DNA of 64,000 nucleotides. Source: an uncultured Lachnospiraceae bacterium. Lineage in GTDB: Bacteria; Bacillota; Clostridia; Lachnospirales; Lachnospiraceae. Shown one piece after another: positions 1 through 64,000 of the stretch (positions are counted from its first letter, which is position 1; each line of letters starts with the position of its first letter). The notes under the pieces are model-generated. The model did not search any database. It had not been told where the DNA came from and was given only the letters and a program-made list of their open reading frames with translations. Location of the stretch: NCBI GenBank assembly GCA_902797025.1, contig CADBRN010000016.1:723-64722 (forward strand), read 5' to 3'. Made by a program: the position numbers and the translations under genes.

Positions 1-792
1 CCACTCACCGTCCGGAACGTTCTTTCCGGTCTTCGGATCGATGATTTCCAGATAAATGTAATCGTCCCAGTAATGCATGCCGCACTCGTAATCGCAGCTG
101 ATGCCGATACCCGGACCGTAGATCTCGGTCAGTCCGTAGATATCATAAATCTGAATATCCAGTTCATTCTTGATGCGCCGGCGCATCTTCTCGCCCCATC
201 GTTCGGAACCGATGACGCCCTTTTTCAGATAAATCTGATCCGCGCAGTCTTCCCTGCGGATCTCCTCGGCGAGCAGCAGCGCGTAGGACGACGTCGCACA
301 GAGCACCGTACTCTTCATATCGTGCATGAACTGCAGCTGTTTCTTCGTGTTGCCGGGTCCCATCGGGATCACCATCGCGCCGAGTTTCTCCGCGCCGGCC
401 TGAAAGCCGATCCCGGCGGTCCAGAGCCCGTATCCCGGTGTGATCTGAATCCGGTCTTTTTTTGTGATGCCGGCCGTCTCGTAGCAGCGCCGGAACATTT
501 CCGCCCAGTCTCCGACATCCTTCGCGGTGTACGGGATGATGACCGGAGTGCCCGTCGTGCCGCTCGAGGAATGGATGCGCACGATTTCCTCCTCAGGGAC
601 GGCCATCAGCCCCAGCGGGTAAGCATCCCGGAGATCCTGCTTCTGTGAAAACGGAAGACGCAGAAAATCATCGATGGACTTCACCTCGCCGATGCCGGCT
701 TCTTCCAGTCTTCTCCCGTAAAAATTGTCCGATTTGATCAGCCGCTTCACCTGGCGGTCGACCTGCTGCAGCTGCGTTTCATTGATTTGCAC
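1..792 (-). CDS. paaK: Phenylacetate-CoA ligase-like adenylate-forming enzyme; the C-terminal end is cut off by the window edge
   Basis: Absent from the ORF track because it runs off the window and starts with GTG (790-792). GGAGGAAA lies 6 nt upstream of that start. My minus-strand translation reads VQINETQLQQVDRQVKRLIKSDNFYGRRLEEAGIGEVKSIDDFLRLPFSQKQDLRDAYPLGLMAVPEEEIVRIHSSSGTTGTPVIIPYTAKDVGDWAEMF, and YIYLEIIDPKTGKNVPDGEW at the window edge. It contains the SSGTTG adenylation motif and sits downstream of iorAB as in known operons. The + ORF 73..648 is its antisense shadow. Confidence 0.8.
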   Translation of the reverse strand, partial: MQINETQLQQVDRQVKRLIKSDNFYGRRLEEAGIGEVKSIDDFLRLPFSQKQDLRDAYPLGLMAVPEEEIVRIHSSSGTTGTPVIIPYTAKDVGDWAEMFRRCYETAGITKKDRIQITPGYGLWTAGIGFQAGAEKLGAMVIPMGPGNTKKQLQFMHDMKSTVLCATSSYALLLAEEIRREDCADQIYLKKGVIGSERWGEKMRRRIKNELDIQIYDIYGLTEIYGPGIGISCDYECGMHYWDDYIYLEIIDPKTGKNVPDGEW

Positions 793-833
793 TGATTTCC
801 TCCAAAAGATACCGATCTTTTTCCGTCCGATTG

Positions 834-1409
834 TCAGCGGTTCTGCATATAATGAAGTGCGCGCGTATTTACTTCCCAGAGCTTTTCCGGGAGGCGTTCG
901 CGCATCGCCGCCTCAACATCGGAAGGTTCAACGCCTACCGCGCCTGTTTCCAGCGCCGCGCCGAGCAGAACCATGTTTAAAACCTTCGGATTGCCGATCT
1001 CGAAAAGTGCCTGATCCGCGTCCACGAGGATCAGACGATTCACGTGGGATTTCAGATACGAAACCATCGCATCGGAATCGTATGCGGAAAGTCCGATCAT
1101 CGCGCTCACCGGCTGAACCGGCCGGATATTCGTGACCACCGCTCCTCCCTTTTTCAGAAACGGAAGCTGGCGTACCGTCTCACCCGGTTCAAATCCGACG
1201 ATCAGATCCGCCTCTCCCTTTCCGATCAGCGGCGAGTTTGCTTCGCCGATTTTCATATGAGAAAAGACGCTTCCGCCTCTCTGGGCCATGCCGATCGTCT
1301 CCGCCGTCATGACCTGCTTCTTCTCTTTCATCGCCGCTGCGGCGGTCAGTCTGGAAGCAAGGACGGTTCCCTGTCCTCCTACGCCGCAAAATATAATATT
1401 CTTACTCAT
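834..1409 (-). CDS. iorB: Indolepyruvate:ferredoxin oxidoreductase, beta subunit
   Basis: The N-terminus MSKNIIFCGVGGQGTVLASRL is typical of the IorB / 2-oxoacid:Fd oxidoreductase gamma-type fold. I trimmed the start from the track ORF to the ATG at 1409, which overlaps the iorA stop (ATGAGTAA). Confidence 0.85.
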   Translation of the reverse strand: MSKNIIFCGVGGQGTVLASRLTAAAAMKEKKQVMTAETIGMAQRGGSVFSHMKIGEANSPLIGKGEADLIVGFEPGETVRQLPFLKKGGAVVTNIRPVQPVSAMIGLSAYDSDAMVSYLKSHVNRLILVDADQALFEIGNPKVLNMVLLGAALETGAVGVEPSDVEAAMRERLPEKLWEVNTRALHYMQNR

Positions 1410-3246
1410 TTCTGCCACCTCCCGCGATCGCGCCGACCGGACAGATCTGCTCACAGAGCGTGCATCCGGTGCACTGAGACGGATCGATGAACGCCTTGTC
1501 TCCGTCGAGCACAAGCGCCGGACAGCCGAGCTCGCGGATGCACTTTTTGCATCCGATGCATTTGTCCGGATCCACCTTTGATTTCCCGCTCTTCGGCTTA
1601 AAACGCACGATACACGGGGATTTGAAGATAATCGCCTTCACGCCCGGCTCATCCGCGATGCGGCGGATTTCCGGAATACAGGTCTTCAAATCCAGCGGAT
1701 CCATCGTCTCAACCGTCGTAAGTCCGATTCCCCGGAGAACCTCATCGATACGGACCGCCTCGACAACATCGCCCATGAGCGTGCGGCCGGTTCCCGGGTG
1801 CGGCTGATGACCGGTCATCGCGGTCGTGGAATTGTCGAGAATGACGAGCGTCATGCTGTCCTGATTATAAAAGGCATTGATCACGCCTGTGATTCCGGAT
1901 GCGAAAAAGGTGGAATCTCCGACGAAGGCGAAGGCTTTCACCTCCGGGTCGACCCGGACGACTCCCTGCGCCATATTGATTCCGGCGCCCATGCAGAGAC
2001 ACGTATCCGTCATATCCAGCGGCGCCGCGTTGCCGAGGGTATAGCAGCCGATATCTCCGGCAAAAAGCGTCTTCTTCACGCCTTCCATCGCCATTTTTAC
2101 CGCGTAAAACGATGCGCGGTGCGGGCATCCCGCACAAAGAACCGGCGGGCGGACCGGCAGCTTCGGACATACATCGCTCTCATGCTCCGGTGATCCGGCA
2201 ACTCCCGCGGACTCCGCGGTTCCGAGAAACGACGCGATGCTCTCCCGTACGGAATCCACGCTGTTCTCACCCGAAGGCTTCACGTCGCCCGTCATCTTCC
2301 CGCGGATCTTCACCGGCAGATGATATTTTCCGCACACAAACGTAAGCGCGCGCTCGATCACCGGATCGAGTTCCTCGACGCAGAGCACCTCGTCAAGTCC
2401 CTCGAGAAATTCGAGCGCCTTCTGCTCCGGAAACGGAAACGGCGTCGCCACGCGGAAAATCTTCGGATGATCCGCGCCCATCGCGTCCATCGCATAGGAA
2501 AAATTGATGCCCTGGGTAGCGATGCCGCGGCGGCAGTCCGCATAGTTTCCCGCCCCCGCCAGAATCTCATTCCGGCGGTACCCGGAAAAGACAAGACTCA
2601 GCTCCTGATTTCTCTTTTCGATCAGGGCGTGGTTTTTCACGGAAAGACGCGGGAAAATCACCCAGCGCGACGAATCCTTCACAAATCCTTCCGGATCGTT
2701 CTTTTTATACTCTCCGGGATCCTTCACATCGATCGACTCATATCCGTGATCGATGCGGGTCGTCGGGCGGAAAAAGACGGGAGTCCCGTACCGCTCGGAA
2801 AATTCAAAGGCCTCCTGGATCATCTCATATGCCTCGTGCACGGACGACGGATCGAAGACCGGAACCTTCGAAAACATCCCGAACGTTCTTGTGTCCTGTT
2901 CCGTCTGTGACGAGATCGGACCGGGATCATCCGCGACGACGACGACCATCCCGCCCTTCACGCCGATATATTCAAGACTCATCAGCGGATCCGCGGCGAC
3001 ATTCAGCCCGACCTGTTTCATCGTGACAAGTGTCCTTGCACCGGAAATCGCCGCTCCCGCCGCCACCTCCATGCCGGCCTTCTCGTTGACCGACCACTCA
3101 ACCTTCACATCTCCGGGATTGCGCTTCGCAACCGTCTCCAGAATCTCCGTAGAGGGCGTCCCCGGATAACCGGCGGCGACATTCACGCCGGCCGCAAGTG
3201 CTCCGAGCGCGATGGCCTCATTTCCCATCAAAAACTCCCTGTGCAT
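1402..3246 (-). CDS. iorA: Indolepyruvate:ferredoxin oxidoreductase, alpha subunit (TPP-binding, two 4Fe-4S motifs)
   Basis: MHREFLMGNEAIALGALAAGV with a GYPGTPSTE-type pyrimidine-binding N-terminus. A GDSTFFASG TPP motif is present. The C-terminus carries CIGCKKC...CP and CTGCTLCEQICP ferredoxin motifs. The start at 3246 follows GGAGGAGAAGATAAA. Confidence 0.9.
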   Translation of the reverse strand: MHREFLMGNEAIALGALAAGVNVAAGYPGTPSTEILETVAKRNPGDVKVEWSVNEKAGMEVAAGAAISGARTLVTMKQVGLNVAADPLMSLEYIGVKGGMVVVVADDPGPISSQTEQDTRTFGMFSKVPVFDPSSVHEAYEMIQEAFEFSERYGTPVFFRPTTRIDHGYESIDVKDPGEYKKNDPEGFVKDSSRWVIFPRLSVKNHALIEKRNQELSLVFSGYRRNEILAGAGNYADCRRGIATQGINFSYAMDAMGADHPKIFRVATPFPFPEQKALEFLEGLDEVLCVEELDPVIERALTFVCGKYHLPVKIRGKMTGDVKPSGENSVDSVRESIASFLGTAESAGVAGSPEHESDVCPKLPVRPPVLCAGCPHRASFYAVKMAMEGVKKTLFAGDIGCYTLGNAAPLDMTDTCLCMGAGINMAQGVVRVDPEVKAFAFVGDSTFFASGITGVINAFYNQDSMTLVILDNSTTAMTGHQPHPGTGRTLMGDVVEAVRIDEVLRGIGLTTVETMDPLDLKTCIPEIRRIADEPGVKAIIFKSPCIVRFKPKSGKSKVDPDKCIGCKKCIRELGCPALVLDGDKAFIDPSQCTGCTLCEQICPVGAIAGGGRNE

Positions 3247-3465
3247 TTTATCTTCTCCTCCGATGCGGATCCCCCGCGCTTCGTAATTAAACAAATATTG
3301 CCTCTATAGTAACAAAGTTCCGAAAGAGAATCAACGGCAGCCCGCTTTTCGCAAGATCCTTTGTTGTATTTTACTGCTCACAGTGCTATACTTTCGCTAA
3401 CTGAAGTCACTTTACAGGGCACTTTACAGGTGCCGGGGACAGCAATTCATCTTTGGGAGGATATC

Positions 3466-4920
3466 ATGCGACCTTCAAACCTTACCCTGCTCACGGATCT
3501 CTATGAACTGACGATGATGCAGGGTTATTTTAAAAACCCGACGGATCAGATCGTCGTTTTCGACGCTTTTTACCGCACGAACCCGTACGACGGCGGTTAT
3601 GCGATCTGCTGCGGACTTGAACAGGTCATCGAATACATCCGCGAACTCCACTTTTCGCCGGACGATATCGATTATCTGCGCAGTCTGAATATCTTCGATG
3701 ACGACTTTCTTGAGTATCTCCGCGGATTTCATTTCACCGGCGACATCTACGCGATTCCCGAGGGGACGGTTGTATTCCCGCGCGAGCCGCTTCTGAAGGT
3801 TGTCGCTCCTGTCATGGAAGCACAGCTGATGGAGCCCGCGATTCTGAATATCCTGAACCACGAATCCCTGATCGCCACAAAGGCGAGCCGCGTCTGCAAA
3901 GCCGCCAGAGGCGACGGTGTCATGGAATTCGGCCTGCGCCGCGCCCAGGGACCGGATGCCGGAACGTACGGCGCACGCGCGGCGGTCATCGGCGGGTGCA
4001 TCGGCACCTCCAACGTACTGACCGGCCAGATGTTCCATGTTCCGGTCAAGGGAACACACGCGCACAGCTGGATCATGAGTTTCCCGGATGAACTGACCGC
4101 CTTCCGCGCATATGCGAAACTGTACCCGGACGCATGTATTCTCCTGGTGGATACTTACGACGTGTTGGAATCCGGCGTTCCGAACGCGATCAAAGTCTTT
4201 CAGGAAATGAAGGCCGCCGGATGCGCGATGAAGGGATACGGAATCCGCATTGATTCCGGAGATCTCGCCTATCTCTCCAAAAAGGCCTATGAGATGCTGG
4301 ACGCAGCGGGATTCGGCGATGCGGTCATCTCCGCCTCCAGTGATCTCGATGAACGTCTGATCAACAGCCTGAAGGAGCAGGGCGCGAAAATCAACTCCTG
4401 GGGCGTCGGCACGAAGCTGATCACGTCCTATGACTGGGCGGCCTTCGGCGGCGTCTACAAACTTGCCGCGATCAAGAACAGCGAGGATGAGGAATTCGTC
4501 CCGAAAATCAAGCTTTCCGAGAACACAGACAAGGTCACAAATCCGGGCAACAAGAAAATTTACCGGATCTACAACAGGGGCGACCGGAAGATCCGCGGCG
4601 ACCTGATCTGTCTGGAGGATGAGACATTCACCGAGGATCAGGATCTGACGATCTTTGATCCGGCCGAGACATGGAAAAAGACGACGTTCAAGGCCGGAAC
4701 GTTTGAACTCCGGGAACTGCTTGTCCCGGTTTTCCAGAACGGCCTGTGTGTGTACGAATCTCCGACGACGATGGAGATCCGCGACATCTGCAAAAAAGAA
4801 CTCGACACGCTGTGGGAGGAATCCAAGCGGTTCGTCAACCCCCACGCCGTCTACGTCGATCTGTCCGACAGGCTCTTCCAGATGAAAGCCGAGCTGTTTG
4901 AGGAAATGTCGCGCAAATAA
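3466..4920 (+). CDS. pncB: Nicotinate phosphoribosyltransferase
   Basis: MRPSNLTLLTDLYELTMMQGYF is the classic NAPRTase N-terminus, and it is followed by GTHAHSWIM and IRIDSGDLAYLS. The ATG at 3466 is preceded by GGGAGG. Confidence 0.9.
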   Translation: MRPSNLTLLTDLYELTMMQGYFKNPTDQIVVFDAFYRTNPYDGGYAICCGLEQVIEYIRELHFSPDDIDYLRSLNIFDDDFLEYLRGFHFTGDIYAIPEGTVVFPREPLLKVVAPVMEAQLMEPAILNILNHESLIATKASRVCKAARGDGVMEFGLRRAQGPDAGTYGARAAVIGGCIGTSNVLTGQMFHVPVKGTHAHSWIMSFPDELTAFRAYAKLYPDACILLVDTYDVLESGVPNAIKVFQEMKAAGCAMKGYGIRIDSGDLAYLSKKAYEMLDAAGFGDAVISASSDLDERLINSLKEQGAKINSWGVGTKLITSYDWAAFGGVYKLAAIKNSEDEEFVPKIKLSENTDKVTNPGNKKIYRIYNRGDRKIRGDLICLEDETFTEDQDLTIFDPAETWKKTTFKAGTFELRELLVPVFQNGLCVYESPTTMEIRDICKKELDTLWEESKRFVNPHAVYVDLSDRLFQMKAELFEEMSRK

Positions 4921-4941
4921 CCAAAAACGCAGGGACAGAAT

Positions 4942-4973
4942 CAGCCCCCGCCGGAAACTTCCGGCGGGGGCTG
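4942..4973. terminator. GC-rich hairpin between the convergent pncB and metY-like genes
   Basis: CAGCCCCCGCCGGAA-ac-TTCCGGCGGGGGCTG forms a perfect 15-bp stem. The flanking U-tracts are weak on both strands. Confidence 0.65.
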
Positions 4974-5005
4974 TCTATTGATACGCATTTCGTTCTGCGC
5001 CGGGC

Positions 5006-6280
5006 TCAGATGGACGCCAGCGCCTGTTCGAGATCTTCGATGAGGTCGTCCGCATTCTCCAGTCCGACGGAGAGACGGACGAGATCCGGAGCGACGCCGC
5101 CGGCGACGAGTTCCTCATCCGTCAGCTGACGGTGCGTCGAGGACGCAGGATGCAGGACGCAGGTATGTGCGTCCGCCACGTGGGTCGCGATGATGGCAAG
5201 TCTCAGATGCTTCATAAACGTCTCGGCCGCGGACCGTCCGCCCTTCACACCGAAAGAGATGACGCCGCACGTGCCCTCCGGCATATACTTTTTTGCGCGC
5301 TCATAGTATTTATTTCCAGGAAGTCCCGGATAATTGACCCAGCTGACATTTTCATTCTTTTCAAGATACTGTGCGATCTTCATCGCGTTCTCACAGTGCC
5401 GCTGCATACGGACGGCGAGTGACTCCAGACCGAGGTTCAGCATATACGCGTTCATCGGCGACTGAACCGCGCCGAGGTCGCGCATCAGCTGCGCGACGCA
5501 CTTTGTGATATACGCGCCGCCCTGTCCGAACTGATCTGCGTAGGTGATGCCATGGTACGATTCGTCCGGCGTCGTAAGTCCCGGAAATTTATCCGCGTGC
5601 GCCTTCCAGTCAAAGTTTCCGGAGTCAACGATGACGCCGCCGACCGTCGCATCATGTCCGTCCATATATTTTGTCGTCGAATGGGTCACGATATCCGCGC
5701 CCCATTCAAACGGACGGCAGTTGATCGGCGTCGCAAACGTATTATCCACAATCAGCGGAACTCCGTGCGCGTGGGCCGCCTTCGCGAACCGTTCGATATC
5801 GAACACGATCAGCGCCGGGTTTGCAATCGTCTCCCCGAAGACCGCTTTCGTATTCGGCCGGAACGCCGCTTCCAGCTCCTCATCGCTGCAGTCCGGATCG
5901 ACAAATGTGAACTCGATTCCCATGCGGCGCATCGTCACATGGAACAGATTGTACGTGCCGCCGTAGATCGTCGAAGACGCGACGACATGATCGCCCGCCC
6001 CGGCGATGTTAAAGACGGAATAAAAGCTCGCGGCCTGACCGGATCCGGTCAGCATCGCGGCTGTGCCGCCTTCCAGCGCCGCGATCTTCGCAGCGACGAA
6101 GTCGGTCGTGGGATTCTGCAGGCGGGAATAGAAATACCCGCTCGCCTGCAGATCGAACAGCTTCCCCATATCCTCGCTCGTGTCATATTTAAACGTCGTG
6201 CTCTGAATGATCGGGATCATCCTCGGCTCTCCGTTTTTCGGCGTATACCCAGACTCAATACATTTCGTTTCTTCTCTCAA
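5006..6280 (-). CDS. O-acetylhomoserine/O-acetylserine sulfhydrylase family PLP enzyme (Cys/Met metabolism)
   Basis: 424 aa with YSRLQNPT, a TGSGQAA region and a HSTTKYMDGH PLP-lysine region. The TTG start at 6280 has GGAG 8 nt upstream. Confidence 0.8.
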   Translation of the reverse strand: MREETKCIESGYTPKNGEPRMIPIIQSTTFKYDTSEDMGKLFDLQASGYFYSRLQNPTTDFVAAKIAALEGGTAAMLTGSGQAASFYSVFNIAGAGDHVVASSTIYGGTYNLFHVTMRRMGIEFTFVDPDCSDEELEAAFRPNTKAVFGETIANPALIVFDIERFAKAAHAHGVPLIVDNTFATPINCRPFEWGADIVTHSTTKYMDGHDATVGGVIVDSGNFDWKAHADKFPGLTTPDESYHGITYADQFGQGGAYITKCVAQLMRDLGAVQSPMNAYMLNLGLESLAVRMQRHCENAMKIAQYLEKNENVSWVNYPGLPGNKYYERAKKYMPEGTCGVISFGVKGGRSAAETFMKHLRLAIIATHVADAHTCVLHPASSTHRQLTDEELVAGGVAPDLVRLSVGLENADDLIEDLEQALASI

Positions 6281-6379
6281 TTTGTCCGCTCCTTTCCCGG
6301 TATTACCATCCCCATGTTCCTTTTATCGTATCACAATCCGGCTCAGAACGTCATCCGCGCCGGATGGTTTTTCTGTAAA

Positions 6380-7570
6380 TCATTCCGTTTCCGGATGATG
6401 CACGATCCCCCGCAGAATTTTTTTGACAGTCTGGCGGAAATAATAGCCCCGCAGTGCGGACCGCACCGTCCTGTCGAATCCGCGCGTTTTGATCTTCTCA
6501 AAAATCCCGCTGCGCTCATTCGGGCGGTTCTGCGGCCGGGTGAAGGCAAGATTTGCCCGCCTTGCGTCCGCCGCGTCCGCCGGATGGATTTCCAGTGAAC
6601 CCGCCGCTTTTCGCAGTAGTTCCTCTCCACGCTTTGTGTTGACCGAGACGATCGAAAGGCCAAGCTCCGCCTGCCGCTTCGTCAGTTCCGCGGGATCCGC
6701 GCCCCAGTAATCTCCGAGCGTCAGATCCGCGACACGGCCCGATCCGGCGTAGGGGCAGGAATAACAGGACTCACGAAGGATCAGATTCGAATTGAACGCG
6801 CAGAAAAACGAATCGAGAGCCTGATCCTGCAGCAACGCCGTACCGTCCTCAAATGAGAGGCGCATTCTCGTGCCTCCGCCCTGCTTCCATTGCGCCCCCG
6901 GTCCGTCACCTTTTTTCACGCGGAAGCGGAAATGCCGGATCGTTTTCCCGTACCGCTTCTCCTGATCCTCCAGGTAGGCTCCGACCGCGAGGCTGCTCGT
7001 CACACCGTGACAGAGTACATCCGCCGTATAGAGAAATCTGCTCCGATGCAGTTCTCCGAGATAATGGCAGAGCGCGTCGATCTGGCAGGCGGTCCCCGTA
7101 AAAAGCACCGTTCTCCCCGCCATCAGCAGTTTCCTCACATCGCGGTAGATGCCCCGGGTATCGCTCTGATAATATTTGCTCCGCATCAATTCCGGAAGGT
7201 TTTCTCCCTCCCGCACGATTTTGTGATACACGACGCACTTCTCATCGTCCTGCGCCGCTCCGCAGACAACGCCGTCCTCCTTGAGAATCACGCCGGCAAG
7301 CGCGGCAAACACGCCTCCGGAGGAACTCCTCCGGAGTACCCGGCTGTCCGTATTTTCCGCTGTGACATAGCGGATCACATGCTTCTCCGGCTTCCCGTTC
7401 ACGGGACAGACTCTCGTGCACGCCCCGCAGCTGACGCATTCGGATTCATCGACAGCAGGGCGCAGAAATCCCTCTCCGTCTTTGCTCATGGTGATGCAAT
7501 GCTTCGGACAGACCGCGGCACACGCACCGCATCCGGTGCATTGATCATATGGGCAGATCATCTCTGTCAC
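6380..7570 (-). CDS. FrhB/FdhB-like (coenzyme F420 hydrogenase beta-type) iron-sulfur protein of polysaccharide loci
   Basis: The N-terminus has two ferredoxin motifs, CTGCGACAAVCP and CVSCGACTRVCP, followed by an FrhB-like body. The GTG start has GGAGAGGAG upstream. It is the last gene of the polysaccharide operon. Confidence 0.7.
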   Translation of the reverse strand: MTEMICPYDQCTGCGACAAVCPKHCITMSKDGEGFLRPAVDESECVSCGACTRVCPVNGKPEKHVIRYVTAENTDSRVLRRSSSGGVFAALAGVILKEDGVVCGAAQDDEKCVVYHKIVREGENLPELMRSKYYQSDTRGIYRDVRKLLMAGRTVLFTGTACQIDALCHYLGELHRSRFLYTADVLCHGVTSSLAVGAYLEDQEKRYGKTIRHFRFRVKKGDGPGAQWKQGGGTRMRLSFEDGTALLQDQALDSFFCAFNSNLILRESCYSCPYAGSGRVADLTLGDYWGADPAELTKRQAELGLSIVSVNTKRGEELLRKAAGSLEIHPADAADARRANLAFTRPQNRPNERSGIFEKIKTRGFDRTVRSALRGYYFRQTVKKILRGIVHHPETE

Positions 7571-7592
7571 ATTTGCTCCTCTCCGATTCCTT

Positions 7593-9014
7593 TCATGCCT
7601 TCGCGCGGCGGTCTTTCAGGAACCTCACCGCCGCCTTGATCAGGTTCCGGTTCAGCAGAAGTGCAGCCGCTGATGTGAGTGCGAACAGCATCCACGTCAC
7701 AGCCATGCCGCAGAAGCAGACGGCGGCGCTGATTGCCGCGCAGCTTCCGATCAGCAGAAAAAACTGCTTCCAGTCAACCGTGATCGTAAAATATTTCCGT
7801 GTCTGGATCATCCGGACGATCCAGACTGCAAGGTATCCGAAAAACGTCGAATAGCACGCGGCCCAGATGCCGAAGCTTTTTATGAAAAACAAATTGACCA
7901 GCACATTGACCGCTGCCCCGAGAAACGTCGTGTACATCGCGCTTTTCGTATCCTTGCTGCTGATGTACCCGGTGCCGTAAAACGCCGAGAAGGAGGAAAA
8001 CAGTGCGCCGAGATATAATACGCCTGTATAGCGGTAGCCAAGGACGTAGCTCTCACTCATAAAAAGAGAGATGAACAGCTTCGAGAAGGGTACGAGCACG
8101 AGCACGAGACATCCTGCCAGACGGACGTAGACGTTGAACACGCGGGTATAAAACTGATCCCGCGTATCACTGTCGTATTCGATGACCGCCTGTTCCTGCC
8201 ACGCCTGATAAAAAATCGTGTGAATCGTCGACACGATCGTCGGAAATTTGCAGGCGATTGAGTATATCCCGGTATAACTGCTTCCGATCATCGCCGTCAG
8301 CATAAGACGGTCGGACGCATTCATAATCCACCAGCTGATGTTGTTCGGAACGAGCATGATCGAATAGCGCATCATTTCCCGCCCGAGCCTTCTGTCAAAC
8401 GACAGGTTCGAAGGCCGGAACAAATTCCGCAGCGAAACGAGAAGATACAGCGCGCCGGCCAGATATGCCAGCGCAAGCGACATCAGCATTCCGCCGATTT
8501 TATAATGCAGACCCACGATAAAGATCAGATTGCAGGAGAGCATCGTGGCCGTGTACAGAACGCCTGAAACCGCAAATGCACGGTTCTTCTTCGCTCCCCG
8601 CGCCGTGTACTGGAGTGCCGTGTACATGGTCGATGCGGTCAGCAAAAAAAGAAACATTCCGCCCCACTGCCACCCGGAAAGGGCAAACACCACCGCAAGA
8701 ACCGCATCGGAGAGAATGATCAGGGCCAGATAGATCCCGTACCCGGTTCCCACAACCGCACCGTCCCGCTCATCCGATTTCAGAAGCCAGCGGAGCAGTC
8801 CCTCATTGATCGCAAGGATGCAGAGCGGCATGATCAGCCCCTCCACCGAAACGATCGTATCGTACGTTCCGTACTGCGAGGTCGTCAGATACCAGGAGTA
8901 AAGCGGAACGATCAGAAACGTGAGTACCTTCGAGCCGAAATTGCTCACCATATAAATGACTGTATTTTTTGCCAGTCGTTTTCCCCGGCTGTTCTCAGAC
9001 ATTGTTCGCGACAC
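7593..9014 (-). CDS. Wzx-like oligosaccharide flippase (MOP superfamily polysaccharide biosynthesis protein)
   Basis: 473 aa and highly hydrophobic, with about 12-14 predicted helices. The N-terminus KRLAKNTVIYMVSNFGSKVLTFLIVPLYSWYL is typical of Wzx/RfbX. The start is either GTG at 9014 or ATG at 9002. Confidence 0.75.
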   Translation of the reverse strand: MSRTMSENSRGKRLAKNTVIYMVSNFGSKVLTFLIVPLYSWYLTTSQYGTYDTIVSVEGLIMPLCILAINEGLLRWLLKSDERDGAVVGTGYGIYLALIILSDAVLAVVFALSGWQWGGMFLFLLTASTMYTALQYTARGAKKNRAFAVSGVLYTATMLSCNLIFIVGLHYKIGGMLMSLALAYLAGALYLLVSLRNLFRPSNLSFDRRLGREMMRYSIMLVPNNISWWIMNASDRLMLTAMIGSSYTGIYSIACKFPTIVSTIHTIFYQAWQEQAVIEYDSDTRDQFYTRVFNVYVRLAGCLVLVLVPFSKLFISLFMSESYVLGYRYTGVLYLGALFSSFSAFYGTGYISSKDTKSAMYTTFLGAAVNVLVNLFFIKSFGIWAACYSTFFGYLAVWIVRMIQTRKYFTITVDWKQFFLLIGSCAAISAAVCFCGMAVTWMLFALTSAAALLLNRNLIKAAVRFLKDRRAKA

Positions 9015-10197
9015 ATTCCTCTATCGATTTTTTCAGAAAATTCCAGCTGTTTTCCCTGAGTAACGAAAGTGCCTGGCCGACCGGTCCGAAGTCGATCTCT
9101 CCCTCCGGCAGCGAACGCATCGGCGTCCCGCCCCTGATCACTCTTCCGGAGAGCCCGAGCACATCCAGAAGATCGGTCTTCCGGAAATCAGAGGGTCCCC
9201 CGTATACCACCGAATAAAACGGACGGCCAAGCGCGGCCGACAGAACCGTCCCGTGGTAAGAATCGGTGACAATCAGCTTCGCGTTTTCAACCGCGTCCAG
9301 AAACTCAACCGGTCCGTATTCCGGATGATTCACAAAGGGTCCGCCCTTCTTCCAGCGTACGCAGCAGTTCGGCGTGAGCACGGTCACAGGCTCTTTCATT
9401 GAGTCCGCAAGTTCCGAAAGAAGCGGTTTCATCTTCGCGACCGTATCATATCCGCCGAGGGTATAGAAAAGGATCCCGGATTTCTCCTGACGCGTCCCGA
9501 TCCGCATCATCTCTCTCCACTCATCACCCGAAAACAGCAGCGTCGGATCGAGGACATTCTCGACGTTCATCCCGACCGCCTCCTTCAGTCTCCCGCAGCT
9601 GCTGCGCTCGCGCACGGACAGACAGCGGAACCTGCGGAGATACGGAACGAGACGCGAAAGCTCCTGATCCTTCATATTGACGATCGACGAGGCATAGGAA
9701 AACTTCGGTTTCGTGACGCCGCACAGAAGATACGGAAACATATAGGTGAAAGGACGGTGCTCGAGCTCGCAGGCATGGATGTTCCAGATCTGGTCACTTC
9801 CGCTGATCACGCAGTCGAACCGGTTCGCGATCTCCGGCATCTGATTCGGATCATCAAACTCATCGGTGAGCCGGAGATACCGCTGCATGAAATCTTCAAA
9901 ACGGTTCCGCCTGGCGATGCGTCCGGCGAGAACCGGCGTCTGCAGAAGGTCCTTTGCAAACGTCCGCGGGCCGTACCAGGGCCGCAGCAGCGCGTAATAC
10001 TGTTTCTGCGCCTTCATCCTGTAATTGATGATTTTCGGAGCGTATCCCGCCCTCTTCACAGCCTCCTGCAGCGCAAATGCCTGCAGCGCCGACCCGAAAT
10101 TGTAGGCGGCATGGAATGTGATGATTCCGACCGACGCCGCACTGCGGCGGATCTGCCTTTCTTCTGTAAATCCGTTTTCTTCGGTTGTCTGCTGCAT
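8995..10197 (-). CDS. Polysaccharide pyruvyl transferase family protein
   Basis: VGIITFHAAYNFGSALQAFALQ N-terminus and a C-terminal VTDSYHGTVLSA motif, both characteristic of CsaB/WcaK-type pyruvyl transferases. I trimmed the start to the ATG at 10197, which follows GGGAG. Confidence 0.75.
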   Translation of the reverse strand: MQQTTEENGFTEERQIRRSAASVGIITFHAAYNFGSALQAFALQEAVKRAGYAPKIINYRMKAQKQYYALLRPWYGPRTFAKDLLQTPVLAGRIARRNRFEDFMQRYLRLTDEFDDPNQMPEIANRFDCVISGSDQIWNIHACELEHRPFTYMFPYLLCGVTKPKFSYASSIVNMKDQELSRLVPYLRRFRCLSVRERSSCGRLKEAVGMNVENVLDPTLLFSGDEWREMMRIGTRQEKSGILFYTLGGYDTVAKMKPLLSELADSMKEPVTVLTPNCCVRWKKGGPFVNHPEYGPVEFLDAVENAKLIVTDSYHGTVLSAALGRPFYSVVYGGPSDFRKTDLLDVLGLSGRVIRGGTPMRSLPEGEIDFGPVGQALSLLRENSWNFLKKSIEECVANNV

Positions 10198-10201
10198 ACT
10201 G

Positions 10202-10957
10202 TCACTCCCGGTACTTTGCTCTGACATACTTCTCTTTGACGGCATTTTTTATATTTCTCGCGCCGAATGTCCAATCCGCCGTCTCCGTGTTGATATACGA
10301 CATTTCGCGGCGCCTCAGTCCTTTTTCATGGGACAGCCACACGTCCAGCAGCCGCTCGGACAGAAACCCGAACAGTCTCTGATTGTACGCGTCGTACCCG
10401 TCGGTTGAGATCCTCATTTCCAGGCCGAACAGGATCGGAAACAGCCAGGACATGTATTCGTCGTAGAGCCGCTTCCCCGCGACGATCATATTATACTGAT
10501 AAAAATAATGCTTATTGAGCATTCTGTCAAAGTCCGGAACGTATTCCGGAAATCGTTCCCGGATCACCTCTCTGCAGAAAAGCAGATCCTTCGGGTCGTG
10601 CTTCTCCCGGAACTGTCCGAGCACCGTCTCGTTCCGCATACACAGCGGCCTCGGCACCAGAATATCCGCCGACCGCAACAGACGCCTCACGTCGTCTTCT
10701 CCGATGATTCTGCGCGAGAGCGGCCCCCGGGTCATATACCGCCGGTAATGCGCGATACCGACGACATCCTCCGATACATTTTTCCAGATCCAGTACAGTG
10801 CGGTCAGTTCGCAGAAATGCGGGTTCTTCTCCGCGATCTGATCTCCCTGATCATCCCGGAGCGGATAGAGATCCGGTCCTCCTCCGACCTGGATCGGCGT
10901 ATAGAGGGGATCCTTCGGCATCGGCGCCTTCTTGTGCGCAACAACATAGATCTTCAT
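10202..10957 (-). CDS. DUF4422-type putative glycosyltransferase
   Basis: MKIYVVAHKKAPMPKDPLYTPIQVGG...NPHFCELTALYWIWKN matches my recollection of the DUF4422 signature. The start overlaps the upstream GT4 stop (ATGA). Confidence 0.7.
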   Translation of the reverse strand: MKIYVVAHKKAPMPKDPLYTPIQVGGGPDLYPLRDDQGDQIAEKNPHFCELTALYWIWKNVSEDVVGIAHYRRYMTRGPLSRRIIGEDDVRRLLRSADILVPRPLCMRNETVLGQFREKHDPKDLLFCREVIRERFPEYVPDFDRMLNKHYFYQYNMIVAGKRLYDEYMSWLFPILFGLEMRISTDGYDAYNQRLFGFLSERLLDVWLSHEKGLRRREMSYINTETADWTFGARNIKNAVKEKYVRAKYRE

Positions 10958-12051
10958 AATTTCTTCCGCCTTTCCGAATCCGCGCCGTTCTCCCGCCCGG
11001 TGATGTTCCGAAACAGCCTCAGATATTGTCCCGCGGCTGTATCCCAGTTGAACCCGTCCAGATGCGGATTGTTGAAATCATAGCGGATCCGCCCGTCGAG
11101 ACTCCGTCCGATCGCCTCCGCCATCCGGTCCATCCTCGTCCCCGGAATGACGCGGCCGCAGTTTTCATTGACCACTTCGCGGATTCCTCCGGTGTCCGCG
11201 GCGATCACCGGAATCTTCATTTTCAGCGCTTCCACGATCGAGATCGGAAGATTCTCGCATGAAGATGTGGAAAGAAAGAGGTCATATACCGAAAAATCAA
11301 TATCCTTCCGGGGGACGAATCCCTTCAGACAGACGCGGCCGGACTTTGCAAGGTGCCCGGCCAGTTTTCTGTCCGATATTCCTCCGTAGATGTCGATCGA
11401 CGCCCGGATTTTCTGTTTATCCAGCTCCGAAAGAAGTCCCGGAAGTCTCCCGTATTTGCGCGCGTCGACCCCTCCGAGCATCACGCAGCGTCCCACGCGC
11501 GCTTTCCCCGGCCTGTGAATCTCCGACGATTTCCCGTCTTCAGGTCTCCTCGTCCCACAGTCATTTTGATCCGGCGCCGTCCCGTTCCGGATCACAACCG
11601 AGTTTCTGTTGTACCGGTCCGTAAAGGACTCCATGTACTTCGAGACATTCACGACGCACGCGGCATCACGGAGCGTCCTCGCGTAAAGCGGCATGAAGTA
11701 AAAGGACTTCAGAAAGAATTCCGCGTTCAGATACCGGGCGTCCGGCCAGTTCCCGTGGTACGTGTGAACGTAAGGAACCCCGCACTGTCCGAGGATATAT
11801 CCCGTGTGATCATCGGAATAAAAGACCGCGCCGCTTCCGGAGAGCCGGCGGATCAACGGACGCGGATCCGTCCCTTTGTATCTGCGGACACGGATTTTAT
11901 TGTCCGGATCATATTTTCCCGTGATCTTCGCGACCACATCGACCCGCTCCACATCCGGCGCCGCGGCAAATCTGTGCGCGAGCTCATGGGTCGCGACGGT
12001 CGCACCCGTAAAATCGTACCCGTATTTTTTTGTAAATATTACGATCCTCAT
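10954..12051 (-). CDS. Glycosyltransferase family 4 (GT-B)
   Basis: MRIVIFTKKYGYDFTGATVATHELA N-terminus and a C-terminal EN(L)PISIVEALKMKIPVIAADTGGIREVV region (the E-x7-E region). I trimmed the start to 12051, where it overlaps the upstream stop (ATGA). Confidence 0.8.
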   Translation of the reverse strand: MRIVIFTKKYGYDFTGATVATHELAHRFAAAPDVERVDVVAKITGKYDPDNKIRVRRYKGTDPRPLIRRLSGSGAVFYSDDHTGYILGQCGVPYVHTYHGNWPDARYLNAEFFLKSFYFMPLYARTLRDAACVVNVSKYMESFTDRYNRNSVVIRNGTAPDQNDCGTRRPEDGKSSEIHRPGKARVGRCVMLGGVDARKYGRLPGLLSELDKQKIRASIDIYGGISDRKLAGHLAKSGRVCLKGFVPRKDIDFSVYDLFLSTSSCENLPISIVEALKMKIPVIAADTGGIREVVNENCGRVIPGTRMDRMAEAIGRSLDGRIRYDFNNPHLDGFNWDTAAGQYLRLFRNITGRENGADSERRKKL

Positions 12052-13139
12052 TCTCTTCCCCCGCCGGCCGCACAAAGGATTGCCCGGGCTGTATTCTCGT
12101 AAGAAAAAGCGCCGCGGTCCGGAAACGGCGGCTGATCCCTGCTGGAGAGCGCCCGGATCGCCGCGGCGGTTTCTTCCGGATTCTTCCCGTCCGCCATCCT
12201 TACCCGTTCGGGATACTCTGCGAGAAATTCCGTCTGTCCGCCGGTCTTCGGGCATACGATCCCGCACCCGGACAGAAGCGCCTCACAGAATGTGATGCCG
12301 AAGGGTTCCGACGGATTCATCGAGATGAACACCCGGCTCTTCCGGTAATACCCGACGATCTCCTCCTGTTCTTTTCTCCCTGCAAATGTTACGGCAAGCC
12401 CGTGCTTTCTTGAAAAGCGCTCCAGTCTCTCACTGTCCGGCCCGTCTCCGACGATGGTCAGATGATACGAGCCGCCCGCCTTTTTCAAAACGATCATCGC
12501 CCTGAGAATCTGATCGACGCATTTTGCCTCAGCAAGTCTGCCGACATACAGAAGCGACCCCGGATCCCTCTCGACAGCCTCCTGATCCGCACGGCGCAGC
12601 GACTCCAGAAATTCACAGGAGACTCCGAGACGCACATCCGCATCGGAAGAAAGATGAAAGGCCTCCTGGTTGATAAAACGTGTGAACGCACTGTTCGCGA
12701 TCACAAGATCGCTCTTTTTTCCTATGAACTTCTCGAATAAAAGGGCGGCAAATGTCTTCACCATTCCGTGCTCTGCCATGTTATAAAACCCGTGCAGGAA
12801 AAAGATTTTTTTCTTCGCGGGTATGACCGGTATATATCTTGCACAGAACAGGGAGGCGATCGCAAGGTCACAGTTCCACTTTCTGCACTCCCGCGCGCGC
12901 CGCACCAAAATCCCGCGGGGCGTCACGGACGGAGCGTCCTTCTGGTCCGTAAAAAGAACCGCCTCATGTCCGAGTCTGCAAAAAGCATACGCCAGATTTT
13001 CATCAAATGTGGCGACTCCGCCATAATAAGTTCCGGTAAATACCGGCCCGAGTATTGCGATTTTCAAAATCCTCTCCTTGCCGTCTGCTTTTTTTGATGA
13101 ACGTTTTTCATCATTTCTATTTTTCATGAAACTTATCAA
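12048..13139 (-). CDS. Glycosyltransferase family 4 (GT-B); first gene of the polysaccharide operon
   Basis: LKIAILGPVFTGTYYGGVATF N-terminus and a C-terminal SEPFGITFCEALLSGCGIVCPKTGGQTEF region. A TTG at 13067 preceded by AAGGAGAGG is a more convincing start than the ATG at 13139, which has no SD. Confidence 0.8.
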   Translation of the reverse strand: MISFMKNRNDEKRSSKKADGKERILKIAILGPVFTGTYYGGVATFDENLAYAFCRLGHEAVLFTDQKDAPSVTPRGILVRRARECRKWNCDLAIASLFCARYIPVIPAKKKIFFLHGFYNMAEHGMVKTFAALLFEKFIGKKSDLVIANSAFTRFINQEAFHLSSDADVRLGVSCEFLESLRRADQEAVERDPGSLLYVGRLAEAKCVDQILRAMIVLKKAGGSYHLTIVGDGPDSERLERFSRKHGLAVTFAGRKEQEEIVGYYRKSRVFISMNPSEPFGITFCEALLSGCGIVCPKTGGQTEFLAEYPERVRMADGKNPEETAAAIRALSSRDQPPFPDRGAFSYENTARAILCAAGGGRE

Positions 13140-13168
13140 TCAATCTGCGCAGTTTTCCGCACGCGGCC

Positions 13169-13200
13169 GGTATTATACTTTTTTATACAAATATAATACC
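13169..13200. promoter_or_regulatory. Inverted repeat carrying two back-to-back TATAAT boxes (divergent promoters for the polysaccharide operon and the dinJ-like gene)
   Basis: GGTATTATA-N14-TATAATACC. TATAAT reads on the + strand at 13192-13197 and on the - strand at 13172-13177, inside a very AT-rich spacer. Confidence 0.4.
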
Positions 13201-13297
13201 GATTTATCCGAATATTTTTTGATAAAATATTTATGGTTGCCGGTTCTCCCTGACAATTATCACACATATTAATTAATAAGGGGAGATACTGGGAAAT

Positions 13298-13474
13298 ATG
13301 AATAATTCAATGATACTGATTGAGGCGGTCGTCGACCGCGAGCTGCGCGAACAAGCCGAATCGATTCTGAAACAGCTCGGTGAAACACCGTCCATGGCAA
13401 TCACACAGTTTTACACACAGATTGTCCTGCAGCATGGAATACCGTTTGAACTGAAACTGCCGTCAAACATCTGA
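13298..13474 (+). CDS. RelB/DinJ-family antitoxin-like protein (58 aa) with no adjacent toxin
   Basis: Below the ORF-track size cut-off. My translation is MNNSMILIEAVVDRELREQAESILKQLGETPSMAITQFYTQIVLQHGIPFELKLPSNI. This shows an RHH-type N-terminus and the (L/I)PFEL C-terminal signature of DinJ/RelB. AAGGGGAG lies upstream of the ATG. Confidence 0.7.
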   Translation: MNNSMILIEAVVDRELREQAESILKQLGETPSMAITQFYTQIVLQHGIPFELKLPSNI

Positions 13475-13489
13475 ACACAGTACACATTT

Positions 13490-14005
13490 TCAGTCGGGCG
13501 CTGAACCGGCAGCCCTGTTCAGCCTGGTCTGAACCCAGAACGCTCCCATCGTGGAATCCGGCTCGTACGTCTCGTCCTTCGCGAGATAATCCGCGAGGCC
13601 CACGTCCGCCGGATTCCAGCTTTTCGCCTCCTCCACACTCCCGTATTCAACCTCTGCGTACCAGAACTCCGTCTCCAGTCCCTCATCCACATGATTGACC
13701 TCCAGGAGATGACCGTCCGGAAGTCTGTAGCTTCTGCGGGTCTTCCGGATCAGCGGGATTCCGATCAGATCCCGGATCTCGTCAAATTTTTCCTCCGGGA
13801 TCGAAAGCTCTATCTCCCTGCGGGCGAGCTTTCCCTGTGATTTCAGACAGAGGACGTAATCCGTGTCTCCTCCGACCCGTTCTTCCTTCCGGATCCGCAC
13901 AGTCGGAGCGACACTCACGTACCCCTGCTCCATCCGATGCTCAGCGGCAAGCGGCAGATCCGCATCCGGCCATCCCTGCACCGCCCATTTTCTCTCGATC
14001 TCCAT
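13490..14005 (-). CDS. CYTH-domain protein (triphosphate tunnel metalloenzyme / class IV adenylate cyclase fold)
   Basis: The N-terminal MEIERKW matches the ExExK signature of CYTH. The protein is 171 aa. Confidence 0.8.
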   Translation of the reverse strand: MEIERKWAVQGWPDADLPLAAEHRMEQGYVSVAPTVRIRKEERVGGDTDYVLCLKSQGKLARREIELSIPEEKFDEIRDLIGIPLIRKTRRSYRLPDGHLLEVNHVDEGLETEFWYAEVEYGSVEEAKSWNPADVGLADYLAKDETYEPDSTMGAFWVQTRLNRAAGSAPD

Positions 14006-14161
14006 GTTTCCTTCCTCGTTCCATACAGAATATCCGCTAACGCTTTCGATATCTGTTCATTATACCAGATCTCACCGGGAAAATTTGACGATCCTGTGCG
14101 GAAACCATATACTGATCTTGCAAAAAACTGCTGAATTTCGCATTTTCCGGAGGTGATTTCG

Positions 14162-15493
14162 GTGAAATCCGGAACCAGAATCATTTTTCATATCGATGTC
14201 AACAGTGCGTTTCTTTCGTGGTCCGCGCTGGAGCGCTTGAAAAAAGACCCGTCCTCCGTCGATCTCCGGACGATTCCGTCCGCGGTCGGAGGCGATGTGG
14301 AGCAGCGCCGCGGCGTCATCACCGCAAAATCCATCCCCGCGAAACGATATGGTGTCACCACGGGCGAACCGGTCGTAAAGGCACTTCAGAAATGCCCGGA
14401 TCTGGTCCTCGTCCGCTCGGATTTTACCGCCTACCGGAGATATTCCCGCGACTTCATTGCACTCCTCCGGGAATATTCGGATCAGATCCAGCAGATCTCG
14501 ATCGATGAAGCCTGGCTTGATGTAACCGGACAGGCGCAGGATGAAAGAGGCGCCTCTCTTCTGGCGGATACAATACGCCGGAACATCCGGGAGCGTCTCG
14601 GCTTCACGGTCAATATCGGCATTTCGACGAATAAGCTGCTCGCGAAGATGGCCAGCGATTTTGAAAAGCCGGACCGCATTCATACCCTGTTCCCGTATGA
14701 GGTGCCTGAAAAAATGTGGCCGCTTCCGATCCGGGATCTGTACGGATGCGGAGGAGCGACAGCTGAACGTCTGAGCAGGATCGGGATCCGGACGATCGGC
14801 GAAGCTGCAGGGACGGATCGTTCCATCCTGATCTCCCTCCTCGGGGAAAAGGGCGGCACCTATCTCTACGAAAGTGCAAACGGCCGCGGCGGAGACCTGG
14901 TTGAGACGAAGAAGCGTGAAGCAAAAAGCTACTCCAACGAGACGACGACCGCGCACGACATCACCTCCGGCAATTTCGCGCGCGACGCGCAGCCGGTCTC
15001 GAACCGGCTCTCCGACAAGGTCGCATCGCGGCTTCTGCGCGACGGATACACCGCATCCGTCATCACAGTCAGCGTGAAGACGGACTCGTTCCGGAGACAC
15101 TCCCGCCAGACCCATCTGCCCTCTCCGACAAACGATCCGGCGCAGATCCGGGAGATCGCCTGGAATCTCCTTTGCGGGCTTCTTCTCGGGACCGATGATT
15201 CACCGGGACTCTTTGCAGATGGAAATGCCATCCGCCTCATCGGCGTCGGCGCGTCCGCACTCGACCGGGGTGAATTCCGGCAGATCAGCATGACGGAGGC
15301 GATGCGGTCGATCGATGAAGAACGTGCGGAAGAAAAAGAACGAGCCGACTCCGCCGAGAAGCAGAGACGGCTCGTGACCATGCAGAATCAGATTCGGGAA
15401 AAATTCGGCGACGGCGCGATCCGGAAGGGTACCGCCCTCCGGAAGGACGGGCCGCTCAGACCGCGATATTCAAAAGATGCGTCGCAAATGTGA
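14162..15493 (+). CDS. dinB: DNA polymerase IV (Y-family translesion polymerase)
   Basis: IFHIDVNSAFLSWSALE (the catalytic D in the HxDxxxFF-type motif), then SIDEAWLDVTG and NKLLAKMASDFEKP. I prefer the GTG at 14162, 8 nt after GGAGG, over the GTG at 14153. Confidence 0.9.
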   Translation: MKSGTRIIFHIDVNSAFLSWSALERLKKDPSSVDLRTIPSAVGGDVEQRRGVITAKSIPAKRYGVTTGEPVVKALQKCPDLVLVRSDFTAYRRYSRDFIALLREYSDQIQQISIDEAWLDVTGQAQDERGASLLADTIRRNIRERLGFTVNIGISTNKLLAKMASDFEKPDRIHTLFPYEVPEKMWPLPIRDLYGCGGATAERLSRIGIRTIGEAAGTDRSILISLLGEKGGTYLYESANGRGGDLVETKKREAKSYSNETTTAHDITSGNFARDAQPVSNRLSDKVASRLLRDGYTASVITVSVKTDSFRRHSRQTHLPSPTNDPAQIREIAWNLLCGLLLGTDDSPGLFADGNAIRLIGVGASALDRGEFRQISMTEAMRSIDEERAEEKERADSAEKQRRLVTMQNQIREKFGDGAIRKGTALRKDGPLRPRYSKDASQM

Positions 15494-16817
15494 AGTAAAG
15501 AAGCAGTGACACCGCATCGACAATCGTCGTGATCAGCGGGCTGGCCATGACTGCCGGGTCAAAGCCGATCTTATCCGCGACCATCGGCAGAACGCATCCG
15601 ATGGTTTTTGCAAAGACGACGACGCAGACGAGTGTGATACAGACGACCGCCGCAACGCCGGTCGGAATCCGGTCAAAAAACAGCAGTTTCAGAAAATTCG
15701 CACCCGCGAGCGTGATCCCGCAGATCACCGCGACACGGATTTCTTTCCAGATCACCGCGATCAGCTGATTAAAGCGGATCTCATTGAGAGACAGTCCGCG
15801 GATCACGGAGACGCTCGCCTGCGATCCGGCATTTCCGCCCGTGTCCATCAGCATCGGTATATACGCGGTCAGCACAACGTACTGCGACAGCGCACTCTCA
15901 AAATGCGTGATGATCGACCCTGTGAATGTCGCTGAGATCATGAGAAACAGCAGCCACGGGATTCTCTTCTTGTATGTCTCAAGAATGCCCGTTTTCATAT
16001 ACGGCTTTTCCGTCGGAATGATGGCGGCCATCTTCTCGATATCCTCCGTCGCCTCTTCCTGGATGATATCGACGATATCGTCGATGGTGATGATTCCGAC
16101 GAGACGGTTCTCGTTGTCTACGACGGGCATCGCCGTAAAATCGTATTTCTGGAACATCCTTGCGGCCTGCTCCTGGTCCGTCCTCGTGTTGATGCTGATG
16201 ACATTTTCATTCATGATATCACCGATCAGCGCATCCTCCGGTTTAATCAGAAGATAACGCAGCGCGACGGTTCCGAGCAGCTTTCTTTTTTCATCGATGA
16301 CATAGCAGACATCCACCGTTTCGGAATCGAGCCCGATCTTCCGGATCCGCCCGATTGCCTGACTGACAGTCATCGATTCATGCAGACCGACGTACTCGAC
16401 CGTCATCACGGACCCTGCGGAATCCTCGGGGTATTGAAGAAGCTGGTTCACATCTTTCCTTGTCTCCGGGCTTGCATTGGCAAGCAGCTTCGTCACGACA
16501 TTCGCCGGCATCTCCTCAAGAAGATCCGCTGCATCATCCGCCATCAGATTGTCGATGACGCTCGACGCCTCTTTTGTAGAAAGGGACATGATGATATACT
16601 GCTGATCTTCATCCTGCAGAAGTGGAAAAATATCGGCAGCCTTATCTTTCTGGAGCAGCCGGAACAGCTTCAGGGAATCCTCATCCTCCATGGAATCCAT
16701 GAGCGCGGCGATATCGGCCGGGTTGATTTCATCCGCCACCGCGCGAAGCTTTGCGTACTGCCTCGTCTGCATGAGATCGATCAGATACTCCTGCAGATCC
16801 TTCTGTTCACTGGACAT
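15456..16817 (-). CDS. mgtE: Magnesium transporter MgtE
   Basis: MgtE N-domain, tandem CBS region (VGIITIDDIVDII) and a C-terminal MgtE membrane domain (PMLMDTGGNAGSQAS). ACGGAGGAG lies upstream of the ATG at 16817. Confidence 0.9.
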   Translation of the reverse strand: MSSEQKDLQEYLIDLMQTRQYAKLRAVADEINPADIAALMDSMEDEDSLKLFRLLQKDKAADIFPLLQDEDQQYIIMSLSTKEASSVIDNLMADDAADLLEEMPANVVTKLLANASPETRKDVNQLLQYPEDSAGSVMTVEYVGLHESMTVSQAIGRIRKIGLDSETVDVCYVIDEKRKLLGTVALRYLLIKPEDALIGDIMNENVISINTRTDQEQAARMFQKYDFTAMPVVDNENRLVGIITIDDIVDIIQEEATEDIEKMAAIIPTEKPYMKTGILETYKKRIPWLLFLMISATFTGSIITHFESALSQYVVLTAYIPMLMDTGGNAGSQASVSVIRGLSLNEIRFNQLIAVIWKEIRVAVICGITLAGANFLKLLFFDRIPTGVAAVVCITLVCVVVFAKTIGCVLPMVADKIGFDPAVMASPLITTIVDAVSLLLYFTFATHLLNIAV

Positions 16818-16983
16818 GGCAATTCTCCTCCGTATATGGTTTTATCGTGTGTACTTCGCGGGTTTGTATCATCGTCGCCGGACAACAAGTACTTCTTCAT
16901 AAAACCACCTCCTTTACGGCCGGAACTTCGGCGAACTGCTTTTCTAAGATATCGGTGTAAAAAATTGAAAACTCAACCGGATT

Positions 16984-17013
16984 ATTATACCGCGCGGGAA
17001 TTCCACTCCGCAA
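16984..17013 (-). promoter_or_regulatory. Candidate sigma-A promoter for the mgtE leader
   Basis: On the minus strand: TTGCGG-18 nt-TATAAT. It lies about 165 nt upstream of the mgtE ATG and just downstream of the HPr terminator. Confidence 0.4.
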
Positions 17014-17042
17014 TTCTTTTCCGAAAAATCAGGACAAAATGC

Positions 17043-17080
17043 CAAAAAACAGGAGGACACCAAAAAACCGTGTCCTCCTG
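17043..17080 (-). terminator. Rho-independent terminator of the HPr gene
   Basis: On the minus strand: CAGGAGGACAC-ggttttttg-GTGTCCTCCTG followed by TTTTTTGG. Confidence 0.75.
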
Positions 17081-17115
17081 ACCGATTCTGTTCCGCCCCA
17101 TACGAAACCAGACGA

Positions 17116-17373
17116 TTACAGATTCTCCTGCATAAATTTGGAAACCGCCTCGCAGGCAGCATCCTCATCCGGTCCCTCAAATTTGAAATCAACGGTGCTT
17201 CCCTTCGTCGCACCAAGCGCCATAACTGCAAGAATCTTCGTCGCTTTTCCCGACTTTTCTCCCTTGGAAATCGTGATGCTGCTCTGGAACTGTTTGCAGA
17301 GCTTCACGAGCTCACCCGCCGGTCTTGCGTGGATCCCCTCGTTATCGGTAATAACGTAACTAAATGTTTTCAT
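17116..17373 (-). CDS. ptsH: HPr-family phosphocarrier protein (His15 present; position 46 is Lys)
   Basis: MKTFSYVITDNEGIHARPAGELV carries the GIHARPA active-site His15. The start at 17373 follows GGGAGG. Confidence 0.85.
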   Translation of the reverse strand: MKTFSYVITDNEGIHARPAGELVKLCKQFQSSITISKGEKSGKATKILAVMALGATKGSTVDFKFEGPDEDAACEAVSKFMQENL

Positions 17374-17490
17374 CGTAAACCTCCCTGATACAATACAACG
17401 CAAACGTACGAAAATACATGAATTTGTCTATATTGTATCGGTTTATTCAATTTTTGACAAGACCTGCCTGCTGTTTTCCATCTATGTTCC

Positions 17491-18954
17491 TCACATATTC
17501 GAATATCCCATCAGATAAAAATCGACTTCTTTTGCACACTCACGCCCTTCCGTGATCGCCCAGACGACGAGGGACTGACCTCTTCGCATATCTCCGGCCG
17601 TGAAAATTCCCTCCTGATTCGTCTGATAATGTTCCTGTTCGGTCATCACCGTTCCGCGCGGCCCCCGCGTAACGCCGAATGCATCCGCGATATAGTCCTG
17701 GCAGCCGACAAATCCGGCCGCGATCAGGAGCAGATCACAACGGATCGTCTGTTCCGTTCCCGGAACTTCGGTCATTTTGCCGTTTTCGAACCTCACCCGC
17801 ACCGTCGTCACTTTGTTGAGCCGTCCGCTCTTCGTCGTATGCAGCTCCCGGATCGTCGTCTCGTATGTTCGCGGATCCCCGCCGAACACAGCGATCGCCT
17901 CCTGCTGGCCGTAATCCGTCTTCAGAACCTTCGGCCATTCCGGCCACGGGTTCGATGTAAGACGCTCCTTCGGCGGCTCCGGCATCATCTCGAGCTGCCG
18001 GACGCTTTTACACCCCTGACGGATACACGTTCCGACACAGTCATTTCCGGTATCGCCGCCGCCGACGATGACCACATGTTTATTCGCGGCGCTGATGAAT
18101 CCGCCCGTCTCGCCGGTCAGAACGTGCTTCGTCGCGGACTTCAGAAAATCGACCGCAAAACAGACGCCCTTCGCGGAATCGAATCCGTCGACCGCCAGCG
18201 CTCTGGGCTTCTTCGCGCCGCAGCAAAGAACCACCGCATCGTACTCCTTTTTCAGTTCCTCCGCCGTCACATCGACACCGACATCCACGCCGGTACGGAA
18301 GACCACGCCTTCTTCCTCCATCAATTTTCTTCTGCGGACAACGACCTTTTTGTCCAGCTTCATATTCGGAATGCCGTACATCAGCAGGCCGCCGATCTGA
18401 TCATCCCGTTCAAACACGGTGACGCTGTGCCCTCTGTGATTGAGCTGATCCGCGACCGCAAGTCCGGACGGACCGCTTCCGACGACCGCGACGTGTTTGC
18501 CGCTCCGGATCTTCGGAATACGCGGCTTCATGTAGCCATTTGCAAACGCATTTTCGATGATAAACAGCTCGTTGTCATGAATTGTGACCGGGTCGCCGTT
18601 CATGCCGCAGGTGCAGGCCTTTTCACAGAGCGCGGGGCAGACTCTTCCGGTAAACTCCGGAAAATTGCTCGTTTTCAGAAGCCTCGAGAGCGCATACCTG
18701 AAATGGCCGTGGTACACCTCGTCATTCCATTCCGGAATCAGATTGTGCAGCGGACATCCCGTGACCATCCCCGAAAGTTTCATCGCGGACTGGCAGAGCG
18801 GAACGCCGCAGTTCATGCACCGGGCGCTCTGGCGCTCCCTCTCCTCCGGGCTCTGCGGAATTTTAAACTCCTTAAAATTTTTGATCCGTTCTTCCGGCGG
18901 AAGCCATGGATTTTCTTTTCGCTGATATTCTAAAAAACCTGTCGCTTTTCCCAT
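17491..18954 (-). CDS. gltD: Glutamate synthase (NADPH) small subunit
   Basis: N-terminal Cys cluster (CMNCGVPLCQ...GCPL), VAVVGSGPSGLAVADQL FAD/NAD fold, and IFTAGDMRRGQSLVVWAI. Confidence 0.9.
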   Translation of the reverse strand: MGKATGFLEYQRKENPWLPPEERIKNFKEFKIPQSPEERERQSARCMNCGVPLCQSAMKLSGMVTGCPLHNLIPEWNDEVYHGHFRYALSRLLKTSNFPEFTGRVCPALCEKACTCGMNGDPVTIHDNELFIIENAFANGYMKPRIPKIRSGKHVAVVGSGPSGLAVADQLNHRGHSVTVFERDDQIGGLLMYGIPNMKLDKKVVVRRRKLMEEEGVVFRTGVDVGVDVTAEELKKEYDAVVLCCGAKKPRALAVDGFDSAKGVCFAVDFLKSATKHVLTGETGGFISAANKHVVIVGGGDTGNDCVGTCIRQGCKSVRQLEMMPEPPKERLTSNPWPEWPKVLKTDYGQQEAIAVFGGDPRTYETTIRELHTTKSGRLNKVTTVRVRFENGKMTEVPGTEQTIRCDLLLIAAGFVGCQDYIADAFGVTRGPRGTVMTEQEHYQTNQEGIFTAGDMRRGQSLVVWAITEGRECAKEVDFYLMGYSNM

Positions 18955-19034
18955 CTTTCAATCCTCGTATTCTTATGTGAATCCGGCTGTGCCGGGATGA
19001 CTCCTTCTTCTGTTCTCTGAGCGAAACCTGCCGT

Positions 19035-22000
19035 TCAGCAGGCCCCGGTCACAAGATTGAACGCTTCCAGTTCGGCTTTCTCATACGGGATGCCCTGTTC
19101 CTCGAATTTGCTGATCGCCTTCAGCATTTTCTGATAATCATGCGGCACGATCTTCTTGAACGAGGGCAGATATCCGTCAAAATCATTGAGAATCTTCCTG
19201 CCGAGCGCCGAATCCGTCTCTTTCACATAGTCCGTCAGGATATCCCGAAGCTCGGAAATGTCATACTTTTCCGTGACCTCCTCGAGCGAAACCATCTGTT
19301 TGTTCAGCTTGCGGTAAAGGTCGTGCTTCTCGTCGAGCACATAGGCGATTCCGCCGCTCATACCCGCCGCAAAATTCTTTCCGGTGTTTCCCAGAATTAC
19401 CGCACGTCCTCCGGTCATATATTCAAGGCCGTGATCTCCGCAGCCCTCGACAACCGCAGTCGCTCCGGAATTCCGTACGCAGAACCGTTCTCCGGCCACG
19501 CCCGTGAAATAGGCTTTTCCGGAGGTCGCACCGTAGAGCGCAACGTTGCCGACAATAATATTTTCTTCCGGTTTGAACGTCGTTCCATCCGGAGGAGTAA
19601 GGACGAGTTTTCCGCCGGAGAGTCCCTTCCCGAATCCGTCGTTCGCGTCGCCCTTGAGCTTCAGTGTCAGTCCCTTCGGTGCAAACGCTCCGAAGGACTG
19701 TCCACCGCTTCCCTCGCACTGAACAACGAAGGTGTCCTCCGGGAGACTGCTGCCGAACCGTTTTGTGATCTCAGAGCCGGTGATCGTTCCGACCGCCCGG
19801 TCCGTCCCCTTCACTTTGACCCGGATCGTCTCCTTCGTTCCGTCCAGCCCGATGACCGGACTCGCCGCAATCTTCTGCATCGCGCGCTCAAGAGCCGGAA
19901 GAATGACGGACTCATCGACCGTTCTTTCCAGATGGAAATCGTACCGCTTCTCCGGAACAAAATGGCGCTCCGTCGCGTGGGCATATTTCTGATTCAGGAT
20001 AACCGAGAGATCCACCATGGACGCACGTTTTGTGATCTGCTGATCCTTCGGCGCCAGGCAGTCGCACCTGCCGACCATCTCATCGACCGTCCGGAATCCG
20101 AGTTTCGCCATGATCTCGCGAAGCTCCTCCGCGATGAACAGCATGAAGTTCATCACGTGCTCCGGTTTTCCGCGGAACCTCCTTCTCAGCGTCTCATTCT
20201 GTGTCGCAATGCCGACCGGACACGTATCCTTCGAACATACCCGCATCATCATGCATCCCATGCTCACAAGCGGAGCGGTCGCAAATCCGAATTCCTCCGC
20301 GCCGAGCAGCGCCGCGATCGCGACGTCGCGCCCGCTCATCAGCTTGCCGTCGGTCTCGAGGACGACGCGGCTTCTCAAATTGTTCTCGATCAGAGTCTGG
20401 TGTGTCTCGGACAGTCCGAGCTCCCACGGAAGTCCCGCATTATGGATCGACGAGAGCGGAGCCGCCCCCGTACCTCCGTCGTATCCGGAAATCAGGATGA
20501 CCTGAGCGCCGGCTTTCGCGACGCCGGACGCGATCGTTCCGACGCCCGCCTCAGAGACGAGCTTGACGTTGATCCGCGCATCCCGGTTCGCGTTTTGGAG
20601 ATCATAGATCAGCTGTGCCAGATCCTCGATCGAATAAATGTCATGGTGCGGCGGCGGAGAGATCAGCGATACGCCCGGGGTGGAGTGGCGGGTTTTCGCG
20701 ACCCACGGGTAAACCTTCATCCCCGGCAGATGCCCGCCCTCACCGGGTTTCGCTCCCTGCGCCATCTTGATCTGAATCTCCTTCGCGCTGTTCAGGTAGG
20801 CGCTCGTCACGCCGAAACGTCCCGACGCCACCTGCTTGATCGCGCTGTTCCGGATCGTTCCGAAACGCGAGGGATCCTCTCCGCCCTCACCGGTGTTTGA
20901 CTTGCCGCCGAGGGTATTCATCGCGACCGCCATCGTCTCGTGGGCCTCGGGGCTGATCGATCCGAAGGACATCGCGCCGGTCTTGAACCGTTTGACGATT
21001 TCACTTGCCGGCTCAACCTCATCGATCGGGACCGGATCCTGCTGCGGGACGAATTTCATCAGTCCGCGCAGCGTGTGCGGAAGATCACTGTCGACCATGG
21101 AGGTGTACAGCTTGAACTTCTCATAGCTGCCTTCACGGACCGCCTGCTGAAGCGTGATGATCGTCATCGGATTATAGAGGTGATCCTCCTTGTCCTTTCC
21201 GGAGAGCAGCTTGTGATTCCCGATCGAATCGAGCGTCGTGTCGACCCCCAGTCCGAGCGGATCAAATGCATGGTTGTGGCGGAATGTGACCCCCTCTGCG
21301 ATCTCGTTCAGGCCGATGCCGCCGACGCGGCTGACCGTCCCGGTAAAGTACCGGTCGATCACTTCCTTCGAAAGACCCACCGCCTCAAAGATACGGGCGG
21401 ACTGGTACGACTGAAGTGTGGAAATTCCCATCTTCGCCGCGGTCTTGACGATGCCTCCGAGCAGTGCATTGTTGTAGTCCCCGATCGCCGTATGATAATC
21501 CTTGTCGAGGATGCCGGTGTCGATCAATTCCGCGATGCACTCATGTGCAAGGTACGGATTGATCGCGCGGGCGCCAAATCCCAGGATCGTCGCACACTGA
21601 TGCACATCCCTCGGCTCACCGCTCTCAAGAATGAGTGAAACCTGCGTCCTCTTTTTCGTCCGGACCAGATGCTGCTCAACCGACGATACGGCCAGAAGCG
21701 ACGGGATCGGCATATGGTTCTCATCCACGCCGCGGTCCGAGAGGATGATGATGTTGTATCCCTTCGCATAAGCGCGGTCCACACTGATCGACAGCTGCTC
21801 CAGTGCCTTCTCAAGGGATGTATTTTTGTAATACAGAAGCGAGATCACCGCCGTTCGGAAACCCGGCTGATCAAGGGACTTGATCTTCAGCAGATCGACG
21901 CCCGTGAGGATCGGCTGATTGACCTCCAGAACGGTGCAGTTGTCACTCTTATCCTTCAGGAGGTTCCCGTCGGATCCGATGTACACGGTCGTGTCCGTGA

Positions 22001-23588
22001 CGACCTGCTCCCGGAGCGAGTCGATCGGCGGATTCGTCACCTGCGCGAAAAGCTGCTTGAAATAGTGAAAAATCGGCTGGTGTTTTTCAGACAGAACCGC
22101 AAGCGGAATGTCATGTCCCATCGACGCGGTCGCCTCGACCCCGTTCATCGCCATCGGAAGAATGTTGTCCTTCACATCCTCGTTGGTATACCCGAATACC
22201 TTATACAGCTTGTCCCGCATCTCCTGTGTGTGGGTGCTGATCTTCTTATTCGGGATCTCGAGCTCATCGAGATGGAGCAGATTCCGGTCCAGCCACTCGC
22301 CGTACGGCTCCCGTGTCGCGTAATACTCCTTGCACTCCGTATCGGAGATGATGCGCTTCTGCTTCGTATCTACGAGAAGCATGCGGCCAGGCTGAAGTCT
22401 TGATTTTTCAACAATGTGCTCCGGTTCAATATCCAGAACCCCGACCTCCGAAGAGAGAATCAGCCGGCTGTCATCGGTGATGTAATAGCGCGACGGACGC
22501 AGTCCGTTCCGGTCAAGCGTCGCACCCGCGATATCTCCGTCCGTGAAAAGGATCGCGGCAGGGCCGTCCCAGGGTTCCATCATTGTCGCATAGTAGTGGT
22601 AGAAATCCTGACGTTCGCGGTCCATGAATGAGTTATGCTTCCAGGGCTCCGGAATCGTGACCATCATCGCCAGAGGCAGATCCGTTCCGTTCATATACAG
22701 AAACTCCAGCGTGTTGTCGAGCATCGCAGAGTCCGATCCGGACGCTTCGATCACCGGGAGAATCTTATCCATATCATCCTCCATGATCGGGGATGTCATC
22801 GTCTCCTCGCGGGCGAGCATACGGTCGCTGTTTCCCCGGATCGTATTGATCTCGCCGTTGTGTGCGATCATGCGGTACGGATGTGCCCGGCGCCAGCTCG
22901 GCGTGGTATTCGTCGAAAATCTCGAGTGCACGAGCGCGATCGCGGTTTCGTAGGACGGATCCTGAAGATCTTCATAAAAATCACGCAGCTGCCTCACGAG
23001 AAACATTCCTTTGTAAACGATGGTTCTCGATGAGAGCGAGCAGATATACGTGTCCTCTGAGCTCTTCTCGAACTCGCGTCTTGCCACATACAGAAGCCGG
23101 TCAAAATCGATGCCCCGCGCGCAGCCGTCCGGCCGTGCGATGAACGCCTGCTCGATCTCCGGCATACAGTCCCTGGCAACCTGCCCCAGAATTTCCGGAT
23201 GAGTCGGAACCTTCCTCCATCCGAGAAAATCCAGACCGTTCTTCTGTACGATCACCTCGAACATTCTTTTGGCGAGCGTGCGCGGAAGCGTCTCCCGCGG
23301 CAGGAAAAACATGCCGATTCCGTAATCCCGCGCATCCGCCAGCTCAATCCCGTCATCCGCGGCCGCCTTCTTGAAAAATTTATGGGAAATCTGCGTAAGA
23401 ATACCGACGCCGTCGCCGACCTTTCCGGTCGCGTCCTTTCCGGCGCGATGTTCAAGCTTCTCGACGATATGGAGCGCGTCGCCGAGCGTTCCGTGGCTCG
23501 CGTGACCGTCGATATTGACGATCATGCCGATTCCGCACGCGTCGTGGTCCATCTTTTCTATATTAACTGATTGCGGCACTTTCATCAT
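19035..23588 (-). CDS. gltB: Glutamate synthase large subunit
   Basis: About 1517 aa. It has the Ntn amidotransferase start DACGIGMIVN, an FMN/3Fe-4S central domain, and a C-terminal GXGXG repeat domain (GNVALYGATSG, GDHGLEYMTGG). I trimmed the start to the ATG at 23588, after GGAGAAGAG. Confidence 0.95.
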   Translation of the reverse strand: MMKVPQSVNIEKMDHDACGIGMIVNIDGHASHGTLGDALHIVEKLEHRAGKDATGKVGDGVGILTQISHKFFKKAAADDGIELADARDYGIGMFFLPRETLPRTLAKRMFEVIVQKNGLDFLGWRKVPTHPEILGQVARDCMPEIEQAFIARPDGCARGIDFDRLLYVARREFEKSSEDTYICSLSSRTIVYKGMFLVRQLRDFYEDLQDPSYETAIALVHSRFSTNTTPSWRRAHPYRMIAHNGEINTIRGNSDRMLAREETMTSPIMEDDMDKILPVIEASGSDSAMLDNTLEFLYMNGTDLPLAMMVTIPEPWKHNSFMDRERQDFYHYYATMMEPWDGPAAILFTDGDIAGATLDRNGLRPSRYYITDDSRLILSSEVGVLDIEPEHIVEKSRLQPGRMLLVDTKQKRIISDTECKEYYATREPYGEWLDRNLLHLDELEIPNKKISTHTQEMRDKLYKVFGYTNEDVKDNILPMAMNGVEATASMGHDIPLAVLSEKHQPIFHYFKQLFAQVTNPPIDSLREQVVTDTTVYIGSDGNLLKDKSDNCTVLEVNQPILTGVDLLKIKSLDQPGFRTAVISLLYYKNTSLEKALEQLSISVDRAYAKGYNIIILSDRGVDENHMPIPSLLAVSSVEQHLVRTKKRTQVSLILESGEPRDVHQCATILGFGARAINPYLAHECIAELIDTGILDKDYHTAIGDYNNALLGGIVKTAAKMGISTLQSYQSARIFEAVGLSKEVIDRYFTGTVSRVGGIGLNEIAEGVTFRHNHAFDPLGLGVDTTLDSIGNHKLLSGKDKEDHLYNPMTIITLQQAVREGSYEKFKLYTSMVDSDLPHTLRGLMKFVPQQDPVPIDEVEPASEIVKRFKTGAMSFGSISPEAHETMAVAMNTLGGKSNTGEGGEDPSRFGTIRNSAIKQVASGRFGVTSAYLNSAKEIQIKMAQGAKPGEGGHLPGMKVYPWVAKTRHSTPGVSLISPPPHHDIYSIEDLAQLIYDLQNANRDARINVKLVSEAGVGTIASGVAKAGAQVILISGYDGGTGAAPLSSIHNAGLPWELGLSETHQTLIENNLRSRVVLETDGKLMSGRDVAIAALLGAEEFGFATAPLVSMGCMMMRVCSKDTCPVGIATQNETLRRRFRGKPEHVMNFMLFIAEELREIMAKLGFRTVDEMVGRCDCLAPKDQQITKRASMVDLSVILNQKYAHATERHFVPEKRYDFHLERTVDESVILPALERAMQKIAASPVIGLDGTKETIRVKVKGTDRAVGTITGSEITKRFGSSLPEDTFVVQCEGSGGQSFGAFAPKGLTLKLKGDANDGFGKGLSGGKLVLTPPDGTTFKPEENIIVGNVALYGATSGKAYFTGVAGERFCVRNSGATAVVEGCGDHGLEYMTGGRAVILGNTGKNFAAGMSGGIAYVLDEKHDLYRKLNKQMVSLEEVTEKYDISELRDILTDYVKETDSALGRKILNDFDGYLPSFKKIVPHDYQKMLKAISKFEEQGIPYEKAELEAFNLVTGAC

Positions 23589-23630
23589 TTTCTCTTCTCC
23601 TCTTCTGGCGGTTGTCGCGGACTCCTTCGA

Positions 23631-23670
23631 TAAAAAAGCGGGCAAAAGCGACGTAAGCATACCCGCTTAC
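23631..23670 (-). promoter_or_regulatory. gltB leader: terminator hairpin overlapping an alternative hairpin (candidate attenuator)
   Basis: Minus-strand RNA: GTAAGC-gggtat-GCTTAC shares its AAGC with AAGCGGG-N19-CCCGCTT, which is followed by TTTTTAT. The two structures are mutually exclusive. Confidence 0.5.
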
Positions 23671-23713
23671 AAAAAAGACGCCTTTGTCCGCTCTTCGTTT
23701 TCTTATCGGCAAA

Positions 23714-23742
23714 ATGGTATCACCACACGCTTAGTATGTCAA
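23714..23742 (-). promoter_or_regulatory. Candidate sigma-A promoter of gltBD
   Basis: On the minus strand: TTGACA-17 nt-TACCAT, about 125 nt upstream of the gltB ATG. Confidence 0.5.
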
Positions 23743-23870
23743 GAAATAATTTCAGTTGTGATGGCAATAACATTTTCATATAGATCGCCCCGTTCTTCCT
23801 TTTGTGTTAGAATGAAGCTTGTAACGTACGAACCGGCGCCGGCGGAAAGGGCGTCTGAGGGAGGAAAACC

Positions 23871-24353
23871 ATGGGGAATAAAAAAAACAGCCGGATCACT
23901 CCGGCTTCTCTGAAAACAATATCGGCTGTCATCTCCGCTTTTCTTGCGGTCTGCTTTTTTCTTCCGGCGTACCACTACCATATGCCGGACTTCGACCGGA
24001 CGATCTCCTTCTTCCGTGTCGTGTTTCCGGGCACGGCGGACTCCGTCTTCACGGGGCACTCCGCGTTCGTGTTTCTTCTGATCCTTCCCGTCGCTATGAT
24101 CGTACTGCCGTTCTTCCGGAACCGGGGAAGCGACTCATTCCGGGTCGTCCTTCCCCTCGCAGTCGTCTATTTCTTCGTCCTGATGGCGATCATCAATCAG
24201 TTTCAGGAGATCCGGGATCTGCTCCGGACCGGCATCGTCGTCCTCGGAAGCTCCGGATCCTCTCACGCGGGTCCCGCCTTCGGAAGTATCGCGGCGGCCG
24301 CCGGATCTGTCGCTCAGATCGCCGTCGGCATCGCGTACCTCCGCTGCCGGTGA
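23871..24353 (+). CDS. Hypothetical integral membrane protein (160 aa, about 4 TM helices)
   Basis: Strong SD (GAGGGAGGAAAACC-ATG) and hydrophobic segments. I recognise no family. Confidence 0.6.
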   Translation: MGNKKNSRITPASLKTISAVISAFLAVCFFLPAYHYHMPDFDRTISFFRVVFPGTADSVFTGHSAFVFLLILPVAMIVLPFFRNRGSDSFRVVLPLAVVYFFVLMAIINQFQEIRDLLRTGIVVLGSSGSSHAGPAFGSIAAAAGSVAQIAVGIAYLRCR

Positions 24354-24358
24354 TCCCG

Positions 24359-24916
24359 TCACATGATCGCCATCGTCAGAATCATCTGAGCCGTCTCCAC
24401 CATGCTGCGTCCCGTATCCATACTGGTTTTCTGCATGTAGCGGTATGCTTCATCCTCGGTCATGTGATTTCGTTCGATCAGAACAAGTTTCGCGTTGTTG
24501 ATGTAATTTTCATCGCGCTCGCTCCTTACGCGCTTCGCTCTTTTCGCCGCTTTTGAAAGTCTCCGCTCGACCGTGTCCATCATCATGTTCACTGTTTCGA
24601 TAAACTCGTGAACCTTCACGGGCATGGTGACCGCGATCACATCCGTCTCACGTCCGGTGCTGATACCGGCACCGGAATCAAGTAAAAGCATATCAAAATT
24701 TTCCGGAAGAAAATCAAGAAGATCTGTATAATGCATATCCGCAAGAGCCATCGGACTGATCACGATGCCTCCGTCTCTTCTCCCCGTCTCCTGCAGAACC
24801 TCCGAACCTGTGGTAATCAGCATCACATCGCTGTATCCGTGACGGTTCAGCAGATCCCGGATCCGTGACGCGGTCTTTTGCTTGCCGGCAGGAAAGGCAA
24901 TAATTATCACGCTCAT
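24359..24916 (-). CDS. ANTAR-domain RNA-binding antiterminator with a degenerate receiver-like N-terminal domain (NitR-like)
   Basis: C-terminal NNAKLVLIERNHMTEDEAYRYMQKTSMDTGRSMVETAQMIL is an ANTAR helix bundle. The N-terminal approximately 110 aa has a receiver-like beta-alpha pattern, but I see no DD pair or phosphoacceptor Asp. It lies immediately downstream of glnA, and GGAGG precedes its ATG. Confidence 0.8.
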   Translation of the reverse strand: MSVIIIAFPAGKQKTASRIRDLLNRHGYSDVMLITTGSEVLQETGRRDGGIVISPMALADMHYTDLLDFLPENFDMLLLDSGAGISTGRETDVIAVTMPVKVHEFIETVNMMMDTVERRLSKAAKRAKRVRSERDENYINNAKLVLIERNHMTEDEAYRYMQKTSMDTGRSMVETAQMILTMAIM

Positions 24917-24947
24917 GCTTCATTCCTCCTGCGCGCTGTACCGGTCA

Positions 24948-26234
24948 TCAGATTTCCTGCAGATATTCCCGGATTTCCCAGTCCGTGACCTCTCTGGAGT
25001 AGCGCTCCCACTCGCTCATCTTCTCTTTGATGTACATATCGGCATACCGCCCGCCGCACACGCCGCGCAGGAACGCGTCATCCTCAAAAGCGCTCACGGA
25101 TTCGCGCAGGGTCGCAGGGAGTGTTCCGATCTTCTCATCCTCCGGAACCGGCTTCGCACCGCGCAGGATCCCGTCGACCCCGGAAGCGATCGCCATCGCG
25201 ATCGTGAGATACGGATTTGCCGCTCCGTCCGGAAGCTTCCACTCGATGCTCACGCCGCCGTTGTCATTTTTCACGATGCGGAGCGGCGCATAGTAATCCG
25301 TCGTCGACCAGAACAGTTCGGTCGGCGCGAAGAACCGTGCTTTCAGCCGCTTATAGGAATTGATGATCGGATTCGAGAACGCGGCGATGCCGTTCTGGTG
25401 TTCCATAATTCCGGTCACAAAGGAAAGCGCCTCATCACTGTACCAGCGTTTTTCGTCGCCCGCAAAAAGATCCTTTCCGTCCTTTTTCAGGGAGATTGTG
25501 AAGGCCATGGCCGATCCCATCAGATCGGTCCGCGGTTTCGGCATGAAGGTCGCGTGCAGGCCGTGGCGCTCCGCAACCGTGCGGATCGTGGCGCGAAATG
25601 TCTCGATCTGGTCCGCGACGCGGATTCCCTCACTCTGGCGGAAAACGACCGCGTGCTGCCCCGGAGCCGTCTCATGATTTGAGGACTCGATCTCAAATCC
25701 CATCTCCTCAAGCGTCAGTATCACATCGCGGCGCGCATTCTCTCCCTTGTCGAGCGGTGCGATATCAAGATACCCCGCCCGCTCGCCCGTGATCGTCGTC
25801 GGGCGGCCGTCCTCGTCATTCTGGAACAGAAAGAATTCACAGTTCGGCTTCAGATCGAAGCAAAATCCCTTTTCCGATGCCTGCTTCATCACATTCACAA
25901 GGATGGAGCGCGAACCGTCCGGGATCGGATCGCCGTTCTCATCGTTCAGGCGGCAGAGGAACCGGGCGACCTTTCCGTGCTGCGGTCTCCAGGGAAGGAT
26001 GGAGAACGTGTCAAAATCCGGCTGAAGATAAAAGCTGTTGTATCCGAGATAATTCATTCCCCGGATGTGGAAGCCGTCGACACGGCATTTGCCGGCGAGC
26101 GCCTTGCCGATCTGTCCCGCGGTGATCGCGATGTTTTTCAGTTCCCCGAAAAAATCAACGAACTGGAGGCGGATAAATTTCACATCTTCCTCATCGATCA
26201 TCTGAATGATTTCCTGTGCCGTATACTTTGCCAT
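24948..26234 (-). CDS. glnA: Glutamine synthetase, type I (short form)
   Basis: VKFIRLQFVDFFGELKNIAI beta-grasp N-terminus. The catalytic domain has HATFMPKP and NPYL motifs. 428 aa. Confidence 0.9.
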   Translation of the reverse strand: MAKYTAQEIIQMIDEEDVKFIRLQFVDFFGELKNIAITAGQIGKALAGKCRVDGFHIRGMNYLGYNSFYLQPDFDTFSILPWRPQHGKVARFLCRLNDENGDPIPDGSRSILVNVMKQASEKGFCFDLKPNCEFFLFQNDEDGRPTTITGERAGYLDIAPLDKGENARRDVILTLEEMGFEIESSNHETAPGQHAVVFRQSEGIRVADQIETFRATIRTVAERHGLHATFMPKPRTDLMGSAMAFTISLKKDGKDLFAGDEKRWYSDEALSFVTGIMEHQNGIAAFSNPIINSYKRLKARFFAPTELFWSTTDYYAPLRIVKNDNGGVSIEWKLPDGAANPYLTIAMAIASGVDGILRGAKPVPEDEKIGTLPATLRESVSAFEDDAFLRGVCGGRYADMYIKEKMSEWERYSREVTDWEIREYLQEI

Positions 26235-26265
26235 TTCGATCCTCCTGTTTTCTCATACTCATGAT

Positions 26266-26327
26266 CCAAAAGCGGCAGGGCCTTTCATGGGGCCGCTTTG
26301 CCGGCCTTAAAAAGTCTCTGCCGCTTA
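26266..26327 (-). promoter_or_regulatory. Structured terminator-like element in the 113-nt pyrG-glnA spacer (candidate regulated attenuator)
   Basis: Minus-strand RNA: the 3' arm CTGCCGCTT, followed by TTGG, can pair with either of two upstream copies, AAGCGGCAG or AAGCGGC. An internal hairpin GGCCG-gcaaag-CGGCC is also possible. Only about 35 nt remain between this element and the glnA ATG, which leaves no room for a promoter. Confidence 0.5.
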
Positions 26328-26347
26328 CCGGACGGTCACAAAACGAC

Positions 26348-27979
26348 TTACTGTGCCTTTCTCTCCTTCGCCGCGCCGATCAGTCCCGCGAAAAGTGGAT
26401 GCGGGCGGTTCGGTCTGGACTTAAACTCCGGATGTCCCTGCGTTCCGACGAAATACGGATGCTCCCGGATCTCGATCATCTCGACGATCCGATTGTCCGG
26501 AGAGGTTCCCGCGATCATCATGCCGTTGTTCTCAAAGGCCTCCCGGAAATCGTTATTCACCTCATAGCGGTGCCTGTGGCGCTCCGAGATTTCCTTCTGT
26601 CCGTACAGCTGATACGATTTCGATTTTTCGTTCAGGATACACGGATAAGCGCCCAGGCGCATCGTTCCTCCGAGATCCTCGACGTCCTCCTGCTCCGGCA
26701 TGAGATGAATCACCGGATGAAGGGTATCCGGCGAGAGTTCCGCGCTGTTCGCGTCCCGGTATCCGAGCACGTCCCGCGCAAACTCAACGATCGCCATCTG
26801 CATCCCCAGGCAGATGCCGAGGAAGGGAATTTCCTTTGTTCTGGCGTACCGCGCGGCCTCGATCATGCCCTCGGTTCCGCGCTCTCCGAATCCGCCCGGG
26901 ATCAGGATACCGTCGACGCCGTCCAGATACTCCGACGCGAGCTCGTCCGGACTCTTTTCCCCGCTGCGTTTCTGCTCCAGGTCCTCAGAATCGACCCAGC
27001 GTATTTTTACATTGACACGATGTGCGATTCCCCCGTGCTTCAGCGCTTCGACGACCGAAAGATAAGCGTCGTGAAGCTGCGTGTATTTTCCGACAATCGC
27101 GATCTCGACGTCGCCTTTTGAAGAATACATCGCGTCGACCATCGCCGTCCAGTTCGCGAGATCCGGTTCCGGACAGTCGATATGCAGACACTCGCAGACC
27201 GCCTGCGCGAGGTGTTCCTTCTCCATGGCCAGCGGACACTCATACAGATATTTCACGTTCAGATTCTGAAGGACATGGCGGGACGGCACATTACAGAACA
27301 GTGCGATCTTGTCGCGGATATCCTCCGACATCGGCTCCTCGGACCGGCAGACCAGAATATCCGGCTGAATCCCGAGACCCTGGAGCGCCTTGACACTCGT
27401 CTGGGTCGGCTTTGTCTTGAGCTCGCCCGACGCATGAAGATACGGAAGCAGCGTGACATGGACCAGAATCACATTCTCGCGGCCCAGCTCCCACTGAAAC
27501 TGGCGGATCGCCTCGAGAAACGGCTGGCTCTCGATGTCGCCGACCGTACCGCCCACCTCGATGATCGCGATGCGTTCCTCCTCCGGATTTGAAGGACGGA
27601 AAAACCGGGATTTGATCTCATTTGTGATGTGCGGGATGACCTGAACCGTCCCGCCGCCGTAATCGCCGTGACGTTCCTTGTTCAGAACCGACCAGTATAT
27701 TTTTCCGGAAGTCACATTCGATTTGTAATCAAGACTCTCATCGATAAAACGCTCATAATGACCGAGATCCAGATCGGTCTCCGTTCCGTCGTCCGTGACG
27801 AACACCTCGCCGTGCTGAATCGGGTTCATCGTACCCGGATCCACATTGATATACGGATCGAATTTCTGCATCGTCACACGGTAGCCGCGCGCCTTCAGCA
27901 GGCGGCCGAGGGACGCTGCGGTAATTCCCTTTCCGAGTCCGGAAACAACTCCGCCCGTCACAAATACATACTTGGTCAT
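26348..27979 (-). CDS. pyrG: CTP synthase (glutamine-hydrolysing)
   Basis: [30 protein letters not shown]-terminus, GICLGMQ triad-amidotransferase Cys, and HRHRYE. The start overlaps the purF stop (ATGA). Confidence 0.95.
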
Positions 27980-29403
27980 TCTTTTACTCCTCTCATGTGA
28001 TCTTCAACCGGAAGTCTCGTCGGATATTTTGCGTCAAAGCAGGCTGCACAGATGTCGGAATGTCCGGACATCTCAGGAAGGTCTTCGATCCTCATATAGG
28101 CAAGAGAATCCGCCCCGATGATCCTGCGTATCTCCTCCTCCGAATGGGAGGATGCGATCAGCTGCTGATTTGACGGAACGTCGGTGCCGTAATAGCACGG
28201 ATGCAGGAAAGGCGGCGCGCTGATCCGCACGTGTACCTCCTTCGCACCGGCCTGTTTCAGCATCGTGATCAGGTTTGCCATCGTCGTGCCACGGACGATC
28301 GAATCATCCACGAGCACGATCCGCTTTCCACGGACCGCCGGCTCCAGGACGGAGAGTTTCAGCTTCACACTCGTCTCACGCTCTTCCTGGGTCGGTTTGA
28401 TAAAGGTCCTTCCGATATAACTGTTCTTATAGAAAATGATTTCAAAAGGAATCTGCGCGCCGAGAGCATATCCTCTCGCAGCGGCAAGGCCGGAATCCGG
28501 TACGCCTGCGACGATATCCGCTTCGGCCGGGTGCGTCCTTGCAAGAATTTTTCCGGCCCGGATTCTCGCGTCATAGACGGAGACACCGTCGATCGTGCTG
28601 TCGAGCCGCGCGAAGTAGATATATTCGAACACACACCGGGCGTGATGCTCCTGCGCGAGCTCCATATCGGAAAAAACATCGTCCCGCGTGATCGTCAGGA
28701 TCTCCCCCGGTTCCACATCCCGGAGAAATTTCGCCCCGACCGCCTGAAGCGCACAGCTTTCGGAGGCGACGACATACGTATTGCCCCTCACTCCGATACA
28801 CAGAGGCTTCAGACCGAGCGGGTCGCGGACCGCGATCAGCTTTCTGGGACTGCGCACCACAAGGGCGAAACCTCCTTCGAGCCGTTTCGCCGCTGCTTTG
28901 ACCGCCGCCTCGATACTCGGCGTGCGGACGCGTTCCCTCGCGATGAGATACGCGATCAGCTCGGAATCGGTCGTCGTGTGAAAGATCGCGCCGGAATATT
29001 CAAGTTCATGGCGGATCTCTGCCGTGTTGACAAGATTTCCGTTGTGCGCCAGCGCGAGTGTTCCCTTGACATAATTCAGAACGAGCGGCTGCGCGTTCTC
29101 ACGGTTCGGCGCTCCGGTCGTCGAATAGCGGCAGTGACCGATCCCGATATTGCCATGAAGGCGGTCCAGATCCTTCTTTTTAAACACCTCGCTGACGAGA
29201 CCGAGATCTTTATGATACAGATTATTGTTCGGCGGCTCATTCGTATCGGCTACTGCGATGCCGCACGATTCCTGTCCTCTGTGCTGAAGCGAGCAGAGGC
29301 CATAATAAATAAGAGGTGCGACATTTCCGCCGTCTCTGTCATAAGCACCGAAAACACCGCACTCTTCTCTCACACCATGCTGTTCATACTCGAGTTGCTG
29401 CAT
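27976..29403 (-). CDS. purF: Amidophosphoribosyltransferase (glutamine PRPP amidotransferase)
   Basis: Propeptide followed by CGVFGAY (Ntn Cys), RGQESCGI, and the PRPP loop [12 protein letters not shown]. Confidence 0.95.
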
Positions 29404-29466
29404 ATTTTCTCCCGTTCGATCGATCGTGCATCGGTCAACCTGTGATCAGCCACCCTGCATTTGAAA

Positions 29467-29510
29467 CAAAAAAAGGGCGGCATTGTCCCACAGACATTGA
29501 CGCCATTGCC
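29467..29510 (-). promoter_or_regulatory. Terminator-like hairpin with a U7 tract in the purF-pyrG leader
   Basis: Minus-strand RNA: GGCG-u-CA-a-UGUC-uguggG-ACA-a-UG-c-CGCC followed by CUUUUUUUG. It lies about 65 nt upstream of the purF ATG and downstream of a TTTACA-17-TACTAT promoter candidate (29570-29598). Confidence 0.45.
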
Positions 29511-29629
29511 AAACTCCACATAACCAATCACAATAATAATCAGGCGCTTCCGCGCTCAGTACAGATAAAATAGTACAGCAAATCCGATTTCTTGTAAATA
29601 GCACTTCAAAAAAATAATGGCGGGAAATA

Positions 29630-29657
29630 TTGACAAGCTCCGGATTGCGTGTATACT
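29630..29657 (+). promoter_or_regulatory. Candidate sigma-A promoter upstream of asnB
   Basis: TTGACA (29630-29635), a 16-nt spacer, then TATACT (29652-29657). Confidence 0.5.
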
Positions 29658-29669
29658 AAGAACAAAAGC

Positions 29670-29707
29670 AAGGGCGCTTTGGTCATTCGACCGAAGCGCC
29701 TTTTTTT
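29670..29707 (+). terminator. Strong intrinsic terminator about 12 nt downstream of the asnB promoter (leader attenuator or tiny RNA)
   Basis: AAGGgCGCTTTGGTC-attc-GACCGAAGCGCCTT followed by TTTTTTTATTT. The stem is roughly 14 bp with one bulge and one G-U pair. Confidence 0.65.
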
Positions 29708-29769
29708 ATTTGTCCGACGCATACATATAAGAAAAATAAGAAAGCAGAAAATTTGAGGAGGAACCTGTT

Positions 29770-31356
29770 ATGTGCTCAATTTTAGGATATTGCGGATCTA
29801 CCGCTTCCATGGAGGCGGTCGCCGGGGCGTTGTCCGCAACCGATTCGAGAGGACCGGACGACAGCAGAATCATCGATACAGGAAATGGATTTCTCGGTTT
29901 CAACCGTCTGGCCATCATGGGACTCACGGCTTCAGGAATGCAGCCGTTCACCCGGGAGGACGGAAGCGCCGTCGTCTGCAACGGCGAGATTTACGGGTTC
30001 CGGCCGGTCAAAGAGCTGCTTGAAAAAGAAGGCTATACCTTTGAGAGCGACAGCGACTGTGAGATTCTTCTTCCGATGTACGAGCGGCAGGGTACGGATA
30101 TGTTCCGCTGGCTCGACGCGGAATTCGCTCTTGTCCTCTATGATGCAAAAAGTGATTCCTACGTCGCGGCGCGGGACCCGATCGGGATCCGCCCTCTGTA
30201 CTACGGTTATGATAAAGAGGGAACGATCGTATTCGCTTCCGAGCCGAAGAACCTCGTGGAGCTGGTCGACAAAATCTTCCCGTTCCCGCCCGGTCACTAC
30301 TATAAAGACGGGAAATTCGTATGTTACCGTGATCTGTCCGATGTCCGGGAATATTCCCATGACAGTATGGATGTAATCGCGAAAAATATCCGTACGAAGC
30401 TCGTGAAGGGCGTTGAGAAACGGCTTGACGCGGACGCCCCGGTCGGATTTCTTCTGTCCGGCGGCCTTGATTCGTCCCTGGTCTGCGGCATCGCGGCAAA
30501 GTACCTGGACCGTCCGATCCGCACGTTCGCGATCGGCATGGACATCGACGCCATCGACCTGAAATACGCGCGCGAGGTTGCCGATTACATTCACAGTGAC
30601 CACACCGACGTCATCATCACAAAGGACGACGTCATCGGCGCACTGGAACCGGTCGTCAAACTGCTCGCAACGTATGATATCACCACGATCCGCGCTTCGA
30701 TCGGAATGTATCTGGTCTGCAAATACATTCACGAGAACACCGATATCCGCGTTCTTCTCACCGGAGAAATCTCCGATGAACTGTTCGGATATAAATATAC
30801 CGATTTCGCGCCGAGTGCGGAAGCCTTCCAGAAAGAAGCGGAAAAACGGGTGCGCGAACTGCATATGTACGACGTGCTCCGGGCGGACCGCTGCATCAGC
30901 GTCAACAGTCTGGAAGCACGCGTTCCCTTCGGTGATCTTGATTTCGCCGATTACGTCATGCACATCGAGCCGGAGAAGAAGCTGAACCGCTATAAAAAGG
31001 GAAAATACCTGCTCCGCCACGCCTTTGAGGGCGCGGACGTCATCCCGTATGACATCCTGATGCGCGAAAAGGCCGCGTTCTCGGACGCGGTCGGACATTC
31101 GCTCCGCGATGACCTGCAGGAATACGCGGAGAGTATGTACACCGACGGGGAGTACGAGACACTCCGCAGGAAATATACACACGCAACGCCGTTCACAAAA
31201 GAATCGCTTCTGTACCGCGAGCTTTTCGAGAAATACTATCCCGGACAGTCGCAGATGATTGTGGATTTCTGGATGCCGAACAAGAGCTGGGAAGGCTGCG
31301 ATGTCAACGACCCGTCCGCCCGTGTTCTCTCCAACTACGGTGCAAGTGGCAAATAA
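29770..31356 (+). CDS. asnB: Asparagine synthetase (glutamine-hydrolysing)
   Basis: MCSILGY (Ntn Cys2) and the FLLSGGLDSS PP-loop. 528 aa. GGAGG lies 8 nt upstream of the start. Confidence 0.9.
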   Translation: MCSILGYCGSTASMEAVAGALSATDSRGPDDSRIIDTGNGFLGFNRLAIMGLTASGMQPFTREDGSAVVCNGEIYGFRPVKELLEKEGYTFESDSDCEILLPMYERQGTDMFRWLDAEFALVLYDAKSDSYVAARDPIGIRPLYYGYDKEGTIVFASEPKNLVELVDKIFPFPPGHYYKDGKFVCYRDLSDVREYSHDSMDVIAKNIRTKLVKGVEKRLDADAPVGFLLSGGLDSSLVCGIAAKYLDRPIRTFAIGMDIDAIDLKYAREVADYIHSDHTDVIITKDDVIGALEPVVKLLATYDITTIRASIGMYLVCKYIHENTDIRVLLTGEISDELFGYKYTDFAPSAEAFQKEAEKRVRELHMYDVLRADRCISVNSLEARVPFGDLDFADYVMHIEPEKKLNRYKKGKYLLRHAFEGADVIPYDILMREKAAFSDAVGHSLRDDLQEYAESMYTDGEYETLRRKYTHATPFTKESLLYRELFEKYYPGQSQMIVDFWMPNKSWEGCDVNDPSARVLSNYGASGK

Positions 31357-31401
31357 ACGGCAATCACCTTACATCCTCCATATCTTCTTCTATCTTGATG
31401 C

Positions 31402-31450
31402 AGATGGGGACTGCACCGGTCTTTCAGAGACCGGTCAGTCCCCATCTTTT
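31402..31450 (+). terminator. asnB terminator; also faces the 3' end of the LRR gene
   Basis: AGATGGGGACTG-ca-CCGGTCT-ttcag-AGACCGG-t-CAGTCCCCATCT followed by TTTT. Confidence 0.75.
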
Positions 31451-31461
31451 GCACTGCCGGA

Positions 31462-32760
31462 TCAGAGTGAAAAATCAAATTCACGCGGCGCCAGTGCCCG
31501 GTGTTTATAATCCATCAACTCCGCCATCACCTCTTTCGCGGATCCGGACGCGGCCTCAGACGCGGCACCGATCAGGCTGTCTGCGTTCTCATCCGTCACC
31601 ATGCCCAGTGATTCCAGTTTTTTCAGCAGTCTGGTGTTGTTTTCTTTCGCGAGCATCGCGATGATTTCCCGGATATGCCCGGACAGAATCGTCCGGAATG
31701 CGGCGGCTGTCTCCTCCGCGAGGTCAACCGGGTATTCCAGACGGCTGCAGATCATCCGGACGCGGTCGGTATTGACGTGCAGACTCTGAAGTTCCCGGTC
31801 GCAAAATCTGAAATCATAGAGTTTTCCATTGACCCCGAACTGCCTGAGCAGTCCCTTCAGAAGGTACGTATCGGTCTGCGGAAAACAGATCTCCAGTCCG
31901 CAGAGACATACTTCGGTCATCGAACAATCTGCAAACGCATCCTCACCGATCTCCCTGACGCTTCCCGGTATCTCCACGCGGCGGATCTCCGACCGGAGAA
32001 AAGCCTCGGAGGCAATTCGCGTCACCCCTTCACGGATCCGGTACGTGCCGCACCTTCCCAGATACCGGAACAAAGTCATCCCGTCCGGATCTTTCCGGTA
32101 CAGAACCGGTCCGTCGGCGAAAAAGCGCGGATTTTCTTCCGCGACGCCGATCCTCCGGATCCCCGGATTCTTCGAGAACGGATTTTTCACGTTTGAAAAA
32201 GTTCCTTCGCGGATTTCCACGAGAGATGCCGGGATGTGAACCTCCTCCAGCGTCTCCAGACCGGAAAAGGCATCGTGCGCGATCGACTCCGTCCCTTCCG
32301 GGATTATAAAACGGTTTCCCGGATCGTGCGGATCGGCCAGAATCAGTTCCCTGCCGTGGAACAGGCCGTATCGGTCGCTTCGATAAAAACGGTTTCGCGG
32401 ATCGATTTCAAGATGGCAGGGAAGTTCCCTCCCAACGCCGATTTTTACGACGGTTGACGGGATTTTTACGTGAGACAGTGCCGTCGCCGTGAAAGCATCT
32501 TCACCGATTTCCAGAAGCCCCTCGGAAAGGATCAGTTCACTCAGGCTGATACACAGTTCAAACGCATGCGGCCCGATCCTCCGGACCTCCGGCGGAACCT
32601 CGATGCGCACCGTTTCCATCGCCTCCCCGTAGAAGGCGCGCGTTCCAATGGCGCGCACCGGAAGTCCGCCGATCGTCCCGGGTATTTTCACGATGCGCCC
32701 TGCGCCGTGGCAGAACGTCACCCGGACACCGTCGCCGTACGTCTCAAAATCAAACTGCAT
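31462..32760 (-). CDS. Cytoplasmic leucine-rich-repeat protein (BspA/LRR_5 type) with a non-LRR C-terminal tail
   Basis: Repeated units such as KIPGTIGGLPVRAIGTRAFYG, EVPPEVRRIGPHAFELC, KIPSTVVKIG, HIPASLVEIREGTFS and EIPGSVREIGEDAFADC. No signal peptide or TM segment. GAGAGG lies upstream of the ATG. The gap to the AAA+ gene is 19 nt. Confidence 0.7.
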   Translation of the reverse strand: MQFDFETYGDGVRVTFCHGAGRIVKIPGTIGGLPVRAIGTRAFYGEAMETVRIEVPPEVRRIGPHAFELCISLSELILSEGLLEIGEDAFTATALSHVKIPSTVVKIGVGRELPCHLEIDPRNRFYRSDRYGLFHGRELILADPHDPGNRFIIPEGTESIAHDAFSGLETLEEVHIPASLVEIREGTFSNVKNPFSKNPGIRRIGVAEENPRFFADGPVLYRKDPDGMTLFRYLGRCGTYRIREGVTRIASEAFLRSEIRRVEIPGSVREIGEDAFADCSMTEVCLCGLEICFPQTDTYLLKGLLRQFGVNGKLYDFRFCDRELQSLHVNTDRVRMICSRLEYPVDLAEETAAAFRTILSGHIREIIAMLAKENNTRLLKKLESLGMVTDENADSLIGAASEAASGSAKEVMAELMDYKHRALAPREFDFSL

Positions 32761-32779
32761 ACCGACCTCTCATCTGTTC

Positions 32780-34297
32780 TCAGAACTCCCCGAACGCCTG
32801 TGCCTCCCGCATCAGGCTTCCGCCGCGTTCACTGAGCATGAATTTCCTGTTGAACTTATAGTATGGTTCGCATCCGTGATCCGCAATAAACCTCGCGCTT
32901 CGCTTTCCGACCGTCAGATTCGTCACGAGTACCAGCATCTCATTTCCGACCCCGAAGTTTTCTTCGACGAAGCGGAACAGATTGTCCAGCTCGCCGCTGA
33001 TCTCCCTCTGGCGTGTCTTCATCTTCTCAACACGCGAAGCAAAATCACCGCTCACGAGTGCGAACGCAGCTTCCTGATCCGCCGGTTTTTCCAGACGCAG
33101 CTTCTGAAGTGCAGCCGCGGCGAAAGAGATCGGATAAGCAAAACTTCTCTGCTGCTGCTCGGTCAGCGCGTTCGCCGCCTCCGCCTTCTTCATCTGCGCG
33201 CGGCTGGATCCGGCGATCGTTTCAAGTTCCATCTCCATCGTATCCGAGGGATCCTCACGGAGCGCCGACTTCGCCGCGGCCAGACTTCCGTGAAGTTTTT
33301 TCAGGCTCTCCTCCGTCTCGACCTCCTCGTTGATCTCGGGAAGCAGCGCTTCCATCAATAGTCCCATGATCGTGATCCGCTCATCAAACGACGCGCTCTG
33401 TGCCCTGCGGCGCACCTCCGCGCTTTCGCGGCCGTGGAGGATCTCGTCGACCTCATAATCCGTCCGGTATTTATTGTACAATTCGTAATATGTGGAGAAC
33501 TCCGCGCAGATCCGCGGATCGTGGAGATACTGTCCGATCAGTGTCTCATCGACCGGAAATCCCATCTCCTCATAGAGTCCGATCGCCTTTGACAGATCTT
33601 CCCATCCGCGAGCGGTCACATACTGCTTTCCGTCGACGGTTGTCCCGATATGATAGAAATCCTCATTCCGGATCTCCAGCCATGTCAGGATCGAGCGGTG
33701 AACGCCGGCCGTCTCCGCATATTTTTTCCAGGATTCAAAATCAGGCTCGACGGTCATGACCTTCAGACGGTCCAGCGTGGCGATATCGAATTCCCGCGCG
33801 GAACGATTGAACTCCGGCGGATTGCCTGCGGTCACAATGACCCATCCCTCCGGAACCTTCCGGTTTCCGAAGGTTTTGTACTGCAGGAACTGAAGCATCG
33901 ACGGCCCGAGCGTCTCAGAAACACAGTTGATTTCGTCCAGAAAGAGAATTCCTTCTCTTTTCCCGCTTTTCTCCATCGTATCGTAGACCGACGCGATGAT
34001 CTCGCTCATCGTATACATGGAGACGTCAATCTCCTCATCCCCGTATTGTTTTTTCACGATAAACGGAAGTCCGAGGGCGCTCTGACGTGTATGATGTGTC
34101 ATTGAATACGATACAAGCGCGATGTCCATCTCCCGGGCGACCTGCTCCATGATCGCGGTCTTTCCGATTCCCGGCGCGCCGAGCAGGAAAACCGGCCGCT
34201 GCTGCACCGTCGGAATCCGGTAATTTCCATACTCATCCTTCGCGAGGTAGATGGAGACTGCCTGCCTGATCTGCTGCTTTGCTTCTGCGATATTCAT
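32780..34297 (-). CDS. MoxR/AAA_5-type AAA+ ATPase with a long helical C-terminal extension
   Basis: Walker A is VFLLGAPGIGKTAI and Walker B is ILFLDEIN, followed by VIVTAGNPPEFN. I trimmed the start to the ATG at 34297 (MNIAEAKQQIRQ). Confidence 0.8.
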   Translation of the reverse strand: MNIAEAKQQIRQAVSIYLAKDEYGNYRIPTVQQRPVFLLGAPGIGKTAIMEQVAREMDIALVSYSMTHHTRQSALGLPFIVKKQYGDEEIDVSMYTMSEIIASVYDTMEKSGKREGILFLDEINCVSETLGPSMLQFLQYKTFGNRKVPEGWVIVTAGNPPEFNRSAREFDIATLDRLKVMTVEPDFESWKKYAETAGVHRSILTWLEIRNEDFYHIGTTVDGKQYVTARGWEDLSKAIGLYEEMGFPVDETLIGQYLHDPRICAEFSTYYELYNKYRTDYEVDEILHGRESAEVRRRAQSASFDERITIMGLLMEALLPEINEEVETEESLKKLHGSLAAAKSALREDPSDTMEMELETIAGSSRAQMKKAEAANALTEQQQRSFAYPISFAAAALQKLRLEKPADQEAAFALVSGDFASRVEKMKTRQREISGELDNLFRFVEENFGVGNEMLVLVTNLTVGKRSARFIADHGCEPYYKFNRKFMLSERGGSLMREAQAFGEF

Positions 34298-34365
34298 TTC
34301 CGAAATCCTTTCTGTAAACGATATTGATGCGGGACGTGCCCGCCGGCGTGATCCATCACGGCGTC

Positions 34366-35742
34366 CTAAATCCGGTCGGTGTCCGAAATGGCCAGATCCT
34401 CCTCCGCCACGTCCAGACGGATCGCCCATGGCGGTACATTCTTTATGTGCTGACGCGTCTTCAGAAATACAAATCCCGTTTTATACGGCGGCATCTTCGA
34501 CGGAAACGTTCCGAGACCGTCCGTGAAGTACAGAAGACCGCACAGCTCATGCATCCCGCCCTTTTTCTGAAGCTCTTCGACATAATCGAACACCGGCCGG
34601 AAATCCGTCCCGCCTCCGCCGCTGATCTCCACTTTTTTCAGATAGCGGTCAAATTCCTCCGGCGAGCTCAGCTTATCATCCTTCTGGATCTTCGCATCGC
34701 ACTGAATGATGTGCACCGCCGCGTGCGCGAAAAAATCTCCCGACTCCTCCAACACCGAAGCGGTGTGCGAGAGGAAGTTCCGCACCGTCCGTCCCATCGT
34801 CGATCCGGACGTATCGATCGCGATCACAAAATCACGGATCCGATTCGTGTCGCGGTACTCGAGCGGTTCGATCAGCGGCATGTTTTTGTAGAGCTGCATC
34901 CCGTACAGATAGTAGATATAATCAAACTCATCCGGATTGATATGCATCTCCTCATTCCACGTAAGAAATTTCCGCAGAAACGATGAATAGTCGTAGCGGC
35001 TTCGGCGGGCATTCAGAATATTGTCCGTCATCACGTCCGGAAGATCCCCCTGATGTTTCTCATACGTGTCCATCAGGATCTTCGTCCCCCGCGTGATGCG
35101 CCCCCATTCTTCCCCGGTTTTCTCGAAACTTCCGATGTTTCTGTGGAGCACCTCCGGATGGTTGATAAACTCCTCCGGGGCCCAGAAGCGGTGTACGTCC
35201 CGCACAAACAGCGGCGCACTTCCAAGAAGCGTCTCCGTTTCCTTCGGATTCATGTAAAAATAATGGTACAGGTTCTCCGCGGTGATCTTTCCGGCGCGCA
35301 GCTTCAGTTCGCCGATGAAGCGGATACGTTCCCGGTCCCCCGCGGTCCGGAGCAGATCCCAGTTCAGCTCAAGCATCACATTTTCGACTGCGAGATCCGC
35401 CGCAAAATCCCAGTATCGGGAATTCAGCCGGTCATAGTGGAACGGATGCTGAAAAATACAGTGCAGAAGCATATGAAGATAAATCCTCGGCAGAAGCCCC
35501 TCTTCCCGGCGAAAGCATGCGATCACCTGATTTTCATCGCAGATGATCCGGCTTCCGTTCGTGCCGAATCCCTCCGGCCGCTTCATTTTTTCAAAGCCGT
35601 TGTGATAAAAAACGACCGGCATTTTCAATACCGCCCGGTTGAAATACGGCATATTTACGATCAGCTGATCCCGCGTGTAATCAAAAATCTTCCGGGCCAG
35701 CTTCTTCGCATAAATTTCTTTTCCATCGTCATGATCTGCCAT
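34366..35742 (-). CDS. VWA-domain protein with a DUF2201-like putative metallopeptidase N-domain (HExxH degenerate)
   Basis: The N-domain reads RIYLHMLLHCIFQHPF, so the Glu of HExxH is replaced by Met. The C-terminal VWA has a MIDAS-like motif, FVIAIDTSGST. I trimmed the start to the ATG at 35742, after GGAGGTG. Confidence 0.75.
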   Translation of the reverse strand: MADHDDGKEIYAKKLARKIFDYTRDQLIVNMPYFNRAVLKMPVVFYHNGFEKMKRPEGFGTNGSRIICDENQVIACFRREEGLLPRIYLHMLLHCIFQHPFHYDRLNSRYWDFAADLAVENVMLELNWDLLRTAGDRERIRFIGELKLRAGKITAENLYHYFYMNPKETETLLGSAPLFVRDVHRFWAPEEFINHPEVLHRNIGSFEKTGEEWGRITRGTKILMDTYEKHQGDLPDVMTDNILNARRSRYDYSSFLRKFLTWNEEMHINPDEFDYIYYLYGMQLYKNMPLIEPLEYRDTNRIRDFVIAIDTSGSTMGRTVRNFLSHTASVLEESGDFFAHAAVHIIQCDAKIQKDDKLSSPEEFDRYLKKVEISGGGGTDFRPVFDYVEELQKKGGMHELCGLLYFTDGLGTFPSKMPPYKTGFVFLKTRQHIKNVPPWAIRLDVAEEDLAISDTDRI

Positions 35743-35949
35743 AACCGGCACCTCCGGGCTGAAAATCCAAGTCATCCGCCTCTTCCGCACAATCGCAGAA
35801 GGATCAGATTCTGTTATCATACCATGATTCCGGGAAAACTCACACCGCTTTAGGACAATCGGCGCAAAATGTCGTACCGCACGCGCAGCCTCTGTTGACG
35901 CTTCTCCGGACGGCTGATATAATCAGCAGATATGATCAAACAATTGTAA

Positions 35950-36486
35950 ATGAGCGGTACGGAAATGGAAAAATATGAACTTTCACTGCCGGAAAAAATC
36001 ATCATGGTATTAATCTACCTGATCCTCCCGGCGCTTATATTTGCGATCATTCTTTCAGCGGTCACCCACGGCAGGGTCTACTTCGGCTGGCTGATTCTTC
36101 TGGGAATCATCGCGGCGATGTACCTTACGGGCGGATTGTCGATGGTAACCGTCCCTGTCCGCTACCGCGAGCAGAAGACCGTGGTCTTTCTTCATTACAA
36201 AACATACATGGTGAAAAACGGTATCATCGCCGCCGGCCGGTACCTGCGGAATTATCCGGTCTTCATACTGATGGAAAGCGGAAAAAATCTCCGCACGGAG
36301 GCGATCGGTCCCGTCCGGGTTTCGGAGATCGAAAACCGTTTCCGGGAACACGGTTCCTGTCAGGTCTGGATCGATCCGAAAAAACCGTCCCGCTGCTGCA
36401 CCGACCGGGGACGCATCGTCTGCATCGGTGCGATTGAGCTGGCTGTCTGCGCCGCGCTGATCGTCCTGATTCTTGTTCTTATCTGA
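35950..36486 (+). CDS. Hypothetical membrane protein (3 TM helices)
   Basis: A TTGACG-17-TATAAT promoter lies about 30 nt upstream. The protein has hydrophobic N- and C-terminal helices and no recognisable family. The start is uncertain (35950 or 35965). Confidence 0.55.
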   Translation: MSGTEMEKYELSLPEKIIMVLIYLILPALIFAIILSAVTHGRVYFGWLILLGIIAAMYLTGGLSMVTVPVRYREQKTVVFLHYKTYMVKNGIIAAGRYLRNYPVFILMESGKNLRTEAIGPVRVSEIENRFREHGSCQVWIDPKKPSRCCTDRGRIVCIGAIELAVCAALIVLILVLI

Positions 36487-36515
36487 CCGGATTTGCGAGA
36501 TCCGCACAGGCACTC

Positions 36516-36567
36516 AAAAACGGCACCGGCCTTCGGATAATATCCGCATAGACCGGTGCCGTTTTTT
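36516..36567. terminator. Bidirectional terminator between the membrane-protein gene and the CDF transporter gene
   Basis: AAAAACGGCACCGG...CCGGTGCCGTTTTTT, with an A-tract on the 5' side and a T-tract on the 3' side. Confidence 0.75.
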
Positions 36568-36588
36568 CGGGTCTGCCCGCCATTTTCA

Positions 36589-37722
36589 TCAGTCGCTCGT
36601 ATCCGCGTCCATCGCGACCACAAGCTGATAATCCGGGTAGGCTTCATGCACCTCCCGCACGATCTCATCGTACACGCCTTTTCGATCATCACATGCGAAA
36701 TCAATCACCACGTCAAATGAAATCCTCCGGTCAGCCTGATCAAAATAAAAGCCATGCATCTGCAGAACCGCCTCATGGGCCATGACGATTCTGGTGATCT
36801 TCGTCTCAACCTCTGCCGCTTTATCATCGTGCGTATTCATCGAATAAATGCCGATCGCTGTCATGACTACTCCATATTCCTGGTAAACTTTTGCCTGAAT
36901 CGCACGCGTCAGTTCATCGATCTGATGCGCGGTCCACGTATCCGGAACCTCGACATGCGCAGACGCAAGAAACGTATCCGGACCGTAATTATGAAGAACC
37001 AGGTCGTACGTTCCGTTCACTCCTTCATAGCTGTTGATCGTCCGCTTGATAGCCCGGGAAAGATCCGCATCCGCGCGTTCTCCGAGAATCTGGCTGAATG
37101 TCTCCCGCAGCATATCGATGCCCGCCTTGATGATCACGACTGCGATCACTGCGCCGAGCCACGCCTCAAGTCCGATCCCGGTCGCCATAAAGATGGCGGC
37201 GGCTGCAAGCGTCGAAGCCGAGATGACCGCATCGAGCATCGCGTCCTGCCCGGAATTCACGAGCGATCCGGATTTCAGGTCGGTGCCGACCTTCTTCACG
37301 TACCGTCCGAGCACGATCTTCACAGCAACCGCCACGATGATGATAAGCAGCGAAACCGCCGTATAATCCGCCCTGACCGGATGGATGATCTTTTTCACCG
37401 ACTCGTCCAGAGACATCACGCCTGCGTAAAGCACGATGACAGCGATGATCATCGCCGTCAGATACTCGATTCTCCCGTGTCCGAGCGGATGCTTCTTGTC
37501 CGGTTTCTTTCCGGCGAGCTTCGTACCGATAATTGTGATCACCGAGGAAAGGGCGTCGCTCAGATTGTTCACCGCATCAAGCAGGATCGCGATGGAATGG
37601 GTAAATAAACCGACCGCCGCTTTAAAACCCGCAAGACCGATATTTGCCAGAATCCCGATGATACTTGTCCGGATGATCCGGCTGTTTCTCTCCTCCACAA
37701 AATTTCCCGCCTGTTGTTTCAT
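36589..37722 (-). CDS. Cation diffusion facilitator (CDF) family metal efflux transporter
   Basis: HSIAILLDAVNNLSDALSS and KKHPLGHGRIEYL motifs, plus a C-terminal cytoplasmic domain. The start at 37722 follows GGAGAAAAGAGG. Confidence 0.85.
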   Translation of the reverse strand: MKQQAGNFVEERNSRIIRTSIIGILANIGLAGFKAAVGLFTHSIAILLDAVNNLSDALSSVITIIGTKLAGKKPDKKHPLGHGRIEYLTAMIIAVIVLYAGVMSLDESVKKIIHPVRADYTAVSLLIIIVAVAVKIVLGRYVKKVGTDLKSGSLVNSGQDAMLDAVISASTLAAAAIFMATGIGLEAWLGAVIAVVIIKAGIDMLRETFSQILGERADADLSRAIKRTINSYEGVNGTYDLVLHNYGPDTFLASAHVEVPDTWTAHQIDELTRAIQAKVYQEYGVVMTAIGIYSMNTHDDKAAEVETKITRIVMAHEAVLQMHGFYFDQADRRISFDVVIDFACDDRKGVYDEIVREVHEAYPDYQLVVAMDADTSD

Positions 37723-37766
37723 GATCTTCCTCTTTTCTCCCGGTGCCTGCACCGGCATCAAACATT

Positions 37767-39290
37767 TCAGTTTCCTTCCGTTATCGCCGCTTCGCTCTTC
37801 GCGGAAAGCTTTACTTCGATCGTCTTCGCTTTGTATTCACCGTTTTGAGACCGGCTGACCGTCACGGTAACCGTCTCGCCGCTCCTGTAATATGCGAGCG
37901 CTCCGATCAGGTCTTCATACGTGGTGATTGTGCGGCCGTCCAGCTCCGTGATGACGTCTCCGACCCGGATTCCCGCCTGATCCGCCGCCGCGCCGGATAC
38001 CACGCTGCGCACATACACACCGACCGGCATATTATACTGCTTCGCTGCCTCCGAATTGACATTTGCACAGGTAATTCCAAGGTAACCGCGGTCCGCCTCG
38101 CTGCTTTTTTCGCGCGTCTTCAGATTCATCATCTTTTTGAGAATCGGCTCCGCCTTTGCGATCGGTATGGAATAACCCACGTTATCGACGCTGACCTGAC
38201 CGGCGGAGGATGCGCGCCCCTCGTTGATTCCGATCAGCTGACCGCTCATATTGACAAGAGCGCCGCCGCTGTTTCCGGAATTGATCGCCGCATCCGTCTG
38301 GATCAGATTTTCCGACTGCGTTCCCTCATTAAAGGCCACCGTTCGGTTCAGCGCACTGATATAGCCGCTCGTGACCGATGTTCCGAGACCCAGCGCATTT
38401 CCGAGGGCGACGACCTGTTCCCCGAGAACGAGCTGATCCGAATCGCCCAGTTCGATCACAGAAATCTTCGACTTCGTCTGCTCGGAGATGTCCGAAAGCT
38501 TCACAGCAACGACCGCCAGATCATTTCGGCTGTCCTGTCCCTTGATACTTCCGCTCACAGCCGACTCATCGTTGAATCCGACCGACAGCTGCTGCGCTCC
38601 TTCCACAACATGGGCATTCGTCGCGATCAACATTTCCGTGTCATTTTCTCCGACGATAACACCGCTCCCGGCTCCCTGAACCTGATAATCCTGCGTTCCG
38701 CCGAAAATATTCTGCATCTCCTGCACCGATATGGTGGAAATCGTCACAACAGAAGGCAGGGTCTTCGAGACGACCTCAGCGACGGTCGAAGAAGTTGATC
38801 CGTCTTCAGCGTCTTCCGTGCTGTCCGACCCGCCGTTCACAGCATGTTCCTGCGATGCGTTCTCCTGAAGGACTTCTCCCGTACTTCCGTCCTGTCCGGA
38901 AGCGGCGCGCGCTGATGATGCCCGGTCGACACCGAATGAAACCAGTCCTGCGATCAGTCCGAATACAACCGCCATCACAAGGAGAAGCACCCATTTTCCG
39001 GCTGTGGAAGAAAAGAACCGGTGCTTCGGTCTGACTCCGGCGTCATCCCGGCGGTCCTCAAATGGATTTTCACCGGTAAACGTCCGCCCGGACCAATTCT
39101 GATCCTGTTTTGTCTCTTTTCTCCGGCTGATTTTCGGATTCACCCAGCTGTAGGTGACTGCATCCGTATGCGCCCGATCGTCCGAACCGGAATCCTGCAT
39201 CCTCCCGTCCGCATCGATATCCGGCTTCGCGTCATTGTTTCCTTCCGCCGCATCATGATCCTGCCGATTCCCGTTATGATCGTCGAACAT
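37767..39290 (-). CDS. htrA: HtrA/DegP-like serine protease with TM anchor and PDZ domain
   Basis: Catalytic triad context TNAHVV, NDLAVV and GNSGGALV. A C-terminal PDZ region is present (GDVITELDG). The start at 39290 follows AAGGAGG. Confidence 0.85.
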   Translation of the reverse strand: MFDDHNGNRQDHDAAEGNNDAKPDIDADGRMQDSGSDDRAHTDAVTYSWVNPKISRRKETKQDQNWSGRTFTGENPFEDRRDDAGVRPKHRFFSSTAGKWVLLLVMAVVFGLIAGLVSFGVDRASSARAASGQDGSTGEVLQENASQEHAVNGGSDSTEDAEDGSTSSTVAEVVSKTLPSVVTISTISVQEMQNIFGGTQDYQVQGAGSGVIVGENDTEMLIATNAHVVEGAQQLSVGFNDESAVSGSIKGQDSRNDLAVVAVKLSDISEQTKSKISVIELGDSDQLVLGEQVVALGNALGLGTSVTSGYISALNRTVAFNEGTQSENLIQTDAAINSGNSGGALVNMSGQLIGINEGRASSAGQVSVDNVGYSIPIAKAEPILKKMMNLKTREKSSEADRGYLGITCANVNSEAAKQYNMPVGVYVRSVVSGAAADQAGIRVGDVITELDGRTITTYEDLIGALAYYRSGETVTVTVSRSQNGEYKAKTIEVKLSAKSEAAITEGN

Positions 39291-39303
39291 CTCTTCCTCC
39301 TTA

Positions 39304-39367
39304 TAAAAAAAGCGCTTTTCGGCGCATGTTCGAAAAAGGAGGCTCCCGCCTCTGGGGGACACCTCCT
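39304..39367 (-). terminator. Two tandem hairpin terminators downstream of the LCP gene
   Basis: On the minus strand: AGGAGG...CCTCCT followed by TTTT, then GCGC-cgaaaa-GCGC followed by TTTTTTT. Confidence 0.55.
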
Positions 39368-39382
39368 CTTGTCACTCTTCTG

Positions 39383-40582
39383 TTATTCACCGGAACTGCT
39401 GCCACCCGCGGACGAAGCATCTGCTCCGGAAGAAGCGGAACTGTCCGTGTTCCACGGCAGCTCTCCCCCGTCCGGCGTGGACGGCCGATCACTTTCATCC
39501 ATTCCCGTCTTGTCGATGATTGTCTGACTGTATTCTTTTACCGTGTCTGACGGGGTATACGCCTGATCCGGAAACAGGAACTGGTGAATCTTCACGGAAT
39601 TCGACTCAAGTGTCACCGGGACGACACAGGTAAGTCCGGTCTTACTGTTGTCATCTTCATAATGGTCAAACGGAAATCCGGTAGACTCTGAGATCGTATA
39701 GGAAATCAGAGGCTTCGCCATCGAAAGCACCTTTGTCTTGCTGATGTTTGTCTCAATCTGCGGAAGAACCTTATCCAGAATCTCGTCGATCTGACCGGCA
39801 CCCGCGCTCTTCATCTTTTCAAGAACCTTCTGGATCAGCACTCTCTGACGGGCCGTTCTGCGGAAGTCATTGCCCGCCGTATAACGGATCCGCGCATAGC
39901 TGAGCGCCTGGGATCCGTCCAGGTGCGTCATCTGATATTGACCGTCCGGCAGATCTTCCTCGGACGGAACCGGAAGCAGATTGTAATCATATCCGGTGAC
40001 GCGGGATGTCTCATTGTTCAGCCCGTTCAGAACTTCGATCTCCTGTCGGGAAAGCTCAACATCGATGCCCCCGAGGATCTGAACGGTATCCGCTACCGCC
40101 TGAAACTGAACGGTCACATACTGTTTCAGGTTCAGATCAAAATTCAGATTCATCATCGTAAGCATCTGCTCCGGCCCGCCCTTCGCGTATGCCGCGTTTG
40201 CCTTCGTATATTTCCCGTCTCCGATGTTGAGATAGGTATCGCGGTACAGAGAAGCCAGTTTGATCGATTTATTGTCGTGATCAATCAGACAGACAATCAT
40301 CGTATCACTGTTGTTGTGCTCCTCTCCGTCTCTCCGGTCCAGGCCGACCAGGGCGATCAGATCCTTTCCGGTAAGATCGACCGACTCCTCGCCGTTCAGT
40401 TCATCGGCTGTGATCAGCTTATCCTCATCGGTCTGATTGTAATTCACCAGGCCGAGCTTTGAGTTCAGCCAGTGCGAACCGAAAGCCGCAACGCACAGCA
40501 CTGCGAGAACGATGATTTCAACAATCAGAATCGTCTTCTTCTTTCTGAGCTTCTTGTTCACGCCCCGTGATTTTTTTGACAT
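39383..40582 (-). CDS. LytR-CpsA-Psr (LCP) family cell-wall polymer ligase
   Basis: N-terminal TM anchor, then LVGLDRRDGEEHNNSDTMIVCLIDHDNKSIKLASLYRDTY and a FRRTARQ region, which are typical LCP motifs. Confidence 0.85.
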   Translation of the reverse strand: MSKKSRGVNKKLRKKKTILIVEIIVLAVLCVAAFGSHWLNSKLGLVNYNQTDEDKLITADELNGEESVDLTGKDLIALVGLDRRDGEEHNNSDTMIVCLIDHDNKSIKLASLYRDTYLNIGDGKYTKANAAYAKGGPEQMLTMMNLNFDLNLKQYVTVQFQAVADTVQILGGIDVELSRQEIEVLNGLNNETSRVTGYDYNLLPVPSEEDLPDGQYQMTHLDGSQALSYARIRYTAGNDFRRTARQRVLIQKVLEKMKSAGAGQIDEILDKVLPQIETNISKTKVLSMAKPLISYTISESTGFPFDHYEDDNSKTGLTCVVPVTLESNSVKIHQFLFPDQAYTPSDTVKEYSQTIIDKTGMDESDRPSTPDGGELPWNTDSSASSGADASSAGGSSSGE

Positions 40583-40709
40583 ATTTAAATCCTCATGGCA
40601 CAAAAACAGCGTCCCGAATAATCAGATAGAAACCGTTACATAGCTTGTTATAATACCGTAAAACAAGGAAAATTGCAACCGGCTTTTCACCCGGCCGGCT
40701 TTTCGATTC

Positions 40710-40967
40710 CTATATACCCCGGAAAACCGCCAGCAGCGCATCCATCGCTTCCTTCTCATCCGGCCCGGCGCACAAAATCCGCACCGTATCTCCAAAACGC
40801 AGTCCCGCCGCGAGCAGACTCAGTACGCTCTTGATATTTGCTTCCTTTCCGGCAAACTGCAGGATGCAGTCTGATCGGAACCGGCATGCGGTCTCACATA
40901 CGGCCGTAACCGGTCTGAGGTGAAGTCCCGCACGGTTTCTGATTGTTACCGTCTCACTTATCATCAC
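40710..40967 (-). CDS. HPr-like phosphocarrier protein (His15 and Ser46 contexts both present)
   Basis: RNRAGLHLRPV is the His15 context and NIKSVLSLLAAGL is the Ser46 context. The gene starts 15 nt downstream of the cdaR stop. Confidence 0.75.
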   Translation of the reverse strand: MMISETVTIRNRAGLHLRPVTAVCETACRFRSDCILQFAGKEANIKSVLSLLAAGLRFGDTVRILCAGPDEKEAMDALLAVFRGI

Positions 40968-40982
40968 AATAACCCTGAAGCA

Positions 40983-42278
40983 TTATCCCGTCTTTGCTGA
41001 CTGCTTCACATGCAGCAGGATGCTCACATTGCCCGAAAGACTCGTTCCGTCCGGAAGCGTAACACTTACCGGCACCGTGTAATCTCCCTCTTTGTACCCG
41101 GACAGATCCACTGACGCACTGACCGCATCCGCGGTGACACCGTCGAGCAGCGTCTTCGTTCCTCTGACGCGGATCGTCAGCTCGGTCTGATCATACGTCA
41201 CGGTCAGATTGTCGGCCAGATTATTGATCGTGATCTTATCGACATCCAATGCGACTTCCTTCGTATTCTCCGGAAGAATTGTAATCGTAACCGTCGCCGT
41301 ACGGCTCGCGGTTTCGGCGACCCGCATATTTCCGGTGATGATCTCGGAAAGATCGATCTCCTTCGTGACATCGTCCGAAGCGCCGTCCACAGAGACAGCG
41401 TCAGCCGGAATCGTAATTTTATTTCCGCTGTTTGTCAGCTCCGACAGTGCTTCGTCATCGCCGACCACCGTGATCGTCTCCGGAACTGTGGTGATGCCGC
41501 TCACCTGATATCCGCTCTTCGGCTGCCCGCTGTAATTTACCTGCAGTGAGACGTCCGATTTTTTCTGCCACAGGTCAACTACAACCGTGACATCCTGACT
41601 TCCGGTATCGAAGGTGATCTCATTGTCAATCGTATCCTGAGATATTTCATTCTGCGATTTATCGTAAAGATGAACGGTCCCCTTCACCGTGGCATCCGCC
41701 GTCATATCCGTGACATCGATCTGGGCGACCGCGGAATCGATACGGTTGATCGTCGATTCCGGTCCGGACACAACGATTTTCGACGGATTTGCCGTCGCCT
41801 CGCCGACCTCAAAATTCTTGGCCGGCGTCGTATCCGCCGTGTCGACCGTCACCGGAAGCTCCTTGCTCGCGATGCTCTCGATCGTGATCGGCACCGCCGT
41901 TCTCGACATTGAAATATTCGACGGATCCACGCCATTGCACTGGACCGTGAGCGGAACCATGACCGGTTTCGTGTCCATACTGACGATCTGCGTCAGATCA
42001 GCGGTGACCTTGATGTCAGACGCCTCGATCCGCCGGATCTCAGAACGGTTTCCCTTGATATACACAATCACCGAGTTGTAGCTGTCGTCGACCGTATACG
42101 TCTGCTTTCCGCTCTGAATGTAGGTCTGATTCGTGAATGTAACGCTGACCGTAAACGAGCGCGTGATCACCGGATCATTCACCCGTACTACTGAATACCA
42201 GATCACGATGGAAATCAGGACGGAAACGACCTTCAGTCCGAAGTTATTTCTTATTATTTTCGGTATCCTTGTTTGCAT
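40983..42278 (-). CDS. cdaR: YbbR-domain protein CdaR (regulator of diadenylate cyclase CdaA)
   Basis: N-terminal TM helix (GLKVVSVLISIVIWYSVV), then repeated beta-rich YbbR-like modules. Its start overlaps the cdaA 3' end. Confidence 0.8.
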   Translation of the reverse strand: MQTRIPKIIRNNFGLKVVSVLISIVIWYSVVRVNDPVITRSFTVSVTFTNQTYIQSGKQTYTVDDSYNSVIVYIKGNRSEIRRIEASDIKVTADLTQIVSMDTKPVMVPLTVQCNGVDPSNISMSRTAVPITIESIASKELPVTVDTADTTPAKNFEVGEATANPSKIVVSGPESTINRIDSAVAQIDVTDMTADATVKGTVHLYDKSQNEISQDTIDNEITFDTGSQDVTVVVDLWQKKSDVSLQVNYSGQPKSGYQVSGITTVPETITVVGDDEALSELTNSGNKITIPADAVSVDGASDDVTKEIDLSEIITGNMRVAETASRTATVTITILPENTKEVALDVDKITINNLADNLTVTYDQTELTIRVRGTKTLLDGVTADAVSASVDLSGYKEGDYTVPVSVTLPDGTSLSGNVSILLHVKQSAKTG

Positions 42279-43125
42279 TCCGGCCCTTCTCCCCGCCGTG
42301 CGTATTTACCAGCTTCTGAATCTCATGAAGCTGCTCTTTGAGTGCCGCCGGACTCACACCTGTATGCAGCACACCTTCGACCGCGTAGGAAACCGCTCCG
42401 GTCTCCTCCGAGACGATGATCGTGCAGCTGTCGCTGATCTCGCTGATGCCGACGCCTGCCCGGTGTCTTGTCCCGAGACTTTTGCTCAGCTGCATGCTGT
42501 CCGACAGCGGAAGATAGCAGGTCGCTGCCGTCACACGGTCGCCCCGGACAATCACGGCCCCGTCATGAAGCGGTGTATTTTTCTCGAAAATATTGACCAG
42601 AAGCTGTCCGCTCACGATCGCATCCATCGGAATTCCGGTCTGAACAAATTCCTCCAGGCGCACATTGCGCTCGATCACAATCAGCGCACCGGTCCGGACC
42701 TCGGCCATATCGAAGCACGCGCGGACGATCTCATTCAGCGTATGATCGCTGAACCGGTTGTTGCCGCCATTGCCACGCCCCTGAAAAACCGACGCAAGCA
42801 TTCCCCTGTGTCCCATTCGTTCCAGACCTTTGCGCAGCTCCGGCTGGAATATGATGACCAGCGCCGTGAAGGCCGCCACACCCAGATTCGCAACGAGCCA
42901 CACGACCACTTCCATTCCGAGCACGTTCGCGGCAATGACGAACAGAATAATCAGCAGGATCCCCCGAAGAAGCGAGTACGCTCTTGTATCTCTGACCCAG
43001 AGGATCAGATGGTACACGAAATAGGCAATCAATATGATCTGTATCACATCGATTACCTGTATCGTTTTCGGCGGTGTAATCCATTCAATTAGATGGACGC
43101 GCATCCAGCTGATCAGTCCGTCCAC
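42244..43125 (-). CDS. cdaA: Diadenylate cyclase CdaA (c-di-AMP synthase)
   Basis: Three N-terminal TM helices followed by a DAC domain with GALIVIER, PLHDGAVIV and GTRHRAGVGISE motifs. GTG start at 43125. Confidence 0.9.
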   Translation of the reverse strand: MDGLISWMRVHLIEWITPPKTIQVIDVIQIILIAYFVYHLILWVRDTRAYSLLRGILLIILFVIAANVLGMEVVVWLVANLGVAAFTALVIIFQPELRKGLERMGHRGMLASVFQGRGNGGNNRFSDHTLNEIVRACFDMAEVRTGALIVIERNVRLEEFVQTGIPMDAIVSGQLLVNIFEKNTPLHDGAVIVRGDRVTAATCYLPLSDSMQLSKSLGTRHRAGVGISEISDSCTIIVSEETGAVSYAVEGVLHTGVSPAALKEQLHEIQKLVNTHGGEKGRNANKDTENNKK

Positions 43126-43186
43126 GGGCTCACTTCCTTTCCGCTGACTGTTTTACCGCAAAGCGGATCAAACGCGGAAGCACTCA

Positions 43187-44188
43187 TCAAAGATCCTTCA
43201 GGGAATCCTCCAGCTTCGTCTTGAAATCGACCCCGTCGACATCCTGCCCGTTCACCGGTGTTCCGGTGCCATTCTGACGGCTGCTGTCGTCATAATAACG
43301 GACCGGCTTCGCGCCGCCCGCACGCATCTTCGGAATCGCTTTTACGTAATAATAATAATCGTCATCTTCAAACTGAATAAATCTGGACTGGCGGTAATCC
43401 ACCGAGTAAACAAACATATTCAGGAACAGCGCGACCGCAGCCGACGCGGCAGTGCCGGCGACGATCGCCGGAGCGTTCAGCTCAACACCGACGGCCACAC
43501 CTCCGGCCAGCATAATCACAAGATACAGAACCGCCCCCGCAATCACCGCACGGAGTCTCGTATACGTCGTCATATGGCGGACGATCAGCGCGACGAGAAC
43601 GGTCGCGGCAGCCGATGCGATCACACAAAGCAGAAGTTTCGGACTGAACAGTGACGCCGGTATGGACTGCAAAACATTGAGCATGCCTGCGTCCGCCTCC
43701 TTCAGCGGTGCGATCTCATCGTGAACGATCTCCACGAACTGCCAGGAGACCAGTCCGCACGCCGCGGAGAGGGCGGATTCCGGTCCCCGGACGAGTCCGA
43801 GACAAAGCGGCACGACCGCTTCCATATGGAGAATGCCGGCGACCGGAGTCATCAGCATCACCAGAGCGTCGCGTGGCACGAACCGGAAATAAAGCAGCAC
43901 GAGTACAACGTAAAGCACCAGTGCGAAAAGGCCTGTCTCGACGCCAAGTCCGAAGCAGTGCGCCACAATCAGCGCGATCCCGATCATAACCGTCGCGTTA
44001 AACGGCAGGATCGCCGAGATTGCCGCAAGTATAACAAGAATGAACAGCCTGTTCAGCGCCTCCATGTAGCCGAGCCGGTTATTAATCAGAACATAGATTC
44101 CCAGCGCGAGGGCAAATTTCATGACCGGAAGAATATAAAAGCTGTAGTCCGCATAAAACGCCTTCAGCCGTTCCCTCAGATTTCCCAT
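43187..44188 (-). CDS. Hypothetical polytopic membrane protein (333 aa) with an acidic/Tyr-rich cytoplasmic tail
   Basis: About 8 hydrophobic helices. The tail reads FEDDDYYYYVKAIPKMRAGG. I recognise no family. Confidence 0.6.
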   Translation of the reverse strand: MGNLRERLKAFYADYSFYILPVMKFALALGIYVLINNRLGYMEALNRLFILVILAAISAILPFNATVMIGIALIVAHCFGLGVETGLFALVLYVVLVLLYFRFVPRDALVMLMTPVAGILHMEAVVPLCLGLVRGPESALSAACGLVSWQFVEIVHDEIAPLKEADAGMLNVLQSIPASLFSPKLLLCVIASAAATVLVALIVRHMTTYTRLRAVIAGAVLYLVIMLAGGVAVGVELNAPAIVAGTAASAAVALFLNMFVYSVDYRQSRFIQFEDDDYYYYVKAIPKMRAGGAKPVRYYDDSSRQNGTGTPVNGQDVDGVDFKTKLEDSLKDL

Positions 44189-44190
44189 GT

Positions 44191-44616
44191 TTATTGATCC
44201 TCCCCAAACGGATTCCCGCTGCTCTGCTTCTCCTCACGGTAGATATTTGCGAGCAGATCGAGCTTCTGATCGTAATCCTCCGCTTTCTCCCGCGCCCGCG
44301 CATAACGGATTCTGGCAATCACATAGGTAATCACACTGTATACCGCAAGCATTACCAGATAAATAATCAACAGCACAGCCGCGAGCCTGCCCATTTTCAG
44401 ATTGTTCATATTCGTGAGCAGAAAATCCAGATGATAGACCGCAAAAAATCCGAGCAGAATCAGATAGGCGATCGACGTAACGAAAAAGTTTTTGACAAGC
44501 TGAACCGCAACGTAATCATTCCGGTAGTACTTTGTCACCCGCATCGTCGTGTTGATGTGACTCTGTTTAAAATCAGCGAGGCTGATCATCAGCTGAAGCC
44601 TCTGTTTCGTCAGCAT
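44191..44616 (-). CDS. Hypothetical membrane protein (141 aa, 2 TM helices)
   Basis: Two hydrophobic helices. Its stop lies 2 nt from the start of the next gene. Confidence 0.55.
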   Translation of the reverse strand: MLTKQRLQLMISLADFKQSHINTTMRVTKYYRNDYVAVQLVKNFFVTSIAYLILLGFFAVYHLDFLLTNMNNLKMGRLAAVLLIIYLVMLAVYSVITYVIARIRYARAREKAEDYDQKLDLLANIYREEKQSSGNPFGEDQ

Positions 44617-44692
44617 AGACAGATCTCCCTTGTCCTGGTATGGTAGCTATTTTAACATACTTCCGGACTTCTGAAAACTCAAAATCCGTCCG

Positions 44693-45436
44693 TCACGCCC
44701 GATTGCCCGGAGCGACCGCCGCGCACACAAAATAAACTTCCCGGACTCCCGCCCTTTGCAGAACCGCTGCAGCGGCATCAACCGTCGCTCCGGTCGTGTA
44801 GATATCGTCCGCGATCAGAATGCGGGACGGCATCCGGATCGACGGATCCGCACGAAAGGCACGGATGAGATTTCTGTGCCGTTCCTCCGGATCCAGCTCC
44901 TTCATCGGCTTCGTGCTGTGCACGCGGGCAAGCGCTTCGACGCAGGGAATTCCGGTCCGTTTTGATAATTCCCGGGCAAAAAGAGCCGCCTGATTATACC
45001 CCCGTCGGATCAGACGGTCACGGTGAACCGGAATCGGCACAATCGCTTCCGGACACCATTCATCGAGATAGCCTCTTCCAAATACTGCCGAGGATTGCGC
45101 ATAAAACGCGGCGTATTCCGCGCGGTGCGAATATTTCATGCGGAGAATCGAATCCCGCACGGCCCCGTCATAGGAAAAAGGCGCGAATCCCCGGATGTAG
45201 AAATGGCGCGTCCCGCGGCAGCTCTCACAGTACTCCTCTCCGGAATCCCGGATCGGACGGCCGCAGGAAAGGCACAGCGGCTGCTCCAGAAAAGGAATAT
45301 TCTTCCGGCATTTCCGGCACACCATCCGCTCCCGCGGAAGAAGCGGCGCATCACAGAGCGCGCAGCGTCTGGGATATACCGCATCGGCAATCCTCTCCGG
45401 TCTGAATATGAAATGCTTCGTTCCCGTTTCCTCCAT
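44693..45436 (-). CDS. comFC: ComF-family protein (phosphoribosyltransferase fold with N-terminal zinc ribbon)
   Basis: CxxC...CxxC and CLSCG...CESC zinc ribbon, plus the PRT motif ILIADDIYTTGATV. Confidence 0.8.
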   Translation of the reverse strand: MEETGTKHFIFRPERIADAVYPRRCALCDAPLLPRERMVCRKCRKNIPFLEQPLCLSCGRPIRDSGEEYCESCRGTRHFYIRGFAPFSYDGAVRDSILRMKYSHRAEYAAFYAQSSAVFGRGYLDEWCPEAIVPIPVHRDRLIRRGYNQAALFARELSKRTGIPCVEALARVHSTKPMKELDPEERHRNLIRAFRADPSIRMPSRILIADDIYTTGATVDAAAAVLQRAGVREVYFVCAAVAPGNRA

Positions 45437-45440
45437 AGAT

Positions 45441-47717
45441 TCAGGTTGGCGGATTCAAAGAATCTTCTGACTTCTGCATGATGCCTCGAATCTCACGGAT
45501 CCGATCCGCCAGAGCCGTGTACCGCAGCTGCTCCCGCTCGTTCTGCTCCATCCCGTGAAACGTCTCCTTCGATCCGACAAGCACGACACATCTGCGCGCA
45601 CGCGTAACCGCAGTGTAAAGCAGATTTCGTGTCATCAGCATCGCCGGTCCCGCAAGAAGCGGAATGACGACGGCAGGATACTCACTTCCCTGTGATTTGT
45701 GGATCGTCACCGCATATGCAAGTTCCAGATCCTCAAGCTGACCGGAGCTGTACAAAACCGTTCTCGCCTCATCAAACGTCACCTCGACCGTCCCCGACGC
45801 GGAATCGGCCATTGTGATTTTTCCCATATCGCCGTTAAACACACCCTGTCCGCTCTGTCCGGCGATTCCGTATTGCCCCCGGACGGTCCATTCCGCCTGA
45901 TAATCGTTACGGATCTGCATGACCTTGTCGCCCTCACGGAAAACGCGGCCGCCGGCCTCGATTTCTCCCTTCCGCGGCGACGGAGGGTTGATGTAGCGCT
46001 GCAGAATCTCATTCAGCTGCTCCACTCCGAGCGGCCCCCGCCGCATCGGCGTCAGTACCTGGATATCGAACGGATCGACACCAACATACCCGGGAAGCTT
46101 GTCCCGGACAAGCACAAGCGTGACTTTCTGAATCACCCGGACATCCTGCCTCTCCAGAAAGAAAAAATCCCGGCTTCTGTTGTCAAGACACACTTCTTCT
46201 CCGCGGTTGATCTTATGCGCATTTACGACAATGTCACTCTTCGCTGCCTGACGGAAAATATGTTCCAGTTTCACGATCTCGCAGGCGCCGCCGCGGATCA
46301 TATCCTTCAGAACGCTTCCCGGTCCCACGCTCGGCAGCTGGCTGACATCACCGACCAGAATCAGCCTTGTTCCCGGAACAATGGCCGAAAGCAGCGCATG
46401 CATCAGGTAAATATCGACCATAGATACCTCATCGATGATCACCACATCGGCTTCAAGCGGCGTCTCGGCATTTCTTGCGAACCGCGACCGGTCCGGCCGG
46501 TCGTCCCCGGCTCCTCCTTCGATCTCGAGCAGCCGGTGAATCGTCGACGCTTCATACCCGGTCGTCTCCATCATCCGCTTCGCCGCTCTTCCGGTGGGGG
46601 CTGCAAGCGCAATGGAAAGATTCTGTGAAAGAAAATAGCGGATCATCGTATTGATCGTCGTCGTTTTTCCGGTTCCCGGACCTCCGGTCAGGATCATCAG
46701 CCCGTTTCCCGCCGCCGTGGCCACCGCCTTCTTCTGCAGCTCATCAAGCTCGATCTTCTCCCGGTTCTCGATCTGACGGATCCGGTTCTCCACGGCATCC
46801 GCGTCGCTTTCCAGAATCACATTCAGATCACACAGCATTCGTGCCGTATTTACTTCAAGATAATACATCTGTGTGGTAAACACACGGGCTTCCACGCTGC
46901 CATCCGGGAGCATTTCCCGCCGTACCGTCAGGCGCTGATCCACGGAAAGATCCATCAGTCCCTTCCGGATCTCCTCTTCACCGACTCCGAGCAGATCACA
47001 TCCCTCCCGGATGACCGTCTCGAGCGGATACCACGTGTGCCCCTCCGCCGAGATCCGGTTCATGCAGTATAAAAGACCGCTCCGGATACGAAACTCCGAA
47101 TCATTCGCGATGCCGACCCGCTCCGCGATCCGGTCCGCGATCCGAAAACCCACTCCGTCGATGTCCTCTGCCAGCTGATATGGATTTTTCTGAAGAATCT
47201 CGTACAGGCTGTCCTGATATTGATGGTAAATCCTGACCCCGAGCGTCAGCGAGATCCCGTACTGGGCGAGATAGATCAGTGCATTCTGCATCTGCGACTG
47301 CTCGTAAATCTGCTCCCCGATCTTTCGGGCTTTATTTGCGCTGATTCCCTTGATCTCCGAGAGACGCTCCGGCTCTTCCATGAGAATTCTCCGGGTATCG
47401 CTTCCGAAATGGCTGATGATTTTTTTCGCGGTCTTCTCGCCGATTCCCTTGATGGCGCCGCTTCCCAGATAGCGAAGAAACGCATCCCCCTTCTCGGGGA
47501 CTTTCGCGACGCAGCGCCCGATATGAAACTGAGGCCCGTACAGGGCATGAACGGTTTTCTCGCCCTCTGCCTCGATATACGCGCCTTCGTGGACCTGCGC
47601 CAGATTTCCGACGCAGGTCGTTTCTCCTTCATCCGTCTCCACAGTCATGACCGTGTAGCCGTTTTCCTCATTTCTGAAAATGATATGTTCAATATATCCG
47701 CTGATTGTTTCTGCCAT
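45441..47717 (-). CDS. recD2: RecD2-like SF1B ATP-dependent DNA helicase
   Basis: LTGGPGTGKTT Walker A, VIIDEVSMVD, VGDVSQLPSVGPG, and the C-terminal AVTIHKSQGSEYP / LLYTAVTRAR motifs. Confidence 0.9.
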   Translation of the reverse strand: MAETISGYIEHIIFRNEENGYTVMTVETDEGETTCVGNLAQVHEGAYIEAEGEKTVHALYGPQFHIGRCVAKVPEKGDAFLRYLGSGAIKGIGEKTAKKIISHFGSDTRRILMEEPERLSEIKGISANKARKIGEQIYEQSQMQNALIYLAQYGISLTLGVRIYHQYQDSLYEILQKNPYQLAEDIDGVGFRIADRIAERVGIANDSEFRIRSGLLYCMNRISAEGHTWYPLETVIREGCDLLGVGEEEIRKGLMDLSVDQRLTVRREMLPDGSVEARVFTTQMYYLEVNTARMLCDLNVILESDADAVENRIRQIENREKIELDELQKKAVATAAGNGLMILTGGPGTGKTTTINTMIRYFLSQNLSIALAAPTGRAAKRMMETTGYEASTIHRLLEIEGGAGDDRPDRSRFARNAETPLEADVVIIDEVSMVDIYLMHALLSAIVPGTRLILVGDVSQLPSVGPGSVLKDMIRGGACEIVKLEHIFRQAAKSDIVVNAHKINRGEEVCLDNRSRDFFFLERQDVRVIQKVTLVLVRDKLPGYVGVDPFDIQVLTPMRRGPLGVEQLNEILQRYINPPSPRKGEIEAGGRVFREGDKVMQIRNDYQAEWTVRGQYGIAGQSGQGVFNGDMGKITMADSASGTVEVTFDEARTVLYSSGQLEDLELAYAVTIHKSQGSEYPAVVIPLLAGPAMLMTRNLLYTAVTRARRCVVLVGSKETFHGMEQNEREQLRYTALADRIREIRGIMQKSEDSLNPPT

Positions 47718-47720
47718 GTT

Positions 47721-48716
47721 TCATCGCTTCTCAAATTCCGCAAGAACAGACGTGTACCGCCCGGTGCCGATCGCGACCGCAGACTCCGGATTCTGCGCCG
47801 TCATGACATGCAGACCGGTGCTTTTTTCAATCGCCTGCTCCATGCCCGTAACCTGGCATCCGCCTCCCGCGAGTACAATTCCTCTCTCCTGCAGATCACC
47901 GGCGAGATCCGGCGGCGTGCGCTCAAGAACGTTCCGGACCGCCTCCACCACGTCCATCATCGGCTTCTGAAACGCCCCGTTCACATCATCTGCAGTCAGC
48001 GTCACGGTTTTCGGAAGACCGCTCATCACGTTCCGTCCGTTGACCGTCATCTTTTTCTCTTCATAGCTGCTGTTTGTCGATCCAAGCTTCATCTTGATCG
48101 ATTCCGCCGTCTGCTCTCCGATGAACAGGCCATATTGATTCCGGAGATATGCGACGATCGCATGAGTAAAATTGTCCCCTGCAACCGGAACCGACGAGGA
48201 TACGACGATCCCGCACAGTGAAATCACCGCGATATCCGTCAGGCCTCCGCCTACATCCACGACCATATTCCCGTCCGGCTTTGTGATATCGAGCTCCGCT
48301 CCGATCGCTGCGGCAATCGGTTCCTTCACGATCGTCACATCGCGCGCGCCTGCCTGGTACGTCGCCTCGATGACCGCGCGCTTCTCCACCTCGGTCACTC
48401 CGCTCGGTACACAGATGGCGATGCGCGGCTTCAGAATTCCCCTGCGTCCCATCGCTTTCTCGACGAAATACTTCAGCATCCGCTCGGTGATCATGAAATC
48501 CGAGATCTTTCCCTGCGCGAGCGGCTTGATCGCCACATTGTTGCCCGCAGTATGTCCGACGAGATGCTTCGCCTCCTCGCCGATCGCACAGACCTTGTCC
48601 GAATCGGTGTCGTATGCGACGAGCGCCGGTTCCCGCAAAATAACACCCCTGCCCCGCATATAAACCGATATCGTAGAAGTGCCGAAATCGATTCCGATAT
48701 CTGTCACTGATGCCAT
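47721..48716 (-). CDS. mreB: Rod-shape-determining actin homologue MreB/Mbl
   Basis: IGIDFGTSTISVY, VVDVGGGLTDIAV and IVLAGGG motifs. 331 aa. Confidence 0.9.
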   Translation of the reverse strand: MASVTDIGIDFGTSTISVYMRGRGVILREPALVAYDTDSDKVCAIGEEAKHLVGHTAGNNVAIKPLAQGKISDFMITERMLKYFVEKAMGRRGILKPRIAICVPSGVTEVEKRAVIEATYQAGARDVTIVKEPIAAAIGAELDITKPDGNMVVDVGGGLTDIAVISLCGIVVSSSVPVAGDNFTHAIVAYLRNQYGLFIGEQTAESIKMKLGSTNSSYEEKKMTVNGRNVMSGLPKTVTLTADDVNGAFQKPMMDVVEAVRNVLERTPPDLAGDLQERGIVLAGGGCQVTGMEQAIEKSTGLHVMTAQNPESAVAIGTGRYTSVLAEFEKR

Positions 48717-48800
48717 AACCCATCTTCTCCTGTTCTTGATAACCCGTTTTAATAACTATAGGGCCGCTTTTTCATTATGTCAATCAAAACCATCCGTCTC

Positions 48801-51653
48801 TCACCGGTCCAGGTACTTTTTCAGATACATCCCCGTGTAGGAATCCGGATTGCCGGCGACCTCTTCCGGCGTTCCTTTTGCGATAACCGTTCCTCCCCGA
48901 TCGCCGCCCTCGGGTCCCATATCGATGATATAGTCCGCGGTCTTGATCACATCCAGATTATGCTCAATGACGATCACGGTATTGCCGCCGTCCGCGAGCC
49001 TCCGGAGAATCGTAACCAGCTTGTCCACGTCCGCAAAATGAAGTCCGGTCGTCGGCTCATCCAGGATATAGACCGTCCGTCCCGTGCTCCGTTTGGACAG
49101 CTCCGACGCAAGTTTGATCCTCTGTGCTTCTCCTCCGGAAAGCTCGGTGGAGGGCTGTCCCAGCTTGATATAGGAAAGGCCGACGTCATCCAGCGTCTCC
49201 AGCTTGCGCCGGATTGAGGGCACATGATCGAAAAATTTCACCGCTTCGCTGACACGCATATTCAGAACATCGTAGATATTTTTTCCCTTGTAATGGACCT
49301 CCAGCGTCTCCCGGTTGTACCGTTTCCCGTGACAAACCTCGCAGGGCACATAGATATCCGGCAGAAAATGCATCTCGATTTTCAAGATGCCGTCTCCCTG
49401 ACACGCCTCGCACCGGCCGCCCTTCACATTGAAGCTGAAGCGGCCCTTACTGTATCCCCGTGCCTTTGCCTCCGACGTCGCCGCAAACAGCGTACGGATC
49501 ATGTCGAACACACCGGTATACGTCGCCGGGTTCGAACGCGGAGTCCGGCCGATCGGGGACTGATCGATGTTGATGACTTTGTCAAGCTGATCTTCGCCCC
49601 GAATCGCCCTGTGTTTTCCCGGGATCGTGTGTGCCCGGTTCAGATCCCTCTGGAGCGATTTATACAGCACCTCATTGACGAGCGAACTCTTTCCCGATCC
49701 CGAAACACCGGTCACGCAGGTAAATACCCCGAGCGGAAACTTCACACTGACATTTTTCAGGTTGTTTTCCGAGGCTCCGATTACCTCGAGCCATCCCTGC
49801 GGTTTTCGCCGTTCCTTCGGAACCTCGATTTTCCTCCTGCCGCCGAGGTACGCCCCGGTGACTGAACGATCGCAGGCGATCAGGTCCTCCGCCTTGCCCA
49901 TGCAGACAAGTTCGCCGCCCTCGTCGCCCGCGCCGGGGCCGATATCGATCACGCAGTCCGCCGCACGCATCGTATCTTCGTCATGTTCCACGACAATGAC
50001 GGAATTTCCGAGATCCCGCAGATGCTTCAGTGTACCGAGCAGCTTGTCGTTGTCTCTCTGGTGCAGACCGATACTCGGCTCATCCAGAATATAGGCGACG
50101 CCGACAAGTCCGGATCCGATCTGTGTCGCGAGACGGATTCGCTGCGCTTCTCCTCCCGAGAGCGTCGCCGTCGCCCGGGCGAGCGTCAGATAATCGAGCC
50201 CGACGTCATTCAAAAATCCAACGCGCGAACGGATTTCCTTCAGAATCGGTCCTCCGATCAGCATCTGATGCTCCGAAAGCTTCAGATCTTTCAGGAACTC
50301 CAGCAGCTTCTCCGCAGAAAGCGTCGTGATCTCGTAGATATTCCTGTCCGCAACCGTGACCGCCAGGGACGCCGGCTTCAGCCTCTGGCCGTGACAGGCG
50401 GGGCAGTCCGAAAACTTCATGTACGTCTCGTATTCCTGTTTCGACGAATCCGATCCGGTCTCGCGGTACCGCCTCTCGACATTTTTGATCAGTCCCTCAA
50501 AGGCGACATCATAGACGCCGACGCCCATCCGCCCGCTGTAATGCACCTTCACCTCATGGCCGCCGGTTCCGTAAATCAAAATATCATGTATTTTTTTCGG
50601 ATAATCCTGAAACGGGGTATCCAGCGAAAATCCGTACTCATCCGCCAGCGCAACAAGGATTGCGTTCGTAAAACTCCCCGCTTTATTCGCCGACTGCCAC
50701 CCGGGCACGGCGATGGCTCCCCCGTTGATCGAGAGCGACGGATCCGGGATCATCAGTTCCTCCGAGAACTCCATCTTATAGCCGAGTCCCGCGCACTCCG
50801 GGCAGGCTCCGAACGGGTTGTTGAAGGAAAAACTTCTCGGTTCAATCTCATCAATGCTGATGCCGCAGTCCGGGCAGGAAAAATTCTGGCTGAACGTCAT
50901 GATATTTCCGTCCATCGTATCGACGAACAACAGCCCTTTTGAGAGGGCAAGCGCCGTCTCGACAGAATCGGTCAGACGTTTTTCGAGTCCCGGCCGGATG
51001 ATCAGACGGTCAACGATGATTTCAATATTGTGTTTCTGATTTTTGTCCAGCGTGATCTCTTCCGACAGCTCATACTGGTTTCCGTCGACAATCACACGGA
51101 CGTATCCGGATTTCCGCGCGGACTCCAGCACCTTCTCGTGACGTCCCTTGCGTCCCCGGACGACCGGCGCAAGGATCTGAATCCGTGTTCTTTCCGGCAG
51201 CGCCATGATCTTATCCACCATCTGATCAACCGTCTGGCGGCTGATCTCTCTGCCGCATTTCGGACAGTGCGGGATACCGACCCTCGCGTAGAGAAGGCGG
51301 AAATAATCGTAGATTTCCGTCACGGTTCCGACGGTCGACCGCGGGTTCCGGTTCGTTGACTTCTGATCGATCGAGATCGCGGGAGGAAGTCCCTCGATGC
51401 TCTCCACATCCGGCTTCTCCATCTGCCCCAGAAACTGGCGCGCGTACGACGAGAGACTCTCGATATAGCGGCGCTGCCCCTCCGCATAAATCGTATCAAA
51501 CGCAAGGGAGCTCTTTCCGGACCCGGAAAGGCCGGTGAGAACCACGAGCTCATTTCTCGGAATATCCACATCGATATGTTTCAGATTATTTTCCGCGGCA
51601 CCCCGAATCTTGATAAAGCGCTGCGGAGATCTTTCTTCTGCTGCTTCTTTCAT
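48801..51653 (-). CDS. uvrA: Excinuclease ABC subunit A
   Basis: [51 protein letters not shown], two ABC modules, zinc-finger motifs ([18 protein letters not shown]), and LSGGEAQRI present twice. Confidence 0.95.
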
Positions 51654-51709
51654 ACGTATTCTTTCCGTATGCACAAACTCTGCATACAATTTTCAGACCA
51701 TCAGCCGGT

Positions 51710-52906
51710 TCAATCCGGCAGAAAATCGCACATCACATAATTGGAAAGAGAAAATCCGCGTTCTGTAAGAAAAATGCGGCCGTTTTTCTCTTCAAGAAGG
51801 CCTTCCCGGCCATGCTTCTCCAAAATTTCACCGTAGACCTCCCCGATGTTTTTCCCGAACCGGCTGAAGAACGTTTCTTCCGAAATTCCTTCCTCCATAC
51901 GAAGGCCGAGAATCACAAATTCCGCCATCGCGTCCGCATCGGAAAGTGCCTCCCGTTCACAGTGAACCGGCGCCTCCGGCCAGGGCAGCGCACGATCCGT
52001 CTGTTCGAACCAGTCAAGGTACGCTTCCATGTGATCGGTATTCCGGAAGCGTACGTTCCCCAGATAGGATGAGGCGCCAAGACCGAGTCCCGCATAGGGA
52101 ACGCCGGTCCAGTAACCGACGTTGTGACGGCAGCGCCGATCCCTCTTCGCATAATTCGAGATTTCGTAACGCTCATACCCGTATTCCGAAAGAATTCTCC
52201 GGGTATCCTCGTACATCCTCCGCTCGGTGTCCTCATCCGGAAGCCGGAGCGAATCCCTTTTCCGCCAGAACGGTGTGCCTTCCTCCAGGATCAGGCTGTA
52301 AGCGGAGATATGCTCCGGGCCCAGCTCTGCCGCCTCTCGAAGCGTCCGCACCCAGTCCATGTACGACTGATCCGGGATGCCGGACATAAGATCGATGCTG
52401 ATATTCCGGAACCCGGCCCGCCTCGCCGCATGAAAGCAGCGAAGGAATACATCCCGGTCATGAATGCGCCCGAGTTCCAGAAGAAGCCGGTCATCCAGAG
52501 ACTGACAGCCGATGCTCAGCCGGTTCACGCCGGCGTCCCGGAGCGTCACAAGCTTTTCTTCATCAACCGTACCCGGATTCACCTCGACGGTAATCTCCGC
52601 ATCCGCATCCAGTGAAAACGACGCCTGCACAGCCCGGAAGATCCTCCTGATCTGGCCGGAATCAAGAACCGTCGGCGTACCGCCCCCGGCAAACACCGTC
52701 ACGATCCGTGTCCCGTAAAACGCATCGCCCGCATCTTTGATCTCACGGATCAGAGCGCGCACATACCGCTCCCTCATATCTGCGTCCGCGGAAAAGCTCA
52801 GGAAATCACAGTATCCGCACTTTTTCATGCAGAACGGGATGTGCAGATAAAGCTCCGCGCATCCCATACTTTTCTCCACGGCGGATGACGCCACTCTCTC
52901 CGCCAT
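51710..52906 (-). CDS. hemW: HemW-like radical SAM protein (heme chaperone / coproporphyrinogen III oxidase-like)
   Basis: LYLHIPFCMKKCGYCDF carries the CxxxCxxC radical SAM motif, and an HemN_C-like tail is present. The ATG overlaps the lepA stop (TAATG). Confidence 0.85.
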   Translation of the reverse strand: MAERVASSAVEKSMGCAELYLHIPFCMKKCGYCDFLSFSADADMRERYVRALIREIKDAGDAFYGTRIVTVFAGGGTPTVLDSGQIRRIFRAVQASFSLDADAEITVEVNPGTVDEEKLVTLRDAGVNRLSIGCQSLDDRLLLELGRIHDRDVFLRCFHAARRAGFRNISIDLMSGIPDQSYMDWVRTLREAAELGPEHISAYSLILEEGTPFWRKRDSLRLPDEDTERRMYEDTRRILSEYGYERYEISNYAKRDRRCRHNVGYWTGVPYAGLGLGASSYLGNVRFRNTDHMEAYLDWFEQTDRALPWPEAPVHCEREALSDADAMAEFVILGLRMEEGISEETFFSRFGKNIGEVYGEILEKHGREGLLEEKNGRIFLTERGFSLSNYVMCDFLPD

Positions 52907-54720
52907 TATTTATCGTCCAGCTTCAGGACGTTCATAAACGCATCCTTCGGAATCTCCACGCTTCCGACCTGACGCATCCTCTTCTTTCCTTCCTTCTGCT
53001 TCTCGAGAAGCTTCTTCTTTCTCGAGATATCGCCGCCGTAGCACTTCGCAAGTACATCCTTGCGCAGCGCCTTCACCGTCTCACGGGCGATGATCTTCGA
53101 TCCGACAGCCGCCTGAATCGGTATATCGAACAGCTGCCGCGGAATCTCTTCCTTCAGCTTCTCGCACATCTTCCTTCCCCTCGTATACGCGGATCCCTCG
53201 AACACGATGAAGGAAAGCGCGTCGACGAGTTCTTTATTGACCAGAATGTCGAGCTTCACCAGATCGCTCCTCTGATAACCGGTCAGCTCATAATCCAGCG
53301 AAGCGTAACCCCGCGAGCGTGATTTCAGCGCATCGAAGAAATCATAGATGATCTCATTGAGCGGCATATGGTAATGAAGCTCCGCCCTCGTCTGATCCAG
53401 ATAGTCCATCCCGAGGTACTCGCCGCGGCGCTCTTCGCAGAGCTGCATCACCTGGCCGACGTACTCACTTGTGACCATGATATCCGCCTTAACGATCGGT
53501 TCCTCCATGAAATCGATCTCGGAGGGATCCGGAAGGTTCGAGGGATTTGACAGAGCGATAACCGAACCGTCCGTCTTATGTACCTTATAAATAACACCCG
53601 GCGACGTCGTCACCAGATCAAGGCCGTACTCGCGCTCCAGCCTTTCCTGGATAATATCCAGGTGCAGAAGTCCGAGACAGCCGATACGGAATCCGAAACC
53701 GAGGGCGGCCGACGTCTCCGGCTCGAAGAAAAGCGACGCGTCGTTCAGCTGAAGTTTCTCCAGCGCGTCCTGCAACTCCGGATACTTCGCGCTGTCCTCC
53801 GGATACAGTCCGCAGTATACCATCGGCGTGACTTTCTTGTAACCCGGCAGCGCCTTCGCGCAGGGACGTTCCTCATCCGTCACCGTGTCGCCGACGCGTG
53901 TGCTCGAAACATCCTTGATGCTCGCCGTGATGTAGCCGACCATACCGGCCTCCAGCTCGTCGCAGGGAATCAGCCGTCCCGCCCCGAAATAGCCGACCTC
54001 GACGACTTCCTCGACGGCTCCGGTCGCCATCATGCGGATTTTTGTTCCGCGGCGCACCGTACCTTCCATGACGCGCACCGAGATAATGACTCCCTTGTAG
54101 GCATCGTACAGGGAATCGAAGATCAGCGCTTTGAGCGGCGCTTTCACATCACCCTCAGGCGGAGCGATCTTCTGCACGATCTCCTCGAGAACGGCGTCCA
54201 CATTCTCCCCGGTCTTCGCCGAAATCTCCGGCGCGTCCTGCGCCTCGATTCCGATGATCTCCTCGATCTCATCCTTGACGCCCTGCGGATCGGCGCTCGG
54301 AAGATCGATCTTATTGATCACCGGGTAGACGTCAAGATTGTGATCCATCGCAAGATACACATTCCCGAGAGTCTGCGCCTCAACGCCCTGCGTCGCGTCG
54401 ACCACGAGCAGTGCACCGTCGCAGGCGGCAAGGCTTCTTGAAACCTCGTAGTTGAAATCGACATGTCCGGGCGTATCAATCATGTTGAAGATATATTCTT
54501 CGCCGTCCTTCGCCCGGTAAATCGTCCGGACGGCCTGCGCTTTGATCGTGATGCCCCGTTCCCGTTCAAGATCCATATTATCAAGAACCTGGCTCTGCAT
54601 CTCGCGGCTCGTCAGCAGACCCGTCTTCTCTATGATTCGGTCCGCCAGGGTCGATTTGCCGTGATCGATATGCGCAATAATGCAGAAATTTCTTATTTTA
54701 TTCTGATCAATCGAACTCAA
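52906..54720 (-). CDS. lepA: Elongation factor 4 (LepA)
   Basis: [28 protein letters not shown] and the C-terminal LepA_C region. The TTG start follows GGGAG. Confidence 0.95.
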
Positions 54721-54823
54721 TGGTAAGCTCCCTTTTAACTATTGCCTTGGATTCACCGGAAATGATACGAATTATCGGAGATAAGTTCATCCGGAGTTCC
54801 TTCCAGATACCCGTGCCGCCTTA

Positions 54824-55171
54824 TTATACCGCAGCCACAACAATCCCCGCGATGATTAGTGCGAGCGCCAGAATTTTTTTTCGATTCACTTTTTCATGAA
54901 AAATCTTTACCCCGAAAATTGTCACATAGATGTAGCTTGTCGCCTCAAGTACCGGTCCAAGTGAAAGCGGCACACCCCGGTATGCGATCACAGAACAGAG
55001 CGTCGCCACAATAAAAATCAGATACGCAGAAAGGACGAGCGGATTCAGATATTCCCGGATCTTACTGGGATAAGTCTTCATCGCCGCTTTTTTCAGCATG
55101 ACCTGCGAGATCGCGCTGATAAAAGTTCCAAACAGGATAAAAAGAGAATACAGAGCGACTGTTTTCGTCAT
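54824..55171 (-). CDS. Small EamA/DMT-type four-helix membrane protein (ArnE/ArnF-like flippase subunit candidate)
   Basis: 115 aa with 4 hydrophobic helices. It overlaps its paralogous neighbour by 4 nt. Confidence 0.6.
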   Translation of the reverse strand: MTKTVALYSLFILFGTFISAISQVMLKKAAMKTYPSKIREYLNPLVLSAYLIFIVATLCSVIAYRGVPLSLGPVLEATSYIYVTIFGVKIFHEKVNRKKILALALIIAGIVVAAV

Positions 55172-55569
55172 TGTGCCTCCTCACTTTCTTCAGAAGCGGA
55201 ACTGCCCTTTTTCACATCATCTCCGCCATCGGAAAGTGCATACAGAGCCACACCGGCGACGACAAGAATAATCCCTGTTATTTTATTGAAACGAATCTCT
55301 TCGTGAAAGATGAGAAATCCCCATACAGCTCCCCAGATTACGGTCACGGCGCGGTTCGCGTATGCAGTTGTAAGCGGCAGTCTCTTTATAATCTGCTGCC
55401 AGGCGATCGCATAAAATCCCAGAAGAACAATCACCATGCCGTAGTATAAAATAAATTTCGGACTTAAAAACGCCTGCTTTGAAGCCAGCTTGCTGCAGAT
55501 GCCGCTCATCGAATAAATCATCAGCATAAGGTGCAGGGCGACATAAGTCAGTACGGTGTTTTTCTTCAT
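55168..55569 (-). CDS. Small EamA/DMT-type four-helix membrane protein (ArnE/ArnF-like flippase subunit candidate)
   Basis: 133 aa with 4 hydrophobic helices and an acidic C-terminal tail. It overlaps the ATP-grasp gene by 4 nt. Confidence 0.6.
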   Translation of the reverse strand: MKKNTVLTYVALHLMLMIYSMSGICSKLASKQAFLSPKFILYYGMVIVLLGFYAIAWQQIIKRLPLTTAYANRAVTVIWGAVWGFLIFHEEIRFNKITGIILVVAGVALYALSDGGDDVKKGSSASEESEEAQ

Positions 55570-56753
55570 AAACGGTTCTCCGGCAAATAGTTCATCAGTT
55601 TCTCCCTGCTGTCCGCGGTAAAGACATAGCAGCCAAAGCGGGTCGAACTGTCGGACACCGCATCATTGGTGATCGGATGCACCTCTTCGCAGACGATATC
55701 AATCTCCGGGTCTTTCTTCATCCGGTTAAGGTTCTCGATATCCTCCTTCGTAAATATAAATCTTACACCTGCAGGTTTTCCCGCGTGGTTCAACGACAGA
55801 TCCGGTTCCTCCCCGAGAGCGATCTGGATCACCGCTTTCATAAAATCAACACCGGTCGACAAGGGAACCAGCGTGCTTCCGATTAAATCGCCGCCCATGC
55901 GTCCGCCGATCTCGATCAGGCGGATCTGTCCTTCCTGATCGATTTTCAGTTCCGAATGCGACGCGCCATACTCGATATGCAGAGAGGTAAGCGCGTGGCT
56001 TACGACTGCTTTTATCTTTTCCAGTGTTTCTTTGGAAACAGGAGCCGGCTCCAGATGCCCGGTCTCGATGAAATGTGGTGCGCCTGTCGTATATTTCTGT
56101 GTCAGCTGGAGGAAGTGATGCTGCCCTTTCCAGGAGATATATTCCACACTGTACTCCTGCCCGGTGACAAATTCTTCCACCAGAACACCGTGCTCAAAGC
56201 TGACTTCCGATGCTTCTTTCACCGCTTTCGACAGTCCTGTTTCATCCTGCATTTTGAAAATGCCGCGGCTTCCGGAACGATCGGTTGGCTTCACGATAAC
56301 GGGATAGCGAAATCCTTCCTTCTGAAGGAGCGCCCCTATGGAGGCATCCGTTATGGGTTTTTTCAATTTCCCGGTGCAGACTTCGATACTTCTTGGCGAA
56401 GGATCGCCATTTTTTAAAAAGCAGTCGCGCATCGCCTTCTTATTGGTCGAGACCTCGGCCGCATACGGAGAATTTCCCACCAATCCAAGCTTGTTCGCGA
56501 CATAATTTACCGTCGACGCGCCTAAATCCGTCGCGATTGTACAAATGCCGTCCACGCCGATTTCGCGGCATTTGTCCGCAACCGCATCCTTCTCGACGAT
56601 GCTGATCGGATAGAAATAATCCGAACTCTTTTCGCCCACATCGCCCGCCGCCCAGGCAAAAACATGGGTTTCAATCCCCATTTCCTTTGCTTTTTCGATC
56701 AGCGGTTCCTGCAGATAAGAGGCTCCGATAATTGCAAGTTTCTTTTGATTCAT
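55566..56753 (-). CDS. ATP-grasp domain carboxylate-amine ligase
   Basis: KKLAIIGASYLQ pre-ATP-grasp region, then YPVIVKPTDRSGSRGI, VLVEEFVTGQEYSVE and LIEIGGRMGG, which are typical ATP-grasp elements. Confidence 0.8.
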   Translation of the reverse strand: MNQKKLAIIGASYLQEPLIEKAKEMGIETHVFAWAAGDVGEKSSDYFYPISIVEKDAVADKCREIGVDGICTIATDLGASTVNYVANKLGLVGNSPYAAEVSTNKKAMRDCFLKNGDPSPRSIEVCTGKLKKPITDASIGALLQKEGFRYPVIVKPTDRSGSRGIFKMQDETGLSKAVKEASEVSFEHGVLVEEFVTGQEYSVEYISWKGQHHFLQLTQKYTTGAPHFIETGHLEPAPVSKETLEKIKAVVSHALTSLHIEYGASHSELKIDQEGQIRLIEIGGRMGGDLIGSTLVPLSTGVDFMKAVIQIALGEEPDLSLNHAGKPAGVRFIFTKEDIENLNRMKKDPEIDIVCEEVHPITNDAVSDSSTRFGCYVFTADSREKLMNYLPENRL

Positions 56754-57700
56754 TCTTTCGCTCCGTCTTCAGATCCCTGTTCTCCGTTCAAAATCGTCCG
56801 TACAAGATAAATGGGCCTGCGTTTGACCTCCATAAAGATATTGCCGACATAGATACCGACAACCCCGATGCCGGATAACAGAAGGCCGCCCATCAGGAAA
56901 GTAACCGCTATCTGGCTCGCCCATCCGGCAGGTGCGCTGGTCGTAAAATGTCGAATGATAATGACGATCACCGCTATGAACGCAAGGAATGCGACCATGA
57001 AGCCCATGCGGAGCATGACCCGGAGGAGTTTATCTGACTGGGATGTCAGAATCTCCATCGCCACGTTCACGCGCTTCTTCAGACTGTATCCGCTTTTTCC
57101 GGCGAACCGCTCATGATGCTGCACGTCAATGGATGTCTGCCGGAATCCCATCCATTGAATATACATGACATAGGCTCTGTGAAGTTCCCGCATCCTGCAG
57201 TAGGAATCCACAACCTTCCGGCTGCAGATGGAAAAATTGCAGAGTGCAGGATCATAGTCCACATCGGTTGCCCAGGAATAAAACCGATAGAACAGTCCGG
57301 AAAGAAAAATTTTGAATTTTGAATCCTGCCGTTCCGCTCTTCTTGCGAAAACTACATCATAGCCCTCTTTCGCTTTCTCGTACAGATGAATGATCTCCTC
57401 CGGATCATCCTGCAAATCGCAGTCCATGACAACTGTCCAGTCTCCAGAGCTGTAGTCCAGACCTGCAAGAATCGCCTTGATCTGTCCGAAATTTCTGGAC
57501 ATATCAATTCCGACAACATGCTTATCCCTGCTGCAGACATCGCGGATCCCTTCCCAGGAATTTTTCGGGCAGTGATCATTCACCATGATAATTTCATAAT
57601 CATCACCGGCCAGCTTTGTAAGCGTCCCGGTCAACCGTCTGTGCAGCTCCGGGATTGCTTCCGGACAGCCATACATCGGAATTACAACTGAAAATTTCAT
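56750..57700 (-). CDS. GT2 polyprenyl-phosphate glycosyltransferase (ArnC/GtrB/DPM1 architecture)
   Basis: MKFSVVIPMYGC start, DYEIIMVNDHC, VVMDCDLQDDP (the DxD motif), and two C-terminal TM helices. I trimmed the start to the ATG at 57700. Confidence 0.8.
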   Translation of the reverse strand: MKFSVVIPMYGCPEAIPELHRRLTGTLTKLAGDDYEIIMVNDHCPKNSWEGIRDVCSRDKHVVGIDMSRNFGQIKAILAGLDYSSGDWTVVMDCDLQDDPEEIIHLYEKAKEGYDVVFARRAERQDSKFKIFLSGLFYRFYSWATDVDYDPALCNFSICSRKVVDSYCRMRELHRAYVMYIQWMGFRQTSIDVQHHERFAGKSGYSLKKRVNVAMEILTSQSDKLLRVMLRMGFMVAFLAFIAVIVIIIRHFTTSAPAGWASQIAVTFLMGGLLLSGIGVVGIYVGNIFMEVKRRPIYLVRTILNGEQGSEDGAKE

Positions 57701-57728
57701 ATCTTCTGTTCTTCGTCTCTCTTTCGGA

Positions 57729-58727
57729 TTATTTATTCGTCCAGAGGCTGTCAAAACGCCTCTGCTCACTCTCTTTTTTATAGTCTTCCAGATATTTGAT
57801 GTAAGGATATTCCGGTTTATATCCAAGTTCTCTTTCGGCCTTGCCGATATCCATGACAAAGCTCGTAAACTGCACATCCATCGGAATCTCCGTTATCTTC
57901 GGATGGGTTCCTTCCGGAGCAAAAACATCGATCATTCCCTGAATCTGTTCACGAAGCGTCGTACGGATGCCGGTTCCCGCATTATAGGTTCCGCCGTCAA
58001 TCTTCGCGAACAGCGCCTGATACATCATCCGGCAGAGATCCTTTACGTACAGAATGTCCTTGAACGCATCCGGATCTCCCCAGAGTTCTATGTCCTTTCC
58101 CTCAGATGCCTGCCGGATCATCCAACGGTAACCGATCTTCTTTTCCTTTCCGTCGACCAGGTAGGTCATACGGGGTGCATACATATAAACGTTCGGAAGG
58201 CGGAAGACAAAATTTTTCACACCATATTCCTGCTTATAATATTCCATCGTATCCACGATCATACACTTCGTGATGGAATAGAAGGCATGATCTCCGGTAT
58301 AAAGGAGCTTTCTTGGAAGATCCGGAGAAAGTACCGCGGTCTTTCCCCAATATCCGGCCTGTTCCGCCCAGGTCTGGGTGTAGAGGACGCGGTCCGCCTG
58401 AACCTTCCGCGCATATTCCATAATGCGAAGACTTCCCTTGATGTTGGTCTCAATGTATGCGAACGGATCATACTTCTTCAAGTAGGCCGGAAGCAGCCCC
58501 GTCAGGTTAATCACCGCATAAATATCATCCGTCGGAAGGTCTGAAAAATCTTCTTCCCTGCATACGTCGACTTTAACCGTCCTGATGCCTTCGTTTTTGT
58601 AAAACCCGAGGTTCTTACGTCCGACTGCGAGGACCTCAAAATCCTCCGGCAGATGTCTCCTGCAGTAATCGGTCAGATACGCGCCGATATATCCGGTCGC
58701 GCCGAAAATCACAATTTTTTTCTTCAT
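57729..58727 (-). CDS. NAD-dependent epimerase/dehydratase (extended SDR)
   Basis: KIVIFGATGYIGAYL Rossmann motif and YSITK (YxxxK). Confidence 0.8.
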   Translation of the reverse strand: MKKKIVIFGATGYIGAYLTDYCRRHLPEDFEVLAVGRKNLGFYKNEGIRTVKVDVCREEDFSDLPTDDIYAVINLTGLLPAYLKKYDPFAYIETNIKGSLRIMEYARKVQADRVLYTQTWAEQAGYWGKTAVLSPDLPRKLLYTGDHAFYSITKCMIVDTMEYYKQEYGVKNFVFRLPNVYMYAPRMTYLVDGKEKKIGYRWMIRQASEGKDIELWGDPDAFKDILYVKDLCRMMYQALFAKIDGGTYNAGTGIRTTLREQIQGMIDVFAPEGTHPKITEIPMDVQFTSFVMDIGKAERELGYKPEYPYIKYLEDYKKESEQRRFDSLWTNK

Positions 58728-58728
58728 A

Positions 58729-59862
58729 TCAGTTTTCCCTGTAGAAATCCGTAACTGCAGTCACAACCGCCCGGCGTTCTTCCTCTTTCAGCCCATAGTA
58801 CATCGGCAGTCTGACGAGGCGTTCACTCTCATTCGTCGTATAAACATCCTCTCCATCGAACCGTCCGAACTTGTACCCGGCCGGTGCGGAATGAAGCGGT
58901 ATATAATGAAATACAAGCTGCACGCCGCGCTCCCTGCAGTAATGAATCAGAGCCGTCCGCTCCTGCAGATCTTTGCACTTTATGTAATACATATGGGCAT
59001 TATGTCCGCATCCATCCGGAACGGTCGGAAGTTCCACCTTCCCGGATGCCTTCAGTTCCTGCAATGATTCATCATAAAAGTTCCATGTCGCCATGCGGTC
59101 CGCTTCTATTTCATCCGCATTCTGCAGCTGTCCCCAAAGGTACGCTGCATTCAGTTCGCTCGGCAGATAACTGTCACCGAAATCGACCCATGTATATTTG
59201 TCAACCTGTCCCCGAAAGAACTTTGCGCGATTTGTTCCTTTCTCCCGGAGGATTTCCGCTTTCTCATTAAATTCCGGGCTGTTGATAACAAGGGCTCCTC
59301 CCTCTCCCATAGAGAAATTTTTCGTCTCATGGAAGGAATAGCACCCGAAATCACCGATTGTGCCAAGATATTTTCCCTTATAGGTACTTGTTACCGCCTG
59401 CGCGGCATCCTCAATAACTTTAAGCCCGTGGCGCCGCGCAATGTCCATGATGGTGTCCATTTCACAAGCGACACCTGCATAGTGGACGCAGCAGATGACC
59501 TTTGTCTTATCCGTGATGGCCTGCTCGATTTTCTTCTCATCAATGTTCATCGTGTCCGGACGGATATCAACAAAAACAAGCTTCGCTCCGCAAAGTACCG
59601 GCGCGTTTGCCGTACTGGAAAATGTGTAGCTCGGCAGTATCACTTCATCCCCGGTTTTTAATCCGCACAATTCAAATGCCATGTCCAGGGCAGTTGACCC
59701 GCTGGTCGTCAGCATGATTTTCTGCGCATGGAACCTTTTCTCCAGCCAGGCATTGCACTTCTTCGTAAACTGCCCGTCACCGCAGATTTTATGCGAATCA
59801 ATTGCCTCTTTTACATACTTCAGTTCATTGCCCACATAAGGGGGCACATTAAAATTAATCAC
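58729..59862 (-). CDS. DegT/WecE-type NDP-4-keto-6-deoxyhexose aminotransferase
   Basis: By my recollection it resembles E. coli WecE along its length: GNELKYVKEAIDSHKICGDGQFTKKC, ILPSYTFSSTANA, VHYAGVACEMDTIM, SFHETKN (PLP Lys) and REKGTNRAKFFRGQVDKYTW. Confidence 0.85.
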   Translation of the reverse strand: MINFNVPPYVGNELKYVKEAIDSHKICGDGQFTKKCNAWLEKRFHAQKIMLTTSGSTALDMAFELCGLKTGDEVILPSYTFSSTANAPVLCGAKLVFVDIRPDTMNIDEKKIEQAITDKTKVICCVHYAGVACEMDTIMDIARRHGLKVIEDAAQAVTSTYKGKYLGTIGDFGCYSFHETKNFSMGEGGALVINSPEFNEKAEILREKGTNRAKFFRGQVDKYTWVDFGDSYLPSELNAAYLWGQLQNADEIEADRMATWNFYDESLQELKASGKVELPTVPDGCGHNAHMYYIKCKDLQERTALIHYCRERGVQLVFHYIPLHSAPAGYKFGRFDGEDVYTTNESERLVRLPMYYGLKEEERRAVVTAVTDFYREN

Positions 59863-59889
59863 GTTCTTCTCCCCGTCAATATATTTTTA

Positions 59890-61236
59890 TTAGTTCATCC
59901 CACTTTGACTCGGCATATAGACATTACAAAATACATAAAGGATCGTATAAACGACCATACCCGTTATCACAATCGACTTCAGCACTTTATGCTCTTCCGC
60001 CGTCTTGATCCCGTTGGCTGTGATCATTGTGAGAGCCGGCAGCAGGCTCATCACATACCGGCCCTGCGGCTGATAATCGGAAGTGTAGGAATACCAGTAT
60101 GACAGAAAAATCGAAAACAGGAACATCAATCCCAATAACACTCCGAAAACTGCCTTCGTCTTTTCTTTCCTTTTTATTACAAATACTGATGATAAAATAC
60201 ACATAATCAGCAAAAATGTAAAGAGGAGAGCATAGCCTCCCCAGACCCATTCATTGACCATAAACTCCATGTAACCGAAGTAACCGATAAAACTGATGAA
60301 TGACTTCTGCCACCATCCCTTATCGTGCAGGAGGTATGTAATGTTTTTCCCCTGTGCCTGAAGAGAGGGGTGCTGCTCCGGCTTGAAATCGGGACGTGCA
60401 TAAAGCCTCTGCGCATTCGCCATGGAGGTGCGTCCAAGCAGATCCCCGTCATAGAGCACCAGATTCCGGATAAAGAAAAATGCGGTGATTCCGATTACGA
60501 TCGCGCAAATCAGTCCCGTCAGCTTCCACATTCTGGATAAATCCTGATTCTTCCCCATCTTTGCAAAAAAAGACACAAAAAATAGCAGGATACTCGCCAA
60601 AATCCATCCGTATCCGAAATAATAGGAAAGTGCGACAATCGAGATACCGGCCGAAAGCAGAATTGAGTTTTTAACATTCCATCCGTCCTGAATACCCTGT
60701 ACCCACGCCAGAAGAATGACCGCCACCCCCAACAAGTTTACGCTGTCCTGATTCACATAGCTTCCCAAAAACGTCACCTGCGGAATCAGGCAGATGATAA
60801 CAAGTGTAAGCCATTTGATGTGCTTTTCAAAAAGTCTGTCCAATGTTCTCGCCAGACAGAACGCCATCCCGCTGATTGATACGACACTGACAAACCTGGC
60901 GGCGACGAGCAGCTTAAATCCGGATTCACCGAAAAAGAACGCGACAACATGCATACAACACGCAGCAGCCAACGGCTCCAGCCAGGTCGGCATAAACGCA
61001 TAAGAAAATCCCCAGATTGCGTTTCTGATGGTCGGATCATCTCCTAAAGGAAACCTGCCGTTTTGGTAAATATACAGCGGCAGGTCGTAACGCATCGCCT
61101 CGTCCGGAGCATAATTGTATGGTTTGGAAATGCTCCAGACAGTCATATAGAAGCCAAGCAGGGCAACAAATAGCAATTCCAGAAAAACCTGATGTTCTGA
61201 AAACCACGCGAAAAGATGATACCTTTTACTTTTCAT
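59890..61236 (-). CDS. GT-C-type polytopic membrane glycosyltransferase candidate (ArnT/PMT/DUF2142-like)
   Basis: 448 aa with at least 10 hydrophobic helices. The first extracytoplasmic loop carries YNYAPDEAMRYDLPLYIYQNGRFP, an acidic D-E pair like GT-C catalytic loops. It is the first gene of the locus. Confidence 0.55.
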   Translation of the reverse strand: MKSKRYHLFAWFSEHQVFLELLFVALLGFYMTVWSISKPYNYAPDEAMRYDLPLYIYQNGRFPLGDDPTIRNAIWGFSYAFMPTWLEPLAAACCMHVVAFFFGESGFKLLVAARFVSVVSISGMAFCLARTLDRLFEKHIKWLTLVIICLIPQVTFLGSYVNQDSVNLLGVAVILLAWVQGIQDGWNVKNSILLSAGISIVALSYYFGYGWILASILLFFVSFFAKMGKNQDLSRMWKLTGLICAIVIGITAFFFIRNLVLYDGDLLGRTSMANAQRLYARPDFKPEQHPSLQAQGKNITYLLHDKGWWQKSFISFIGYFGYMEFMVNEWVWGGYALLFTFLLIMCILSSVFVIKRKEKTKAVFGVLLGLMFLFSIFLSYWYSYTSDYQPQGRYVMSLLPALTMITANGIKTAEEHKVLKSIVITGMVVYTILYVFCNVYMPSQSGMN

Positions 61237-61574
61237 ATCCTAATCGTCCCATAAAATTCGCTCTGACCGCCGGCTCCATAACATCGTACCACGTGTTCTG
61301 TGTCATTACCTTCCCGCTGCCAACACTTTTCAATGATATCAGGCGGCTCAGGCGGCACCCGTCTGCTACTGTATTTTGTAAGTATAACACAAATCTGCAG
61401 GATATGTCCTCTGCACATATCAGAATATAAAACATGATACCACAGCAATACAAACGGAGTCCGATCTGAATGCAGCCCCGCTCCGGCGCGGGAAAGGCAA
61501 GATTCTGATATCCGTACCGGACGGATTCTGATAAGATAAAAGAAAACCGATTGATCAAAAAAGAGGAATCCGCC

Positions 61575-62507
61575 ATGACCGGCACCGTATCTGTTCTTTC
61601 CGTGATTCTCCCCGTGATCGTGATGATCGCGCTCGGTATGCTCGCGAGAAAAAAGCATCTGATCTCACAGAAGGGCATCGATGATATCAAATCCATATTG
61701 ATGAATATCTGCATTCCGGCACTGATGTTCCGGACCTTTTACGCCGCAGACCTCACATCAAAATCCGCGCTGGCCGTCATCCTGATGTTTGCGGTGACCC
61801 TCGCGACGTTCGCCATCGGCCGCCTGTTTCGGAAACTTTTCCGCATCCGATACGAGATGGGGAGCTATCTTTGTACCTCCATCGAGGGCGGAATGCTCGG
61901 ATACGCGCTGTTCACACTGCTGTTCGGCCAGGAAAACCTGTATCATTTCGCGCTTCTGGATCTCGGAAACGCCCTCGTTCTTTTCCCGATCCTGATGACG
62001 CGTCTCCGCCTGCGCACGGAAAACCATGTCTCCGGAAAGGATGTGGCGCGCTCGATGGCTACGCCGGTCAATTTCGCCATCGCGGCCGGAATTCTCATCA
62101 GTGTCACCGGGCTCGGCGGAGTCATCCAGTCCACCGGATCCGGAGCGGTTCTCGACGCCGTTCTGAATTTCGCAGGAGGGCCGACGGGCGCGCTGATTCT
62201 GATCGTCGTCGGATACGGCCTCGCATTTGACCAGGTGCCCTGGCCGGAGACGATCCGTACTGTAATAGCCCGGCTCATCATCTATGGGGCCTTCGGAGTT
62301 CTTGTCGTCCGGATCGTCAGGGTTCTGTTCCCGGGCGACGTCATGTATCTCTACGGTGCCGTGATGGCATTTATCATGCCTCCGTCCTTCGCGTACACGG
62401 TGTACTTCCGTGAAGGAGAAGAAAGCGCCTATGCCGGCGCCGTTCTGGCGGTGTACACGATTTTCACGATCATCGGATTCTGTCTGGTCGCCGCCTCCGC
62501 CCTGTGA
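61575..62507 (+). CDS. AEC (auxin efflux carrier) family transporter
   Basis: About 10 TM helices. The N-terminus VLSVILPVIVMIALGMLARKKHLISQKGIDDIKSILMNICIPALMF is typical of the AEC/MleP-like family. The ATG at 61575 follows AAGAGGAA. Confidence 0.8.
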   Translation: MTGTVSVLSVILPVIVMIALGMLARKKHLISQKGIDDIKSILMNICIPALMFRTFYAADLTSKSALAVILMFAVTLATFAIGRLFRKLFRIRYEMGSYLCTSIEGGMLGYALFTLLFGQENLYHFALLDLGNALVLFPILMTRLRLRTENHVSGKDVARSMATPVNFAIAAGILISVTGLGGVIQSTGSGAVLDAVLNFAGGPTGALILIVVGYGLAFDQVPWPETIRTVIARLIIYGAFGVLVVRIVRVLFPGDVMYLYGAVMAFIMPPSFAYTVYFREGEESAYAGAVLAVYTIFTIIGFCLVAASAL

Positions 62508-62538
62508 CAGGCGTTTTGCGAAATACGCGAAAATCCCC

Positions 62539-62567
62539 TTGACAAGGTTTCGGAATAGACCTAATAT
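62539..62567 (+). promoter_or_regulatory. Candidate sigma-A promoter of rpsT
   Basis: TTGACA-17 nt-TAATAT, about 105 nt upstream of the rpsT start. Confidence 0.55.
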
Positions 62568-62674
62568 AAACAAGTGTCGGCTGCACACTATGTTCCAAGG
62601 GATTCGTGTCTCCCCTTCAGGAACGGGATGCATATCGCAATAGTTCAGTTCATTAAATCGGAGGTGTAATCAGA

Positions 62675-62938
62675 TTGGCTAACATCAAATCTGCAAAAAA
62701 ACGAATCCTTGTCAACGAAAAGAAGGCTGCAAGAAATAAAGCCATCAGATCCGAAGTTAAAACTTCGATCAAGAATGTTGAAGCGGCTGTCGCAGCGGGC
62801 AGCAAAGAAGAGGCTGCTGCAAAACTCACCAAATCAATCTCCGTGATCGAGAAGGCGGGTTCCAAGGGCGTCTATCACAAGAATAACGTCGCAAGAAAGG
62901 TCGCGAGACTGAGCAAAGCTGTAAGTTCCATGGAATAA
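62675..62938 (+). CDS. rpsT: 30S ribosomal protein S20
   Basis: (M)ANIKSAKKRILVNEKKAARNKAIRSEVKT. The TTG start is preceded by GGAGGTG. Confidence 0.9.
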   Translation: MANIKSAKKRILVNEKKAARNKAIRSEVKTSIKNVEAAVAAGSKEEAAAKLTKSISVIEKAGSKGVYHKNNVARKVARLSKAVSSME

Positions 62939-62961
62939 AGCAGCCATCAATCCAGAAAATC

Positions 62962-62997
62962 AGCGGATTCCGGAAAGATTTCCGGGATCCGCTTTTT
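62962..62997. terminator. Bidirectional terminator between rpsT and holA
   Basis: AGCGGATTCCGGAAA-gat-TTCCGGGATCCGCT followed by TTTTTATTTT, with an A-rich 5' flank. Confidence 0.75.
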
Positions 62998-63997
62998 ATT
63001 TTACCGCACTGTACTTCACGATCATCATCTCTACGCTGAGTTCGTCTTTGAGCCTTCCCGTCTTGACGTCCGTTTCCGTCCGGACGAAATCAGCGACCGC
63101 TTCTCTCAGCTCCGATTCCGTATAACTTTTACAGACCGGCATATATTTTCGGAGAGCGAAGGAAGGAATCCCCGCTTTTTTGATAATCACATCGTCCGGC
63201 TCTCCGTCCGCGAGAAGTGCCCGGATCTGATAGAGCCGGTTGAATTCCTGCGCAAGGAGATAGAGAATCCGCATCGGCGGCTCCTTCAGTGCCAGAAGAT
63301 CGTAGTAGAGATCAAGTGCTTCCCTCTGGCGGTGAGTCGAGACAGCGCGAACCATATCAAATACACGGTTCTGGACGCGCTGCGTGCAGATTGCACGGAT
63401 ATCTTCTCCCGTGATCTCATCCCGCCCCATCGTGTAACAGAGAAGCTTCTCCGTCTCATTGCTGATGGTGCTCATATCATCACCGGTCATCTGAAAAAAC
63501 AGCCCGACATCCTCTCTCCGGATTTTCTTATTTTCTTTCTTCAGGCGGGCAAGAAACCAGCGGTGCAGAACATCTTCCGTCTGGCGGACAAACTCCGCCG
63601 CATGGCCGTATTTTTTGACCGCCTTGTAGAGCCTGCTCCGCTTGTCCACGTCGCTCTCCACAAATACCAGCACCAGATAATCCGGCAGATTTTTCATATA
63701 ATCAGCCAGATCCTCCGCCTTTCTTTTAAACAGCCCGCTGTCCTCCGCCAGAATCACACGGCGCGGCGCGAAGAACGGCATCGTCTCCGCCTGAGCGATA
63801 ATCTCCTGTTCATCGCACCCCTGTCCCTCAAAACGGGTCAGATTCATCGTATCCTCCGGTTTTACCAGAGACTGCACCAGCTTGTCGCGGTACGCGTTTT
63901 TGACGTAATCCTCCTCGCCGTAAAGAAGATAAACCTTCTCCCATTTTTTATTCTTAATATCTTCACTGATCCGCTTCATATCCGTCTGCCGCCTCAT
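62996..63997 (-). CDS. holA: DNA polymerase III delta subunit
   Basis: VYLLYGEEDYVKNAYRDKL N-terminus, 333 aa, divergent from rpsT as in Bacillus-type synteny. Confidence 0.85.
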   Translation of the reverse strand: MRRQTDMKRISEDIKNKKWEKVYLLYGEEDYVKNAYRDKLVQSLVKPEDTMNLTRFEGQGCDEQEIIAQAETMPFFAPRRVILAEDSGLFKRKAEDLADYMKNLPDYLVLVFVESDVDKRSRLYKAVKKYGHAAEFVRQTEDVLHRWFLARLKKENKKIRREDVGLFFQMTGDDMSTISNETEKLLCYTMGRDEITGEDIRAICTQRVQNRVFDMVRAVSTHRQREALDLYYDLLALKEPPMRILYLLAQEFNRLYQIRALLADGEPDDVIIKKAGIPSFALRKYMPVCKSYTESELREAVADFVRTETDVKTGRLKDELSVEMMIVKYSAVK

Positions 63998-64000
63998 TTA

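Follow-up and report, generated by a model that had tools for sequence, protein, structure and literature searches.

The DNA analysed here is a stretch of 64,000 nucleotides from an uncultured Lachnospiraceae bacterium (hereafter, the window), in which three consecutive genes are encoded on the minus strand. The first (34366–35742) encodes a VWA protein of 458 residues with an N-terminal degenerate zincin-like domain; the second (32780–34297) encodes a MoxR/dynein-like AAA+ ATPase (AAA_5) of 505 residues, and the third (31462–32760) a protein of 432 residues formed by an LRR_5 solenoid and a helical tail. Metagenome contigs identical to this DNA, for which genes had been called independently, gave products of 458, 505 and 432 residues as well. 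The genes are separated by only 68 and 19 nt, and a Shine-Dalgarno-like purine run precedes the start of each one. This arrangement, together with the motifs and the terminal hairpin described in the initial annotation, was confirmed in the sequence. The hairpin (31402–31450) is long and GC-rich, with approximately 19 bp and a predicted ΔG of −40.8 kcal/mol, and it sits between the convergent LRR gene and asnB; no T-run was found on the operon strand, and the structure probably acts as the terminator for both genes. The sole Rfam match to this hairpin was a sub-threshold miRNA that was judged spurious. At the other end, the divergent intergenic region upstream of the first gene (35743–35949) had been called AT-rich, a label that turned out to be overstated, since its GC content is only mildly lower than that of the operon (49.8% versus 54.9%); the GC content of the operon resembles that of its surroundings. 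A good sigma-70 match in this region (TTGACG-17-TATAAT) faces the divergent plus-strand gene and not the operon, and the single sigma-70-like match on the minus strand is weak (35971–35943, 9/12). The region 35743–35949 is taken as the candidate location of the operon promoter.

The product of the second gene is composed of an AAA+ module (residues 1–300) and a helical C-terminal extension (residues 301–505); the extension previously noticed is present, albeit with approx. 200 residues and not 250. Translation confirmed the Walker A motif GAPGIGKT (34157–34180, minus strand), in which G40, P42, G43, G45, K46 and T47 are invariant, and the Walker B motif ILFLDEIN (33926–33949, minus strand), which is invariant from I117 to N124. 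Across 63 ATPase sequences K46, D121/E122, N159, R177 and R230 are invariant, as is the segment Y64–P78. This segment belongs to the near-invariant helix-2 insert region YSMTHHTRQSALGLPF (34019–34108, minus strand), which is followed by a β-hairpin; in the AF2 model of the protein (pLDDT 83) β-hairpins are found at residues 80–93 and 141–147. By analogy with the 'finger-in-pore' mode of the NorQ H2-insert, YSMTHHTRQSALGLPF is presumed to be the pore element that engages the partner protein. The Pfam scores for AAA (33.5 bits) and AAA_5 (32.1 bits) both exceed their cut-offs, while the bpMoxR match to the operon remained sub-threshold (23.3 versus 27 bits), and no solved structure, MoxR proteins included, was detectable from the ATPase sequence with HMMER. 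The best compact fold matches of the model are NorQ and the NorQ-NorD complex, with dynein AAA modules also near; the fold E-value for NorQ (1e-6) is only about tenfold better than those for generic AAA+ proteins. The MoxR-type label given to this ATPase is based on a weak AAA_5 match and on the predicted fold resembling NorQ and dynein.

The product of the first gene is organized as an N-terminal degenerate zincin-like domain of the DUF2201_N type, a linker, and a compact C-terminal VWA domain (DUF2201). PF09967 (DUF2201, VWA-like) matches this protein at 1.3e-13; PF13203 does not match the protein from the window, and it does match most of the orthologues at 40–49% identity, which show PF13203 together with PF09967. 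The residues HMLLHCIFQH (35446–35475, minus strand) stand where a zincin-like domain would have HExxHxxxxH, as revealed by their alignment with AHEVLHPALGH of gp576 from Bacillus phage G and MHELMHVVYKH of gp33 from phage Presley, both strong PF13203 members. The proposed equivalence of HMLLH with HExxH is thus exact in the alignment with genuine DUF2201_N proteins. None of the three histidines has been lost, and a methionine takes the place of the catalytic glutamate; among 44 orthologues, the second position of the motif is M, I, T, V, S, L or A, and never E, in agreement with the earlier suggestion that the peptidase-like domain is probably non-catalytic. The aromatic-rich linker EEMHINPDEFDYIYYLYGMQLYKNMPLIEPLEY (residues 264–296; 34855–34953, minus strand) is highly conserved: its pairwise identity across the family (69–72%) is above that of the flanking domains, and many of its columns are invariant; it was modelled at low confidence (pLDDT <50) and was not found in the aligned phage homologues. 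The VWA domain (34369–34842, minus strand) has a complete MIDAS formed by D310-x-S312-x-S314, T379 and D408, so that the DTSGS motif (34801–34815, minus strand) is intact, as had been reported; the MIDAS residues are invariant in A3, and the motif is intact in 45/45 sequences from loci with the three genes. In the AF2 model of the protein (pLDDT 72) the VWA part matches integrin I-domains and the MIDAS domain of MDN1/Rea1, its Foldseek matches being VWA/MIDAS domains, and the full-length model matches phage 'metallopeptidase/VWA-like' proteins. As a counter-point to a NorD-like arrangement, the VWA domain in this model is compact and has no obvious long 'finger' of the NorD kind.

The third gene encodes a BspA-type LRR_5 solenoid (residues 1–290; 31891–32760, minus strand), detected in three stretches by Pfam LRR_5 (PF13306) at 3.3e-29, in keeping with the repeats seen initially. 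The statement that it lacks a signal peptide and transmembrane segments also holds: the maximal hydropathy in a 19-residue window is 1.32, and there is no hydrophobic stretch at the N-terminus. From its sequence, the protein is predicted to be cytoplasmic. The non-LRR tail had been estimated at approx. 130 residues and comprises 142 (residues 291–432; 31465–31890, minus strand); it is helical, lies at the C-terminus, and terminates in ...EFDFSL-COOH. A phmmer search with the tail against 1.84 billion representatives retrieved 88 clusters, only three of which did not have the match at the C-terminal end, and LRR_5 was present on 72 of 75 tail-bearing proteins. When the window and the 80 loci were scanned (81 sources), a tail-bearing ORF turned up in 65. 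At one locus (L075, a single genome) the tail is joined to ankyrin repeats instead of LRRs, and at two others (L042 and L054) to non-LRR proteins. Pfam has no family for the tail, and tail-only fragments gave no precomputed match; judging from these searches, it would be a previously undescribed domain and the hallmark of the third gene. The solenoid has between 2 and about 10 units depending on the locus, and no other part of the operon evolves as fast (dN/dS 0.19–0.25).

The ATPase has relatives in no fewer than 523 species genomes, and 80 loci from different species were surveyed for their neighbourhoods. The VWA gene adjoins the ATPase gene in nearly all of these loci, and an LRR_5 gene is contiguous with the pair in about 72 of them. 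By ORF calling this gene is located directly downstream of the ATPase gene in 53/80 loci, a count that is raised by tblastn rescue; elsewhere it is found between the ATPase and VWA genes or upstream of the latter, and about 8 of the 80 loci have no recognizable third gene. In comparison, approximately 274 kb of farther flanks contained a single gene of the LRR cluster, which upholds the proposal that the LRR gene is a conserved third partner. The three-gene operon is therefore real, its recurrence is far above what is expected for a chance neighbourhood, and it is conserved across hundreds of species of gut and rumen Clostridia. The gene-wide dN/dS values of 0.16–0.26 indicate that all three genes are under purifying selection. 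The neighbours in the window are the genes for GOGAT, GS, PyrG, PurF, AsnB, a CDF transporter and HtrA, and those at other loci include RelA/SpoT, RNase R, SmpB, UDPGP, an epimerase and a dCMP deaminase; in relatives at 80–90% identity, asnB and the CDF transporter gene remain syntenic with the operon. The variable or defence-island setting that had been considered was not observed, given that the flanking genes have housekeeping functions and a synteny that is stable within lineages, and no defence-island or phage context was found around the trio. In PADLOC the VWA and LRR proteins had no match. The initial annotation had pointed to no characterised system with these partners, and indeed the pair does not correspond to a characterised activase family: no gene for Rubisco, NOR, CODH or another client was found near it, no conserved neighbour appeared as a candidate target, there is no NCBIfam or PADLOC model specific for the pair, and no literature on the system was found.

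On balance, and by a modest degree of preference, we consider that the operon encodes a cytoplasmic, self-contained remodelling machine of the MoxR-class AAA+/VWA type together with its own dedicated adaptor. We infer the contacts among the three proteins as follows. The ATPase would assemble as a ring, since the Walker A and B, sensor and arginine residues are intact and the fold is NorQ-like, and the ring would grip the VWA protein as in NorQ-NorD, where cryo-EM revealed that an element of the VWA partner enters a pore lined by the helix-2 inserts (PMC13036017). The VWA protein would provide two holding points, i.e., the MIDAS metal site, which by its class would bind an acidic group of the target, and the N-terminal zincin-like domain; the latter, having lost the glutamate and kept the three histidines, would bind and not cut. 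The third protein would act as the specificity subunit: its constant helical tail, which terminates in the acidic-hydrophobic peptide ...D-F-x-F/L-S-L-COOH, would dock it to the machine, perhaps at the MIDAS site or in the cleft of the dead peptidase, and its variable solenoid (LRR_5, or ankyrin in one genome) would capture a cytoplasmic target. ATP hydrolysis could then pull or twist this target, resulting in its remodelling, its assembly or disassembly, or the insertion of a cofactor.

A different and rather unlikely reading, modelled on the dedicated activases that serve a single enzyme, is that the LRR-tail protein is itself the client, and that the AAA+/VWA pair folds, assembles, disassembles or metal-loads this protein or its oligomer. 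The tight linkage of the genes agrees with it, as does the co-variation of their classes, given that the closest ATPases occur with long LRR proteins and the remaining ones with short LRR proteins; among the conserved neighbours there is no other that could be the target, and the machine could pull on the conserved C-terminal peptide as its handle. However, the LRR part ranges from 2–3 to approx. 10 repeats and is replaced by ankyrin at L075, the tail alone being constant, and variable repeats on a constant tail are typical of a recognition module and not of a client that matters for its own function. Besides, no cofactor or catalytic role is known for LRR or ankyrin solenoids. A constant tail with a swappable solenoid thus favours an adaptor or sensor over a client.

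The notion of an intracellular immune or conflict system, in which the LRR protein would sense a protein of an invader and the MoxR/VWA pair would set a threshold or switch on the response, along the lines of the ternary vWA-MoxR systems, appears improbable. LRRs classically serve as sensors, none of the other components evolves as fast as the LRR protein, several LRR genes surround the pair in some Oscillospiraceae loci (L048, L058, L063 and L070), distant homologues of the pair are found in phages, and the sub-threshold bpMoxR match points in the same direction; nevertheless, the operon has no effector domain anywhere and its lone enzyme-like domain is inactivated, the absence of PADLOC matches and the purifying selection argue against it, and neither the third components of the ternary systems nor their effector-after-vWA layout are present (PMC8195603; PMC7159879). 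The signalling or conflict flavour of the earlier reading is disfavoured because the context is housekeeping and vertically inherited, and not that of defence islands or mobile elements. Finally, hardly any credence can be given to the operon being phage or mobile-element cargo, or a remnant thereof, instead of a host function: matches to the ATPase and the VWA protein exist among the PHROG families (phrog_1297 and phrog_1314), and seven to nine 'Bacteriophage sp.' records carry homologues at 35–50% identity, but these records are UNVERIFIED faecal contigs of 4–15 kb, of which the longest contains genes for a Mur ligase, DegV, an M18 aminopeptidase, a NUDIX protein and an ABC exporter and hence represents a bacterial chromosome, whereas the homologues from genuine phages (N4-like, phage G and phiFa) are only 21–27% identical, gp576 and gp33 have an intact HExxH, no LRR gene is annotated in either of the two phage loci inspected, the GC content is that of the surroundings, and the asnB/CDF transporter synteny is kept in the relatives mentioned above.

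The preferred reading, a remodelling machine with a dedicated adaptor, has its closest counterparts in NorQ-NorD, CbbQ-CbbO and similar AAA+/VWA activase pairs of the MoxR class. These share with the trio an AAA+ ATPase that contains both a helix-2 insert and a pre-sensor-1 hairpin and whose gene adjoins that of a protein with a C-terminal MIDAS VWA and a separate N-terminal domain; moreover, the ATPase model finds its best compact structural matches in the NorQ hexamer and in the NorQ-NorD VWA complex. NorQD offers a template in which finger-in-pore binding is combined with grips of the MIDAS and the N-domain on the target (PMC13036017). In contrast with these systems, no client enzyme gene (NOR, Rubisco or CODH) is nearby, the ATPase has a helical extension of approx. 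200 residues, the N-domain of the VWA partner is a dead zincin, and the operon includes a dedicated LRR-tail gene; the sequence similarity to solved MoxR proteins is below HMMER detection.

The ternary vWA-MoxR conflict systems likewise consist of three components, i.e., a MoxR-like ATPase, a vWA protein and a repeat or recognition protein, the third component being VMAP, iSTAND, iSTAND2, TERNS3 or a β-propeller (Kaur, Burroughs, Iyer and Aravind 2020/2021; PMC8195603, PMC7159879). The trio has none of these defining components, no effector domain after the vWA and no EAD/Death-like adaptor domains, its bpMoxR score is below the cut-off, and it resides in unicellular gut Clostridia in housekeeping contexts. 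The phage DUF2201 pairs (N4 gp24/gp25-like; PHROGs 1297 and 1314) resemble it in the two-domain PF13203 plus PF09967 VWA protein, with full-length fold matches and profile matches, and in phage Presley the ATPase gene is near a VWA-like gene; however, gp576 and gp33 keep the HExxH and do not have the aromatic linker, no tail gene is annotated in the two loci inspected, and identity is low. Some of the phage DUF2201 records are labelled 'HNH endonuclease', apparently in error. In Midasin/Rea1, too, an AAA_5-type motor cooperates with a MIDAS domain, by which an acidic residue on an adaptor-like ligand is gripped, and dynein/midasin-type modules and the MDN1 MIDAS domain are among the fold matches; Midasin, however, is a eukaryotic protein of giant size, in which six AAA modules are fused in one polypeptide, and its substrates are pre-60S particles. 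No evidence was found for a link of the trio with the ribosome. Lastly, the BspA-type surface proteins have the same type of repeat (PF13306), whereas the product of the third gene, which has no signal peptide, anchor or transmembrane segment, is predicted to be cytoplasmic and has a unique tail at its C-terminus, and its gene shares an operon with an ATPase gene.

The gene for the LRR protein was found to be a conserved third partner of the pair formed by the VWA protein and the AAA+ ATPase, as the initial annotation had proposed. When one genome per species was scanned with a pattern, a relative of the ATPase appeared in at least 523 genomes; in the best 80 loci, labelled as Lachnospiraceae, Oscillospiraceae, Acutalibacteraceae, Eubacteriaceae and others, an LRR_5 gene is contiguous with the pair in approx. 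72, clearly contrary to the idea that an LRR gene beside such a pair would be a rarity. These loci were read by tblastn and by ORF calling with clustering, and some that were mis-called in the latter were recovered with tblastn. The VWA gene adjoins the ATPase gene in the window and in nearly every one of the 80 loci. The gene directly downstream of the ATPase gene belongs to a single cluster in 53 loci, and LRR_5 was detected in all 54 proteins of this cluster (that of the window included); the tblastn rescue added further LRR genes to the 53. In several Oscillospiraceae the LRR gene is placed between the VWA and ATPase genes, or upstream of the VWA gene. The distant flanks, in turn, showed only one gene of the LRR cluster in approx. 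274 kb. Five Oscillospiraceae-type loci (L048, L058, L063, L066 and L070), in which the order is VWA, LRR, ATPase, have several extra LRR_5 genes nearby, some of them without the C-terminal tail described below, and these extra genes represent a local expansion. Four other loci lie on MAG contigs labelled as an uncultured Bacteroides sp. (L018), an Actinomycetes bacterium (L042), a Bacillus sp. (L046) and Desulfocucumaceae (L068); their ATPases are 51-53% identical to the Clostridia-type gene of the window and their synteny is Lachnospiraceae-like; these labels may reflect mis-binning or mislabelling and not true breadth.

In the window, the three genes are encoded on the minus strand at 34366-35742 (gene 1, VWA protein, 458 residues), 32780-34297 (gene 2, ATPase, 505 residues) and 31462-32760 (gene 3, LRR protein, 432 residues), separated by the gaps of 68 and 19 nt that had been reported, and products of these three lengths are also called on identical public contigs. 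The longest ORFs of genes 1 and 2 reach further upstream, to 35820 and 34429; the shorter starts match the N-termini of the homologues in alignments, and a purine-rich ribosome-binding site is present at each start. The strong hairpin noted downstream of the operon was recovered where the LRR gene and asnB converge, with a stem of approx. 19 bp and a dG of -40.8 kcal/mol. The one weak point of the original description is the AT-rich promoter region at 35743-35949, since its GC content is 49.8% versus 54.9% for the operon, i.e., only slightly lower. The sole good sigma-70 match in this spacer faces the divergent gene at 35950, and the scan of the spacer for sigma-70 matches identified no promoter for the operon itself; likewise, no Rfam family, riboswitch or known RNA, was matched in the operon and its leader. 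The divergent gene (35950-36486, plus strand) encodes a small, strongly hydrophobic protein, with 178 residues in the longest ORF and 173 in other calls, for which no Pfam match was obtained; it is still beside the trio in relatives that are 80-100% identical (L084-L087 and L090) and is absent from this position in more distant genomes.

The product of gene 3 has a clear match to LRR_5 (101.8 bits, 3.3e-29) and no other Pfam domain. As originally described, it lacks a signal peptide and transmembrane segment, judging from hydropathy: its N-terminus is not hydrophobic and the maximum over 19 residues is 1.32. By the same measure, none of the three proteins contains a hydrophobic stretch that would suit export or insertion into a membrane. 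Most third-gene proteins are approx. 300 residues long with two or three LRR units, and the class to which that of the window belongs reaches approx. 430-500. Common to them is a C-terminal region ending in ...FDFSL, ...DFFAGLSL or ...DAFSAFEL. The corresponding helical tail of the window protein (its last 142 residues, 291-432) matched 88 clusters in a set of 1.84 billion representative proteins, being C-terminal in all but three, and LRR_5 was present in 72 of the 75 tail clusters tested. Tail-only fragments showed no Pfam annotation, and a profile search with the tail alignment against a database of 5.8 billion sequences yielded short fragments for the most part and revealed no further domain partner. 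With a tail HMM, a tail-bearing ORF was detected in 65 of 81 sources (the 80 loci and the window). In one locus from an uncultured Clostridia MAG (L075:8553-10199, CALWPQ010000015.1), the gene after the ATPase encodes a 548-residue ankyrin-repeat protein that carries the tail (hmmsearch E 1.9e-10), so that here the repeat domain has been exchanged in nature on a constant, putative docking module. A non-LRR protein with the tail is encoded divergently upstream in L042, and in another locus (L054) a weakly tail-like protein of 324 residues is encoded between the VWA and ATPase genes.

From these comparisons, it is the tail that is invariant in the third component, and the solenoid is exchangeable. 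This is the main argument for an adaptor or sensor role over that of a client, and of the two roles originally offered for the LRR protein, client or sensor, it is the second that is favoured. A MoxR/VWA machine with the LRR-tail protein as its adaptor is thus the reading to which we give somewhat better than even weight. That the LRR protein is itself the client is unlikely: the part that is kept is the tail, and the solenoid is swapped between proteins. Two other roles for the tail were considered and rejected. As a homotypic adaptor domain shared with the extension of the ATPase or with the VWA protein, it gave hhalign probabilities below 1%. As an FxSxx-COOH peptide, a family known to be processed by zincins (PMC7159879), its end has the serine at position -2 and not -3, and the protein is large.

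The VWA protein of the window matches PF09967 (DUF2201, VWA-like) with 51.6 bits (cut-off 26.4, 1.3e-13), and PF13203 (DUF2201_N) gave no match at E<=0.1. This last family is matched by most orthologues that are 40-49% identical, e.g., P0129 with 29.5 bits and P0191 with 49.4 bits (both 43-49% identical), and the window protein's N-terminal domain aligns along its length with strong PF13203 members from phages. In this alignment, LHMLLHCIFQH pairs with AHEVLHPALGH of Bacillus phage G gp576 (126.6 bits to PF13203) and with MHELMHVVYKH of Acinetobacter phage Presley gp33 (136.6 bits). Because the alignment with these two proteins coincides exactly on HExxH, the initial proposal that HMLLH occupies the HExxH site and has lost the glutamate was borne out. 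Glutamate stands at the second position of the motif in none of 44 orthologues from trio loci, the residues there being M, I, T, V, S, L or A; H90, H94 and H99, together with a downstream WDxAxD..E, are invariant in the orthologue alignment. The loss of the glutamate is ancient and maintained, and this indicates that the zincin-like domain is a metal- or ligand-binding pseudo-enzyme, predicted to be non-catalytic, and not a decaying one. E120 (35383-35385, in the WDFAADLAVEN motif) is nearly invariant in the clostridial family and is Asn in the phage HExxH homologues (..D-x-x-I-N); this residue might provide a further metal ligand or act as a general base that has changed place.

The MIDAS site with its intact DTSGS was likewise confirmed, D310, S312, S314, T379 and D408 being invariant in the orthologue alignments. 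An AF2 model of the protein (pLDDT 72) shows a compact VWA domain whose fold matches integrin I-domains and the MIDAS domain of MDN1/Rea1; with both domains included, the model matches "metallopeptidase/VWA-like" proteins of phages. Sequence searches of the PDB, with the single protein and with a profile, returned no match for it. Between the zincin-like and VWA domains there is an aromatic segment, EEMHINPDEFDYIYYLYGMQLYKNMPLIEPLEY, with a pairwise identity of 69-72%, above that of both domains, and a pLDDT below 50; it is absent from the phage homologues. Together, these three properties are the signature of an interaction peptide. No effector domain was detected, and the VWA domain closes the protein at residue 458.

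Both motifs recorded for gene 2, the Walker A GAPGIGKT and the Walker B ILFLDEIN, were verified, and the AAA+ catalytic set is complete, i.e., Walker A, Walker B, sensor 1, arginine finger and sensor 2. Across 63 sequences there is no variation at K46, D121/E122, N159, R177 or R230; their roles were given by motif position, through what we take to be the MoxR motifs ..NP.E.. and ..LDR... The region of the helix-2 insert, YSMTHHTRQSALGLPF, is also invariant in the 63 sequences. The charged helical extension is indeed all-helical and well predicted, with a length of approx. 200 residues instead of the 250 first estimated. In Pfam, the ATPase matched PF07728 AAA_5 with 32.1 bits (cut-off 22), a weak signal exceeded by the generic PF00004 AAA (33.5); PF20030 bpMoxR remained at 23.3 bits, under its cut-off of 27, and AAA_3 was not matched. 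Searches of the PDB by sequence, with the single protein and with a profile, gave P-loop-level matches only. The AF2 model (pLDDT 83) has a hairpin after helix 2 (residues 80-93) and a pre-sensor-1 hairpin (141-147). Its top Foldseek matches are dynein AAA modules and NorQ or the NorQ-NorD complex (TM 0.54-0.58 on the target); among compact matches the NorQ hexamer comes first together with the NorQ-NorD VWA complex, with dynein AAA modules ranking alongside and generic AAA+ proteins only approx. tenfold weaker in E-value. The designation as MoxR-type is consistent with the NorQ/dynein-like fold, the hairpins and the VWA neighbour, and it seems reasonable; it is not strongly proven because the Pfam signal is weak, no structure was matched by sequence and the margin in the fold search is small.

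In NorQD structures, a finger of the VWA partner reaches into the pore of the MoxR-like ring, which is lined by the helix-2 inserts, and the C-terminus of the partner makes contact with the post-sensor-1 loop (PMC13036017). Transferred to the trio under the adaptor reading, the invariant helix-2 insert would form the pore, and the gripped element could be the conserved aromatic linker or a loop of the VWA domain. Two grips would be provided, one by the MIDAS site and one by the cleft of the dead zincin, and the LRR-tail protein would be held by its tail and its conserved acidic-hydrophobic C-terminus, presenting the target on the solenoid. A bolder proposal, which we regard as speculative and rather improbable, is that the dead zincin domain has taken on a new use as the receptor of the conserved C-terminal peptide ...D-F-x-F/L-S-L-COOH that interchangeable solenoid adaptors carry, whether built of LRR, ankyrin or other repeats. 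If true, this would be a substrate-receptor-exchange AAA+ machine in bacteria, its specificity set by plug-in repeat proteins, akin in logic to F-box or ClpS-type adaptors, with an important cytoplasmic target in dominant gut Clostridia.

The genomic setting bears on the roles that remain. On one side of the operon the window carries GOGAT, glutamine synthetase, CTP synthase, PurF and AsnB, and on the other a small membrane protein, a CDF transporter, HtrA, an LCP protein and YbbR. The first side is a run of glutamine/nitrogen-handling genes (19035-31356), formed by the large subunit of glutamate synthase (19035-23660), glutamine synthetase (24948-26234), CTP synthase (pyrG, 26348-27979), PurF (27976-29403, with a 4-nt overlap with pyrG) and asparagine synthase (29770-31356); glutamine amidotransferases are encoded by four of these five genes. 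In relatives that are 80-90% identical, asnB is still followed in order by the trio, the small ORF and the CDF transporter. Elsewhere the flanks include RelA/SpoT, an MBL hydrolase, TraX, RNase R, SmpB, UDP-glucose pyrophosphorylase, an epimerase, a GT4 transferase and dCMP deaminase, and they are constant inside lineages and different between them. No defence-island setting emerged, the flanks being housekeeping genes with no integrases, defence genes or PADLOC hits. PADLOC-DB v2 recognised no system, with no hits for the VWA and LRR proteins and only a P-loop-level one of the ATPase to IetA (E 3e-5, 57 residues). A role as immune sensor is accordingly quite improbable in our estimation. Against two relatives, dN/dS was 0.04-0.06 for asnB, 0.06-0.07 for the ATPase, about 0.09 for the VWA protein and 0.16-0.26 for the LRR protein, values that are approximate because dS is near saturation. 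All three genes are functional and the LRR protein is the freest to change; none of the three showed gene-wide positive selection in this comparison.

That the trio is cargo of a mobile element can practically be dismissed, even with its matches among phages. Matches to PHROGs 1297 and 1314 were obtained for the ATPase and the VWA protein, and genuine phage homologues, 21-27% identical, occur in N4-like phages, phage G, Thermus phiFa and a Moorella phage. HExxH is intact in both aligned phage proteins, and no annotated LRR gene was present at the two phage loci inspected. Phage origin based on the close database matches was rejected, given that the "Bacteriophage sp." records that are 35-50% identical are UNVERIFIED faecal contigs. 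The longest, MT835935.1 (L083, 15126 bases), encodes a Mur ligase, DegV, an M18 aminopeptidase, a NUDIX protein, a radical SAM protein and an ABC exporter, and holds its own LRR-VWA-ATPase trio. This record is plainly a bacterial chromosome fragment, as are the sibling records that match the operon (MT837993, MT837836, MT837937, MT836813, MT839739 and MT838754), and they may mislead inferences of phage origin. Phage G gp576 (L081:3968-5146), Presley gp33 (L082:3746-4951) and phrog_1314 bear the label "HNH endonuclease" in RefSeq/PHROGs; these proteins show clear PF13203 and PF09967 (zincin-like and VWA) with HExxH, and the label looks like a propagated mis-annotation.

MoxR/VWA pairs count among the AAA+ machines that are most widespread and most poorly understood, and the few that are understood each serve one enzyme. 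The trio is fixed in hundreds of species of Lachnospiraceae and Oscillospiraceae, major members of gut and rumen communities; under the adaptor model it would have its own specificity subunit, with a variable solenoid and a constant docking tail. It also has a peptidase domain inactivated once and retained since. This is a clean, testable architecture for target-finding by MoxR/VWA motors. Two unannotated sequence families are defined here: one is the tail domain, the other the DUF2201_N subgroup that lacks the Glu and has the aromatic linker; neither these nor the trio was found described in the literature and database models searched. Carriers are available in culture, among them Lachnospiraceae bacterium FE2018, Pseudoflavonifractor capillosus and Eubacterium oxidoreducens, which brings experiments within reach, and the finding of the trio is solid, widespread and experimentally approachable.

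Several known systems share part of this architecture. LRR_5 repeats are common to gene 3 and the BspA-type surface adhesins, from which the operon protein differs in having no export signal or anchor by hydropathy. With the DUF2201 family the VWA protein shares homology, although the catalytic glutamate motif of the family is missing in it. In the vWA-MoxR ternary conflict systems the third component is VMAP, iSTAND, iSTAND2, TERNS3 or a beta-propeller (PMC8195603), whereas here it is LRR_5 with a novel tail; those systems also have effectors C-terminal to vWA or on vWA-L, and EAD or Death-like adaptors, which the operon lacks. Since it departs from them in third component, in effectors and in both taxonomic and genomic setting, the operon is not a described system of this kind. 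Nor does the pair correspond to an already characterised activase, as no client genes lie nearby and no specific NCBIfam family was found for the proteins of the trio: dedicated activases (CbbQO, NorQD, CoxDE and the chelatases) have the genes of their client enzyme close by, in contrast to the unrelated, lineage-variable housekeeping neighbours seen here. In its way of working, the operon would resemble a MoxR/VWA activase pair.

Follow-up and report, generated by a model that had tools for sequence, protein, structure and literature searches.

A rumen Firmicute carries seven tightly spaced minus-strand genes (54824-61236) in which components of a lipid-carrier glycosylation pathway surround an ATP-grasp ligase, and the question is which sugar such a locus would build and what the ligase contributes to it. 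The window analyzed here is the whole stretch of 64,000 nucleotides that contains the locus. A sequence-only reading had interpreted these genes as an Arn-like pathway with an additional ligase; our analysis points instead to a three-component glycosylation cassette of which the ligase is a core element.

Gene Content and Organization

The earlier reading had listed seven packed open reading frames, and all seven were found in place, together with the 4-nt overlaps at 55168-55171, 55566-55569 and 56750-56753. The other intergenic gaps in the cassette are 1-28 nt long, so that an additional gene cannot fit within it. The protein families that had been assigned by eye hold in profile, sequence and structure matches. 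As the same gene set is syntenic in Lachnospiraceae, Oscillospiraceae, Eggerthellaceae and others, its order is not due to chance. No description of the module was found in Pfam, NCBIfam, PDB or searchable literature; the cassette is a real, widespread and uncharacterized variant of three-component glycosylation. No Rfam elements were detected in the region 54000-63000, and a weak candidate for a sigma-70-like promoter (61381..61410, minus strand; AGGACA-18-TATACT with extended TG, 9/12 matches) is located upstream of the first gene.

Predicted Sugar Supply

The aminotransferase gene (58729..59862, minus strand) encodes a WecE-type PLP enzyme, assigned through an NCBIfam equivalog and predicted to convert dTDP-4-keto-6-deoxy-D-glucose to dTDP-4-amino-4,6-dideoxyhexose. 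Its score is 604 bits against NF008687 (equivalog cutoff 375), 594 bits against TIGR02379, and 518 bits over the full length of E. coli WecE (4piw), whose SFHETKN lysine motif it shares; the ArnB profile gives 178 bits at a cutoff of 631. The initial description as a WecE/DegT-type enzyme is thus narrowed by the profile scores to WecE rather than ArnB. The sugar is likely to be a WecE-derived 4-amino-6-deoxyhexose.

The extended short-chain dehydrogenase/reductase (SDR; 57729..58727, minus strand) matches PF01370 with 105 bits and contains both the GATGYIG and the YSITK motifs. A role in forming the 6-deoxy-4-keto sugar is not retained for it. Its match to the RmlB profile (52.7 bits, cutoff 365) is far below the cutoff; the active site is of the form T..YSITK and lacks TDE, with YTQTWAE at the position of STDEVYG in RmlB of C. 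ljungdahlii; and, compared with the same RmlB, G-R-K replaces D after strand beta2, which is an NADP-type signature. These features rule out a dTDP-glucose 4,6-dehydratase (RmlB). The cofactor signature also disagrees with a GalE-type NAD epimerase in the role of PgfE. Moreover, the SDR is missing from many related cassettes, and in relatives RmlB is encoded by a separate gene; the locus would therefore rely on rmlA and rmlB outside the window, neither of which is present within its 64 kb. Related cassettes are adjoined by rmlA/rmlB in 13-14 loci, and in C. ljungdahlii the genes for WecE and the ATP-grasp ligase are found beside rmlBADC, inside a Wzx/Wzy cluster. Both contexts indicate that the ATP-grasp ligase belongs to dTDP-sugar metabolism. 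Homologs of the SDR (34-36% identical) adjoin ATP-grasp homologs in Enterococcus hirae and B. finegoldii, and, judging by its motifs and neighbors, the SDR probably tailors the product as an NADP(H)-dependent oxidoreductase and partner of the ligase.

Predicted Lipid-Carrier Loading, Flipping and Transfer

The GT2 gene is predicted to encode a polyprenyl-phosphate glycosyltransferase of the ArnC/GtrB/PgfS type. The longest open reading frame reaches 57877 and overlaps the SDR gene; however, the start is the ATG at 57700 (MKFSVVIPMYG), as called on identical metagenome contigs, giving a protein of 316 aa with a corrected start (56750..57700, minus strand). PgfS is its top NCBIfam match (227 bits, below the cutoff of 500), and the ArnC profile yields 181 bits (cutoff 529). 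Full-length alignments with GtrB (5eke, 173 bits) and ArnC (9hwj, 163 bits) include the DxD-like DCDLQD motif, and two C-terminal transmembrane (TM) segments occupy residues 224-292. The ArnC/GtrB architecture proposed at the outset is thus present in full. Known donors of ArnC/GtrB-type enzymes are UDP- or GDP-sugars, and we know of no precedent for the use of a dTDP-sugar by such an enzyme, which counts against the pathway proposed below.

Two EamA half-transporters, putative subunits of a flippase, are encoded at 55168..55569 (133 aa, four TM segments; PF00892, 33 bits) and 54824..55171 (115 aa; PF00892, 30 bits; cutoff 28.2 in both cases) on the minus strand. They are paralogs (27% identical), and the top NCBIfam match of both is ArnE (32.5 bits for the 133-aa and 37.9 bits for the 115-aa protein), below its cutoff of 92. 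By sequence criteria, this pair would provide the small multi-TM flippase component of a three-component system.

The last component is a protein of 448 aa with at least 11 hydrophobic segments (59890..61236, minus strand), predicted to be a GT-C-fold glycosyltransferase dependent on a polyprenyl-phosphate sugar. Pfam searches gave only sub-threshold matches to PMT_2/GT22 and did not assign the protein to YfhO. Its AlphaFold2 model (pLDDT 93.4) retrieved ArnT (5f15), AglB, Pmt4, STT3 and ALG9 in Foldseek with probability 1.0 and TM-scores, normalized to the query, of 0.50-0.59. Residues D45-E46 in the first loop are invariant in 35 homologs. The domains PF13231/PF09913 are assigned to homologs of the protein, whose names refer to the ArnT family or to GT39. 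The GT-C fold suspected from the sequence is therefore borne out by structure prediction. In related cassettes the position of the GT-C gene is constant while the family occupying it varies (ArnT/PMT-like; YfhO, 302 bits; GtrII, 63 bits), a hallmark of three-component systems that supports this interpretation of the locus. The 448-aa protein would be the acceptor-specific, variable component of the cassette. The acceptor had been taken to be an extracytoplasmic polymer, but it could also be a protein.

The ATP-Grasp Ligase and Its Genomic Context

The gene between the GT2 and the EamA pair (55566..56753, minus strand; 395 aa) encodes an ATP-grasp carboxylate-amine ligase (ATP-grasp_4, 87 bits), which we propose to be an N-acylase of the 4-amino sugar. 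Its nearest solved proteins are the L-amino-acid ligase BL00235 (3vot; 97 bits, 24% identity) and 4dim. The AlphaFold2 model (pLDDT 90.8) gave 4dim and L-amino-acid ligases as the first Foldseek matches, followed by PurK and PurT. Identity to the matched ligases is 17-24%, and no equivalog cutoff is reached (BacD, 42 bits at a cutoff of 850; DdaF, 38 bits at 840). At 23-24% identity to characterized L-amino-acid ligases, the substrate class is insecure.

The family comprises more than 7,700 members, and its sequences are 53-69% identical across at least 508 species, which come from several phyla. The cassette itself is found in at least 508 species, for the most part bacteria of gut or rumen. 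Among 54 loci with full flanks, 34 have WecE next to the ligase and 33 keep the EamA pair downstream of it; an orthologous GT2 adjoins it in 24, and all three are present in 18. Even in loci where none of these is nearby, an ArnC-type GT2 adjoins the ligase (ArnC profile, 188 and 147 bits). The predicted conservation of the ligase with the aminotransferase, GT2 and flippase genes is thus seen across loci; far from being an extra gene on an Arn-like background, it is the core and most conserved gene of the cassette. The pair of WecE and the ligase also occurs beside rml genes in the absence of GT2 and EamA genes.

Variant loci provide further clues. On a plasmid of E. hirae, a capsule locus has the order NDP-sugar epimerase/dehydratase, DegT aminotransferase, SDR, sugar transferase, ATP-grasp ligase; the aminotransferase is 26% identical to the WecE of the window, the SDR 34% and the ligase 35%, and no LbH (PglD-type) N-acetyltransferase is encoded in the locus. 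Since the ligase and the SDR here follow a non-WecE aminotransferase without an N-acetyltransferase, the ligase may N-acylate the 4-amine and the SDR may tailor the product; acylation of the sugar amine, as first suggested from gene content, thereby gains independent support from sequence comparison. A locus of B. finegoldii contains an aminotransferase, two ATP-grasp ligases and an SDR (36% identical to that of the window). Additional genes of variant loci, encoding a second ATP-grasp ligase, a VioB/NeuD-type LbH acyltransferase, a FabG-like reductase, or a methyltransferase fused to the ligase, fit further processing of an acyl or aminoacyl group once it has been attached and so favor N-acylation. 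The seven loci with a VioB/NeuD-type N-acetyltransferase alongside the ligase count against it, as the two enzymes would compete for the amine unless the former acts on the appended residue. In 14 of the 54 loci (Gemmiger, Subdoligranulum, Porcincola) no aminotransferase is encoded within 7 kb of the ligase, and three metagenome-assembled genomes have the order RmlA-RmlB-GT2-ATP-grasp-EamA-EamA with no aminotransferase; either amine formation is encoded elsewhere, or the ligase is independent of the amine.

Proposed Pathway and Alternative Explanations

That the locus encodes a three-component system is very likely. Somewhat less firmly, we favor the view that it is a self-contained cassette for extracytoplasmic glycosylation, of the Gtr/Arn/Pgf type, that transfers a tailored 4-amino-4,6-dideoxyhexose. 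Gene content, protein folds and families, and conserved synteny are direct results of the analysis; from them we infer the following order of steps, along with the acyl donor, the part played by the SDR and the acceptor. Enzymes encoded by rmlA and rmlB elsewhere in the genome would supply dTDP-4-keto-6-deoxy-D-glucose, which the WecE ortholog would transaminate. The ligase would then convert a carboxylic acid to an acyl phosphate and join it to the C4 amine, at the point where WecD, PglD or ArnA chemistry involves an N-acetyl- or N-formyltransferase; the affinity of the enzyme to L-amino-acid ligases makes an amino acid the most likely acid. The NADP-type SDR could reduce or epimerize the acyl group or the sugar. 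Subsequently, the ArnC/GtrB-type GT2 would move the sugar onto undecaprenyl phosphate, the EamA heterodimer would flip the lipid-linked sugar, and the 448-aa GT-C protein would pass it to a wall polysaccharide, teichoic acid or Ser/Thr-rich protein. Acylation of the 4-amine by the ligase is, on balance, the better-supported function. It is a more tentative suggestion that an amino acid is attached as the acyl group and keeps its own amine free, yielding a cationic decoration. Equally tentative is the broader proposal that the ligase and the SDR found an unrecognized, very widespread family that aminoacylates 4-amino-4,6-dideoxy sugars in an ATP-dependent manner and here produces a cationic or zwitterionic wall sugar.

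Part of the same evidence could be read differently. In the Foldseek ranking, PurT and PurK structures come directly after the L-amino-acid ligases; the top NCBIfam match of the paralogous second ATP-grasp ligase of some loci is PurT (63 bits); and ArnC, which the GT2 resembles, acts on a formamido sugar. The ligase might thus use formate or acetate in a PurT-like manner and form an N-formyl or N-acetyl sugar, a neutral decoration of mildly new chemistry; acylation would then merely drive an unfavorable transamination and produce the form recognized by the ArnC-like GT2, as ArnA formylation does for Ara4N. We regard this as improbable: the ligase is nearer to L-amino-acid ligases (the match to 3vot given above) than to PurT (about 15% identity), the cassette has no ArnD-like deformylase, and the SDR, as well as the LbH, FabG, methyltransferase and second-ligase genes of variant loci, would be hard to account for.

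Similarly low probability is assigned to a ligase that leaves the C4 amine alone and amidates or ligates a carboxylate of the sugar or the acceptor, or acts once the GT2 has linked the sugar to Und-P. Its tightest partner among 80 loci is indeed the ArnC-type GT2 (GT2 family, 62/80) and not the aminotransferase (48/80), in keeping with the 14 loci that lack a nearby aminotransferase gene, and amidation of a sugar carboxylate by an ATP-grasp enzyme is experimentally established (PMC11800379). However, that enzyme, Cj1438C, is described as TupA-like, while the protein of the window has ATP-grasp_4 as its top Pfam match and no TupA-type family among its matches, and the cassette encodes no uronic-acid-forming enzyme. 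The ligase accompanies two unrelated 4-aminotransferase pathways that have the 4-amine in common, and its pairing with WecE beside rml genes persists where GT2 and EamA genes are absent. The least probable scheme by far converts a uronic acid to a 6-amino sugar, with the ligase, SDR and aminotransferase turning a carboxylate into an acyl phosphate, an aldehyde and an amine by the logic of LysX/ArgB-ArgC-ArgD. The gene trio superficially fits, as does the NADP-type signature of the SDR; but the aminotransferase is a clear WecE ortholog, rmlA/rmlB flank related cassettes, and many cassettes do without the SDR that this route needs.

Comparison with Known Systems

With the Arn system (PmrHFIJKLM), which produces Und-P-L-Ara4N, the cassette shares the logic of a DegT-family aminotransferase, N-acylation, an ArnC-type GT2, a small four-TM DMT/SMR-like pair and a GT-C enzyme, and ArnC, ArnE and ArnT are among the top database or structural matches of its proteins. 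The Arn-like label holds for this logic and not for the system itself: the locus contains no gene for ArnA (UDP-GlcA decarboxylase/formyltransferase) or the deformylase ArnD, and scores against the ArnB and ArnC profiles stay below cutoff. The sugar would derive from a dTDP-6-deoxyhexose through WecE and not from a UDP-pentose through ArnB, acylation would be performed by an ATP-grasp ligase and not by a folate-dependent formyltransferase, and the host, as a Firmicute, has no lipid A, while Arn is Gram-negative.

Gram-positive systems, such as GtrB/CsbB/GtlA with GtcA and YfhO/GtlB on teichoic acids, or PgfS, PgfE and PgfM1/M2 of S. mutans, have the same combination of a GT-A/GT2 Und-P-sugar synthase, a flippase and a variable GT-C enzyme. 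YfhO is the family of PgfM1/M2 (PMC12041528), and related cassettes carry YfhO-family GT-C enzymes as well. In contrast to the cassette, these systems load UDP-Glc, -Gal, -GlcNAc or -GalNAc directly, have no aminotransferase or ATP-grasp ligase, and use GtcA/GtrA in place of an EamA pair. A Pgf protein O-glycosylation system was rejected by the PgfS score of the GT2, a GT-C enzyme that is not YfhO, and an SDR that is not GalE-type.

L-Amino-acid ligases (BL00235, RizA, BacD/YwfE) and PurT have the same fold as the cassette ligase, are its top sequence or structure matches, and form an acyl phosphate that is attacked by an amine. They operate in the synthesis of dipeptide antibiotics or purines, whereas the context here is glycan biosynthesis, with an amino sugar bound to a nucleotide or lipid as the predicted amine. 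For amide formation on a surface glycan by an ATP-grasp enzyme, we found a single precedent established by experiment, the TupA-like amidoligase Cj1438C of the Campylobacter jejuni capsule (PMC11800379). It activates the carboxylate of the sugar itself (C6 of GlcA) and adds an amine, while the cassette ligase is proposed to acylate the sugar amine; moreover, it acts on the capsule backbone, outside any lipid-carrier monosaccharide pathway.

Possible Roles and Carriers

Three-component glycosylation is the main bacterial route for remodeling finished surface polymers and governs serotype, phage receptors and cationic-peptide resistance. To our knowledge, the sugars loaded by characterized systems are all either ordinary ones or simple acetylated or formylated forms. 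If our interpretation is right, the cassette adds an ATP-driven ligation step and, with it, N-acyl or aminoacyl decorations of a new class. On the walls of anaerobes from gut and rumen, a free-amine aminoacyl-amino sugar would parallel teichoic-acid D-alanylation and the Ara4N of lipid A in function, and would tune cationic-peptide resistance, phage adsorption and host recognition.

The ligase and the SDR are also candidate enzymes for amide-linked amino-acid or hydroxy-acid substituents that have long been observed on 4-amino-6-deoxy sugars of O-antigens and capsules; substituents listed in a review include glycine in O91, N-acetylglycine in O121, and L-alanine (PMC7685785). The carriers include Roseburia, Gemmiger, Subdoligranulum, Faecalibacterium, Eggerthella and Butyrivibrio, which are abundant human gut or rumen genera, and cultured, partly tractable carriers are Clostridium ljungdahlii, Enterococcus hirae and Pseudobutyrivibrio.

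Organization and Genomic Context of the Cassette

The seven-gene cassette at 54824-61236 is a real and widespread variant of three-component glycosylation (GT2 polyprenyl-phosphate glycosyltransferase, flippase and GT-C transferase), and gives a testable chemical hypothesis about its ATP-grasp ligase. All seven open reading frames (ORFs) listed in the sequence-only reading are present on the minus strand, and the three 4-nt overlaps it had noted are real, the other gaps being 1-28 nt. For the GT2 gene, the longest ORF (56750-57877, minus strand) starts at an ATG within the SDR gene, whose 3' end it overlaps by 149 nt; the conserved start is the ATG at 57700 (MKFSVVIPMYG, 316 aa), as called on metagenome contigs that carry an identical locus and were obtained from gut or rumen samples, bovine ones among them. 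The flanks on these contigs are also the same: holA, rpsT, an AEC transporter gene, the cassette, then lepA, hemW and uvrA.

Housekeeping genes thus lie on both sides of the cassette, lepA-hemW-uvrA on one and AEC transporter-rpsT-holA on the other. The G+C content of the cassette is 48-49% (0.48-0.51 over 54000-62000) versus about 55% (0.52-0.59) elsewhere in the window. This drop, together with the wedged position among housekeeping genes, suggests horizontal acquisition. A phage origin, considered by analogy with phage-borne Gtr cassettes, was rejected, as no homolog was found among 50,697 phage records. No Rfam match to a riboswitch or other RNA regulator was obtained for positions 54000-63000 of the window, and the stretch from the last cassette gene to lepA shows no convincing terminator. 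Elsewhere in the window, the minus strand of 32780-35820 encodes an AAA ATPase (Pfam AAA, AAA_5) followed by a protein with the VWA-like domain DUF2201, the two ORFs overlapping by approximately 60 nt.

Aminotransferase, Glycosyltransferases and Putative Flippase

The aminotransferase (377 aa; 58729-59862, minus strand), proposed earlier to be of the WecE/DegT type, proved to be a WecE ortholog: it scores 604 bits with the NCBIfam WecE equivalog (cutoff 375) against only 178 bits with the ArnB profile, and aligns end-to-end with E. coli WecE (4piw; 518 bits), the lysine motif being kept. The ArnC/GtrB architecture suggested for the GT2 was confirmed by full-length alignment with GtrB (5eke) and ArnC (9hwj), which includes the DxD-like motif and the membrane-associated C-terminus with its two transmembrane segments. 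Its top profiles, PgfS (227 bits) and ArnC (181 bits), both score below their equivalog cutoffs. Each of the two small proteins (133 aa, 55168-55569; 115 aa, 54824-55171; both minus strand) exceeds the EamA cutoff and has ArnE as its top NCBIfam match; with a mutual identity of 27%, the pair fits a putative heterodimeric ArnE/F-like flippase.

The 448-aa protein (59890-61236, minus strand) gave no significant match in sequence and profile searches of Pfam, NCBIfam and PDB. Its AlphaFold2 model, built from 35 homologs, has a pLDDT of 93.4, and the top structural matches are all GT-C proteins (ArnT, AglB, Pmt4, STT3, ALG9/12, DPY19, and AftA/B). The earlier assignment to GT-C was borne out in this way by structure comparison alone, and by its modeled fold the protein is a GT-C. 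An Asp-Glu pair in its first extracytoplasmic loop is invariant in the 35 homologs.

Role of the SDR

The SDR (332 aa; 57729-58727, minus strand) is of the extended type (GATGYIG, YSITK), but the expectation that it makes the 4-keto-6-deoxy sugar was not upheld: the RmlB profile gives only 52.7 bits, and in the alignment with Clostridium ljungdahlii RmlB the S-T-D-E dehydratase motif is replaced by YTQTWAE. Strand beta2 is followed by Gly-Arg-Lys in place of the acidic residue of NAD-retaining dehydratases and epimerases. Such a signature is typical of NADP(H)-dependent oxidoreductases, and it points to this activity for the SDR. In related cassettes, the SDR slot is occupied by three related subfamilies, all with DHxxYxI[ST]K, and is empty in many, while genuine rmlA/rmlB adjoin the cassette in 13-14 loci. 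A 4,6-dehydratase or an ArnA-like decarboxylase was therefore rejected, given the lack of a TDE or TSE motif, the NADP-type signature, the separate RmlB of the relatives, and the many cassettes without an SDR. Since the slot is often empty and genuine rmlA/rmlB stand beside related cassettes, the SDR probably has an accessory, tailoring role, and rml genes must supply the 4-keto-6-deoxy precursor; these would lie outside the window, as rmlABCD were not found across its 64 kb.

In three of the related loci from other genomes, metagenome-assembled genomes (MAGs) or plasmids, which are designated here by L-numbers (L023, L042, and L084), the type-C SDR is always accompanied by one more aminotransferase of the DegT family, divergent and 344-353 aa long, encoded between the SDR and the ATP-grasp, which suggests a dehydrogenase/transaminase pair adding a second amine.

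Distribution and Synteny of the ATP-Grasp Ligase

The ATP-grasp protein (395 aa; 55566-56753, minus strand) was assigned to ATP-grasp_4, and its predicted structure has a pLDDT of 90.8. No curated NCBIfam family claims it, and its homologs are publicly annotated only as 'ATP-grasp domain-containing protein' or 'biotin carboxylase'. The family is large, as more than 7,700 of 8,000 examined candidates reach E<=1e-10, and relatives occur in at least 508 stretches of the species-representative genome set. The best 80 of these loci (53-69% identity) belong to Lachnospiraceae (Candidatus Weimeria, the closest at 69%, Pseudobutyrivibrio, Butyrivibrio, and Roseburia), Oscillospiraceae (Gemmiger, Subdoligranulum, and Faecalibacterium), C. 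ljungdahlii, Eggerthellaceae (Actinomycetota), a MAG labeled Acholeplasmatales, and a Solobacterium MAG.

The recurrent gene order in the 80 loci is a polytopic membrane protein (in some), WecE, GT2 and SDR in either order, ATP-grasp, two EamA proteins and, often, a further polytopic protein. Of the 80 loci, 54 have complete flanks; in these, the ATP-grasp adjoins WecE in 34, the EamA pair in 33, the orthologous GT2 in 24, all three in 18, and none in 14; even in the latter (e.g., Gemmiger and Porcincola) the neighbor is still an ArnC-type GT2 (188, 147 bits). The ligase is thus conserved with the aminotransferase/GT2/flippase set, as had been anticipated; with this recurrent synteny it is an integral component and not the 'extra' ligase it had been taken for. 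Unrelated GT-C families occupy the polytopic slot: ArnT/PMT-like proteins, as in the window, YfhO proteins (302, 165, and 65 bits) or GtrII proteins (63 and 47 bits). A conserved core predicted to load and flip the sugar, combined with a swappable GT-C, is precisely what marks three-component glycosylation systems.

Two other settings were observed. In four Gemmiger and Subdoligranulum loci (L026, L029, L049, and L070) the ATP-grasp and an ArnC-type GT2 form a two-gene island flanked by a CLC channel gene and mfd, with no aminotransferase, EamA pair or GT-C nearby. In Porcincola and a related MAG (L011, L012, and L014) the ATP-grasp adjoins an ArnC-type GT2, a second ATP-grasp and an apparent Liv-type branched-chain amino acid transporter (two ATPases with a BCA_ABC_TP_C tail, two permeases, and a 408-aa protein).

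Relation to Known Systems

The cassette would work like the Arn pathway and the Gram-positive GtrB/GtcA/YfhO and Pgf systems, but is a member of none, as it differs from all of them in the integral ATP-grasp ligase and its SDR partner. ArnA and ArnD of the Arn pathway are absent, the ArnB and ArnC scores are below cutoff and the aminotransferase is WecE; the Pgf system is set apart by the sub-cutoff PgfS score. As regards possible acceptors, YfhO-type GT-Cs have been linked both to the glycosylation of lipoteichoic acid and to that of Ser/Thr-rich proteins (PMC7389260; PMC12041528). In the open-access literature searched, this module is not described. The only experimentally established ATP-grasp amide former in surface-glycan synthesis found there is Cj1438C of Campylobacter jejuni, a TupA-like enzyme that activates the carboxylate of glucuronate (PMC11800379); it differs from the cassette ligase in subfamily and has the opposite polarity.

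Possible Function of the ATP-Grasp Ligase

From four comparative lines, we consider it somewhat probable that the ATP-grasp N-acylates the 4-amino group of the WecE-derived sugar. By both sequence and predicted structure, its nearest characterized relatives are the L-amino acid ligases BL00235, RizA, and BacD, followed by PurK and PurT; use of formate or acetate in a PurT-like manner seems unlikely. A carboxylate-to-aldehyde-to-amine route was rejected in view of the clear WecE ortholog, the rmlA/rmlB beside related cassettes and the lack of the SDR in many cassettes. Caveats to N-acylation are that some ATP-grasp carriers among the related loci have no aminotransferase nearby, and that others encode a VioB-type N-acetyltransferase, which could compete for the same amine. 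In addition, no ArnC/GtrB-type enzyme is known to use a dTDP-sugar.

The case for N-acylation of the 4-amine draws on loci of other architecture. In C. ljungdahlii, L053, L058, L068, L082, and L087, the WecE/ATP-grasp pair occurs without GT2 or EamA genes in Wzx/Wzy clusters beside rmlBADC, which would place the ligase in nucleotide-sugar tailoring. In a cultured organism, a Wzy-type capsule locus on an Enterococcus hirae plasmid (NZ_CP068121.1, 4231-10194; L088) has genes, in this order, for an NDP-sugar epimerase/dehydratase, a DegT aminotransferase, an SDR (34% identity to its window counterpart), a sugar transferase and, last, an ATP-grasp (35% to that of the window), with no LbH N-acetyltransferase; the aminotransferase shares only 26% identity with the window WecE and is thus of a different subfamily. 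In our reading of the annotated gene names, this locus resembles a bacillosamine-type route in which the ATP-grasp/SDR pair may occupy the place of PglD; its product could be a 4-amino-6-deoxy sugar with an unusual N-acyl group. A Bacteroides finegoldii plasmid (NZ_OY725904.1, 6677-11135; L089) encodes an aminotransferase, two tandem ATP-grasps and an SDR (36% to the window SDR). The 4-amine is the feature shared by these different scaffolds. The B. finegoldii locus lies near a GtrA/GT2/polysaccharide deacetylase set and an LTA synthase-family gene.

Variant cassettes add a second LAL/PurT-like ATP-grasp, VioB/NeuD-type and other LbH acyltransferases, FabG-like reductases, and a second aminotransferase with the type-C SDR, additions that would make sense as enzymes elaborating an appended residue. 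The second, paralogous ATP-grasp (338-432 aa), which stands beside the main one in eight loci (L018, L025, L063, L065, L071, L075, L076, and L082), hints at two successive ligations; that of L018 (432 aa) has a weak LAL_C2 match and PurT as its top NCBIfam match. In an uncultured Eubacterium MAG (L035, 8998-10911), the ATP-grasp is C-terminally fused to a class I methyltransferase (Methyltransf_23, 60 bits), implying that the ligase product may be methylated. As a lead, not as evidence, the proposed product resembles bacterial O-antigens, in which N-acetylglycyl, alanyl, and N-(3-hydroxybutyryl)alanyl groups are found on such sugars. A review on E. coli (PMC7685785) lists glycine, N-acetylglycine, and alanine as amide-linked substituents.
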